In this document: positions 1 to 64,000 of the stretch, piece after piece
How positions within the stretch are numbered: the stretch's first letter is position 1
Layout: each line of letters begins with the position of its first letter
Assembly (NCBI RefSeq): GCF_963921235.1
Contig: NC_086097.1
Coordinates: 100,876,001-100,940,000, forward strand
Source: Mobula hypostoma
Lineage: Eukaryota
Reading direction: 5' to 3'
DNA length: 64,000 nt
The notes under the pieces: model-generated
Databases searched by the model: none
What the model was told of the DNA's origin: nothing
What the model saw: only the letters and a program-made list of their open reading frames with translations
Program-made: the position numbers and the translations under genes

Positions 1-1173
1 TGATTCTAGTGATAATATAATTACTGGGTGGCTTATTTACTGGGTCCCTTTCAGAGTTGAGCTTTCAAACCGCCTGTACAGCCTGGCATTTTTGCAGTGT
101 GAACCGAAGTCTCGAGGGTGCAGGATGGTTGCGGGCTGGACCGAACTGAGATGGCGGGGCCTGGGTCTGAGAGCAAAGAATGAGCCAGTGTTTGGCCGAT
201 TTAAGCATTGGGCCAGATTGAAAAGGTGAAGGTGTTAGGAGCGGAGGAGAGGGACGGGATGGTGTTCAGCTCACTGCTCCACAAGGTTTGCTCATCTTTG
301 CACTGAACTGAGGCTGTGGCCTGCAACTAATGGGCTCCTGGACCTGCTAGTGATGACTGGCTTTGTGGCTGTGAACTTACTTTTGTGAACTGAATGTTAT
401 TTACTTCCTCTTTATTGTTTGCACGATTTGTTCTTTTCTTTTTGCACATTGGGTGTTTGGTGGTCTTTTTAAGTTGGTTCTGTTGGGTTTCTTTGTTTTG
501 TGGCTATTTGTAAGGTGGCGAATTTCAAGGTTGTATACAGTACACATTGATAATAAATGCACTTTGAATTTTGTTAAGCTATTTTTCACAGTGATTTGAG
601 AGTCAACAACATTGAATGGGCCAGGTATAGAAGGAAGATTTCCTCTTCACATTTTAGTGAACTTTATGGATTTTCTACAACAATCCAGTGATTTTTGAGG
701 AATAGTTGCAATTATTCTAATTTACACATTAATTGAACTTAACTTCTACACCTGTCATGGTGGGATTTAAACTCTGGTTTCTGGACTGTTAGTCCTGGCC
801 CTAAGCCATGGTGGGATTTGAACTTGCATTTCTGGACTGTTAGTCTTAACGCTAGTACAGTAACTTAACCACAGCCCCATCACTGTCACACCATCAATGA
901 AAGAGGCACATCCACACCGAAATGGTCAACCGGACTGCTGCCAGCGCTCTCACAACCATCTTCTTCCACCTTTTTAAATTGCTTTTCTTAGTTTTCGCAA
1001 TACCATACTATGAACTCAATGCCAATGTCTTCAGGACCCTCAGTGGTTGCCAGCACCCAAACTCCAAACCTAATCACCTTTTTGCATGAACATTTACTAG
1101 ACAGTTTCTAACAATTAGGGAATTTATTTATGTATATGGATTAGAGAAGTAATGGTTGTTCTCCTTAGACCAG

Positions 1174-1860
1174 AGATCTTTCGACACACTCAGCGATTCA
1201 GGAACACTTTCTTCCCCTCTGCCATATGATTTCGAGGTGGACATTGAACCTATGAATACCACCTCACTACTTTTTTTTATTTGTTTGTTTTTTTTTAACT
1301 ATTTATTTTAAATAGAAACATAGAAAACTTACTGCACAATGCAGGCCCTTCAGCCCACAATGCTGTGCCAAACATGTATTTATTTTAGAAATTACCTAGG
1401 GTTACCCATAGCCCTCTATTTTTCTAAGCTCCATGTACCTATCCAGGAATCTCTTAAAAGTCCCTAACGTATCCACCTTCACCACCGTGGCCAGCAGCCC
1501 ATTCCACGCACTCACCACTCTCTGCGTAAAAAAAATTACCCCTGACATCCCCTCCATACCTACTTGCAAGCACCTTAAAACTGTGCCCTCTCATGTTAGC
1601 CATCAGACTCACTGCTTCAGTTTTAACTTAACTATTTAATAGATATACGTTTGTATATATATTCTGTATATGCATGTCTGTGTGTGTGTGTATGTGTATA
1701 TATATATATATAATAAATAAATAAATATATGCATGTGTCTGTACTTATTGCAATTCAGGGTTTATTTCTCTATATTTATTTATCATGTATCGTATTGCTG
1801 CCGTAAAGTTAACAAATTTCATGACATATGTCGGTGATATCAAACCTGATTCTGATTCTG
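1174..1860 (+). mobile_element. 3' end of Rex1-like LINE, interrupted by an antisense CR1 3' end (~1311-1610) and (TG)n/(TA)n microsatellites
   Basis: Resembles the tail of the longer Rex1-like copy at 56830-57110 and ends in aaacctgattctgattctg. Confidence 0.65.
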
Positions 1861-2079
1861 AGCGGATCTGATAGAAGTACGTATGTAAAGATATAGACAG
1901 AACAGGTAGAGCAAATTTCTTACTGCTAACAAAGGGATCAAGAACCAAAATGAAGGTAATTGACCAAAAGTCCAAAGGCAATGTAATGGCAATGGCACAG
2001 CTATTAAAGCCGTTGTCTCAAACCTTAGTAACACATGTTTCATCCTATCCTTTGCTGCTGTATGTGCAGATTTTCCCTG

Positions 2080-4840
2080 CAAATTTCAAAGTCTATTGTA
2101 ACATATACAATATATGTTACAATGTACTATCTTGTGATTCATTTTCTTGCAGGCATTTACAGAGAAAATAGAATTTTAGGAAGAACTTTAGATTTACAAG
2201 GACTGACAAATACCAAAATACAAAAGAGAAAATGCCAATAAAAATAATACTGAGAACATGAGTACTTGAAAATAAGTCTGCAGACTGTGGAATTAGTTCA
2301 GAGAAGTGATCAATGAGCCTGATGGTTGTAGGGTAATAACCGATGCTGGTGGTGTGAGAACTAAGGCTTCTGAACCTCCTGTCCAATGGTAGTAATGAGA
2401 AGAGGACATGGCCTGGATGGTGGGTGGTCTTTAATGATGGATGCTGCTTTCTTCTGGCAGCGCTCCCTGTAACTGAACTCAATGGTGAGGAGGACTTTGC
2501 CTGTGATGGCCCAATGTATCCACCACATTCCATCACCTTTTCTGTTCCTTGGCATTGGTGTATCCATGTCAGGCCAGGATACAACTAGTTAGGATACTCT
2601 CCAGCGTGCACCTATAGGAGCTTATCAAAGATTTTTCAGACCTGCCGAATCTACATACACTTCTACAAAAGTAGAGGTGCTGTGATGCCTTCTTTGTGAC
2701 AACACTTATGTACTGGTCCCAGGACAGATCCTCTGATACGTTAATGCCAAGTAATTTAATGCTACTGACCACCTCTGTTCTTTAAACTGACATGAGGCTG
2801 TTTAACAGGAAGGGTACTTGCATGGATAGAAAATTGGCTGCCAGTGACTAGTAGTGTTCTGCAGAGGTCGGTGTTGGGACCCCATTTTTCACATTATGTG
2901 TCAGTAATTTGGATGACGGAATTGATGGGCTTGTAGCCAAGTTTGTGGCTGGCACAAAGCTAGGTGGAAGGGCAGGAAGTGTTGAGGAAGCAGTAAATCT
3001 GAAGAAAGATGTAGACAGATCAGGATAATGGGCAAAGAAGTGACAGGTGGAATCCAGTTTTGCGAAGTGTATGGTCATGCACTTTGTTAATGAGAGAGAT
3101 CAGAGGAGAATAGCCAGACTGATTCAAGCTGACAGGAAATCAAATAACCACACATAACAACAGTAGTGTACACAGCAGCATCTCTGAATGTTCAACATGC
3201 CGAACCTTGAAGTGGATGGGCTACAACAGCAGAAGACTGAATGTAAATTCAGTACAGCAGGCACCTAATAACATGAAGACTCATCACTGTGTGTATGTAT
3301 AAAATGAGCAGAGTAGGAGGTTACACATACAGCCCTGTGGTGAACCTGTGCTGATGGCGAGTGTGGGAGAAGTTGTTACCAATCTATCAGTGAGGAAATT
3401 GAGGATCCAGTTGCATAGGACAGTACTGAGATCTAGGTCTTGAAACTTACTGATGAATTTCCAGGGGATGATAGTGTTGAATGCTGAGCTGTAGTTAGTG
3501 AAGAACATCTATTCACATACATCTTCATCGTCCAGATTTTCCGGAGCTGAGTGAAGAGCCAATGAAATAGTATCTGCTATTGACCTGTTGTGAATATAGG
3601 CATATTGGAGTGGATCCCAGTCACTCCTCTGGAATAGATACGCTTCATGACTAACCTCTTGAAGCACTTTATCATGGTGGATATATCTGCTACCTATCAA
3701 TAGTCATTGAGGCAGGTTACCATGTTCTTCTTGGGCACCAGTATGGTCGATGCCTGCCAAAGCAGGTTGAAGATGTCGCTAAACACTTCAGCCAGTTGAT
3801 TAGCACAAGTCTTCTGTACTTGGCCAGATATTCCATCTGGGTCAAATGCCTTCAATGGATTCATCCTCCTAAAGGAAGCTCTCACTTTGGCCCCAGAGGC
3901 TGAGATAACAGGGATGTCGAGGGTTTTGTCCCCCAAAGTGCAAATGGCATTGAGTTAATCTGAGAGCATTCTTGATGGTAGTGTAGCAGTGGCCATGTAT
4001 GTTGGGTCCTCTGTGCTGCCTGCAGGTGCTGTACTGGTGACAGTGGGGCAGAGATTTTGTCAAGCTAGCCTGATTGAAGTCCGTAACAAGGATGAGAAAG
4101 GCATCAGGGTATGCCATATTTTGTTTATTAATCATGGCACTCAATACATTGAGTGCTAGCTTTGGCATCTGCCTTTGGCGATATGTAAATTGCAGTCAGC
4201 TTCAGGGCAGCAAACTCTATTGGTAAGTAGATTGGTGGGCACATAATCATTAGTTGTTCCAGGTCGGGACAAAAAGGGTGAGCAACACCGTGAGGTTTAT
4301 CATGAAGCGGTCGATGCCGCCTCTGCCCTTTCCTGATACAGGTCCAATTCACCAAGTGGCTTGAGAACCTCTCAGGAAGGAGTACAGTGTCCGGAGTTCA
4401 TAGGGTAAGCCATGTCTCAGTAGAACAGAGAATGTAGCAGTCTCTCATTTCTCTCTGATACAGCAATCTTGCTCTTGGACAATCTTACACTCCAACACTG
4501 CATGTTGGCCAGGAGAATGCCAGGGAGTGGTGGCCTTGTTCCTTGTCATTTCAGTCAGGACTGAAGTCCCTCCTGTGATCACACTTCCTTCCGAGTGGCT
4601 ATCTTGTTACTTCCAGGTGCTATACCTGCATTCCAGAGAGTTGAGTTCGCCAAGTCTTTCAGGTTCACCAGGAGATCATAAGATTGCTAGTGCATTTAAA
4701 TTATTCAAAAGTCTGTTTTTAAAAAAGGAAATTACAGGCTGAAAACTCCAGCACTAACAGTTCAGAAGACATAAGTCCAGTGTTTTTTTTTGTGAGCTGA
4801 CCACAAAACATCACCTTCTACTGCCAGTGCCATTTTTCCA
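2080..4840 (-). mobile_element. Decayed, near full-length Rex1/Babar-like LINE with a CR1 fragment (~2790-3085, +) inside
   Basis: Minus-strand ORF pieces [34 protein letters not shown] (endonuclease) and KLLGINVSEDLSW. Confidence 0.75.
3086..3255 (+). mobile_element. Tc1-like transposase N-terminal fragment
   Basis: Reads approximately ERDQRRIARLIQADRK...ISECSTCRTLKWMGYNSRR, typical of the Tc1 DNA-binding region. Confidence 0.6.
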
Positions 4841-4948
4841 CAATAGCAATAGAAGCTGACAGCAGGACCAGAAAAAAAACTCACGACAATTTCATATGGT
4901 TCCTTTGGGTGCTCCAGCTTCCTCCTATTAATTGGTCACTGTTAGTAA

Positions 4949-5755
4949 AGGTTCAAAGGTTCATTTATTATCAAAGTATGTATGCAGTATACAACTCTGA
5001 GATTTGTCTTCTCTAGATAGCCACAAAGCAATGAAAATCACTGAGGTTGTTTAAAGAAAAACATCAACACCTCTCCATGCAAAAAATAATGTAAATGGCA
5101 ATGAACATCAAAGCCCCCTATGCAGAACAACAAATTGTGCAAACAGCAAGAACATCAAACTGCAAACCACCCTCTTGCAAAAAAAAACTAACAAATTGCC
5201 AAACAGCAACAAGAAAGAATAGGCAAAAACACAGAATATAAAAATCATAAAACTGAAAGAGTTCACAGACCAATCTATAAATGGCAGAACTTCGGTAATA
5301 TCCTCTGACAGCATTGGGTTTGGGGGGGGGTGGTGGTGAGTGAGCCCACTTGAATGCAGAGATCTTCCCTCGGGAGCAGCAAACGAGAGATCTGTCACAG
5401 CAGCAAGCAAGAGGCAGGTAGTTAGCACTGAACACTTGCTTGCCTTCTGCATTTGCCTTGATGTCTCAATCTTCCTTGACACTTTAATCGACAAGAAATG
5501 GAGTCAATCATGGGTTTGCATTCCATCTCTAAGCTTCATCGCCTTGAGGCCGCTTGCCTCCTGGAATTTTCTCGGAGACAGCAAAGCTCAAGATCACTCA
5601 ACCGATCTCCAAACTATAAATCGCAGGCTCTATCAGTTCCAGCAACACATTTAAGATTAAAACAAGACATTGAAAAAGTAAAATAAATAGTTTAATGGAC
5701 TATCTGGAAGATGTCGCCCGAGGAAGCATTGTTTGCTGGTGCCACCTTGACCAGA
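4949..5755 (-). mobile_element. Non-autonomous retroposon with a Rex1-like head and an AATAAA-(CTTTGAA)n-type tail
   Basis: Tail type is shared with ~380-575 (+) and 33227-33521 (-). No credible coding content. Confidence 0.5.
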
Positions 5756-5835
5756 ACATTTCATTTAGTGTGCAGGTGAGTGATAGAATCTGGGAGAGTT
5801 CATGGGATTATGGCAAAAATAAAATGGGTTAGGCA

Positions 5836-5888
5836 TAGGGATTCCCAACCTGGGATCTATGGCATAAAAAAAAAGATTGGGAACCCCT
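5836..5888. mobile_element. Tiny hAT-type MITE remnant
   Basis: aggggattcccaacct...agattgggaacccctg inverted ends, with ggttagg on both flanks. Confidence 0.45.
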
Positions 5889-5942
5889 GGGTTAGGGTAT
5901 GATTAGTGTAAAAATGGGTTGATGGTCAGCATAGATTCAGTA

Positions 5943-7338
5943 CAGGTCCACAATTCCTTATTCAAAATTCTGAAATCCGAAAAGCGCCAAAAACTGAAGT
6001 CCTTTCGTGGAGTGTGGAGCGTGTCGTAACAAGGCTTGTTTGGTGCGCCAGCAGCTGACGTCACTCAAATGTGACATGGCAGCACTAGCAGAGGCCTCTA
6101 GACGTCAGTTGTGGCTCAGCGCTCGTACTGGTTACGTGTGCATTTGCTGTTCACTGATATTTTGTGTCCACTGTTGACTTTGTGTTTAATTTCACTGTGA
6201 AAATGTCAAAAAGAGCTGCAGATAGCCCTATGGGTAACAATGAGAAAAAGAGAAGGAAGCATCTATCATTATCAATAATGCAGAAAGTAGAGTTATTGCA
6301 GAAGCTTGATTGTGGTGTGTCTGTGTGGCCTCTTACCTCGTAACTTACGCTAAAAATGTTGTCGAACAAAAGTGTAAATAAGTTTGAGGAAGCTGACATC
6401 GAAGAAATGCTGAACATTGACAATGATGCACCTGTTGTGCATTCCTTGAGTGACGGGGAAATTGCTGAAATGGTGTTAAATACAGATAAGCATGAAGATA
6501 GTAGTGATGATGACGACATAGTGAACACAGGTGAAAAAATCCCCATAGACGATATGGTGAAAATGTGTGATCAGTTAATTACTGGTGTTGAACAATCTGC
6601 ATTTATCAGTGAGCAAGAGATTATGGCAGTTTACTCAGTTAACGAGAGATGGCTTAGACGTAAACCTGTTAATGAGACAGATGACACTTGAAGAAGTCTT
6701 TAAAAACGCCGTCTGTCGTAGCGCTGCTTCATAACTTGAGAGTACTGTTCCTGGCCCATCAGATACCTGTACGTATTTAGCTTAGTTTGAACCTGTATAT
6801 GTTCTAGAGTATTTACGTTCTACATTTATTCCAATAAGTCATTTACCATGTGTTTGATTCGGTTCATTTAAAGCTGTATATTTTTATGTTTTATTGAATG
6901 TTTTTGTTGGAAGTAAAATGTACTATTGTATTTATGGTCTATAATTATCCCACTATTTCATTTATCAGTATATTACTCTATAAATAAACTGTAATAGTAT
7001 TTGTAAAAGAGCGCGGATCAGGAAAAACCGGAAGTTCTCTCTCCAGCACTTGTTTGAGCATGTACAGACTTTTTTTCTCTTCATTATTCCCTAAACAATA
7101 CAGTATAACAACTACTGACATAGCATTTACATTGTATTAGGTATTATAAGTAATCTAGAGATTATTTAAAGTATACGGGAGGATGTGCTTAGGTCCGGAG
7201 CTCCCCTGGGTCCTAAAGTCCACCTGCACTGAGCCAGGTTAATTATCAATATAATTATCAATTTTTTGAAATCCGAAAAATTCTGAATTCCGAAGTGCAA
7301 ACGGCTCCAAGGATTTTGGATAAGGGACTGTGGACCTG
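5943..7338 (+). mobile_element. Internally deleted pogo/Tigger DNA transposon (Tigger4/Zombi-like)
   Basis: TIRs CAGGTCCACAATTCCTTATTCAAAATTC and GGATTTTGGATAAGGGACTGTGGACCTG with TA on both flanks. N-terminal MSKRAADSPMGNNEKKRRKHLSLSIMQKVELL from 6203 and the acidic C-terminus at 6356-6691 remain; the DDE core is absent. Confidence 0.9.
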
Positions 7339-9824
7339 TATAATTTTATGCCATGAAGAAAACATGCTCACACAGCCAATGGTTACTGCCTGGAATTTAC
7401 ACCTGGGTTGCAGGTAAATTGGTTAATCAAGGCTGGTATCAAACTGTGGCTCTTGAAGGGGAGCTAAATAAATACCCAAATTTAAATAACTTGCAAGGCA
7501 ATACGAGATGCATAGATCCTGCTTTAAGCAAACGAATAACTTCATTTGATGTTGTGATGTTTCTATGATTCTGATTGCATTTTTATTGGCTTCAATCGTT
7601 TCCTCAAACCACTATCCTGTCCCATAACCCACTCTAACCCCTTCTCTAAACAGCCCACCTCAGTTCCTGGTCCTACTGCTAGCTCCTTCTCCTATCCTTC
7701 CCTATCACCCATCCCCATCTTCCAGTTCTGCAATGTAAGAGACATCAGTTTGCATCATTCTTCCCCAATAGTTGAACATTCCCTAAGCCAAAGATAAAGG
7801 GTTAGAAATGCTTTTCCTCTGGGAATTTTGATTAGAAAATGGTAAGGAAGCTTAATTCTGGTGTCACTGGGGACCGTGGCTAGAATGGAGCATCAAGGGG
7901 ATTGGAATGCAGTAGGATAGAAGAGGAGGAGACTGAGGCAGGCACACAATTGGGTTGGGGTCTGATGAGTGGGGTGAATGGCTGAGGGAAAGGGACACAG
8001 AAAAGCTCATCTCATTACATGCGGAGGGTCCATTGGAACATTCAAAGCAGGGTGCTTGGGAACAAATATCAAGAGAAGTGCTTAGAGGAAGATAATTCCA
8101 ATGCAGATGACTGGGTAGATTGGTCCTTTTAATTAACAATGAAACAAAGCTTAACGCATCATTTGAAACTTACTTCATTTTGAACAGACTGCACTTCTCA
8201 CTTTTCCAAAATGCTACTTCACATCACTGTGCAGATCTTATTGCTACAAGCATGCATGTAGCATTCACAGCAAGGACCTGGCTTGAACGTATGTTACTGC
8301 TTTAATTCACTCACAAAGGAGCTGACCGAATTTATCAATCAGATTTCAGATATAACGTACCTAGTTGATGTACAACAAAAACAATATACAACAGATTTCT
8401 AGCCCTTAATAATGCCTGAAAAATTACCTTAAAAATACCTGTAAACAATAGTACAACCAGCTGAAATGACTTACAGCTATCATAGCTGAGACTATCAAGC
8501 TGTAAAAAAAAATCAAATAAATTGGAAGAAAAAAATTAGATTCAAATTAAAACCCATTCATTGTGATTCAGTAGGTAAAAGCAGTGAAGGGCACATGGTC
8601 TGTGCTTTGCTTGCAAACTTATTGCATAAATTTCATAACTGAAGTCCTTCTGTTCCTCTATACCATGTAAACTCATAGCTTCCAAGAAATCGGTGACCTC
8701 CAAATTCTTCCTACCTAAATTCATTGGTGTTGAATCTCATCTGCCCCCATGTTACTGTATCAATGAATGGATGAGTGCTGATGCTAATCAAGTCATTCTA
8801 AAGCTCAGCAAGGCCTGGATGGGTTATCATTACTGATGGAAGATTAACTAGTTGTAAGTGGGTATATTCAGAAGGGAAAATTGAATCAGGTACATATTGG
8901 AGGGAACTTTTTTCTGACAACAGTATACATTCCTTTTACAATGTAAGGTATTTAGTTGTGTGATAAACTGTTAACATCCGAGGGAGACGAGCAATAGCAC
9001 AACTCACTAAAAGCAGGGACAAATTTAAAGCTGGAAAAAGTACCAGGTTAATTTCTTGAGGATAGAACTTTAAAAGAGTGAAGTTACACTGAAGTTGTAT
9101 ACAGCTCAGTTATAGTACACTTGTTCTCCAAATTAAGAAGTATAACTGAAACACTGAGAATTACTGTTAAAAGGATTTGCTAGAATGAAATGTTATACTA
9201 ATCAGGAAACATTGAATACAAATCACAAGGGCATTATTCTGCCTAGCCAGTCAATGCTGACATCTATATTCCACATGGGTTATTTCCAGTCTTTTTTAAA
9301 ATCTATATCTATCAAAGAAACATTTTACCTCCCTCTTCTAATCTCTCCCTCACAGATTTACTTATCTCCTTTCCAGATTCCTGGCCCAGAAAAATTAACA
9401 GAAATGAAAAGGAATGGAGGCAGCATGAGGGAGACAAGTAAAGGAAAGTGTACAAAGAGAAAGATACTGGTGAACAACAAACATAAAATCTGGAGGAACT
9501 CAACAAATCAAGCAGCATTCTATGTAGGGGAATAAACAGAGGAATAAAATGCATCAGAATCTGTCAGAGCAGGGAAATCGGTAGATGTGAATAACTAATT
9601 GCTGAAGCTCTCATCGCCAGTTAGGGGCCATTGCTAGGCTAGTGCCATCTGTTAAGCTGTAGAATTGGGGTCTAATTTCTCCCATGCAAGAGAGTGAAGT
9701 AGTTTCATCCTACTGGATTGCTCAATACCTGATCCTCACTGAAGAATAATGACTGATTACTGAGAAAGGACAACACATGGGCAGGGGGTTCTCAACAAGA
9801 GCCACAAACACCACTATTTCCAGT

Positions 9825-10780
9825 CATACAATGTTCTGGGTGGTGGGGGTCCTTAATGTTGGACATCGGCTTCCTAAGGCACTTCTCCTTGAGGATATCT
9901 TGGGTACTACGGAGGCTGATACCCATGATAAAACTAGTTAATTTTACAAGTTTCTGCAGCTTATTTCGATCTTGTGCAGTAGTCCCCCCACCCCCCTCTC
10001 CCCATACCAGCCAGTGATGCAGCCTGTCAGAATGCTCTCCACAGTACATTTGTAGAAATTTCTGAGTGTTTTAGTTGACAAATGAAATCTCTTCAAACAC
10101 ATAATGAAATATAGCCACTGTCTTGCCTTCTTTATAGCTGCATCAACGTGTTACGTCCAGGTTTGGTCCTCAGAGATACTGATACCCAGGAACTTGAAAC
10201 TGCTCACTCTCTCCACTTCTGATCTCTCTGAGGATTGGTTTGTGTTCCCTAATCTTACCCTTCCTGAAGTTCAAAATCGGCTCTTTGGTCTTACTGATGT
10301 TACTGCAAGGTTGTTGCTGTGACATCACTCAACTAACTGGTATATCTTGCTCCCGTATGCCCTTTTGTCACCATCTGAAATTCTGCCAACAATGGCCATA
10401 GCTGTAGGGAGCGTAGAGCAGTGGGCTAAGCACACATCCTTTAGGAAGTTGAGAATCCAGTTGCAGAGGGAGGTACAGAGGCCTAGGTTCTGAGGCTTTT
10501 TAATCAGGACTGTAGGAATGATGGCGTAAATCAATAAGCAGCATCCTGACATAGGTAGTTGCATTGTCCAGGCGATCCAAGGCCCTGTGGAGAGCCACTG
10601 AGATAGTTTCTGCTGTAGACCTATTGCAGTGATAGTCAAATTGCAATGGGTCCAGGTCCTTTTTGAGACCAGTGTTGATTCTAGCCAAGGCCAACCTCTC
10701 AAGGCGTTTCATCACCATCGATATCAGCACTACTGGATTATAGTCATTGAGGTAGATCACACTGCTCTTCTTGGCCACAG
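9825..10780 (-). mobile_element. Rex1-like LINE RT fragment
   Basis: [22 protein letters not shown] and TYVRMLLID; same family as 55690-57110. Confidence 0.8.
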
Positions 10781-11267
10781 ACTTTCAAAATTACTGTATT
10801 ACTTTTCTGAAGTGCTTTAACCTCATCTGCAATTCAGCCAGAAATGTTTGAAGTTCATCTTGCAATTTACAATGAGGCTTACACCTAGACACAATATCTA
10901 CTGAATTACCATCATCTATTTGGTCAATTACTTGTTTAAAACATTTGATGTTGAATATGATGTTCCATTATGAATCCATACTAGTTATTGTCTTGTTTCT
11001 AGATGCTAACCTATTCTCTCCTTTAGCACGAATTCCATTTTCCCTTGTCCCCAGTGTTGGGCCAACTGGTCAATAATTCCCAATCACATTCAGTATACTT
11101 TCTTGTCAGTCCTCTGGATCTGCAAGACGTCCTAATGATCTATTATACTTACAGGCATTCTTCTGCTATCATTTACCCCAATTTTTGAAATGCAATCCAT
11201 TGAGACTAAAGCTTTTATCTTGAGTTTGATTAGGATATACAATTCATCCCTTCTTTCCATTTTAAAT

Positions 11268-14200
11268 AAAAGGACAGGAGGGTGGAGAGTATCTTAGCCC
11301 GTCGAAGCCCTTTGGGCTGAGGTGGGATGCAAAATGTGAGGAGACCTTTCAGTCGCCGAAGGAGCTGCTGACCCAGGAGCCAGTGCTGGCTTTTGCAGAC
11401 CCCTGATTGCCTTCGGTACTGCACACGGATGCCAGCTGAGGGGGTTTAGGGGGTGTCCCGTATCAGGATCAGGGCTCCGGGTTGAGGCCCGTTGCGTTTG
11501 TCAGCCGGAGTCTGTTGCCCTCCGAGAAAAACTATCCCACGCACAAGTTGGAATTTCTGGCATTGAAATGGGTGGTGTGACTACCTCTACGGGGCCAAGT
11601 TTGAGGTGAGGACGGACAACAACCCCCTAACTTATATCCTGACCTCGGCGAAACTGGATGCCGCAGGCCATCGGTGGTTGGTGGCATTGTCTCCTTATGA
11701 TTTCAGCCTGAAGTACCGGCCCAGAAGCCGGAACATTGATGCTGATGCTTTGTCCCGACGGGCACATAAGGGACTGGTCAGGGAGTGTTCCTGCCCCAGA
11801 GGTGAAGGCCCTGTGTCAGTTTGCCATCACCACGAAGGCAGAGGAAAAGGAGGGGCAGGAGTGAGCGGTGGATCAATTGGGGGCTTCTGATAACACCATC
11901 CCCCAAATTTACCGTAAACTGACTGCTCTGAAGACAAATCAGCTGATGGAATTGAGTTCTGCGGAAGTGGCTTGCTGCTCAGCGAGATGATCCGGGCATT
12001 GGTACATTTGGTCGGCGGCCGAAAAGGGAAACATGGCTCAGACGGAAAAGATGAAACATGCGTTGGTGCCTCCATTACTACGAGAACGGCCTCGGTTGGA
12101 ATTGAAGAACCGGGTCACGTCACCCGCAGACTGACCCCAGCGTTGCCAGCTGGTTCTGCCTGAGAAGTATTGGAGGACGGCGTTGAAATCACTTCATGAT
12201 GATTCTGGACATTTGGGGGTGGAAAAGACCTATGGATTGCTCAGAGATCAGTTTTACTGGCCCCGAATGAAGTCAGAGGTCGAAGAATACTGCAATTCAT
12301 ACATTCGATGCACACGGCGGAAGACACTGCCTACGCGGGCAGCTCCCTTGTCCCACTTGCAGAGTGCAGGGCCTCTGGACCTGGTGTGTTTGGATTTCCT
12401 TTCAATAGAACCCGATGCCAGCAACACAGCGAATGTCTTGATCATCACGGACCACTATAGCAGATATGCTCAGGCTTTTCCGACCAGAGGGTGTTGACAG
12501 TGGCCAAAGTGTTATGGGAGAAGTATTTCATTTATTACAGCCTCCCCAGACGGATACATAGTGATCAGGGACGGGATTTCGAGAGCAGACTCATCCATTA
12601 GTTACTGGGCATGCTTGGAGTCGAGGAGTCGAGACGTCAACAATAGACAATAGGTGCAGGAGTAGACCATTCGGCCCTTCGAGCCAGCACCGCCATTCAC
12701 TGTGATCATGGCTGATCAACCACTATCAGTATCCAGTTCCAAGTCGAGGGTGATCCCCAGCCATCAGACCTCGCTAGGCGTGCTCGGGACCCCTGGAGAT
12801 CAGCAGCAAGAGCAGGTGGAGTCAACATATTGGGCATCCGGTTCACAGTTATAATTGTACATGAAATGAAGCTACTGGGTACTTGCCATATTATCTGATG
12901 TTTGGGCACAAGGCAAGGTTGCCCATTGACCTTTGCTTTGGGACTGACGAGGTTGACTTACCAGTGAAGACTTATCTGAAGTATGTGTCTGACATGAGAA
13001 GAGAGTTGAAAAGGGCTTATGAATTAGTTGGGGTCACAGCTACCAAGCAGAATCAAGGGAATTAGAGGAGGTATGATCAAAAGGTGAGGTTCTCCCAATT
13101 CCTGCCAGGAGACAGAGTCCTCATAAGGAATTTGGGGCTACCTGGAAAGCACAAGTCGGCTGACCGCTGGGCAGCTACGCCCTATGTGGTGGAGAGTCAG
13201 ATGCCAAACCTACCAGTTTTCCGAGTGAAACCAGAGAATGGGAATGGGCCTGTCAAGATTCTCCATCGGAACCACCTGTTGCCCCTGGGACAAGAGGTGC
13301 AGGTAGACCCAGAGCCCAACTTGGAGCCTACACCTAGTAAGGGGACTCTGCGGAAATGCGGGGTGACTACCGGGCCCCTAACAGGCGAGGTTAGGCCGGC
13401 TCCCACCCCTGAAAGAGATACTGGTTGGGAGGATGAGGACCTGGATATGTGGTATATGCTGCCTTTCGCTAACTCCCCATTGATTGAGGAAGAGACTCCG
13501 GCCCTCCTCCCATTGAGACAGGTGAAGTGGTGGGGGGGGTGGATATCTGTGGGCAGCCTGGGTTGCAGCGGGACTCTGCAGGGGAGGAAGTGGGGTTTGA
13601 TCACAGGACAGAGGGCTCCGAGTTGCAGGCAGGCATGAGTGATAGATTGGGGGAGGCCTCGCCAGGTAGACAGGAAGTATTCCCAGTAGTGTCGGAACCT
13701 GAAGAGTTGGATGATGGGGTGCAGAGGTCTCAGAGAATTAGGAGACCATCAGATAGGATGGCCTATATAGCACCAGAGAAACAGAGTGTGACCCCTACTG
13801 TGTTGGGGAGCTATGTCACTGCCTTTTACACCTGGATTGGGCTTTGTGTTTTGCAGGAAGGGTTGGTGAATTATCTCAACGTCATGAGGACATGACTATA
13901 TTTGGTGGGAGGAGAGTGTAACATGCTGTAGGGTTTCACTGATAATGTAATGGTTTCTCTGTAGCAGCAACGTTTGGGTTATGACTAGAGATAATGGGGT
14001 TTGGAATGCTGGGGGCTAGCCAATGAGAGAACTGTTATTCTTTTTTGTGAGTCTGGAAGAGAGATTTTCGCAGTCTTTTGGCAGGGAGAGATAAGGAGAG
14101 AAAACGCAAATAGAGAGAGCTGGTAGACCGCTGGATGGAGTGGACTTGGAGCGAGGGTCCGAAGGGCAGCGACAATCGGAGGAGGTCGATGGTGGACAAC

Positions 14201-14478
14201 CGGCTTATCAGTGAGCTCCAATGTTGCGCAATAGACTGTTTCATAAGATTGGGCCCTTTTTCTTTTTTTTTGTTTCCTTTACTAACCATATAGTCAAAGT
14301 AAGAATAATGAAGCTTAATTGTTTAATTGCATATTGTATATTGTTTGTTATTTCAGGGTACCGATTTGTAACAGGGGGGCACATCACGCAGCATCCACCC
14401 AAACAAGATTTCTTAAATTTGGCCAGGCTGGGGGCTATCACCCCCTATATTAAGCCACTAGCCGAAGCAAGAGTTACA
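11268..14478 (+). mobile_element. 5'-truncated Ty3/Gypsy element: RNase H, integrase, PPT and 3' LTR
   Basis: LHTDAS and RTDNNPLTYIL (RNase H). HDDSGHLG..FYWPRM..C, DLVCLDFL and ITDHYSRYAQA (integrase). PPT ggtgggaggagag. A short antisense CR1 tail is inserted at ~12637-12740. Confidence 0.9.
13917..14478 (+). repeat. 3' LTR of the Gypsy element
   Basis: TGTAAC...GTTACA inverted termini directly after the PPT. Confidence 0.8.
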
Positions 14479-14794
14479 CACAAAAACAATGATATAATAC
14501 TCCTGCCATCTCTATCATCACCTGTGATTTTAATTCCTGTGTTCACAAATGGCCATATTCCATCTCGGCTTTCTTTTTATTGATGTGTACAATATGCCAT
14601 CATTTTATGTTTCCTGATCACTTAATTTCATAGTTCCTTGTTCCTTTCTTAATTATTTAATTGTTCTATCTCTTATTCCTTTCCATTCTTTCTCATTACG
14701 GATTCCTCTGAACCGAATTTCCTTTTGGCCTACTGCATCAAGTACCTTTTCCTCTGGCATCCGCATCAATTCATTACACCTCATGCTTACTCTT

Positions 14795-14980
14795 CCGCCA
14801 CCCACATATACCAAGGACAATTTACGACAACTTACCAACCAGTATGGTGTTGGCAAGTGGGGGAGAAACACAGCATCAGGAGGAAACTTACTATTCACTG
14901 TGAACATGCACAAACTCCAAATAGACAGCACTCAAGGTCAGAATCAAACCCGTGTCTCTAGAGCCGTAAGGTCAAACACT
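14795..14980 (-). mobile_element. tRNA-derived SINE (related copies at ~30440-30700, ~45440-45660, ~54850-55150)
   Basis: Reverse complement resembles the SINE at 16617 (ggacaatttac...caattaacc...caaactcc core). Confidence 0.55.
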
Positions 14981-17396
14981 GAACAGTTTGGTGCTCTATT
15001 TCCCAATACAGTACAAAAGACTGAGAGATGACTGAACTCTAGTGATAGAAGTCTTTAACATTCTGAAAGTGCATGACTGGATAAACAGAGAAGATGTTTT
15101 CACTTTTTGGGAAGAGTAGAACTAGGTTCATTCTGTCACCAACCAAATTTCATAAGAATTCTTAAAAACTTCATTACCAGAGATGGACTAGAGTGTGTAA
15201 TGTCCTCCCCACTGCAACTTGATCATGGCAACTAGCATAAAAATATCAATGGGGAAGAGAGATAAATGAGGGAGAGAGAAGGATATGTTGAATTACTGGA
15301 ATGATGGCAGCTCGTGATGCATAAATATTGGCACTGGCATAAATGTTGTCTGTGTTGTACTTATACTGTAAACGAAATAATATTCTGCAAGCCATCTCAC
15401 ATCAAATTGTTTCCTGCTTGAAAGGTCTTTAGAAAGTCTTTAAAAAAACACAATGAATACATCTAAAGGATACAAAAAGGAAAAAAAAACTTCCCCAGAT
15501 CTCCAATAATTAGCCAGTTAGAGCCAAACACTCCGTTGCGTTGGAAATTTTCAGTTTGTTGGAAGGTTATCCAGTCATCAAGGTACAAAGACCAATTAGG
15601 TCTTGTCCTGTCCCAATTCACTTCCCAGCTCATGCTGAGGTAGGTGAAATTCAAGAGCAACAGTTAGAGTAACACCCTCAGCTGGTGAGAAAAGCAATTT
15701 GAGCAAGAGAAAAAGATGATTCATCCATGGTTTCTCACAGACACCTTAATGTGCACACACAGACATACCATAAGACCATAAGATACGGGAGCAGAATTAG
15801 GCCATTTGGCCCATCGAGTCTGCTCCACCATTTCATCACGGTGGATCCATTTTTCCTCTCTGTCCCAGTCTCCTGCCTCCCCCTCCCCCCGCCGTATCCC
15901 TTCATTCTGTGACCAATCACGAATCTATCAAACTCTGCCTTAAATATATGTAATGACTTGGGTCCACAGCCACCTGTGGCAATGAATTCCACAGATTCAG
16001 CACTCTTTGTTCTGAGGCACTGTCCTCTGGTCTTAAGACTTTCCTACCACAGAAAACATCCTCTCCATATCCACTCCATCAAGGCCTTTCACAATTCAAT
16101 GGGTTTCAATTAGGTCACCCCTTATTTTTCTGAATTCTAGTGAATACAGCCCAGAGCCATGAAAAACTCTTCATATGACAAGCCATTCAATCCTGAAATC
16201 ATTTTTGTGAGCGTCCTTTGAACCCTCTCCAGTTTCAGCACATTCTTTCTAAGATAAGGGGCCCAAAACTGCTCACAATATTCCAAGTGATGCCTCACCA
16301 GTGCTGCATAAAGTCTTAACATTATATCCTTGCTTTTATATTCGAGTCCTCTTGAAATGAATACCAACTTTGCATTTGCCTTCCTCACCACAGGAAACCA
16401 GCAAATTAACCTTTAAGGAATTCTACACAGGGACTCCCAAGTTGTCACTGCACCTCAAATTTTTGTATTTTCTCTCCATTTAGAAAATAGTCAACTCTTT
16501 CATTTTTTTCTACCATAGTGCATGACCATACACTTCCCAAAACTGTATTCCATCTGCCACTTCTCTGCCCATTCTCCTAATCGGTCTAAGTCCTTCTGTA
16601 GCCTATTTCTTCAAAACGGTACGGTAGTGTGGCAGCTTGAATGCTTTACAGTACCAGTGACAAGGGTTCAACTCCCACTACTGCCTGTAAGGAGTTTGTA
16701 TGTTCTGCCTGTGACTGCATAGGTTTCCTCCAGGTGCTTCAGTTTTCCCCCGCAATCCAAAGGTGTATCGGCTGATAGGTTAGTTCAGGGGTCCCCAACC
16801 TTTTTTGCACTGAGGACCTGTTTAATATTGACAATATTCTTGCGGACCAGCCGACCTGGGGGGCGGTGGTGTAGGGTTGTCAACAGACAAGAGCAGCAGT
16901 CAAATACGTTGTGTTTACCCCGAGAAAGACTACAGTGACCATGAAGCCTTGCGCACGCACCAGTGCGTATGCGTGTACGTGTCGATTTTTTCCTACAAAT
17001 CGCTTTTGGCGATTCTGTTCCGGGGCGGGGGGGGGGGCGGTGTTAATTACGACCGGAATATAGGTGAGAAGTGGCTAATACACTCAATTTCGTTTCTAAA
17101 AGGGTTTATCTAACGAATTTATTATTAAACACACAGCACATACTTTCCTTGCATGAATATAGTGATAAATCAATTATCAGGGGAGCTTGAAGTAAGTGTT
17201 GAATGAACTTCCAGTAGAAGTGGTAGAGGCTGGTTCGATATTATCATTTTAAGAAAAATTGGATAGATATATGGACAGGAAAGGAATGGAGGGTTATGGG
17301 CTGAGTGCAGGTCGGTGGGACTAGGTGAGAGTAGCGTTGGGCACGGACTAGAAGGGCAGAGATGGCCTGTTTCCGTGCTGTAATTGTTATATGGTT

Positions 17397-18255
17397 TGTT
17401 ACGAGAATACACATAAAATTAAGATGTTTGCTGGCCTGGGCTAGCATCAGTGGCATCAGCAGTTGGTCTGCCACCTGCCCTCAGGGGAAGGAGAGATAAG
17501 GAACAATGGAGCAGCGTCTGGAGATGTGTAATGAAGGGATGTGGGAGAGAGAGCTGTCTGGAGCGGCTCCCCCCCTTTGAACCCTGAACTGTTTGAAGTG
17601 ATGGACAGGCGATACCCCAGCAGGGGGATAAAAAGGGACAGGTTCGCTAAGGCGACACACGCCACCCGAGGTAACGAGACCCTGGAAGCGGTGCGCCTCT
17701 CACGAGTGGGTGAGAAGTGCCAGACAACGACAAGGGTGGAAAGGTACGATCAGCGGGAACCCGGTGTGTGTCCGCCCTTGCCTGGGTGCCGGGTTCACTG
17801 CAGAGGATCGACCGCATCTGGAGGAGGGGTCACAGTCGGTGACCTCAGGTGACATCACCAAGGACCCGCCCAAAAGCTGCTTGTGAGTCATCTTGCTGGT
17901 CTGTGAGTGAAGCAGTGTTCTGAATGATGAGTTGTTCCTATTCTATCTCTCTCTTCCCCCACCTCGTCCATCGCCATGGCCACGATTACTGCGAACTGAA
18001 CTACTAACTGGACTGAACTTTGAGTCATTTTGAAATTGGTCATTTACCCCTAGACAACGATAGAGCTTGATTGATGCTGTTATCTTAATTCTGTGCACAT
18101 GTGCGTTTATCATCGCTGAACTGTTGCATTTATTATCCTTTCGATTAATGTGTTGCTTGTTTCTTTAATAAAACTTTCTTAGTTCTAGTACTCCAGACTC
18201 CAACTGAGTGATCCATTTCTGCTGGTTTGGCAACCCAGTTACGGGGTACGTAACA
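17397..18255 (+). repeat. 5' LTR
   Basis: Direct repeat of 21532-22390. I saw one difference by eye (T17888 vs C22023). Confidence 0.97.
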
Positions 18256-18259
18256 TAAG

Positions 18260-18278
18260 TGGGGTTCTCGTCCGCGAT
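18260..18278 (+). promoter_or_regulatory. Primer binding site, tRNA-Pro-like
   Basis: TGGGGTTCTCGTCCGCGAT versus canonical TGGGGGCTCGTCCGGGAT, 4 nt after the LTR. Confidence 0.75.
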
Positions 18279-18354
18279 TTTGAACGCTAAATTTGGGACG
18301 GAGTAAATTGATTGGGTTAAAATTCCCGAAAGAAAGAAAAGACAAACAGCAGAA

Positions 18355-21300
18355 ATGGAGGTTGAGGAATTTATAAAGGCGCCGACCTTGGAGGCATTAG
18401 AGGATGCCAGGAAATCGGAATTGATAGCTGTGGCCAAACGGGTGAATCTTGCTAAGGTGAAGTCGACAATGAGGAGAGAGGAGATACACAGAGCTATTGT
18501 AGAGCACTATGTATCTAAAGGTGTGTTTCCCCAAGGTGAGCTGGGGGAGGTGTCTATTGAAAAACCTGCTGGAGACGCGGTACAGGTACAGCTTGAAAAA
18601 CTGAGACTCGAGCACGAGTTCCGGGTACGGCAGTTAGAACACGAAGAGAAGCAGTTAGAAAGGCAGGAGAAAGAGAGAGAGTTAGAAAGGCAGGAGAAAG
18701 AGAGAGAGTTAGAAAGGCGGGAGAGAGAGAAAGAGTTAGAAAGGCAGGAGAAAGAGAGAGAGTTAGAAAGGCAGGAGAAAGAGAGAGAGTTAGAAAGGCA
18801 GGAGAGAGAGAGTTAGAAAGGCGGGAGAAAGAGAGAGAGTTAGAAAGGCGGGAGAGAGAGAAAGAGGTAGAAAGGCAAGAGAGAGAAAGACAGTTGGAGA
18901 GAGAGGAGAAACAGAGGGAAAGGGAATTTGAGCTGGAGAAGTTAAAGATAAGGGCCGAGCAGGGGCTCGTGCCGAACCAAGGTGGAGGGTTCCGGGCGAC
19001 CCAGGAGGTTAGGCTGGTTCCCCCATTTGACGATACCGATGTGGATCGGTACTTTCTCCACTTCGAAAAGGTGGCTATAAGTCAGGAATGGCCGAGGGAT
19101 AAGTGGGTTGTCTTACTTCAGAGTGTACTGAAAGGGAAGGCCCAACAAGCTTACTCCGCTTTATCCGCGGAAGATGCCCAGAAGTATGAGGTGGTGAAGG
19201 AGGCCATCCTCAGGATTTATGAGTTGGTCCCGGAGGCATACCGGCAGAGGTTCCGGAATGCGAGGAAGCGGTGGGACCGCACGTATTTGGAGTTTGCTCG
19301 CGAGATGCAAACATATTGTGAGCGTTGGTGCGCCTCGAAAGGGGTAGAGGGGGATTATGACAGACTGCTGCAGCTGATTCTGATTGAGCAGTTTAAAGGT
19401 TGTGTCCCTGAGGGTATGAGACCCTACCTCGATGAGAAAGAGGCAGCCACGTTAGCCGCAACTGCTAAGTTAGCGGATGAGTATGCGTTGACGCATAAAA
19501 TGAAGGTTGCCCCGAGTAAAGGCTACCAGAAGGGTAGTCAGGACGGCGGGGAGAGTCCACCGGAAAAGTCAGAAAGTAAGCCGGGGACTAGTGAGAAGGA
19601 TAAGGTAGACCGGGAGCAGTCTGGTAGGAAGTCTCCTGGGGTCGTCTGTTATAATTGTGGGAAAGTCGGACACTTTGCGTCCAGGTGCTTTGCCCCAAGG
19701 AAGGAGACGGGGAAAGGAAAAGCGGAAATTTTGAATGGCTGTATTGAGCTGTTAAGCGAACCGCTAGGGAAGGACAGGTCTGAAAAAGTTCAGGAAGGGC
19801 GCGAGAGGTTTATCTCGGCCGGATTGGTGTCGGTGAAGGAGAGGTTAAAACCAGTTCCAGTGCGGATCTGGAGAGACACGGGAGCGTGTCAGTCATTGAT
19901 ATTGAAGAGTGTATTAGAGTTTAGCTCAGAGACCCAGACTGGGGAGGTAGAGGTCAAAGGTGTTGGGAAAGGGACAGAGTCAGTCCCTTTGCACCAGATA
20001 CACTTGCAGAGCAACCTGGTCTCTGGACTAGTCACGATCGGGGTGAGGTCCGAATTACCGATGAAAGACGTGGAAGTCTTGCTCGGTAATGACATCGTCG
20101 GAGGAATCGTGTTCCCAGTCGTGAGATTGACGGGTCAGCCTGCCAGCATGGAGGCCCCGCCCGCGATGGTGAATTTGGCTGAAACATTTCTGCCAACCTT
20201 GTATGAGACAGGGTGTAGTGAGATAAGAGGTAGTGAGGGAGCTGGGACGGACGTAGCAGTAGCCAGGAAAGAATTTGTGCAGACGCAGGAGCGAGACGAG
20301 GGGCTGATGGTTTTTGCCGAGACCGCTCTCTCTGACACAGCCTTGACAAGGGAACTAGTAGGCTATTGTGCGGATGAGGAAGTGCTAAGGAAGAAAGGGA
20401 AATCAAGGACAGTATCCACAGATGAGGAGTGGGGGGTGGTGCAAAAGAGTTATGGGGATGAGGTTTTTAACATGGCCCACGAGGTACCCCCCGGTGGACA
20501 TTTTGCGGTGCTGGAGGAAACAGTTGGTGGAATCATGAAAGAGATTTACCGGCTGCCCAGGGGGAAAAATGTTATTGATCATGACCGACGCGAACTGAGA
20601 CGGTCACCGGCTTTTGATATGCTAACAAACCTAGTCGGTGTTAGCGTGGAAATCAATGAAGCTAGGGGCCCCTTGATAAGAGAAAAAAACCATTTTGAAA
20701 AGATTAGGATGGGATCGGTCAGATGGGAGAAGGCTATTGTTTTGGCCAGGTCTACTGATAAGGTCTCTCCCTTAATCCCCGAAGGAGTAATTAAACGACT
20801 CGCACCCATGTGTTTGATTGTCCCGAGGAAATGCAAAGAACTGGGACGTTGGGCGATTGTGGTTACAATAGGGCAGCCAAGTAAACAACACCCATATTTT
20901 TTGAGTAATTCAGTGACTAAAGGGCTGATGAACACAGAGGTGTGTATTGGCAATTTAACACGGCTGTCTGAAGCCAGCTTGATAGTGAACCTTGAAAAAA
21001 ATGAATTCGGCCACACGAAGGTCACTTACCTGGGAATTGTGGTGACACAGGGGCAGCTGGCAGTGATGCAAGCTACAGTGCAGGCTATCGCTGACCTCCC
21101 AACCCCGACAGACAAGAGGGCCCTCAGAAGGCTCTTGGAGATGGTGGGGTACTGCAGGAAGTTTTGCAATAACTCTGCGGTCAATACCCGTCCCCCTCCT
21201 ACTAAGCCCTTGCGAGAGAAAATTGAGTCGGAATGGGACGACCCTTGTTGTTGTGGTCCGGGACAAAACCAAATGAGAGGTTACATTGGTCGCAATTCAT

Positions 21301-21359
21301 CAGTGTTTTTGGCCACTATGAAGTTTGCTGAGTTGGAGCCTGGTCTAAGGGATTATTAA
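18355..21359 (+). CDS. Gag (coiled coil, SCAN-like capsid, CCHC), protease and degenerate IN/RT polyprotein; one frameshift near 18805
   Basis: LVPEAYRQRFR...LILIEQFKGCVP (SCAN-like), CYNCGKVGHFASRC, RDTGACQSLI (protease), AHEVPPGGHF (integrase zinc-finger start), LIVNLEKNEFGHTKVTYLG (RT remnant). Confidence 0.85.
18650..18910 (+). repeat. 27-bp coding tandem repeat (ELERQEKER) in gag
   Basis: GAGTTAGAAAGGCAGGAGAAAGAGAGA units. One unit is 4 nt short and shifts the frame. Confidence 0.9.
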
Positions 21360-21531
21360 TAACACGTGTAAAAGGAACAGAAAATGTGATGACTCTCTGT
21401 CAAGGTGTTGACAGCTTCAAATTCTCTGTATTAGCTAAATAACTGTTAAAGATGTATATTGTGTATGTATCAGATAATGTAGTCATGTTTGTAATTTTTA
21501 CCTCCCGGTAAAAATCCTTAAAGGGGGGAAG

Positions 21532-22390
21532 TGTTACGAGAATACACATAAAATTAAGATGTTTGCTGGCCTGGGCTAGCATCAGTGGCATCAGCAGTTG
21601 GTCTGCCACCTGCCCTCAGGGGAAGGAGAGATAAGGAACAATGGAGCAGCGTCTGGAGATGTGTAATGAAGGGATGTGGGAGAGAGAGCTGTCTGGAGCG
21701 GCTCCCCCCCTTTGAACCCTGAACTGTTTGAAGTGATGGACAGGCGATACCCCAGCAGGGGGATAAAAAGGGACAGGTTCGCTAAGGCGACACACGCCAC
21801 CCGAGGTAACGAGACCCTGGAAGCGGTGCGCCTCTCACGAGTGGGTGAGAAGTGCCAGACAACGACAAGGGTGGAAAGGTACGATCAGCGGGAACCCGGT
21901 GTGTGTCCGCCCTTGCCTGGGTGCCGGGTTCACTGCAGAGGATCGACCGCATCTGGAGGAGGGGTCACAGTCGGTGACCTCAGGTGACATCACCAAGGAC
22001 CCGCCCAAAAGCTGCTTGTGAGCCATCTTGCTGGTCTGTGAGTGAAGCAGTGTTCTGAATGATGAGTTGTTCCTATTCTATCTCTCTCTTCCCCCACCTC
22101 GTCCATCGCCATGGCCACGATTACTGCGAACTGAACTACTAACTGGACTGAACTTTGAGTCATTTTGAAATTGGTCATTTACCCCTAGACAACGATAGAG
22201 CTTGATTGATGCTGTTATCTTAATTCTGTGCACATGTGCGTTTATCATCGCTGAACTGTTGCATTTATTATCCTTTCGATTAATGTGTTGCTTGTTTCTT
22301 TAATAAAACTTTCTTAGTTCTAGTACTCCAGACTCCAACTGAGTGATCCATTTCTGCTGGTTTGGCAACCCAGTTACGGGGTACGTAACA
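21532..22390 (+). repeat. 3' LTR
   Basis: Near-identical to 17397-18255; follows the PPT. Confidence 0.97.
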
Positions 22391-24545
22391 GGTTATATAA
22401 GTCACTTATAAGTCAATAGCATCATCACATTTTAAGTAACGTTTGGATATTAAACATACAGCGCATATTTTCCCTGAATGAACATATAAAATCGTTGCAA
22501 GACACCAATATCGCCAAATCAGTGGGAGCCCTGGGCTTGTTTTCCTGCAAAAAGACGGTCCTATTGACGGGTGATGGGAGACAGCGATACTCGAATGGGT
22601 TCCTTATGTCCAGTCTATTCTGCAATTTAGTTTTTGTTGCATTCATTGCAGAGATATGTTGGAAATGGAAGCAACGTTTTCAGTGCTTTCGTGGCTATCT
22701 CAGGATATTCAGCCTTGACTTTGATCCAGAATGCCGGCAGAGATGTTATGTCAAACATACTTTTCAGCCCGCCGTCAGTTGCAAGCTCGAGGAGTTGATC
22801 ATCTTCTCGCGCTGACATGGATGAGGGGCGGGTAATGACCTCGCGTGCGTTCAGGTTCAACAGTGGCCATGACAGGGAATGAGGAAAGGTGCAGCTGACT
22901 CATATCGCCAAATCATATCGTTTCCTCGCGGCCCGGCAGCACATGCTTTGCGGCGCGGTGGTTGGGGACCGCTGGGTTAATTGATCATTGTAATTTGTCC
23001 TTTGATTTGGCTTGGATTAAATGAGAAGTTCTGGTGGCATGGCTGAAAGGGTCTGTCCCGCACTGCATCTCAACAAACAAATAAATAAACTAGCTGCCCT
23101 TCTACCTACCTTCATATCGCCTGCAAATTTTTAAACAAAGCCAACAATTCCATCATCCAAATCACTGACATATAACAATATAATCAGTCCCAACAAAGAC
23201 CCCTGTGGAACACCACTAGTCACAGGCAGTCAGTCAGAAAAGGCTCCCTTTACTCCCACACTTTGCCTCCTGCCAATCAGCCACTGCTTATTTCACGCTA
23301 GAATCTTTCCTGTAATACCATGGATTCATAGCTTGTTAAGCAGCCTTATGTGTGGCACCTTGTCAAAGGCCTTCTGAACATCCAAGTACACAACATCAAC
23401 TGACTCTCCATTGTCTAGCCTGCTTGTTATTCCTTCAAAGAATTCCAACAGATTTGTCAGGCCTGATTTTCCCTTCAAGGAACCATGCTGACAATGGGCT
23501 ATTTTATCATGTGCCTCCAAGTACCCTGAGACCTCATCCTTAATAATTAACTCCAACATCTTCCCAATCACTGATATCAGACTAGCTGGCCTATTATTTC
23601 CTTTCTTCTGCCTCTCTCCTTCTTGAAGACTGGACTGACACTTGCAATTTTGCAGTCTTCCCAGACCATTCTAGAATCTAGTGATTCTTGAAAGATCATT
23701 ACTAATGCCACCACAATCTCTTCAGCCACTTCTTTCAGAACTTTGGGGTGTACACCATCTGGTCCAGATGATTTACCTACCTTCAGGCCTTTCAGTTTCC
23801 CAAGAAACTTCACACATTTCATGCCCCCTAATACCTGGAACTTTCACTATACTTTGTCTTCCACAGTGAAGACTAATGCAAAATACTTATTTAGTTCATC
23901 CACCATTTCCTTGTCCCCATTACTACCTCTCCAGCATCAGTTTCCAGTGGTCTGATATCCATTCTTGCCTCTCTTTTACACTTCATGTATGGAAGAAACT
24001 TTTGGCATCCTCTTTAACATTATTGGCTAGCTTACTTTGGTATTCCATCTTTACCTTCTTAATGACTTTTTTAGTTGCCTTCTGTTGATTTTTAAAAGCT
24101 TCTCAATTCTCTAACTTCCCACAATTTTTTCTCTGTTATGTGGATTTTATGTTGGCTTTGACTTCTCTTGTTAGCCACAGTTGTGTCATCTTGCCTTTAG
24201 AATACTTCTTCCTTTTTGGATGTATATATCCTGTGCCTTCCAAATTGCTTCCAGAAATTTCAGATCCCTGCCAATGTTCTTTTCCAATCAATCTTGGCCA
24301 ACTCTTCTCTCATGCCTCTGGAATTTCCTTTACCCCACTGTAATACTGATACATTTGACTATCTACTCCTTCTCAAATATCAGGGTGAATTCGATCATGT
24401 TATGATCACTCTCCCCTAAGGGTTCTTTTACCTTGAGCTCTCTAACCATTTCTGTTTGACTGCACAAGACCCAATCCAGAATAGCTGATCCCCTAGTGGG
24501 CTCAACCACGAGCTGCTCTAAAAAGCCATCTCGTAGGCATTCTAG

Positions 24546-25403
24546 TGTTACATTCCTCATGGAGATCTTGTGACTTTCTTGTGAGAATGATGTAATGGCC
24601 TTTTGGAGGACACCTGATGTAATTTTCCCGCCGATGTGAGGTCACGTGATGACATGTTCACCATGGAAATAAAAGGGAAGACCCCTGGTGATGCAGTTAG
24701 TTTTCCAGTTAGAACGTCAATGAGATACTCCGCTCCGCTGCTTATTTGCATTATGACACAGTTTTGATTTTAAACGGAGTTTTATGTTCTATTGTAAGGT
24801 ACAGAAGTCTGGGCCGGCAGTTTGACCAATCGCTGCCCAGTTTGTTAATGTATCTTTTCAGTAACATTGGAGAGTGAAGACGGGACCCTGAAGGAGACGT
24901 TCGATGGGTTTGGAAAGGATCGACCATTATTGAATTCGTTCCAGAAAGTGATCTGCATGGGATAGCCTCTGCTAAAAAGGCAGCAGAAAAGGCTGTGCAG
25001 GATCTATTCTACGGAGGAGGAAGGTCAGTGCCTTCAAAAAACGTTTTATTTCCGTCGTCGTGAATCCTGTGGACAAGGCAGGATCCGACTGGGAGAAGCA
25101 GTGACGTCGTGTCTTCGAGGAATTTGTTACTTCATGAAAGTCTCTCCTAATTGACTGTATAAATCTCTTGGACTTTAAAATTTACCATTCGGGAAACTGT
25201 GTTTGAATTTATCGCTTTAAGAACTGGTTTCGCATTTATCACTTTAAGAACTAGTACTGAGTAGTGGTTTACTGAATGGCTACATAGCTGTTTACTTCCG
25301 GTTAGGATTTTCGTTTTTTTTTCATTGTTTATCAGGGTTTAATAAATGCTTGTTTGTTTATAAATCTTGACTCGATATACTCATTGTTGCCGATCACGTG
25401 ACA
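24546..25403 (+). mobile_element. Solo LTR inserted in CR1
   Basis: TGTTAC...GTGACA ends, TATA-like ATAAAAGGG and AATAAA near the 3' end. It interrupts collinear CR1. No clear TSD. Confidence 0.7.
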
Positions 25404-27139
25404 CCCCCCCCTCCCCCTTGAGATCCAGCACCACTCTGATTTTCCCAATCTATCTATATATTGAAGTCCCCCATGACTATTGTAACACTGCCTATTTGGC
25501 ATGCATTTTCTGTCTCCCACTGTAATTTGTAGGCCACATCCTTACTACTGTTTGGGTATCTGTATACAATTCCCATCAGGGTGTTTTTACGCTTGGCTCT
25601 GTTCACAATCATTCAACATCTTCCGACCCTATATCACCTCTTTCTAATGATTTGATTTCATTTTTTACCAACAGACCCACATGACCCCTTGGTCTGTCTG
25701 CTTGTCCTTTCAATACAGTGTGTGTCCTTGGACATTAAGCTCTCAGCCATAATCTTCTTTCAGCCATGATTCAGTGATGCCCACAGCATCATACATGCCA
25801 ATCTGTAACTGTGCTACAAGTTCATCTACCTTATTCCGTATACTGCACACATTCAAATATAACACCAGTCCTGTATTCGCCCTTTTCAATTTTGTTTGCC
25901 TTTTACATTGCAACTCATCCTGTTGACTGTAAGTCATCAGTCTCTCCTTGTTAGGAGTCTCATTATAGATTGCCTTTGTTTGTAAACCAACTACCCCATC
26001 CTCAGCACTATCACTGTGCTTCCCACCCCACTGCCAAATTAGTTTAAAACCTTCTGAACAACCCTAGCAAATCTACCCACGAGGATATTGATCCCCCTCA
26101 GGTTCAGATGTAACCTGTTCCTTTTGTACAGGCCCTACCTCCCCAGAAGAGATCCCAATAATCCATAAATCTGAACCCCTGTCCCCTGCACCAGTTCCTC
26201 AGCCACGCATTCACCTGTCAAACATCCTATTCTTACCCTCACTGGCACGTGACACAGGCAGCAATCCAGAGATTATTACCCTGGAGGTCCTGTTTCTCAG
26301 CTTTCTTCAGGACCTCCTCTCCTTGCCTATCTACGTCATTGGTGCCAATATGCTCCAAGACCTCTGGCTGCTCACCCTTGTCCTTAAGAATGCCTCAGAC
26401 TCGATCCGAGATATCCCTGACTCTGGTACCAGGGAGGCAACGTACCTTCCTGGTGTCTCTATTGTGTTCTCAGAATCTTGTCTCTATTCCTCTGACTAAG
26501 GAATATCCTCTCTACACTGCAGTCTGCTTCACCTCTCTGCTCTGCTGAGTCACTGCACTAAGTGCCAGGGATATGGTTACTGTGGCTCCCCCTCGGTAGG
26601 TCGACCTTACAACAGTATCTAAGGTTATATTCCTATCATCGAGGGGACCAGCCACAAGGGTACTCTGTGCATTTCCCCTCCTTCTCCTGACAGTCACCCA
26701 GTTACCTGTCTCCTGCAACCTAGGGGTAACTACCTCCCTGTAGCTCCTGTCTATCACCTCCTCATGAGTCGAAGGTCATCAAGCTGCAGATCCGTTTCCT
26801 TAATTCATTCTCTCAGAAGCTGCAGGGTAGTAACCTCTGGATTGGTGCCTTTGATATGTGCCAGTGAGGGCAAGAATAGGATGATTTGGCAGGTGAACAT
26901 GTGGCTGAGGAACGGGTACAGCGGGCAGGAGTGAAGACCGAAAGAGAAAGTTGCCTCACCCAAGCTTGATGAGCCAAAGCCACCCGAAGTACCAGCACAC
27001 TCAAAAGAATGGCCACTCCACTTGCACCTGCGTTACTTTTATTCGCCCTTTCGAATGAATCCCTCTCTGTTGATTGGTTGCCACACAACTCAGAGAAACT
27101 GCCGTGAAGCTCTGCCTGTTAAACCTTGATCATGGAATT

Positions 27140-27290
27140 AAGAAAGGTACTGGATGACCTTCAAGGCTGGCATTGAAAAACTCAAACATATCAAGGGTAA
27201 AATAGTTAAATGAAAATGACATAAAGTTTTACAAGGTCTGTCAGGTTCCTTGTACCATCTGTGATAAAGTAGCCATTGAGCCAGATCGCT
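27140..27290 (+). mobile_element. Small Gypsy pol fragment (pre-RT region)
   Basis: Reads approximately FKAGIEKLKHIKGKIV...KFYKVCQVPCTICDKVAIEPDR. Confidence 0.45.
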
Positions 27291-27414
27291 CAAAAATTTT
27301 TCCCATATAAATTAATGGTAATTGCTTCTTCGTTTTACGCCATTTCAGCTTACAAACTGTTTCATCGGAATGCTCTACCTTAGCGGGGGAAATACGGGAC
27401 ATGGGCAGTCCCGT

Positions 27415-27808
27415 ATCTTTGAGACTTTCCCAGTAGATCCAGAAAAAAATGAAAAATAAATACACAAATACTGTTGTAATGTGAGCATTATAAAAATAAG
27501 TAATACTAATTATGATAGTATTTCTGGGTTGCAGGGTTTTACTTCCGGTCTTTTCTACTGCGGTGCATGGCGGGGGAGCTATACACATGCGCACTGAGCA
27601 GAAAGAATGGAACTAAAACCCGCAATCCGGAAGCAATCTCTCTTTACAAACAGTTTTCAGTAGTGGAAGTATTGCTATATCACCATCATCCTAATTAGTA
27701 TTACTTATTTTTATAATGCTCACATTACAACAGTATTTGTGTATTTATTTTTCATTTTTTTCTGGATCTACTGGGAAAGTCTCAAAGATCGACCAGTTGG
27801 TGACCACT
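27415..27808. repeat. Foldback/MITE: 98-bp inverted arms (27415-27512 and 27692-27789) plus a hAT-like end
   Basis: The arms are reverse complements by eye and the spacer is also partly self-complementary. Ends in gatcgaccagttggtgaccact. Confidence 0.85.
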
Positions 27809-27885
27809 AATCTATAGGTTTCTTGTTTGTAGCTGATCCCCTAGTGGACTCAACCATGAGCTGCTCTTAAAAGCCATCACACAGG

Positions 27886-28710
27886 GAATGTTCCCTCTAA
27901 GGTGTGCGTGTGCACACAACTTTTGCTACTAGTGCACAAAGGAATTTAAATGGTGCAAAAAGGCTGTCATCCTCTACCTCATTAGCATGTTAAGTATATT
28001 TCACGATGGTACACAATCACATTTCCTTTTCCGATTTCTGATGCAGACAGTGTTGACAAAGTGCAGTTTGTGATAATTTGTCTGCAGATTTTAGAACTGG
28101 CTTATTTGTACTATCTTTATTGAAAAAATTATTGATTCTCTATGTCGAATTCCAAAGAAGCAAATGGCGTGAAACGCAGAACTGCTAGTTCATTTAATGC
28201 AGAATAGCTTAATGAAACAGTAGAAACTGCTACACTGAAAGCTCATGAGGCCAGGAATGTGTAGGTATGAGAAATATTTATGTACAATACAGAAACTGGA
28301 GTTATCTGTGTGTATTGTCGCAATGCAAAAATTGTTGGAGGATTTGCAAATGGGAAGAAGTGGAATGATAATTGGAAGCTTGACTTTTTACAGCATAATT
28401 TAGCAAGCAAATCACAAATGTGCAAAAGCTCTGGCAAGAAAATCCTTCGTAACCTGCTACATATATTTCATGACAGTGCAGATAAACGAGAGCAAAAACG
28501 ATTAAACCCAGAGTAGGTCAAAGTTCTTATTGACTATTATTTTATTTCTTTAAAACGATGAACAACAACCTGGGCTTGGTAGTTTATTATCCTTAGAATA
28601 GCTTCAGGTTTACTTAAAAATTCAGTGCGTACATGTTGTCACCGGGCAAAAAAAATGCGCAGCGCAAAATTTTTGCACACACTAGTCAATACAAATTAGA
28701 GGGAACATTC
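27886..28710 (+). mobile_element. Deleted hAT-Tip100 (Arthur1-like) transposon inside a CR1 fragment
   Basis: TIRs GAATGTTCCCTCTAA and TTAGAGGGAACATTC; decayed 8-bp TSD CACACAGG/CTCAAAGG; zinc-finger-like N-terminus VICVYC...WKLDFLQHNL. Confidence 0.85.
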
Positions 28711-29185
28711 CTCAAAGGCATTCTAGAAATTCCCCCAGAATCCAGCACCAACATGATTTTCCTAATCTACCTGCATATCAAAATCCCCTATTGTTACTTT
28801 GCTCCTTTGGCATGCATTTTCTATCTCCTGTTGTAATTTGTAGACCATATCCTTATTACTGTTTAGGGGTCTGTATATAACTCCCATCAGCATCTTTTTA
28901 CCCTTGCAGTTCCTTAACTCTGTCCACAATGATTCAACACCTTCTGACCCTTGGGTTCAGGTGTAACTCGTCCCTTTTGTACATGTCAACCCTTCTTGAG
29001 AAGAGATCCCATACAGCATAGTACCTTTGGTTTCCACTGTTGAATAAGCTGCCAGCAGTTGCTGACAAATATACATATGAATAGGATCTACATTCTGAAT
29101 TTAACTGGGTCTTCCCATTATGGTGCTTGCTATGAAAAAGAAAGATGTAAAACAACAACATCATAAAAGGCCTACAGATTCCTAC

Positions 29186-29269
29186 CCGCTGATTCTTTTC
29201 ATATTCTGCTATTCTCTCCATTTCTTCATTGAAATTTTCTATGTTTTTCTTTCGCCTTTCCTCCCAATC
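29186..29269 (-). CDS. CCDC9: Internal coding exon of host gene, CCDC9-like (84 bp, phase 0/0)
   Basis: Minus strand reads tgtctttgctttttaaaccAG|GATTGGGAGGAA...AATCAGCGG|GTagga. It translates to DWEERRKKNIENFNEEMERIAEYEKNQR, close to recalled vertebrate CCDC9 EWEERRRQNIEKMNEEMEKIAEYERNQR. A paralog cannot be excluded. Confidence 0.8.
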
Positions 29270-30740
29270 CTGGTTTAAAAAGCAAAGACAGAATTAGATG
29301 TGAGTATATTTTCCATCATTCTGAGGGATGAGCTGTCAGAATCCCAGAGACCAGAGTTTGAATTCTACCATAGCAGTAACAAAATAAAATCTAAGATTTA
29401 TGAAAAGACTGGTCTCAGTAATGTAAGCTATGTAATTACCCAACTCTTGCAAAAAAAATCTGCTTCCCAAACCCTTTTAGCAGGTATTTTGAATTATAAA
29501 CAACTGCTATCTTTGATTTGGGGAAGATCTGTAACTGAGAGGCAGTGCAATCTTCTTTCCAAGTACAGGATTACTAAGTTTAAAACCTGCACTGTTGAGT
29601 CAGTATTGAGTATTTTTTCTACTGGTACTTTAAAGTTTATTTGCATAATTACAGCAAGTCTTCTGGTAACATGGTCTTTCCCACCTCACTGGTGAAATTA
29701 CGGTATTTTGTATCTCTTGGGCAGTTTGCTCTTTACACAGATATCAGTCACCTTACTCCACTTCTTAGCAATAACAAAAACAGTAAGGTTAGTTCAGCTA
29801 AACTAAACCAAAATGTTTGGCAGCTTAGCAGATCAAGCAAAATCCATTGGCAGAGAAAAAGTTAAATGTTTTAGATTAAAGACCCTACCTAAAAACTGGA
29901 AAAATGAAAAAAAAAACTAAATGTAATTATTGTTTGATGAGCTACGATTAAAAATGGTGGTGCAAAGGAAATGGCCCCTGTACAAGAGGCCAAGGTTGGA
30001 GGAATGCAGGAAGTCAATAGTTTACAATAGCAGGTCGTCACAAATTGACAAATGGCTCAAATTCTTGGATGGATTGCAACACAGAAGATTTATAATAACA
30101 TTAGAAGTCATTAAAAAGGCAAGTTTTTCCACTGGATCACTCAAAAATATTCATATTCAATTATTTTTAAATGATGCAATTGAAATTATAATTAGTTATA
30201 ATTAGCTTTTTGCAATTTAATTAAATTGACTACTTATAGGGGATCTATTGCAATCAATCCTAGTATCCAGTCACACTGGAAGAGCAAAATCCACTTCTTT
30301 TTCCCATACGCATCAAAATTCTTATCGTTTATTGTAATGTTATGTGCAAGTCTTTGCTCAAATTCAGTCTTCTCCATTATGAGCTATTTAGTATTTCATT
30401 GCTGGCTCCCAACCGCTCCGATCTGTCATTTATTTAATCAGTGATACAGCATGGAGTAGTTCCTTCCCGCAACATCACCCCAGCAACCCCTGACAAATTT
30501 AATTAACTCTAACCTAATCACAGGACAATTTACAATGACCAATTAACCTACCCTGTACGTCTTTGGCCTGTTGATGGAAACTGGATAATCCAGAAAAGCA
30601 CCCATGCATTCCACAGAGAGAACATACACTGGAATTGAACACCAAACTTGGAACACTCTGTGCCGTAATAGCGTTGCACTAACTGCTGTGGTACCATGGT
30701 GCCCAAATTATCAGCCCCTACTATTGTTACCTGTCTCTAT

Positions 30741-31498
30741 TGTTACCTGAGTAGCTCGTGAACATGATGTAATTGTCTTGTGATATTGGCATGATGTAAG
30801 TGTCTCGTGATATTAGTATGATGTAATGGTCGTGATAGTGGGATGATATGATGTCACATGATGGCATGTTCCAATCGGTATAAAAGGGGAGACCGCAATT
30901 GGTTGAGTAGTTGTTTTGTTGGGGAGTCACAGTGGGTGGTTACATAATCAAGGAAAGAGAGAGAGCGAAAGTGAAGAATTTGCCAGCTTCGTACGAACCC
31001 AAGAAATCACCGGCGTGCTGTGTGCCTTGAATGTGACTGACATTTGGTATGGTCCATATGGGTATTGTGGCACACACTTTTGGTTAACCCCTGCATGATC
31101 TCAGGTGTTGTGTGTTGACCACCTCCTGCGAAAGGTCAGTTACTGTGAGAAATTTTATTCTTCGTGATTTCTTCGGACAAGGGATTTCTCAGCTGGGATC
31201 TGTGTCAGCAGTTTCGTCTTTTCTTTATTGCTGGTTCGGGAAGTGTCTCCTCTCATTTATTTCATAAATCACTTGGACTCTTTGAACCACCATCTTAAGA
31301 CTGTGTTTGAGTAAGATCTGTTAAGAATTGTCTTCAAGTTCTACTGTTTGATAACTGAAGATATATAACACTGTTAACCTCCGTTTAAGTTAGTCGTTTG
31401 TTTACTGTTCTATGTTTTTGAGTAGAGGTTAATAAATTTCATCGTTTATTTATAAAAACCCAACTCAATTTCATATCTATTGCTGCTGATGTGTAACA
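30741..31498 (+). mobile_element. Solo LTR
   Basis: TGTTAC...GTAACA, TSD CTAT, TATAAAAGGG and AATAAA. Organisation resembles 24546-25403. Confidence 0.85.
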
Positions 31499-32094
31499 CT
31501 ATCTTGTATGTCTACTTTCAATTTAACATTATCCACAAGCCTCTTTCTCATGGAGCGTATTGTGCAGGGTTAATCTTTATGCTTGTCAACACCATGGCCT
31601 TGAACGTAACACAGCTGATGCAGGAGCTTTGATTTGCACTGTAGGAATACAGTTGAGGGAACAGGAAAGTTAGGTGAACACAGGAGTGGGACCCGTGAAG
31701 AGTAGTGACAATTGATGACTGGTTCTGGTTTGGTGGTTTGAGCTGGTGTTGTGTATTGCTTCACTTACCACAGCATTTCATATCAGTGGAGAGGGTATAA
31801 AAATAGAGTGGTCAGGGGGCTTAAGGTAGTTTTTTGGGTCCTCGCTTTCTAATTTGGGCATATTTCTGATGGGTGTTATTGGTGCAACTGTTTGAATATC
31901 TCCCACTGCTCATCCACTGACCTATCTCTTAATTTATTTACCCAATCCACTTTAAACAACCCCATCATCACACTCATAAAAAAGCCTTTGACTCCACTAA
32001 TAAGACCAAACTGCAGAACATCTTCCTCAAGTTTTCCTGTCCTCTTAAATTCACTTCCATTTGATTTAAGCTTAATAATAATTAATATCATTAC

Positions 32095-32540
32095 CAGAAA
32101 TAATATCTCCTCGCTGACAATCAACACTGGTGCACCTCAAGGATATGTGCTTAGCCCACTGCTCTACATTCTTTCCACCTACGACCTTGTGGCTAGACAC
32201 AGCCAAATGCCATCTTTGACTTTGCCGACAACACAACTATTGTTGGCTGAATTTCAGATGGTGATGAGAAGACGTACAGGAGCAAGAGAGGTCAGTTGGT
32301 CAAGTGGTATCGCAATAACTACCTTACACTCACTGTTAGTAAGACCAAGGAATTGATTGTGGACTTTAGGAAGAAGTCGTCCAGGGAACACACACCAGTC
32401 CTCACTGAGGAGTCAAAGGAAAGGGTGAGCAGTTTCAAGTTCTTTGGTGTCAACGTCTCTGAAGATCTAACCTAGGCCTAACATATTGATGCAATCACAA
32501 AGAAGGCACAACAGTGGCTATATTTCATTAGGTGTTTGAA
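32095..32540 (+). mobile_element. Rex1-like RT fragment
   Basis: ISSLTINTGAPQGYVLSPLLY. Confidence 0.75.
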
Positions 32541-33101
32541 GACCATAAGATAAAGGAGCAGAAATAGACCATTTAGCCCATTGAGTCTATTCCACCATTT
32601 CATCATAGCTGATCCATTTCCCTCTCAGCCCCAAGCTCCTACTTTCTCCCCACATCCCTTCATGCCCTGACTAATCAAGAATTTTTCACCCTCTGCTTTA
32701 AATATACCCAATGACTTGCCCTCCACAGCTGCCTATGGTAATGAATTCAGCAGATTCACCACTCTTTGGCAAAAGTAATTCCTCCTCATCTCCTTTCTAA
32801 AAGGACGTCCCTCTATTCTGAGGTTGAGTCCTCTGTTCTTAGATTCCTCCACCATAGCAAACATCCTCACCACATCCACTCTGTCTAGGCTTTTCAACAT
32901 TCAATAGGTTTCATTGAGTTCATCCATCACTTTTCTGAATTCCAGTGAATAGAGGCCGAAAGCCATCAAATGTGTTTGAACTCTCTCCAATGCCAGCAAA
33001 TCCTTTCTAAGATAAGGGGAATAAAACTGCTCACAATACTCCAAGTGAGGCCTCACCAACACTTTTTAAAGCCTCAACATTATATCCTTGCTTTTACAGT
33101 A

Positions 33102-33547
33102 CAGCTCGACCTTCTATAATCCAGCACCATTGGGACCTGAGGAGTGCCGGATTAGTGAAAATGCCAAACTACAGAAGGATCACATTAAGCAATAGCTAAG
33201 CACTTCATCATACCTTTAAAATATCAAAGGATTCAAAGGTTCATTTAATGTCAGAGAAAAGTATTCAATATACATCCTGAAATGCTTTTTCTTTGCAACC
33301 ATCTACAAAAACAGAGGAGTGTCCCAAAGAATGAACGATAGTTAAATGTTAGAACCCCTAAGTTCCCCCCCCCGCTGCCTTCCCTCCCGCGCGTAAGTGG
33401 CAGCGAGCAACAATCCCCTCTCCCCACCTGCAAAAACTAAAGTGCACCCACTACCAGCACTCAAGCATGAGCTAAGCAATAGCAAAGACACAGACTTGCA
33501 GTTACCCCAAAGACTACATTGCACTCACAGTTACTGAGGTAATCCTC

Positions 33548-33594
<47 letters not shown>

Positions 33595-33987
33595 CACCAC
33601 TTCTGATCTGAGGCCGCAGGCAGGAGAGAACGGAGTGCCGGCCGGGTGACGCCGGAGGGCAGTGCACGACTGCCGCAGGTGGGCGAGAAGGCAGACCGAC
33701 CCAGCGCGCACCAGCTACCCAGCCGCTGGCGGGTGAGTTGGACGGGGCCGGGCGGCTGTGCCCCACGCAAATGTATTAATAAATGCAGAAAAACAAGCAG
33801 GAATCGCCTATCTGTGCTTACAAAAGCGCGCCAACACGTAAACAGATCTAGTGCAACCAAAACAACACGCAGCAGATTGGTACAATGGCCCAGAAAATTT
33901 GAAATTAGTTGCGCGGAAAATTTGAAATCAGTGCGGATTATCGAAGGAACCGGATTACAGGTAGTCGGATTAGTGAAGGTCGACCTA
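33102..33987. mobile_element. Tc1/pogo-type MITE containing an rRNA-retroposon chimera
   Basis: TIRs CAGCTCGACCTTCTATAATCC and GGATTAGTGAAGGTCGACCTA with TA flanks; subterminal CGGATTA repeats. Confidence 0.8.
33522..33618 (-). pseudogene. 5' ~97 nt of 28S rRNA, preceded by GC-rich ITS2-like sequence (33619-33768)
   Basis: Reverse complement CCTCAGATCAGAAGTGGTGACCCGCTGAATTTAAGCATATTACTAAGCGGAGGAAAAGAAACTAAC is the conserved LSU 5' end with several substitutions. Confidence 0.93.
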
Positions 33988-34857
33988 TATATTCTAATCC
34001 TCTCAAAATGAATCCTAATATTGCATTTGCCTTCTTCACCACTGATTCAACGTGCAAATTAACCTTTAGGGAATCCTACATGAGGAATCCCAACTCCCTT
34101 TGTATAGTTTTGAATTTTTTCTCCTTTTAGAAAATAGTCTATGCTTTTATTTCTTCTACCAAAGTGCATGACCATACACTTCCTGACAATATTACATCTG
34201 CCACTTCTTTGCCCATTACCTAATCTGTCCAAGTCCTTCTATCGCCTCTCTGCTTCCTCAGCACTACCTGCCACTCCACTGTTATTCATATCATCTGCAA
34301 ACTTGGCCATAAAGTCATCAATTCCTTCATCGAAATCTTTGACATATAATGTAAAAAGAAGCAGTCCCAACATATATCCCTGTAGAATACTACTAGTCAC
34401 CGGCAGCCAACCAGAAAAGGCACCCTTTATTCTCACTCTTTCCCTCCAGCTAATCAGCCAACGCTCTGTCCATGCTTGTATCTTTCCTGTAATACCACAG
34501 GCTCTAACTCGTTCCAGCAGCCTCATGTGTGCCACCTTGGCAAAGACCTTCTGAAAACCCAAGTACACAACGTCTACCTATTCTCCTTTATCTATCCTGC
34601 TTGTTGTTTCTTCAAAGAATTTCAACTGATTTTTCCATCAGGAAACCATGCTGATTACAGCCTTTTTTATCATGTGCCTCCAAGTACCCTGAAAGCACAA
34701 ACTTAACAATCGACTCCAACATCTTCCCACCACTGAGGTCAAACTAACTGGCCTATAATTTCCTTTCTTCTGCCTCTCTTCCTTCTTGAAGAGTGGGGTG
34801 ACATTTGCAATTTTCCAGTTCTCCGGAACCATGCCAGAATCAATTGATTCTTGAAAG

Positions 34858-35215
34858 CAAAACACACAAAATGCTAGTGGAATGCAGCAGGCCTGGCAGC
34901 ATCTATAGGAAGAGGTACAGTCGACGTTTCAGGCCGAGATCCTTCGTCAGGACTAACTGAAAGAAGAGAAAGAAAAAGAGATTTGAAAGTGGGCGGGGGA
35001 GGGGGAGATCTGAAATGATAGGAGAAAACAGGAGGGGGAGGGATGGAGCTAAGAACTGGAAAGTTGATTGGCGAAAGAGATACAAGGCTGGAGAAGAGAG
35101 AGGATCATGGGACAGGAGGCCTTGGGGGAAAGAAAGGGGGAGGGGAGAACCAGAGGAAGATATAGTGAGAGGGACAGAAGGAGAAAAAAAAGAGAGAAAG
35201 GAAGGGGAAAAATAT
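34858..35215 (-). mobile_element. Penelope-like terminal-repeat fragment (short derivatives at ~37815-38035, ~40105-40225, ~57265-57440)
   Basis: Characteristic gctgg..aactcagcagg..ggcagcatct block, a hammerhead-like core and a purine/pyrimidine-skewed flank. Confidence 0.6.
34918..34955 (-). ncRNA. Minimal type I hammerhead ribozyme-like motif
   Basis: Minus strand UAGUC-CUGACGA-AGG-AUCUCGG-CCU-GAAACGUC-GACUG: core boxes, helix I AGUC/GACU, helix II AGG/CCU and palindromic ACGU. Confidence 0.6.
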
Positions 35216-38200
35216 AATGGTTTCCTTAAGGGAAAATCTTGCCTGACAAATCAGCTGGAATAATTAGAGGAAATAACAAGCAGGATAGATAATGGAGAAT
35301 TAGTGGATGTTGTGTATTTAGATTTTCAGAAGGTCTTTGACAAGGTACCACACGAGGCTGCTGGAAGTTAAGAGCCCATGGTATTACAGGAAAGATACAA
35401 GCACGGATAGATGCCTCCACAATCTCTTCAGCCACTGCTCTCAGAACCCTGAGGTGTAGACCACCTAGCCCAGGTGGCTCATCTGCCCTCAGACATTTCA
35501 GTTTCCCAAGAACCTTCTCCCTAGTAATGGCAACTTCACACAATTCTGCCCTTTGACTCTCTCGAACTTCTAGCATACTGCTAGTGTCTTCCACAGTGAA
35601 GAATGATGCAAAATACTTAGTTAGTTCATTTGTCATTTCTGTGTCCCCCAGTACTACCACTCCTCCATCATTTTCCAGCTGTCTGATATCCATTCTTGCT
35701 TCTCTTTTACACTTTATGTATCTGAAGAAACTTTTAGTATCCTCTTTAATAATATTAGCAGGCTTTGTATTCCATCTTTACCTTCTTAATGACTTTTTAG
35801 TTGCCTTCTGTTGGTGTTTAAAAGCTTCCCCATCCTCGAACTTCCCACTAATATTTGCTCCATTATATGCCCTCTCTTTGGCTTTGGCTTCTCATGTCTC
35901 CCATGGTTGTGACATCCTACCATAAGAACACTATTTCTGCACCTTCAGAACTGGTCCCAGAAATTCCAGCCACTGCTGCTCTGCCATCATTTCTGCTCGT
36001 GTTCCTTTCCAATCAATGTTGGCCAGCTTCTGTCTCATGCCTCTGTAATTCCCTTTACTCTACTGTGATACTGATGCATCTGACTTTAGCTTCTCCTCCT
36101 GAAATTGCAGGGTGAATTCTATCATATTGTGATCACTGGACTCTCAGGGTTCTTTTACCTTAGTGTAAAGGTCTACGTCAATTATCTCTAGCCAACTCTG
36201 GTTCATAGCACAACACCCAATCCAGAATAGCTGATCCCCTAGTCAGCTCAACCACAAGTTGCTCTCGAAAGACATCTCATAGGCATTCTAGAAATTCCTC
36301 CTCTTAGAATTCAGCACCAATCTGATTTTCCCCATCTACCTCCATATTGAAATCCCCCATGACTATCGTAACATTGTCCTTTTGACATGCATTTTTTATT
36401 TCCCTTGTAATTTGTTGACCACATCTTTACTACTGTTTGGGGCTCTGTGTACACCTCCCATCAAGGTAATTTTACCCTTGCAGTTCGTCGAGACATAGAA
36501 AACCTACAGCACAATACAGGCTCTTCGGCCCACAAAGCTGTGTCGAACGTGTCCTTACCTTAGAACTACCTAGGCTTACCCATAGCCCTCTATTTTTCTA
36601 ACTCCATGTACCTATCCAGGAGTCTCTGAAAAGACCCTATTGTTTCCACCTCCACCACCACCGCCAGCAGCCCATTCCACGCACTCACCACTCTCTGCGT
36701 AAAAAACTTACCCCGACATCTCTTCTGTACCTACTTCCAATCACCTTAACACTATGCCCTCTCGTGCTAGCCATTTCAGCCCTGGGAAGAAGCCTCTGAC
36801 TATCCACACGATCAATGCTTCCCATTCTCTTGTACACCTAAGTTCCTTAGCTCTACCCCTAATGATTCTACACCTTCCAATCCTATGTCACCTCTTTCTA
36901 ATGATTTGATTTCATTTTTTTTAAACCATCGGAGCTACCCCACCCCCTCTGCCTACCTACCTGTCCTTTCTATACACTGTGAATCCTTGGACGTAAAGCT
37001 CCCAGCTATAATCTTCTTTCAGCCACGTCAAACATGCCAATCTGTAACTGTGCTGCATGTTAATTTCACTTATTCTGTATACTGTGTGCATTCAAATATA
37101 ACACCTTTAATCCTGTATTCACCTTTTTTGATTTTGTCCACCTTTTACAACTGTTGACAGTGATTTCACCCTATCATCAACCTCTCCTTGCTAGGTCTGT
37201 TTGTAAACCAACTAGCCTTCTTCAGCACTATCATTCCAGTTCCCATCCCCTTGCCAAATTAGTTTAAACCCTCCTGAATAGCTCCAGCAAACCTACCCAC
37301 AAGGATATTGATCCTCCTCGGGTTCAGGTGTAAAGTCGTACCTTCCCCAGAACAGATCCCCAATGATCCAGAAATCTGAAACCCTGCCCACTGCACCAGT
37401 TATCACCACCCTCAATGGCATGTGGCACAGACAGAAACAACAACAACAGAATGTAGAATAAAGTGTAGCAGTTATAGAGAAAGTGCAGTACAGGCAGACA
37501 ATAACAAGGTAGATTATGGGTTCAAGAATCCATTTTATCATACTAAAGGGCCATTCTTATAACAGTGGGATAAAAAACCTGAGCCTGGTAGTATGTGCTT
37601 CCAAGCTTTTGAATCTTCTTCCCATAGGAGAGGGGAGAAGAGAGAACGCCTGGGGTGGATGGGATGTTTGATTATGCCACCAAGGCAGCAAGAAGCATAG
37701 TCAGAGTCCACAGAGTGGGAGCTGGTTTCCATGATGTTCTGAATTCTATCCATAACTCTCTGCAGTTTTTGATTTAAAAGGCAGGAGGGTACAGTATTGT
37801 TCGAAGCTGAATATGTGAGATTCTGCAGATACTGGAAATCCAGAGCAACAGCCAGACAATGCTGGAGGAACTCAGCAGGTCAGGCATCATCTATGGAAGG
37901 AAGTAAACAATTGCCATTTCAAACCAAGACCCTTCATCAGGACCTTCCCCAATTTTGAGAAAGGGTCTCTTATTTGATATAATGACTCCTTCCTCTCTTT
38001 CCTCTTGACTGGCTGAGTCCTTCCAGCATTTCTGATTTTTGTTAGGGAGAGGACCTTTCTCTTGAGGATGGCGAGGGCATAGCCCATCGTTTTATATGTG
38101 TACAGCATATGAACAATCAGTGATGGCTTGACGTTAGTGTGAACACAAGCATCTCCCCATTCTACAGACATTTTTATTTCAGATTTCAGCATTATGCAGC

Positions 38201-38699
38201 TTAACACATCATGGAAGCCTGCCTGCCCCTCTATCGACTCTGTCTATACTTTTTGCTGTCTCATTAAAGCTGCCAGAATAATCAAAGACTCCACCCACCT
38301 GGACATTCTCTCTTCTTCCCACTCACATTGGGAGGAACAAAAGCCGGAAAGCCTGTATAGCCAGGCTTAAGGAAAGTTTCTATCCCACTTTTAAGACTAT
38401 TGAACAATTTCTTAGTACAATAAGGTGGATGCTTGACCTTAAAACCAAACTTGTTATGACTTTGCACCTTATTATCTACTTGCTCTGCACTTTTCTCAGT
38501 AATTGTAACACCTTATCTGCACTGTTATTGTACAACATCACGCACCATTGTAATGAATTGATCTGTATGAATGGAATACAAAATACAATTTTCACTGTTC
38601 CTTGTTACATATGATAGTAATAAACCAATTTACCAATTTGTTTTCCAGTGATCTTCCCCCAACTTGCCCAAACTGCACCACAATGCCCTTCTTCAATAA

Positions 38700-39400
38700 A
38701 GATTTGCTTCACACCCAAGAAAACATGGACCACTTTTCATATTTCAGGAACTAGCTCTTTAATGATGAAATTCACAATAGCCTTCAATGCACTGGCACAG
38801 CCTTTTGTTGATTGAGGAAAAGGATATTTAAAGATCAAGACCTCAGACAGCACAAAACTTAATCAACCAGGCTGCACTGATCACAGACTTCTTTTGTGCT
38901 TCTAAGGCCATCAGCTCAAGGCAGTGAATTGAAATCACCAAGGCTGTCTCTATAAAATCATCCAGATTTACTGGAAGAATAAACAAATCAATGTCTGCGT
39001 CTTTTCCCAGCCAATATACCGAGTGTTGTAATCCTGACTACATTCAGTCCATTATAATGGATAGATCAAGTTGATTACATGCCCAGTAGCACATTCCTAA
39101 AACATACTCTATTGCAAGCTGTCAGAGGAAAGATTACATTTGAGGATGTGGTCGAAACCCTCCTTAAAAAAAATACAACATTCCCACAGGTTCCTAGGAA
39201 CCTCTCTTAAGATAATTGCTCAAACTGGAGGAAGACCATTTAGAGATGGTATTGAAAACCTGAAAGCAAACAATAAGAACACACAGAAGCCTTGGTAAGC
39301 AGTGGAAGAAGGGCACCAAACCACAAACTAACCACCTATCCAACCATTCTCTGTGCCCCTGTCTGTGGAAGACTCTACATTGGCCTGCTCAGAACTTTAC
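38700..39400 (+). mobile_element. Old RTE-like LINE 3' fragment (a related tail may lie at ~44745-45420, -)
   Basis: Degenerate HFSYFRN..LNDEIHNSLQCTGTAFC*LRKRIFKDQDL, similar to RTE C-terminal regions. Confidence 0.45.
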
Positions 39401-41184
39401 GCCAGCAATTTCTTTTCATTTATCTTCTGTTCACAGACATACATATTAGCACTGCTGCCATCCAAAGCAATGCTAGTTAACTCAAAACTAGGAAAAACAA
39501 ATAAAATAATTCACTTGCAGATGGATGCTAAGTGCCTTATCGGTCTAAATGCCAATAATACCTTTCAACTTTCTGTAAATCAGTCTCCCAGATATTCACC
39601 ATTCTTTCCACGTAACAGAGCTTTTGATTTTATCTTGAAAGAAAATGATAGCAGTAGTAATAAGCATTTCTCATGCACCCATTGTGGTTTCAGACACACA
39701 ATTTAGATTTCCCATACATTAGCAGCATATTTATTGGCAACTAACTATGTCTTTAAAAAAAACAGAAATCAAGAGATAAAACTAGATAAATGACATTATT
39801 TCTAAAAAAAATCATTATTATTTTGTTGCAATTTCACAAGATTAGTTTTACTTTCTTAATTGCTTACCACCAATCATGAACATTTAATGCTTCCAAGTGC
39901 AGATGGCCTGCTCAAATACTTTTGCATCAGGAGGCACAAATTTCTTTAGCAAATTTATAAAGATACTAATATTATTATTTCTCAATTAACCTATGTCAGA
40001 TGCAAACTACCATAGATATTATTTCTGCCAAGGTTTTATTGCAATTATTCTTCAAAGGGTCTAACTAGTATTAAAGAATGAGACAGTGGATTAATGGTAA
40101 AAAGACACAAGAGACTGCAGAAGCTGGGATTTGGAGCAATAAACAGTGCACTAGACGAGATGAGCAGGTCAGGCAACATCTGTGGAAGGAAATGGACAGC
40201 TTGGTGGTGAGATCCTTTATCTGGGTAATGGAAAAGATGTTATTTCCGTGGTATAAGAAATAGAAGGAACTATTCCTTAATAAGAATTGATTTCCACCAA
40301 TAACACATTTCTACACTGATGGCCTGGTTAGCTGAATGGAACAGTGGGAAATGGAATTGAATCCAGAGAAGTGTGAGCTATACCTGTACTGTGTTGAATC
40401 ATTAGAGAACATCTGATCCTGAAGTATGAACACCTATAGCCACTGTATTAAAAAAAAGACACCCATTTAAGCTGCATGCTGCTGTGGTAGGAACAAGTGA
40501 AATCCTCTGCCTTTTGCTCACTCTCCTGTGATCTGTGTATAGAGTGAATCATGAGCCATTGTGGAGTGGCCATTGTAGGAGTGGCCACATTGTAAAAGTG
40601 GGACAAGAAGCTTTGGAGAGAACCAGGTAAAACCACCAGCCTTTCTTCTTTACACTTCTCCGACAAGAGTAGTTGAGGTTTAAATTTGGTTAGTAATAAC
40701 ATAGTTTTCTACTACTTCTTAAGCAAGTCAAACTTTTTCCTCAAAGCTTTACTCATGGCAGGCTGCCAGGGTCCTGATGATTACACATTTAAGAAGTGTG
40801 TCCAGCTGTAGCTCCTGACAGACCACATGAAGGCAATGAAGCTATGCATGATAGATTCAGCATGCAGCATCCACACTATTGAAAACATTGTGCATAACAT
40901 GATTAGTAGGATATTCTCACTGCTGGTTAACAGCCGAAGGAAGTATAGGGAATGAGTGTCAGCAGGCAGAGCAGTTGCTGAAGTTAGTGTGGTCATCTCT
41001 CACAAAAACAGTTATGTTGCTTTTCTATACAAAAAAGCCAAGTGCAAAAGACACAAAGAATACTGGATTCTAAAACTACCATGACTGTTTATGCCTTAAA
41101 AAAAAAACAACTCACTAGTGGAAGTAGTCTATAGGTCACCAAATAATAACACTACAGTGGCAGAGAAAATAAACCAAAAATATT

Positions 41185-44100
41185 GCCAGATGTCACAGGG
41201 CACTTCAATTTGCACCTAAATTATGTGTATCAGTTGGTCTAGGCAGTCTTGAGGAAGAATTCATAAGATAGCTCTCCTAAACAGCATGTTACTGAACCTA
41301 CAAGGGAACACGTTATCTTACATCTGGTCCTGTGCTATGAGACAGGTAAAAATTAATGATTTTGAGGTGGGGAATCCTATTGGAAAGAGTGATCACAGTA
41401 TGGATGAATGTCTCATACAAATGGAGGGTGCACTAGTTCAATCTAAAACCAGTGTACTTTGCCCAAGTATGGAAGACTACAATAGGATGAGGGAGAGCTG
41501 TCTATCACAGACAGGGAACACAGGCTATATGGTAGGACAGCTGAGGAACAGTGGAAGACTTTCAAAGAGATTTTTCACCGTGCTTAACTAAAGTATATTG
41601 CAAGGAAAGCAAGGGACTTTGATAACTAAGGAAATAAAAGAAGGCATCAAACTAAAAGCTCATACATACTTAGTCACCAGGAGTAGTGGGACACTAGAAG
41701 ATTAGGAACTCTTTAAAAACACAAAAAAAAACACTAAGCAAGCAAAAAGGGAAGATAGATTATGAAAGTAAACTCACACAAGATGTAAAAACAGATAGTA
41801 AAAGCTTTTATATTTACATAAAGCGGAAAAGGGTAGCTAGAGTGAACATAGGTCCTTTGTAGGACAAGAAGGCAGAATTAATAGTGGATAATGTCAAAAT
41901 AGATGAGACTGAACAAATATCTTGAGTCAGCTTTCAGAGTGGAGAACACATCTAACATTCCAACGAGAGATGTTATGCATGCATTGGCAAATGAGGTCCT
42001 TGTTATAATTGTCATCACTAAAGAGGTAGCGCTGAGCAAGTTAGTAGGCCTAAAAATAACTAAGTCCCCTGACTTATTGCATCCCAGGTACTGTGCAAAA
42101 TAGTATAAGTTGTAATAGAGGAGTCTGTAATATTTTACCAGAGTTTTCTGGATCCTGGGCAGATGCCAACAGATTGGAAGACAGGAAATATCACATCACT
42201 ATTTTAAAAATGATAGGTAACTATGGACCAGTTAGCTTAACATTTCTTCTCAGAAAAATGCTTGAAGCTATATTTAAGGAGAAACTAGACAACGGGGTGA
42301 CCCGTTGGGGCACCCTTTGAGAGAAAGGTAGTGCAGTCTGATGTGACCAGAATGAACATTAAATTTTCCTGAATGCTATTGGTATCGCTTTGCTTTGGAA
42401 ACTGAAGTATAAAACCTCAGTTTATTAAAGAAGAATGACGCGTAGCAAAGCAAATATAGCTCCTCCTCATTTAAGGAAGGACACTTTTGATGGTATCATT
42501 TCTGGTTTATCTGCCACCCTCGTGCCTCTCATTGTCATTCTGGAGACGTGCAGTCCTTTCATCCCCCATCTCTTCATCTCTTCTGCTGTTTGTTCTTTGT
42601 CTCTGATCCTGGAGACTGCATTTCTCAGCTCCTTTGTCTCTTCCTCTCTCCTCCTTGTGTGCCTGTTTTTGTCATTCTGGAGATGTGCAGCCCTTTCATC
42701 CCCCGTCTCTTCATCTCTTCTGCTGTTTGTTGTTTGTCTCTGATCCTGGAGAAGTACATGCCTCTCCTTCTCTGTCCCTTCCTTCTCTCATCTTTTTTTG
42801 TCCTGACTCTTTGATCCTGGAGTCGTGCGGCCCCGGCCTCATCCGATTCTTGTTCTCTTCCTCTCCTTGCTGCTTCCCGATGATGTTTGGTGTCATCTCT
42901 TGACCATAATGTCCCCCTTCCTTTTCCACACGGCATAATTAGACTGACCTTTTTTTTTACCCTAATGCTGGATAGACGATACGAAGCACTAATGCCAAAG
43001 GATGCTGATTATTCTTGATGATGTGGTTGGCGCTGTCCTAAATGGACATGATATAGTCACCACTGTCCTTTGACTGCAGCAAAGGGCTTTATGGATGTCT
43101 TAAAGTACGTCATTATAATAAGATTTAATTATCTCTTATTGATGGGTGGCAGTCAGATCTGTCCCAATCCTACACATGCTGATGGTGATTAGCAGAATGT
43201 CACCCCTCGAAATAGAGCTGCCCTGCCCTTTTGCTCTGGTAGGTGTTGCTGCTGAGGCTGGCCGTGCGCATGCGTCAGGCTGTCGCGTCCTGATTTCCAT
43301 GATGGGCGATCGGGTTTCAGGTGAAAGCCAGCCTGTTGAATGAGCAATTTTATACGAATATATAACCCTGAAGTTTGCCTGCATTCTGTAAGTCAGCGCA
43401 TTTTAATTCGATTTAGCCAAAAAAAGTGCTGCTTTAGTGCATCGTTTGTACTAATTGGAGATCACAAGCAGACAGAGCATGAGAATGTTAGTAGTATATA
43501 GATAGCAAGGCACTTGGGTTACATCAGGCAGACAGAGCATGGATTCAGGAAGGGCAGATCCTGTTTGACAAACATACTGCAGTTGTTTGAGGATAAAACA
43601 AGTACAGTGGATAGAGGGGAACAGGTGGATGGTGTGACATCCATAAAATAATGATGAATATCGTTGGGGGTAATATATCAGCACAGATAGAGGATTGGCT
43701 AACCAAGAGAATACAGAGAGTTAGGATAAATGGGTGTTTCTCTGGATGGCAGTCAGTGATGAGTGGGTTGCCACAGGGGTTGGTGCTGGGCGTGCAACTG
43801 CTCATGATATACATTAATGATTTGGAAGATAGGAGTAAATGTAGATTATCTAAGTTTGCTGATGACACTAAATTAAAGTGGAAAAGCAAATTGCACAGAG
43901 GACATGCAGAGAAATATAGGTTAGGTGAGTGGGCAAGGGTCTGGTAGATGGAAGACAATGATGGTAAATGTAAGGTCATCCACTTTGGAAGGAAAACTAG
44001 AAGATCAGATTATTATTTAAATAGTGAAAAACTGCAGCATATTCTTGTGCAGAGGAACTTGGGAGCACTGGTGCATGAATTGCACAAAGGTTGGTTTGCA

Positions 44101-44740
44101 GGTGCAGCAGCTTATCAAGAAGGCAAATAGAATGTTTGCCTTCTTTGCTGGAAGGATTGAAATTAAGAGCAGAAATGCTTTGCTGCAACTGTACAGAGCA
44201 TAGATGCTGACTGCAGCTGTAGTACTTTATGCAGTACTCTCTTCACTTGAGAAAGGATATATTGGCTTTGGAGGTAATACAGAGGAGGTTCACCCAAAGA
44301 GGACAGGGTTCACCAATGAGATTGACTCATCTGGTATTAAAACTCATTAGAATGCAGAAGAATGAGAGGAGATCATATAGATGCATACAAAATTACAAAA
44401 GCTATAAATACATAAGATAGAGACAGGAAGGTTGTTTCCACTGGTAGGTGACACTAGAACTAGGGGACATAGCCTTAAATTCAAGGAAGTACATTTAGGA
44501 CAGATATGAGAAGGAACTGCTTTTCTCAGACAGTATTGAATCAGTGGAATTCTCAGCGCATGGAAGCAGTAGAGACAATCTATTTAGATATGTTTATGGC
44601 ATGGATAAATAGACTTCCGCATTGTAGGAGAATTAAGGGCTATGGAAAAAGAGCAAGTAGGTGGAGTTGATCAGATTCAATGACAGAGCAGGCTCAGCAG
44701 GTGAGATGGCCTACTTATGCTCCTCTTTCTTATGATTTTA
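41185..44740 (+). mobile_element. Decayed CR1 ORF2 interrupted by a Helitron
   Basis: PIGKSDHSM, NYGPVSLT and SGLPQGLVLG...SKFADDTKL. The flanks rejoin as GAGAAA|TAGCAAGG. Confidence 0.8.
42285..43502 (-). mobile_element. Non-autonomous Helitron
   Basis: Minus strand starts TCTATATACTACTAAC and ends with hairpin CAACGGG-TCAC-CCCGTTG then TCTAG. It sits between A and T with no TSD and carries a charged N-terminal ORF remnant. Confidence 0.8.
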
Positions 44741-46249
44741 TCAGGAATAGTGCAGAAACCACCTCTGAGATGTGCCATTGAGCAGGCTTGGCCATGCAGT
44801 GCAGCCACTTAGCACTGAGATGTGAGGCACAAGGCTGCTCCTTGGCTGGCACAATGAATGTGGAGAATTTTACAGAATGGCAAGACTTTTCCTGACATGG
44901 TGACAGACCACATGACTCCTATAGGCTCTCTATCATCTCTTGCTAAGTATAATGGAAACTGCTAACTTTGCCTCTTTCTGGCTATACAGCTTTCCCCAGC
45001 CAAAGACATTTCTCTTTGGTAACAAGCTCAACAACAGTTTAGAGTGGGAACTATACATGAGTAGGTGAGGCAGGCAATAGTCTCTGCTGTGAAAATAAAG
45101 GCAGTTTGGGAGGTGGTGCACTCTTTCCATGATTTACACTGGATGTCTTCTGACCCATGGAGAAGATTCCAAGTCCCATCCAAATGCTCCTTCTCTACTT
45201 TGAGGGGTCATGGGTCAAGTATTCCATGAGTAAGTGGGACATTGCACATTTTTAGAGAGGGCTTCAGAACATCTTTGAACTTTAGTTTTTCTATCTACCT
45301 GGTACTCTTTTCACATGACTGACAACCAAAGAGTATTGGCAAGGGCACAGACACAGGACCAACTAGCCTGTCCAATGGAGTCAACTAAGTTGTAATTAGG
45401 ACCTCAGTTTTGGTCAACATAGGTTTTTTTAAAATTTAAAGATATAGCATGGAACAGACCCATCCGGCTCAACGAACCACACCACCCAGCAACGCACCTT
45501 TTTAACCCTAGCCTAATCACAGGACAATTAACCTATTAACCAATTAAACCTTTGGACTGTGGGAGGAAACCAGAGCACCCAGAGGAAACCCACGTGGTTC
45601 AGGGGGAGAACCTACAAACTCCTTACAGAGGGCCCAGAATCAAACTCCAAACTCCCGGCAGTAGATTTGGAGGATTTTACATAGAAGGTATTGGTGATCT
45701 CTCTTCCAATGCTTGGAAATGCCAACACAAGTAGTCCAAGGCAAGACTCAGACTGGAGAGCTCAAGTCATGCAAAGACACTGGATAAACAGGGTCTACTT
45801 TCCTGGAGTATAGGAGGTAGAGACATGATCTTACAGAAGTATATTAAATCAAGAGGGACATAGATATGTCATGGTCCGGTCCGTGAAGTCCGCATTCTGG
45901 TTCACGGTCCGGTCTGTGGACTCAGGACTCCGGGTCTTCCAGCTGTCCCTTGACTGAGTTAATCATAGGCACCTGATTCCCATCTTTGAGCTTGCAATAT
46001 AAGTAGCCTTGGGGTTGAGTGTGGGCTGTTGAGCTCTTGGTTGGCTGGTTAGGTGGATTGAGTGGGTGGGGACTTTGGTGTGGAGGAGCCTAGTAGTTTG
46101 GAAAGGGTTAGCTTGTAGCCTATGGCTGCAAAAGGGAGGGGGGGGTTGAGATTGAAGGGGGAGGGTGGGAGACTGTGGAATACTCCAGAAGTAAGGGTAG
46201 CCAAAAGAGGGGTGCATCAAGTGAAAGACCTGAAGTAATGCCGGACAAC

Positions 46250-47323
46250 AAATTGAGGAAAATGGGTGAATTGGAGGAATTTATAGTTCTGTAGAAAATT
46301 AAAGGTCAGAAGGAAGGAGAAGGAGGATTTAGAGCCCTTAATCCTTTGAAAGTGGCAGCAGCATTAGAGAACCAAATAGGTAAAGGATGCCAGGCCAAGA
46401 TTCTGTCTAATGGATTGCTGAAAATTTGTTGCAAAGACATTGACCAATATAACAGTGCTAAAATGGTGGGAAAATTGGTTGTGAAAGTGGAGCGTATTAC
46501 TCTGAAAGAAGGGAAGGGAGTTAAGGGGGTAGTGTATGGTATTTGGTCTGGCATGACTGAAAAGGAAATTTTGGACAATATTAAAGGTGGTTGAGTGATT
46601 GAAGCCAAATGATTAAAATTGAGAGAAGGTGGTAATTGGGATTCCCCTGTTCTTCTGGTTTTTGCAGGTGATGTTCTTCCAACTAGAGTCTATCTTGGGT
46701 GCATATCTTATCAGGTTAGAGAATACATTAGGCCTCCCTTACGCTGTTATAATTGCCAGAGATTTGGACATGTTGCTGGTTCATGTCGAGGTAAAAGAAG
46801 ATGTATGAAATGTGGAGAGAATCATGATATTAAAGCGTGTAAGGCAGCGGTGTCTAAATGCAGTAACTGTGGAGGGGACCATATAGTGGCGTTCAGAGGA
46901 TGTGAGTATTTTAGTAAGGCAAAGCAGATTCAGGATGTTAGTATCCAACAAAAAATATCATATGCTGAAGCAGTAAAGAAAGTTGATAGAGAGCAAAGGG
47001 TAAGTAAAGAAAAGATTGGAATGACAGGGAGTCAGCACATTCTGAGTTCTCCAACTATGGTTCCTTCAGGCATGTTGTTGATGACTAAAGAGTCTTTTTT
47101 GGTGCTTGTTGTTGATGTACTGGTCGGGGCTAAAACTACAGCCAAGAGGTCGGATATGATAAAAGTAGTTGTTGGAGCTGCAGAGAGACTCCTTGATATA
47201 AAACAGATTTCGCTGGAAAAATTACATGAGTATATGATAGACAAACAATCACTGAATACTTCCCAGTTGTTGGGATCAGAGAGTACGGAGGAGCTTTATG
47301 TGGATGAAGAGGCCAATAATTAG
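46250..47323 (+). pseudogene. Nimb ORF1 (gag-like), disrupted
   Basis: LNPLKVA...VKGVVYGI; CYNCQRFGHVAGSC, CMKCGENHDIKAC and CSNCGGDHIVAFRGC; stops near 46594-46612. Confidence 0.85.
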
Positions 47324-47330
47324 TATTTTG

Positions 47331-50300
47331 ATGTTTTTAATATTACAATGGAATGCAAGAAGTTTATCTGTAAATGGTCAAGAATTAAAAAGATTTGTTG
47401 GAACTTTTAAAGACAAGCGTGATTTGATCTGTATACAGGAGACAAGGTTAAAGTCTCATTTAGATTTTGTGATCCCTGGATATGATAGTTTGAGAGCTGA
47501 CAGAACAGGTAAATCTGGTGGAGGGTGTGCAACTGTCATAAAAACAGGACTCCAGTTTAGAAGACTTGATATTAAATCTAACCTTGAAATTGTGGCTGTG
47601 GAGGTTTGGAGCTCTTCTGGTCAAATAACTTTTAACTTTTATAATCCAGGTAATATGATGTTATTAGATTTGGATGAAATTATGACTAAGGTAAAATCCC
47701 CAGTAATCTGGGTTGGAGACTTCAATGCCCATAATCCTATATGGGGTAGTGAAAGTAAAGACAGTAATGGAGCGGTAATAGAGGAGTTTCTAGATAAATA
47801 CAACATGGTACTGCTAAATGACGGAAGGCCTACAAGATTTAATATTGTAAAGAATACGTGTAGTCACTTAGACTTATCTATCACTTCCTCAAACTTAGCT
47901 AGGGTTGGGGAATGGGATGTCATGGACAGATACACACTAGGAAGTGAACACTATCCTATATTATGTCAATTTGGTAGAAATTTGATAGTAGAAGTTGAGG
48001 AGACGTCTGCTAGGTATAATTTTTCTTTGGCCCATTGGGATGAGTACCAGGAGAAAGCTGTGGATATAATAGAAGAAATTAATAGCGAGGGCTCCATAGA
48101 TGATTGGAATGAATCCTTCTGTTCTATAATTCATAAAGTTGCTCAGTTGACTATTCCACTATGGAATGTACTTAAGGCTCGAGCATTAGTTCCGTGGTGG
48201 AATAAAAATTGTGATATAGCAGTAAGAAACAGAAATAGCGCCTACAGGAAATTAGGAAAGTACCCAGTGTTAGATAATCTGTTGGTGTCTGCTATCCTCA
48301 GCCCGCGCCACAGCGGCCTCAATGACAACAGACCGGTGGCATTGACCTCCCACATCATGAAGACCCTGGAGAGACTTGTGCTGGAGCTGCTCCAGCCTAT
48401 GGTCAGGCCACACTTAGATCCCCTCCAGTTCACTTACCAGCCCCGACTAGGAGTTGAGGATGCCATTGTCTATCTGCTGAACCGTGTCTACACCCACCTG
48501 GACAAGCCAGCGAGCACTGTGAGGGTCATGTTTTTTAACTTCTCCAGTGCATTCAACACCATCCGCCCTGCTCTGCTGGGGGAGAAGCTGACAGCGATGA
48601 AGGTGGATGCTTTCCTGGTATCATGGATTCTTGATTACCTGACTGGCAGACCACAGTACGTGTGCTTACAACACTGTGTGTCCGACAGAGTGATCAGCAG
48701 CACTGGGGCTCCACAGGGGACCGTCTTGTCTCCCTTTCTCTTCACCATTTACACCTCGGACTTCAACTACTGCACAGAGTCTTGTCATCTTCAGAAGTTT
48801 TCGGATGACTCTGCCATAGTTGGATGCAATCAGCAAGGGAGATGAGGTTGAGTACAGGGCTACGGTAGGAAACTTTGTCACATGGTGTGAGCAGAATTAT
48901 CTGCAGCTTAATGTGAAAAAGACTAAGGAGCTGGTGGTAGACCTGAGGAGAGCTAAGGTACCAGTGACCCCTGTTTCCATCCAGGGGGTCAGTGTGGACA
49001 TGGTGGAGGATTACATATACCTGGGGATACAAATTGACAATAAACTGGACTGGTCTAAGAACACTGAAGCTGTCTACAAGAAGGGTCAGAGCCGTTTCTA
49101 TTTCCTGAGGAGACTGAGGTCCTTTAACATCTGCCGGACAATGCTGAGGATGTTCTACGAGTCTGTGGTGGCCAGTGCTATCACGTTTGCTGTTGTGTGC
49201 TGGGGCAGCAGGCTGAGGGTAGCAGACACCAACAGAATCAACAAACTCATTCGTAAGGCCACTGATGTTGTAGGGATGGAACTGGACTCTCTCACGGTGG
49301 TGTCTGAAAAGAGGATGCTGTCTAAGTTGCATGCCATCTTGGTCAATGTCTCCCATCCACTACATAATGTACTGGGTGGGCACAGGAGTACATTCAGCCA
49401 GAGACTCATTCCTCCGAGATGCAGCACAGAGCGTCATAGGAAGTCATTCCTGCCTGTGGCCATCAAACTTTACAACTCCTCCCTTGGAGGGTCAGACACC
49501 CTGAGCCGATAGGCTGGTCCTGGACTTATTTCATAATTTACTGGCATAATTTACATATTACTATTTAATTATTTATGGTTCTATTACTATTTATTATTTA
49601 TGGTGCAACTGTAATGAAAACCAATTTCCCCTGGGATCAATAAAGTATAACTATAATGTTATGGAGTATAAAAGGAAACAGCAGTGGCAAGGAGAGTAAT
49701 TAAAAATGCAAAGAGGGATAGATTTTGTGGAACCCTGGGCCCTGAGACACCTATAAAGCAGCTATGGACAATCATTCACAGAATGTCAGGGATATATAGG
49801 AAACCATCTATCCCAGCTTTGCTGGCAGGAGATATTGAAGCTGTAACCAATAAGGAAAAGGCTGATATGTTTGTAGAGGTGTTCCAAGCGTTACACAGTT
49901 CTGGAGAGTTAGGTGATTTGAGAAAGGAAATTATGTTAAAGGAAAGTTGGAAATTAGACAGGAGTTTGGATGATAATAGCTCCATAGATTTGTTTTTCTC
50001 CCTTCAGGAACTGCAGGAAGCTGTCCAATCAGGTTCAAACACTTCTGATAGGGATGGACTGTGTTATGAATTGCTTAAGCATTTAGTTGACTCTGTATTA
50101 ATAGAAATTCTAGCATTGTTTAATTCAGTGTGGAAAGAAGGAAAATTACCAGCAGAATGGAAGCATGGGATGGTAGTTCCAGTTTTAAAGTCCGGTAAGG
50201 ATGCGTTTAGTCCTAGTTCGTATCGACCTATAGCTTTAACTTCAGTGCTTTGTAAAACTATGGAATGAATGGTCACCAACAGACTTGTTTACTTTTTGGA

Positions 50301-52448
50301 AAATAAGGGACATTTTGCTGCCTATCAAAATGGTTTTAGAACTGGAAGATCAACAATGGAATCTGTTGCCCTTTTAGATCATGATATTAAAAAAGCGTTT
50401 CAAAATAGAGAAGTAATGGTAAGTGCATTTCTAGATATTGAAAGAGCATATGACTCACTGTGGAAGGATGGCTTATTAATTAAAGTCTATGATGCGGGAA
50501 GCAGAGGTAGAATGTTTAATTGGATCAAAGATTTCCTTAAGGAAAGGACAATTCAAGCATAAGAATAGGTAGAACAAGCTCCAAGTCAGTTAAAATACAA
50601 ACGGTAGGTAATGGTACCCCTCAAGGAAGTGTCATTAGTCCAGTTCTTTTTAATGTCATGATAAATGATATCTTTGATCAGGTAGGGACAGGATTTGGCA
50701 AATCATTGTTTGCAGACGATGGTGCAATCTGGAAAAGAGGAAGAAACATCAAGTATATATCAAGGCAGGTACAAAAGGCTTTAAGATCAGTTGAAAACTG
50801 GGCTAATAAATGGGGTTTCAGGATTTCTGCTTCTAAGTCCAAATACATGATTTTTGGCCTTAGAAGAAAGATTCCTGATTGTGAATTGTGTCTATATGAT
50901 TCTCCACTAGAAAGAGTCAAGGTATTCAAGTTTTTAGGTGTCTGGTTTGATGAAAGACTTACTTGGAGGGTTCATATAAATAAAACAATTGGAAAGTGTG
51001 AGAAAGATTTAAATGTTATGAGAAGTATTGCTGGATGCAACTGGGGAGCAGGGCGGGAAACTATGCACTTAATATATCTAGCTATGATTAAATCAGTTAT
51101 AGATTATGGTTGTATTGTTTATGGTTCCACTGCTACGGCAGTGCTTGGAAAACTAGACACTGTGCAGTCCAAGCACTTAGACTCTGTTGTGGAGCCTTTA
51201 GAACAACATCAGTCCTGGCATTATGTGTGGAGATGGGAGAAGTGCCTCTACATTTAAGACGAGTTCAGTTGGGCCTGCAGTGTTGGGTAAAACTAAATGG
51301 ATTCAATCACAGCTGTCCATCAAAGTGTCTTTTGCAGGGGAAGTTGGAGCGCCAAAGTAAAATTAGAAGATACTCATTTTTAGATTTGATTAATAACTGG
51401 GCTGTGAAATTGAAACTGACTGAGGAAGACATAGTTGGCCAAATTTGCTTGCCACCCGTCCCTTTTTGGCTCTTTCCAGAACCAGAAGTAGACCTATTCT
51501 TCCTTTTTTAGGAAGCAGTGCAATTTCATCAGCGTTGATCACAAATGAATATTTAAATAATAAATGGGGATCTTATCTGAAGATTTTTACTAATAGCTCA
51601 GTGGACCCAGTGGATCCTGCAGTAGGGCAGGATTTGGGATGTATGTGTCTCAACTTGGAGTTAAGATTGGTCACCGGGTTTCAGATGGTGTTTCTGTCTT
51701 TGCAACAGAATTATTAGCAATCCTCTGGGCCTTATGGTGGAAAGAAGTCTCTCGACCACGTAGGGTTATCATCTGTTCGGATTCTGCTGCTGCCTTAGAG
51801 TCTATAAAAGGGAGTAAATCAAAAGCTCGTCCTGACATAGTTATTGAGATTCTCTTAGTGTTGTTTACAGTAGGGAAGATGAGTTGTGCAGCTAGATTTT
51901 CATGGATACCTGGGCATGCTGGGGTGGAGGGAAATGAAATTGTGGATGGCATTGCAAAGTCTTCCTTACAGAGCAGGCAAGTAGAAATTAGAGTTCCCCT
52001 AGGCAGAGCAGAATTGAGAAGTAGGATTAAAAAAGGTATAGCAAAGAAATGGCAGGAGGATTGGAAAAATGAATTAAGGGGCAGGCATTATTTTTCTAGT
52101 CACCCACTAGTTAAAAAGGTCTCAGACTGTTACCTTTTAAATCGTAGAGATATGGTGAAATTTACAAGACTTGGGTTGGGGCATTGTGGGCTAAACTATT
52201 ATTTAAAGATAATAGGAAAACATCCCACTGGATTATGTGACTGTGGTAGTCCAGAGACAGTCCAGCATGTTTTGCTGAGCTGTAATCGACACAAAATTGA
52301 AAGAAGCATGCTGTTCAAGAGGCTATCTGGCTTAAATTTATTTTGGTTTTCTATTCAATCTTTGTTTGGCCATCAAGAGAATCAACATCTGATTGAAGAG
52401 TTTATCATTCAGTTTATACGTGAGACTAGGTTGTATTCGAGAAGTTGA
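47331..52448 (+). pseudogene. Nimb ORF2 (APE-RT-RNase H), disrupted by stops, frameshifts and a Rex1 insertion
   Basis: Consecutive ORF-track pieces starting at 47298, 49684, 50269, 50658, 51110 and 51639 are in the expected domain order. Confidence 0.9.
48279..49652 (+). mobile_element. Young 5'-truncated Rex1 LINE inserted in Nimb ORF2
   Basis: RPVALTSHIMK, DPLQFTY, GAPQGTVLSPFLF and KFSDDS; 3' gatcaataaagta; TSD ATAAT (48274-48278 and 49653-49657). Removing it restores the Nimb frame ...LDN|VMEYKRK. Confidence 0.92.
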
Positions 52449-53027
52449 GTTCCTTGAAGTTCTATAATTAATTATACATCCTGCAGAGGACTGTAATATG
52501 CCTAGATAAGAATAAGAATAATCCTGTCAGATCCCCTGGGAGCAGCCTGCTGATGGAAGGCTGGTGAAACCATTCATGATCTCTAGGCCTGGTTGGAGGA
52601 CCACCGCTTCATGGAGCCTTGTTACCACTCGTTGGAGTAGTCTTTGTGGTATGGATTCAGCTGTTTCCTGGGCCAGCTGAGTGGCTGCCAGCCACTCTGA
52701 GCTAGGTAGGGATCCAGCTGTTTCCGTAGCCAGCTGAGGGTGCTGGCTGAACTGAGACTGGGAGCTTCCCTGGAGCAGAGATGGAACTATCTGTTGTTCT
52801 TTGGTGTTTATCTCTTCTTGCCCTTGCCTCCGTGGGGTAAGCCAGGCCGTTTTGCCATTGCTCTGCAGGGGGATCTGTCTTGTCTTGTCCTCACCTCTGT
52901 TGGGTAAGTCTGGCCATTCTGCCGTTGCCTGACAGAGAGACCTTGGTGTGGAGATGAAGTTGAGTCCCGGCTTGTCGAAGGATAAGTCCCGGCTCCATGT
53001 TGATGTTCAGTTCCCAGTCTGACTCTG

Positions 53028-53762
53028 AGCTCCAAGAACCCAAGCCTCGAGGATCCCACAGCCAAGCTCCAAGAACCCAAGCCTCGAGGATCCCGCAGCC
53101 AAGCTCCAAGAACCCAAGCCTCGAGGATCCTGCAGCCAAGCTCCAAGAACCCAAGCCTCGAGGATCCTGCAGCCAAGCTCCAAGAACCCAAGCCTCGAGG
53201 ATCCTGCAGCCAAGCTCCAAGAACCCGATCCTGCAGCCAAGCTCCAAGCCTCGAGGATCCTGCAGCCAAGCTCCAAGAACCCAAGCCTCGAGGATCCCGC
53301 AGCCAAGCTCCAGACCCAAGAACCCAAGCCTCGAGGATCCCGAGCCAAGCTCCACACCCAAGAACCCAAGCCTCGAGGATCCCGCAGCCAAGCTCCAGAC
53401 CCAAGAACCCAAGCCTCGAGGATCCTGCAGCCAAGCTCCAGACCCAAGAACCCAAGCCTCGAGGATCCCGCAGCCAAGCTCCAGACCCAAGAACCCAAGC
53501 CTCGAGGATCCCGCAGCCAAGCTCCAGACCCAAGAACCCAAGCCTCGAGGATCCCGCAGCCGAGCTCCAGACCCAAGAACCCAAGCCTCGAGGATCCCGC
53601 AGCCAAGCTCCAGACCCAAGAACCCAAGCCTCGAGGATCCTGAGCCAAGCTCCAGACCCAAGAACCCAAGCCTCAAGGATCCCGCAGCCAAGCTCCAGAC
53701 CCAAGAACCCAAGCCTCGAAGATCCCGCAGCCAAGCTCCAGACCCAAGAACCCAAGCCTCAA
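53028..53762 (+). repeat. Minisatellite, about 18 units of 37 bp then 43 bp
   Basis: Unit CCAAGAACCCAAGCCTCGAGGATCCYGCAGCCAAGCT(+CCAGAC). CTCGAG spacing is 37 (53046-53194) and then 42-43 (53287-53758). Confidence 0.95.
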
Positions 53763-55194
53763 GAGCTAAGACTCCAGCCTGTCTCCAAGCTCAGGCCTCT
53801 AGACCCCAGCCACATCTTGTCCTGAAGCCATGTCATGTCCTTGCCTGGTTCCGGAGTCCGAGCCCGAGGCAAGTCCTAGATTCTGGGTCCTTGTTCCGTC
53901 TCGGGCTCGGAATGTAAGCCTTGTCTCCTAGTCCATGGTTCCTAGTCCTGATCTCGCTTTCCCTAGCGCAAGTCTGCATTCTTGTCCCTGCTCCTTGCCT
54001 GAATCCTGTCAAGTCCCTACTCTAGTCAAGTCCTGTTCCTTGTACTTCAGTGTCTGTGTCTCACATTTGGGTCCATTCCCAGCACCCCTTTGCGATAAAG
54101 TTAAGAGTCATAATCATTTTACTATGTTAGAAGAGTTGAAAACTAGAGGACATAGATTTAAGGTGAGAAGGGAAACATTAAAAGGTGACCTGAGAGACAA
54201 ACTATTTTCACCGAGGGTAGGTAGTGGGTCTGTGGTATTTTGCACAGGTTTAAAGTTTTAATCTCCTAACACCCCTTTCCTTAGACAGCCATTAGGTTGC
54301 GTCAACACATTGAGAATGATGACAAGTTCTGTCACAGTCCGTCTTTGCTGAAAGATGGATCCTGAAATATGCAATGTAATCTACAACTACCAAAAAATGT
54401 ATACTGTACCATGCTAGTCACACCACAGTTTGGGTAATGCCACAGCATACCACATTGCAGGAAAGATACGATTGCTTTGGTGAAGGTGCCAAGGTGATTT
54501 ATGAGTTGTTTCCAGGACAATTTTTGTTGTATGTTTAGCCTAGAATTGTTGTTTTCCACAAAAGGAGACTGGAGTGAGCGTCAATTAAGTGTATAAATGA
54601 TTAGTGATTTGGAATAAAGTGGAAAGACTGTAGTGCTGTCCAATATCAGGGAAAATTAATTTAAAGTAATTGTAACAAGAATTATAAGGGAAATGGTGAC
54701 TTTTCTTTACAATCAGGGGTATGAAGAGTCTGGAACAGATGAAGAAAACACTCAACACATTTAAGTAAAAACTTGAAAGCTTTCTTGGACAGCCATGGAC
54801 TTTATGCTGGAAAATGGGATTAGGCTGAGACACAATGTGCCAAATGTTATGAGTCATGCCATACAGAAAAAGACCCTTCAGCCTACAGAATCTGCATTGA
54901 CTCTCAACAACCATTTACAGTTATCTTATTTTATTGTTCCTATATTCCCCTCAACTTTCCCCCCTACACACAGAGACCCAGTAAATTACCAACCTACTGA
55001 TCTTTAGAGCTTTGGACAAAACTGGAGCACCTAAGGGAAACTCAGATAAGTCACAATGAGAATGTGCAAAGACTGACAGCACCAGAGGTCATGATTAAAT
55101 CTGGGTTCAGGAAGACGAAAAACTACAGCACTACCAGCTAAGATAATCTGCTGCTATGATTTTATGACAAAGTTGCTATGTACTGCTGATACAT

Positions 55195-55625
55195 AAAGTG
55201 TAAAAGAGAGGTGAGAGTGGATATCGGAAACTGGAAAATGATGCTGAAGGGGCAGCAATGGGGGCAAGGAAATGGCAGACAAACTGAATAAGTATTTTAC
55301 ATCAGTCTTCACTGTGGAAGACACTATTAATATGCCAGAGGTTTTACAGTGTCAAGGGCAGATGTATGTAAAGTTGCCAATACAAGGGAGAGGTTCTTGA
55401 GAAACCAAGAGGTCTGAAGGTAGATGTCACCTGGACCAGATGGTGTATACCACGGGGTTCTGAAAGAGCTGGCTGAAGAGATTGCGAAGACATTAGTAGT
55501 GATATTTCAAGACTCAATTGATTCTGGCATGGTTCCAGAGGAATGGAAAATTGCAATGTTACTTCACTCTTCAAGAAGGGTGTGAGGCAGAAGAAAGGAA
55601 ATTATAACTCAGTTATTCTGACCTG
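55195..55625 (+). mobile_element. CR1 ORF2 fragment
   Basis: Similar to the reverse complement of 23580-23960 (GPDGVYHGVLKELAEEI). Confidence 0.7.
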
Positions 55626-55689
55626 TATCACTGCTTATATGGAAACTGAATTGTAGTGCACAGGGAAGTTCTACAATGGGTAGTCAAAA

Positions 55690-57110
55690 AAAGGCAACAA
55701 TTATACCAGTGCCAAAGAAGAATAATGTGGGCTGCCGTAACAACTATTGCCCGGTAGCACTCACATCGTCAGTGATGAAATGCTTTCAGAGGTTGGTCAT
55801 GACCAGACTGAACTCTTGCCTCAGCAAGGACCTGGACCCATTGCAATTTGCCTATCGTCACAATAGGTCAACAGCAGACACAATCTCCATGGCTCTTCAC
55901 ACGGCTTTAGACCACCCAGACAACATAAACATCTACATCAGGATGCTGTTCATCGACTATAGCTCAGCATTTAATACCATCATTCCCACAATCCTGATTG
56001 AGAAGTTGCAGAACCTGGGCCTCTGTACCTCCCTCTGTAATTGAATCCTCAACTTCCTAACCAGAAGACACAGGCTGTGCAGATTGGTGATAACATATCC
56101 TCTTCGCTGACGATCAACACTGGCATACTTCAGGGGAGTGTGCTTAGCCCACTGTTCTACTCTCTGTATAGACATGACTGTGTGGCTAGGCATAGCTCAA
56201 ATACCATCTACAAATTTACTGATGATACAACCATTGTTGGTAGAATCTCAGGTGGTGACGAGAGGGTGTACAGGAGTGAGATATGCCAACTAGTGGAGTG
56301 GTGCCGCAGCAACAACCTGGCACTCAACATCAGTAAGACAAAAGAGCTGATTATGGACTTCAGGAAGGGTAAGATGAAGAAACACATACCAATCCTCATA
56401 GAGGGATCAGAAGTGGAGAGAGAGAGCAGCTTCAAGTTCCTGGGTGTCAAGATCTCTGAGGATCTGACCTGGTCCCAACACATTGATGTAGTCATAAAGA
56501 AGGCAAGACAGTGGCTATACTTTATTAGAAGTTTGAAGTGATTTGGCATGTCAACAAATACACTCAAAAACTTCTATAGTTGTACTGTGGAGAGCATTCT
56601 GACAGGCTGCATCACTATCTGGTATGGAGGTGCTACTGCACAGGACCGAAAGAAGCTGCAGAAGGTTGTAAATCTAGTCAGCTCCATCTTGGGCACTAGC
56701 CTACAAAGTACTCAGGACATCTTTAGGGAGTGGTGTCTCAGAAAGGTAAAGTCCATTATTAAAGATCTCCAGCACCCAGGGCATGCCCTTTTCTCACTGT
56801 TACCATCAGTTAGGAGGTACAGAAGCCTGAAGGCGCACACTCAGTAATTTAGGAACAGCTTCTTCCCCTCTGCCATCCGATTCCTGAATGGACTTTGAAG
56901 CTTTGGACACTACCTCACTTCTTTTAATATACAGTATTTCTGTTTTTACACATTTTTTAGTTCTATTCAATATACGTAATAGATTTACTTGTTTATTTAT
57001 TATTATGTTTTTTTTCCTCTCTCTCTGCTATATTATGTATTGCATTGAACTGCTGCTGCTGAGTTAACAAATTTCACGTCACATGCCGGTGATAATAAAC
57101 CTGATTCTGA
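55690..57110 (+). mobile_element. 5'-truncated Rex1-like LINE
   Basis: [29 protein letters not shown] and FKFLGVKISEDLTW; tail aataaacctgattctga. Confidence 0.9.
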
Positions 57111-57444
57111 TATCACTGGCACCAACCGACCTGCCATCAAGGAAGGATGCTGGAAAAGGCCAATAATGTGAAGTGTCCCGCTAATGTTGCTCATGGACTG
57201 TTTGCCCCACTCCCATCAGGGAGGAGGCAACATAACATCAGCACCACGACCACCAGACTTAAACAGTTACACAAAAGATGAGAAAATCTGCAGATGCTGA
57301 AAATCCAAGCAGCACACAGAATTCTGGAAGAACTCAGCAGGCCAGGCAGCATTTATGAAAAAGGGCAAGCAGTCAATGTTCCTGATGAAGGGTCTCAGCC
57401 TGAAACATTGACTGCTTACTCTTCTTCATAAATGCTGCCTTGTA

Positions 57445-58205
57445 GCTCAAATATGATGGCAGAATATAGTATTAATGGTCAGACTCTTGGCAGTGTGGAG
57501 AATCAGAGGGATCTTGGGGTCCGAGTACATAGGACATTCAAAACCACTGCGCAGGTTGACTGTGTGGTTAAGAAGGCATACAGTGTATTGGTCTTCAACA
57601 ACCGTGGGATTGGGTTTAAGAGCCGAGAGGTAATATTACAGCTTATATAGGACCCCAATCAGACCCCACTTGGAGTACTATGCTCATTTCTGGTCGCCTC
57701 ACTACAGGAAGGACATAGGTACTATAGAAAGACTACAGAGGAGATTTAAAAGAATGTTGCCTGGATTAGAGAATGTGCCTTATGAGAATAAGTTGAGTGA
57801 ACTTGGCCTTTTCTCCTTGGAGAAATGGAAGATGAGAGGTGACCTGATAGAGGTGGATGAGATGATAAGAGGCATTGAAGTGTGGATAGCCAGAGGCTTT
57901 GTCCCAGGGCTGAAATGGCTCACATGAGGGGGCATAGTTTTAAGGTATTTGGAAGTAGGTACAGAGGAAATATCAGGGATAAGTTTTTCCACACAGAGTG
58001 GTGGGTGCATAGAATGCACCACTGGCGATGGTGGTGGAGGCCTATTGTATCTTTTAAGAGACTCTTAGATAGGTCCATGGAGCTTAGGAAAAATAGAGCT
58101 ATGCAGCAGGGAAACTCTAGGCAGTTTCTAAAGTAGGTTACATGGTTGACACAATGTTATGGGCTGAAGGACCTGGAATGTGCTGTAGATTTCTATTTTC
58201 TATTG
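57445..58205 (+). mobile_element. CR1 3' portion
   Basis: QRDLGVRVH, LEYYAHFWSPHYRKD and MRGDLIEV. Confidence 0.85.
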
Positions 58206-58350
58206 TCAATAACATCGCCTATTTTGAACCACTTGCAAGCCTCCTTATCTTGCTTCCTCCATTTTTCTAAATTATTAACTATTTCAAAAGAAGGACTGAG
58301 TCCCATAGAATCCCATGTAACAACATTCTCATCACAGAAACATCCACTGA

Positions 58351-60591
58351 TGTTCTTTATTTACTATTTAACTAATATTGTAAATGTTAAGCATTCTTTA
58401 TTAAATAATTCATTATAGATTGTACATAAACATATGTGAATTGCATATGTCATGCGCTATCATGTGATATGTGAGCATCTTGCTTAAAGCAAAAAACAAA
58501 GTTAGACTTGCAATTCCAGACCCTCCTGTTTTTATTTCGATTACTTTGTTTTGGAGTTACAAAACACAACTTAGACGACGAGGTATTTTTAAAGCGTACC
58601 CAAGATGACTACCTACCTGTTGAAGTGCAGCGAAATATTTAAGTTTTAAAAAAAGCACAGCAAGGAATGGCAGAGTAAAAAAAAACAGCACAGCACAGCA
58701 CATGTCCTTTGAAAGGGAACAAAAAGGCAGAAAATAGAAGAATTCACAGATTCATAAACATGAGCCCTGGGAGATAATCATTCTGTAATTCTTTTAAAAA
58801 ACTGCAGAAATAGCTGGCTACCTCAGAAAGAATAACACTTTTGCACGACAGATAACTACATTTTGAAGCAAATAAAATGGCCAATGAGAAACAAGTATCA
58901 GTTTTGCTGGGTGCACTGGGTGAAAAATCATACAGTTTGCTTAGGAGTTTGACTACTCCAACTAAACCAACGGAAATGAGCTTTGCTGATATCATGAAAG
59001 TTATGCAAAAATATTTAGAACCAAAACCACTGATTGCAGAATGCTTTAAGTTTCATAAGCAGAATCAAAAGAAAGGAATGTCCACTTCAGCATACGTGGC
59101 TAAATTAAAGAGGTTGTCCAAGCATTGTCAGTTTAATGATGTAATCGGAGATAGTTTTGTTTGTGGAATCTTACAAGAAAACATGCAAAAACAACTCATA
59201 ACTGAAGCACAACTTTTATTTTAAAGAACAGTTGAAATAGCTGTATCAATAGAAACAACAGACAGAGACTCAATTAAGAGAACATGACCAAAATTGCAAT
59301 GTCTAAACAGAAACCGACCTGGCAGGGACTCACACACCAGCCCAATGCAGGTTTAAATGCAAAACTTGCAGAAAATGTTGCAAAGTAGGACACATACAAA
59401 GAGCGTGCTAGGCAGACAAAAATAAATGGACGGCACAGGCTAGAGAAAAAGATAAAAAGTTGCAGTTTCAAAAACAGCACTAATCTGCACACTGTTGATT
59501 GAAAAATATGATCATGATTAGAGTGTCAAAGGACTGTGCAACCTTAAGAATTACAATTTGAAAACTAACAATAGACAAGCAACACGGCTTTCAACTGAAA
59601 TGAATGGCAAATTAAATTAAAATGGAATTCAACACTGTCTCAGGTCAACATGGCCACCCAGGATGGTGGAACTTGCAGCAAAAACTCCAGCTCCCCCATT
59701 TTTTTTTAAACCAGTGCTGAGATGAACTGTTGCCTAACAGAGGACAAAAGGTGTTGGTGTGCCTCTGGTTGAACCGAGAAACAACTATGCAGCTCAAAGG
59801 AAGCGTGAAAGTGATTAAAAACAGTGGTCAGATTACAATTGTTTTTGTAGGTAACATATGTGAGAAAGCCTCTGATATGTTAATCTGTCAGTTAAATGCG
59901 CAATGTGGCTTAGTTTTAAGGTGGAAGAGAGTTCAAGGAACTTCAGGAAAGTTGAAAGCATTTGGCTTTTATGAGTATAAAGAAATAGAATCTAGTGGGA
60001 GACAAAAACTGCTTATAAAAGTAGGGAAAAGCTAGGAAAAGATGAAGAAAGGTGCCCAGAACGGTCAGAGCCATTTCCTGCTGTCTCAGAGTCAACTCCT
60101 AGAATCATGGAGGAGGCCCCAAAAACCTGACATTGTTTTACAGCTACAAGATTCACTTGCCAAGCAGAATGACCCCCATTGTCAGGAAAAACATTACCCC
60201 ACAAGAGTAAGAAATCCTCCATAGTGATTAACTCTTCAGGCTTGAATGGGACCATTTAAAATTTACTCTGCTCTGGGTGTCTGTATAGTAGTTGTATTAC
60301 TGTGTATATATTTGAGATGCATTTTGTATTGATTTGGATTTTATAGCTAAGCAGGGAGGAGTGTTGTTTATTTAATATTTCAGTAATATTTGAGTAATAT
60401 TGTAAATATATTGATTAAGTAATTTTTAATAATTCATTACAGGTTTTATGTAAAAATCTGAATTGCATGGATCAGACCAGCACATGATATGTGAGTGCCT
60501 CACTGAAAGTAAAAAATGACGTTAGACTTGCATTCCAGACTCTCTTGTTTTTATTTCAATTACTTGTGTTTTGGAGTTACAAAATATAACA
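58351..60591 (+). mobile_element. Gypsy LTR element with pol replaced by host-derived sequence
   Basis: LTRs at ~58351-58571 and 60362-60591; TSD ACTGA (58346-58350 and 60592-60596); decayed tRNA-Ser-like PBS (tagacgacgagg); PPT AAGCAGGGAGGAG; gag at 58877-59224. Confidence 0.88.
59751..60024 (+). pseudogene. RBM25: RBM25 RRM-domain retrocopy fragment
   Basis: TIVFVGNICEKASDMLICQLNAQCGLVLRWKRVQGTSGKLKAFGFYEYKEIES versus recalled RBM25 TTVFVGNISEKASDMLIRQLLAKCGLVLSWKRVQGASGKLQAFGFCEYKEPES. Confidence 0.9.
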
Positions 60592-60649
60592 ACTGATCTT
60601 AACTCATTTAAGATGGAATTATTACTTTTGCCCTTCTCTCTTCTTTCTC

Positions 60650-62495
60650 TAGAACATAGAACACTACAGCACAGTACAGACCCTTCGACGCAATAACCTA
60701 ATCGAAGATCACTCTAACCATTTCCTCCTACATAGTCCTCTATTTTTCTATCATTCATGTGCACCCTGGTATTAGCCATGTAGCCTGGGAAAAAGAATCT
60801 GGCTATCCACTCGATCTACGCCTCTTATCTTGTACATAGCTATTAAGTCACATTTCACCTTTCTTTACCCTAGCTCACTCAACCAATCTTCATAGGACAT
60901 GCTCTCTAATACAGGCAGCAGCATCATGGTAAATGTCCTATGCAATCTCTCTAAAGCCTCTATATCCTTCATATAATGAGGCAGCCAGAGTTGAACAAAA
61001 TATTCCAAGTATGGTCTAACCAGGTTTTTATTGAGCTGTGACATTACCTCGCAGCTCTTGAACTCAATTCCCCGACTAATGAAGGCCAACACGTCATATG
61101 CCGCCTTAATCATGCTAAGTATCCCTAATCAGACTATTCTTCTCCAAATGCTTGTGAATTCTGGCTGTAAGAATCTTCTCCAATAATTTACCCATCACTG
61201 AAGTAAGACTCACTGATTTATAATTGCCAGGGTTACTCCCACTCCCTTTTTTCCTGAACTAAGGAATAACATTTGCCACCCTCCAATCAGCTGGTACTAT
61301 TCCTGCAGCTAGTGAGGATGCAAAAGCAGACATCCCACCTCTCCCGGAAGTTCCGGGAGTCTCCCGCATATTGATAGTGGCTCCCTGATGCCCACAAATT
61401 ATATACAATATCTCAGAAATTGATTTTTTTTTGAGAGCGAGCGACAGAGAGAGAGAGAGAGAGAGCACAAGAGAGAGCGAGAGAGAGAGAGAGTGAGAGG
61501 AAGCCATGGCAGAGTGTTCCAAAAAAAAGAAAATATAAAATGTACGTCACCCCAGACTACACTAAAGTGTACCCCTGCCTAATAGGGGTCAAAAATAATG
61601 ACAGTGTTGCTCGCTGCACTGTTTGCAACAGTGACTTTTCTACTGCCCATGGTGGGTTAAGTCTGTAAGAGACATGTTGAGGTGAGTTTAACAGGTGTCA
61701 TTCGTTCATTAGCATTGCTAACGTTATTTAAACTAGCTGGCTAGCTGCTAAGGAGCTACTCTATTGCAGACGTCCCACCTCTCCCGGGAGTTCCGGGAGT
61801 CTCCCACAAATTGATGGAGCTACCTCCCTGAAATGAGTTTTTGCAGGGTGGGATGTCTGCAAAAGTTATTCCCAAATGCGCAGCATGGGGTATATACCAT
61901 CTGGCCATAGGGATTTAGCTATCCTAATGATTTTAAAAGTTCCAGCACCACCACCTCTTAACGTCGACATTCAAGTATATTAGCCTGTTTTATGCTGTAC
62001 TCACAAACATCAAGATTTCTCTCACTGGTTAATATTGAAGTATTCACTAAGGACCTTACCTTCCGCCTCTGACTCCAGGCATACATTTCCTTTTTTACCC
62101 CTGGTTGGTCCTAACCTTACTCTAGTCATCATCCTGTTTTTCACGTGTTTGGAACACCTTGAGGTTTTCATTAATCCTTCTCACCGCCAATGCCTTCTCA
62201 TGCCCCCTTCTAGCTCTCCTAACTCCATTCTTCAGTTCCTTCCTGGCCATCTTGTAACTTCCAAGAGCCCTGTCTAATTCCTGCTTCCTAAACTTATGTA
62301 AGCTTCCTTCTTCCTCTTGACTAGATGTTCCATATCTCTTGTAAACCATGGTTTCTTCACCCTACCAACCATTCCCTGCTTCAATGGAACAAACCTACCC
62401 AGAACCCCATGTAAGTGTTCCCTAAACAACCTCCACATTTCCATGGTCATTTGCCTACACATCCATTCCCAATTTATGCTCCCAAGTTTCTGCCT
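60650..62495 (-). mobile_element. Decayed CR1 with a hAT MITE inside
   Basis: LVRPYLEYFVQLWLPHY and GIVPADWRVANVIP. Confidence 0.75.
61327..61859. mobile_element. hAT-type MITE
   Basis: TIRs CAGACATCCCACC and GGTGGGATGTCTG; (TG)CAAAAG on both flanks; internal copy of the left end at ~61767-61812; (GA)n tract. Confidence 0.8.
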
Positions 62496-64000
62496 CAAAA
62501 GAGAGGAGTTGACTAAAGTAAGTTGGAAGGAGATACTGGTAGGGATGACAGCAGAGCAGGAATGGCTTGGGTTTCTGGGAAAAATGAGGAAGGTGCAGGA
62601 TCAATGTATTCTGAAAACAAAGAAATAATTAAATGGCAAAATAGGTAAATTATAAGTATTGTGAACAGTTTTGGGCTCCCCATCTAAGAAAAGATGTGCT
62701 GGTGTTTGAGAGGTTCCAGCAGAGGTTCACAAGGATGATTCTGGGAATGAAAGGGTTATCACATGAGGAATGTTTGATGGCTCTCGGCCTGTACTTGCTG
62801 GAATTTAGAGGGATGAGAAGGAGAATGTTGAAAGGCCGAGTCACAGTAGATGTGGAAAGGATGTTTCCCATGGTAGGGTAGCCTAAGACAAGAGCGCACA
62901 GCCTCAGGATAGAGGGGCATCCATTTAAAACAGATGTGGAGAAATTTCTTTAGCCAGAGGGTGGTGAATTTGTTACCACATGCAGCTGTGGAGGCCATAA
63001 GCCATAAGAGCAGAATTACGCCATTCAGCCCATTGAGTCCACTCCACCATTCCATCATGACTGATCTTGGATCCCACTCAACACCGTACACCTGCCTTCT
63101 CGCCATATCCTTTGATGCCCTGACTAATCAGGAAACTATCAATTTCTGCCTTAAATATACCCATGGACTTGGCCTCTACTGCAGTCTGTGGTAAAGTATT
63201 CCATAGATTTACTACTCTCCGGCAAAAAAAAATTCCTCCTTACTTCTGTCCTAAAAGGTTACCCCTCAACTTTGAGGCCGTGTCCTCTGGTTCTGGATAT
63301 CCCCACCATAGGAAACATCCTCTCCACATTGACCCTATCTAGTCCTTTCAATTTTGAGTAGGCTTCAATGAGATCCTCCCCTCATTGTTCTAAATTCCAG
63401 AGAGTACAGGCCAAACGTTGCCAAATGCTCCTCATATGTTAATCCCTTCATTTCCAGAATTATCCTCGTGAACCTCCTCTGGACCCTCTCCAATAACAAC
63501 ACATGCTTTCTGAGATATGGGGCCCAAAACTGTTGACAATACTCCAAGTACAGCCTGACTAGAGTCTTATAAAGCCTCAGCATTATCTCCTTGCTTTTAT
63601 TTTCTATTCTCCTTGAAATAAATGCCAGTATTGCATTTGCTGCCATTACCACAGACTCAAACTGTAAATTAACCTTCTGGGCATCTTGCACAAGGACCCC
63701 CAAGTCCCTCTGCACCTCAGTTTGAACCTTCTCCTATTTAAATAATAGTTCGCACTATTGTTCCTTTTACCAAAATGCATTACACATTTCCCAACACTGT
63801 ATTCCATCTGACACGTTTTTGCCCATTCTTCCAATTCATCTAAATCCTGCTGCAAAAGCATTACTTTCTCAGCACTACCTACCCCTCCACCTATCTTCGT
63901 ATCATCTGCGAACTTTGCCACAAAACCATCAATTCCATTATCTAAATCACTGACAATGTGAAAAGCGGCGGTCCCAATACTGACCCCTAAGGAACACCAC
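62496..64000. mobile_element. Adjacent CR1 fragments (+ to ~62998, then - to the window end)
   Basis: QQRFTRMILGMKGL (+); MAKFADDTKIGG and LEYCQQFWAPYLRK (-). Confidence 0.8.

What the first reader, a model, noticed from the sequence alone, without database searches (positions are those of the whole stretch)
58351..60591. LTR retrotransposon whose pol is replaced by an RBM25 mRNA fragment
Seen: two LTRs, a 5-bp TSD (ACTGA), a PBS remnant, gag and the first protease residues (MEFNTVS at 59622). The sequence then switches at ~59641 to non-element DNA encoding the RBM25 RRM, and returns at ~60027 to a pol C-terminal tail and the PPT. The insert has no visible poly(A) or TSD of its own, and RT, RNase H and integrase are missing at exactly this point. 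Established: template switching lets LTR elements and retroviruses transduce host mRNA. Inference: this is LTR-mediated capture of a splicing-factor transcript, possibly amplified as a family. The copy is decayed, with indels and an in-frame stop.
Basis: partly seen in the sequence, partly recalled or inferred. Interest (0 to 1): 0.75.

Follow-up and report, generated by a model that had tools for sequence, protein, structure and literature searches.

The report
Jumping gene carrying spliced RBM25 piece
This is an old, dead copy of a retrovirus-like jumping gene whose copying enzymes are gone and which carries an intron-free piece of the host splicing-factor gene RBM25; such capture is known, but here the captured piece seems to have been multiplied to hundreds of copies.

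Summary
Confirmed with corrected boundaries. 58351-60591 is a decayed Ty3/Gypsy element: LTRs 19% diverged, TSD ACTGA, PPT, gag, a protease stub and the last ~34 polyprotein codons. About 990 codons (most of protease, RT, RNase H, integrase) are missing. The host piece is RBM25 (72% amino-acid identity) and crosses two junctions that hold introns in 2 of 2 fish-type RBM25 genes, so it is spliced. It spans about 59751-60024, not from 59641; 59643-59750 is unassigned. It starts at an exon start, so the 5' joint may have been made by splicing. In DNA runs of two species, 35-124 distinct contigs per site cover the RRM part at about 40-1,400 times single-copy depth, mostly with the host letter. The RBM25 piece is therefore highly repeated, most likely inside a non-autonomous chimeric family; shared junctions among copies were not shown here. 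The insertion is shared with a species about 6% diverged. The scan noted this chimera before at five other places in this genome (unchecked notes). The mechanism is known (Tan et al. 2016); the scale is unusual.

The parts
58346..58350 (.). left target-site duplication ACTGA
58351..58571 (+). 5' LTR (221 nt; starts TG, ends CT)
   Evidence: 19% diverged from the 3' LTR
58573..58583 (+). primer-binding-site remnant
   Evidence: directly after the LTR; a family contig shows a TGG-starting motif at this place (table 5c); tRNA-Ser assignment is recalled, not tested
58859..59420 (+). gag remnant with one CCHC knuckle; stops and frame breaks
   Evidence: tblastn to P0155 residues 38-215 (41%, E 2e-41) and 225-254 (60%, E 3e-8); P0155 and P0166 carry RT, RNase H and integrase Pfam domains
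59600..59642 (+). first ~14 codons of the protease, broken by a frame shift, ending at the catalytic-motif position
   Evidence: the two pieces score best at adjacent places 293-297 and 298-306 of the 1333-aa P0166
59643..59750 (.). 108-nt segment of unknown origin (GC 0.47), ends in AAG
   Evidence: no Pfam hit, no significant match to pol, no Rfam hit, low contig depth
59751..59900 (+). RBM25 exon A (starts V-L-V, ends at the LLA position), with small indels
   Evidence: X9 record 29 lies from 59758; exon start in fish locus L030; V-L-V preceded by AG
59901..59958 (+). RBM25 exon B, 58 nt, joined without introns
   Evidence: 58-nt exon between GT-AG introns in L028 and L030
59959..60024 (+). 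5' part of RBM25 exon C, with a net 12-codon internal loss; 3' joint lies about 60024-60050
   Evidence: 12-residue gap against P0001; nucleotide match to L028 and L030
60025..60227 (+). polyprotein C-terminal tail remnant ending YPTRVRNPP
   Evidence: tblastn to P0166 and P0167 residues 1295-1328; family-level contig depth
60349..60361 (+). polypurine tract
60362..60591 (+). 3' LTR (230 nt, TG...CA)
   Evidence: 691 (X1) and 689 (X12) contigs have unrelated loose ends before 60362
60592..60596 (.). right target-site duplication ACTGA

Best explanation
During the RNA stage of a Ty3/Gypsy element (Mag-like), a spliced RBM25 transcript piece was joined into the element in place of most of pol. 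The product kept both LTRs, PBS, PPT and gag, so intact relatives could package, reverse-transcribe and integrate it, and it spread as a non-autonomous family of some hundreds to about a thousand copies. This locus is one old, dead copy. Shown: anatomy, RBM25 identity, missing introns (against fish orthologues), loss of pol, many RBM25-like sequences in genomic DNA, and insertion older than the split from organism D. Inferred: RT template switching at the 3' joint, mobilisation in trans, and that the many RBM25 pieces sit in the same chimera.
For: One TSD around two LTRs. RBM25 match 72% to P0005, named RBM25 and carrying RRM and PWI domains. Two introns present in 2 of 2 fish-type loci are absent here. 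The piece is sense, ends inside the coding region and has no poly(A). At 9 listed sites in 59833-59955, 35-122 contigs (X1) and 35-124 (X12) carry another letter, the same one as the RNA-type contigs; summed depth is 451-17,120 (X1) against 11-15 in the unique flank. Read by hand against P0005, 7 of the 9 give the RBM25 residue, 1 is silent and 1 cannot be judged. About 690 LTR starts with unrelated flanks per DNA run. Re-mobilisation of such chimeras is reported in fly (PMC5131818, section 5).
Against: Summed contig depth is not a copy number (tool warning). No listed contig that is clearly from another locus bridges both joints. X12 record 13 bridges the 3' joint and is more diverged (34 of 294) than the flank-anchored orthologue (14 of 222; Fisher p 0.047), but it shares this copy's 12-codon loss and may be the orthologue. 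Depth falls to 95-165 over 59662-59833 and to 22-33 at 59803-59817, so the 5' part is not shown to be family-wide; equally low values occur inside the element's 5' region (12-18 at 58765-83) and a low bin in the LTR (252), so this is not absence either. The host's own RBM25 gene and the parent element were not available. 108 nt are unexplained. A 7-nt direct repeat flanks the piece.
Confidence: 0.8

Rival explanations
1. Variant of the best explanation (its share lies within the 0.8): splice-in capture. An element in or upstream of the RBM25 gene was transcribed through, a donor site ending at 59750 was spliced to the acceptor of exon A, and only the 3' joint was an RT template switch, as in the classical model of retroviral oncogene transduction (recalled). 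Alternatively 59643-59750 is a rare upstream RBM25 exon or a second captured RNA.
For: V-L-V codons at 59751 match the exon start in L030 and follow AAG, an exon-end-like triplet without a pyrimidine tract. Such a codon start occurs in 2.3% of random 23-nt stretches, and with AG before it in 0.24% (pattern chosen after seeing the data).
Against: Only 8 nt support the exon start, and they need a short gap; the candidate mRNA contig aligns only from 59758. L028 lacks this intron. The upstream 108 nt are not shown to be element sequence. Fly chimeras also show a switch point near exon junctions without this model (PMC5131818, section 5).
Confidence: 0.25
2. A LINE-made processed RBM25 pseudogene inserted into an already pol-deleted LTR element, with the 7-nt repeat as its TSD; the composite may then have been amplified.
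For: 7-nt direct repeat at 59747-53 and 60048-54; the unassigned segment has the GC content of the tail (0.47 against 0.455) rather than that of gag or RBM25 (0.34-0.37).
Against: The repeat is at chance level (7% and about 14%). There is no poly(A), and the piece stops near residue 160 of a protein whose full-length relatives have over 800 residues, whereas LINE priming starts at the 3' end (established).
Confidence: 0.08
3. The repeated RBM25 piece belongs to another repeat, and this locus is a one-off recombinant between it and a Gypsy copy.
For: Depth drops sharply upstream of about 59830; no paralogous contig is proven to bridge both joints.
Against: Depth over the RRM is of the same order as over gag and tail; 14 (X1) and 19 (X12) contigs with another letter cover 59662, 20 nt past the protease stub.
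Confidence: 0.08
4. Assembly chimera.
For: None found.
Against: Contigs with 0-1 differences bridge the joints in X1 and in the separate sample X9; the insert is about 15% diverged from the candidate host transcript (35 substitutions over 237 nt).
Confidence: 0.01

Closest known systems
LTR-mediated retrocopies of animals (Tan et al. 2016, PMC5131818; seen: abstract, sections 5 and 6 whole, 12 passages; supplements not read)
   Same: Partial, mainly 3'-truncated mRNA piece replacing internal ORFs between two LTRs; no poly(A); sense strand; can move again as a non-autonomous element.
   Different: There: 18 insertion sites for nine fly retrocopies, and 5 zebrafish, 4 chicken, 8 mouse and 3 human cases. 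Here: an old copy, with read evidence for 10^2-10^3 related sequences; the 5' joint lies on an exon start; microsimilarity untested.
HERV-K capture of FAM8A1 (Jamain et al. 2001, seen only as cited in PMC5131818)
   Same: Vertebrate LTR element carrying a processed host gene.
   Different: Retroviral rather than Gypsy carrier; described there as a single case, no large family mentioned.
Mag lineage of Ty3/Gypsy (PMC3286476; seen: 12 passages including Table 1)
   Same: Short LTRs (119-304 nt there, 221-230 here), mostly 5-bp TSD, Ser/Leu primer (here recalled only).
   Different: RT is absent here, so clade membership cannot be tested; the comparison set is from mosquito.

Membership tests
Ty3/Gypsy LTR retrotransposon | two direct LTRs with TG...CA ends and a 4-6 bp TSD | tested here: met
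   the last base of the 5' LTR is mutated
Ty3/Gypsy LTR retrotransposon | PBS after the 5' LTR and PPT before the 3' LTR | tested here: inconclusive
   PPT clear; PBS decayed, tRNA match from recall only
Ty3/Gypsy LTR retrotransposon | gag-protease-RT-RNase H-integrase order | tested here: inconclusive
   gag, protease stub and tail are colinear with P0166, which has this order; RT, RNase H and integrase are absent from this copy
Mag clade | placement in the RT/RNase H/integrase tree | not testable with these tools
   domains missing from this copy; no parent element held
Mag clade | short LTRs and 5-bp TSD | tested here: met
   against Table 1 of PMC3286476; not diagnostic alone
RBM25-derived sequence | RRM closest to RBM25, not to other RRM proteins | tested here: met
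   top 4 of 205 hits are 72-74% identical at E about 1e-18 to 1e-19; P0005 named RBM25, with a PWI domain; other solved RRMs reach only E 3.5e-6 or worse
LTR-mediated retrocopy | introns of the parent gene absent | tested here: met
   two junctions crossed that hold GT-AG introns in 2 of 2 fish-type loci among 55; the host's own gene was not seen
LTR-mediated retrocopy | host piece replaces, rather than interrupts, element ORFs | tested here: inconclusive
   about 990 codons missing between protease stub and tail, but 108 unassigned nt lie between stub and RBM25
LTR-mediated retrocopy | no poly(A) and no TSD of its own | tested here: met
   longest A-run 5; 7-nt repeat at chance level
LTR-mediated retrocopy | microsimilarity between mRNA and element at the joints | not testable with these tools
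   neither the parent element nor the host mRNA sequence was returned
non-autonomous chimeric LTR family | many copies share both joints and have different TSDs | tested here: inconclusive
   high multiplicity of the RRM piece and of LTR ends; joint sharing not shown directly

The most novel reading that the evidence does not exclude
The founder was made by splicing an element transcript onto an RBM25 exon, in frame, so that it encoded a Gag-protease-RRM-tail fusion; the captured splicing-factor RRM helped the element (RNA packaging, export or protection from splicing), and this drove its spread to about a thousand copies. In this decayed copy the protease stub's second piece, the RBM25 start, the RRM core and the tail motif all still fall in one frame. 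That is weak evidence, given the indels between them.
Probability: 0.1. Interest if true: 0.8.

Novelty: new member of a known kind. Interest (0 to 1): 0.45.

Why it matters
It extends LTR-mediated mRNA capture to a Gypsy family in this vertebrate lineage and suggests that a captured host exon chain can be amplified a hundred- to a thousand-fold. Such a family gives a dated series of copies for testing how capture joints form and whether cargo is ever under selection. It could also produce false 'RBM25-like' gene models and mis-mapped RNA reads. This copy itself is dead.

Tried and rejected
No whole genome was held, so copies could not be counted. The word-based protein search with the RRM frame gave 1 hit among 52 longer candidates and 0 among 3 near-length candidates; no gag-RRM fusion protein appeared among 154 proteins aligned back to the element. 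These are weak negatives. The ESM Atlas gave only generic RRM clusters. Origin of 59643-59750: Pfam 0 of 5 peptides, Rfam 0, tblastn with 7 polyproteins no match below E 0.3, two-protein profile best E 0.18; a likeness to the start of RT scored 28, no better than chance frames (27-30), and was rejected. No run was on record as RNA: 'no RNA holder listed'. X9 and X19 are guessed RNA, so expression of this copy is not claimed. Low depth over 59662-59833 was not read as absence. Sequence look-ups in earlier findings returned nothing. Structure prediction was not run: the frames are decayed. The host species was not determined; 'ray' comes from earlier notes only.

Full report
Observation. The element runs from 58351 to 60591. 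The 5' LTR (58351-58571) and 3' LTR (60362-60591) agree at 172 of 212 ungapped columns (p-distance 0.19, K2P 0.22; score 155 against at most -77 in 300 shuffles), and ACTGA stands directly outside both ends. A polypurine tract precedes the 3' LTR and a decayed PBS follows the 5' LTR; its tRNA-Ser assignment is recalled. In DNA runs, 691 (X1) and 689 (X12) contigs begin at the LTR start with unrelated flanks, so the LTR family is large. No whole genome was held.

What the element kept. gag at 58859-59420 matches P0155 (41%, E 2e-41; knuckle piece E 3e-8). P0155 and its 1333-aa cluster member P0166 are gag-protease-RT-RNase H-integrase polyproteins. Two short peptides at 59600-59642 score best at adjacent residues 293-306 of P0166, the protease start, and 60117-60221 matches its residues 1295-1328. 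About 990 codons are thus missing, including nearly all of the protease. The clade looks Mag-like by LTR size and TSD (PMC3286476, passages and Table 1), but this cannot be tested without RT.

The host piece. The frame at 59817-59996 is an RRM. The four best of 205 hits are 72-74% identical, and one of them, P0005, is named RBM25 and has a PWI domain. A net 12 codons are lost near 59994. Among 55 metagenome loci, two are fish-type RBM25 genes (L028, L030). Both have GT-AG introns between the LLA and KCG codons and within the codon after KLQ, around a 58-nt exon. The window crosses both places without an intron (59900/01 and 59958/59). Many invertebrate loci share these introns; some lack the second (L017, L023-L027) and L010 lacks both. 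The host's own gene was not seen, so intron loss is inferred from orthologues. In run X9 (RNA is the tool's guess) one contig of depth 77 lies unbroken over 59758-59994 with 35 substitutions and 13 gap letters; I take it as the host mRNA, which is an inference.

That contig does not align upstream of 59758, though it has 145 more letters. V-L-V codons at 59751 match the start of the exon in L030 and follow AAG; such a pattern occurs in 0.24% of random stretches, but I chose it after looking. The 108 nt at 59643-59750 match nothing tested. The 3' joint lies at about 60024-60050. There is no poly(A). A 7-nt direct repeat flanks the piece, at chance level (7% of shuffles, about 14% of random pairs).

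Real, old and repeated. Contigs with 0-1 differences bridge the joints in X1 and in the separate sample X9; X1 may be the source sample. In organism D a contig bridges the left flank and the LTR with 14 differences in 222, so the insertion predates that split. I laid 4 of the 24 listed runs. Depth in the unique flank is 11-15. At nine listed sites in 59833-59955 it is 451-17,120 in X1 and 623-17,163 in X12, with 35-124 distinct contigs per site (counting stops at 128) carrying the letter that the RNA-type contigs carry; by hand, 7 of the 9 give the RBM25 residue. A single-copy gene cannot give this. The tool warns that summed depth is no copy number, so I claim only an order of 10^2-10^3. Against a simple reading: depth is low over 59662-59833, though also at places inside the element's 5' region and LTR; 436 difference rows, 1,690 joints and 67,464 pieces were not shown; and the one non-identical listed contig over the 3' joint (X12 record 13, 11.6% diverged, p 0.047 against the flank contig) may be the orthologue.

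Mechanism. The best reading is capture of spliced RBM25 RNA during the element's RNA stage, loss of pol, and spread in trans because LTRs, PBS and PPT were kept (0.8). The 3' joint inside an exon fits a template switch. The 5' joint on an exon start allows a splice-in route (0.25, within the 0.8). A LINE-made pseudogene inserted into a deleted element (0.08) and a one-off recombinant with another repeat (0.08) fit less well.

Known and new. Tan et al. [quoted passage not shown] A review agrees (PMC5470649; 12 passages). I found no paper with RBM25 plus retrocopies or RBM25 plus retrotransposon plus shark. A manta-ray genome preprint has no mention of RBM25 in its main text (10.64898/2026.10.27.761883; 12 passages; its supplements are closed). 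The listings showed no high-copy vertebrate case, but I saw only listings, the library lacks most subscription papers, and Tan's supplementary tables were not read.

Earlier notes. After I had recorded my reading (capture 85%, amplification 65%), the scan's notes showed the same chimera at five other places in this genome, and similar families with SUDS3, 4E-T, USP35 and myosin cargo. These are unchecked leads, not support. The five RBM25 notes span 3.0-4.8 kb against 2.2 kb here, so this copy may have lost more, which could explain the protease stub and the unassigned segment.

Verdict. A real, dead copy of a probably large Gypsy family with spliced RBM25 cargo. New member of a known kind; interest 0.45.

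Noticed in passing
window 17397-22390: Very young Gypsy-type element: 859-nt LTRs 99.9% identical, 4-bp TSD GGTT, a 920-aa frame with SCAN and zinc-knuckle domains but no RT or integrase Pfam hit at E 0.01. It looks internally deleted yet recently inserted.
   Followed up: partly
window 46613-52448: Long LINE-like frames; 47256-48845 has endonuclease and RT domains; the arrangement suggests one LINE nested in another.
   Followed up: no
window 12135-13895: Remnant of another LTR element with an integrase H2C2 domain.
   Followed up: no
window 53028-53763: Tandem repeat array with long open frames on both strands.
   Followed up: no
window 57344-57440: 37-nt inverted repeat, 92% complementary, 23 nt between the arms.
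   Followed up: no
L028 412-624 against L030 454-955: One of two fish-type RBM25 loci lacks the intron before the V-L-V exon that the other has.
   Followed up: no
window 59616-60224: Protease stub (second piece), RBM25 start, RRM core and tail motif fall in one reading frame despite indels between them.
   Followed up: partly
same genome, other windows: Earlier notes report several more Gypsy families with captured spliced host genes (SUDS3, 4E-T, USP35, myosin); if they hold, mRNA capture with amplification is recurrent in this genome.
   Followed up: no
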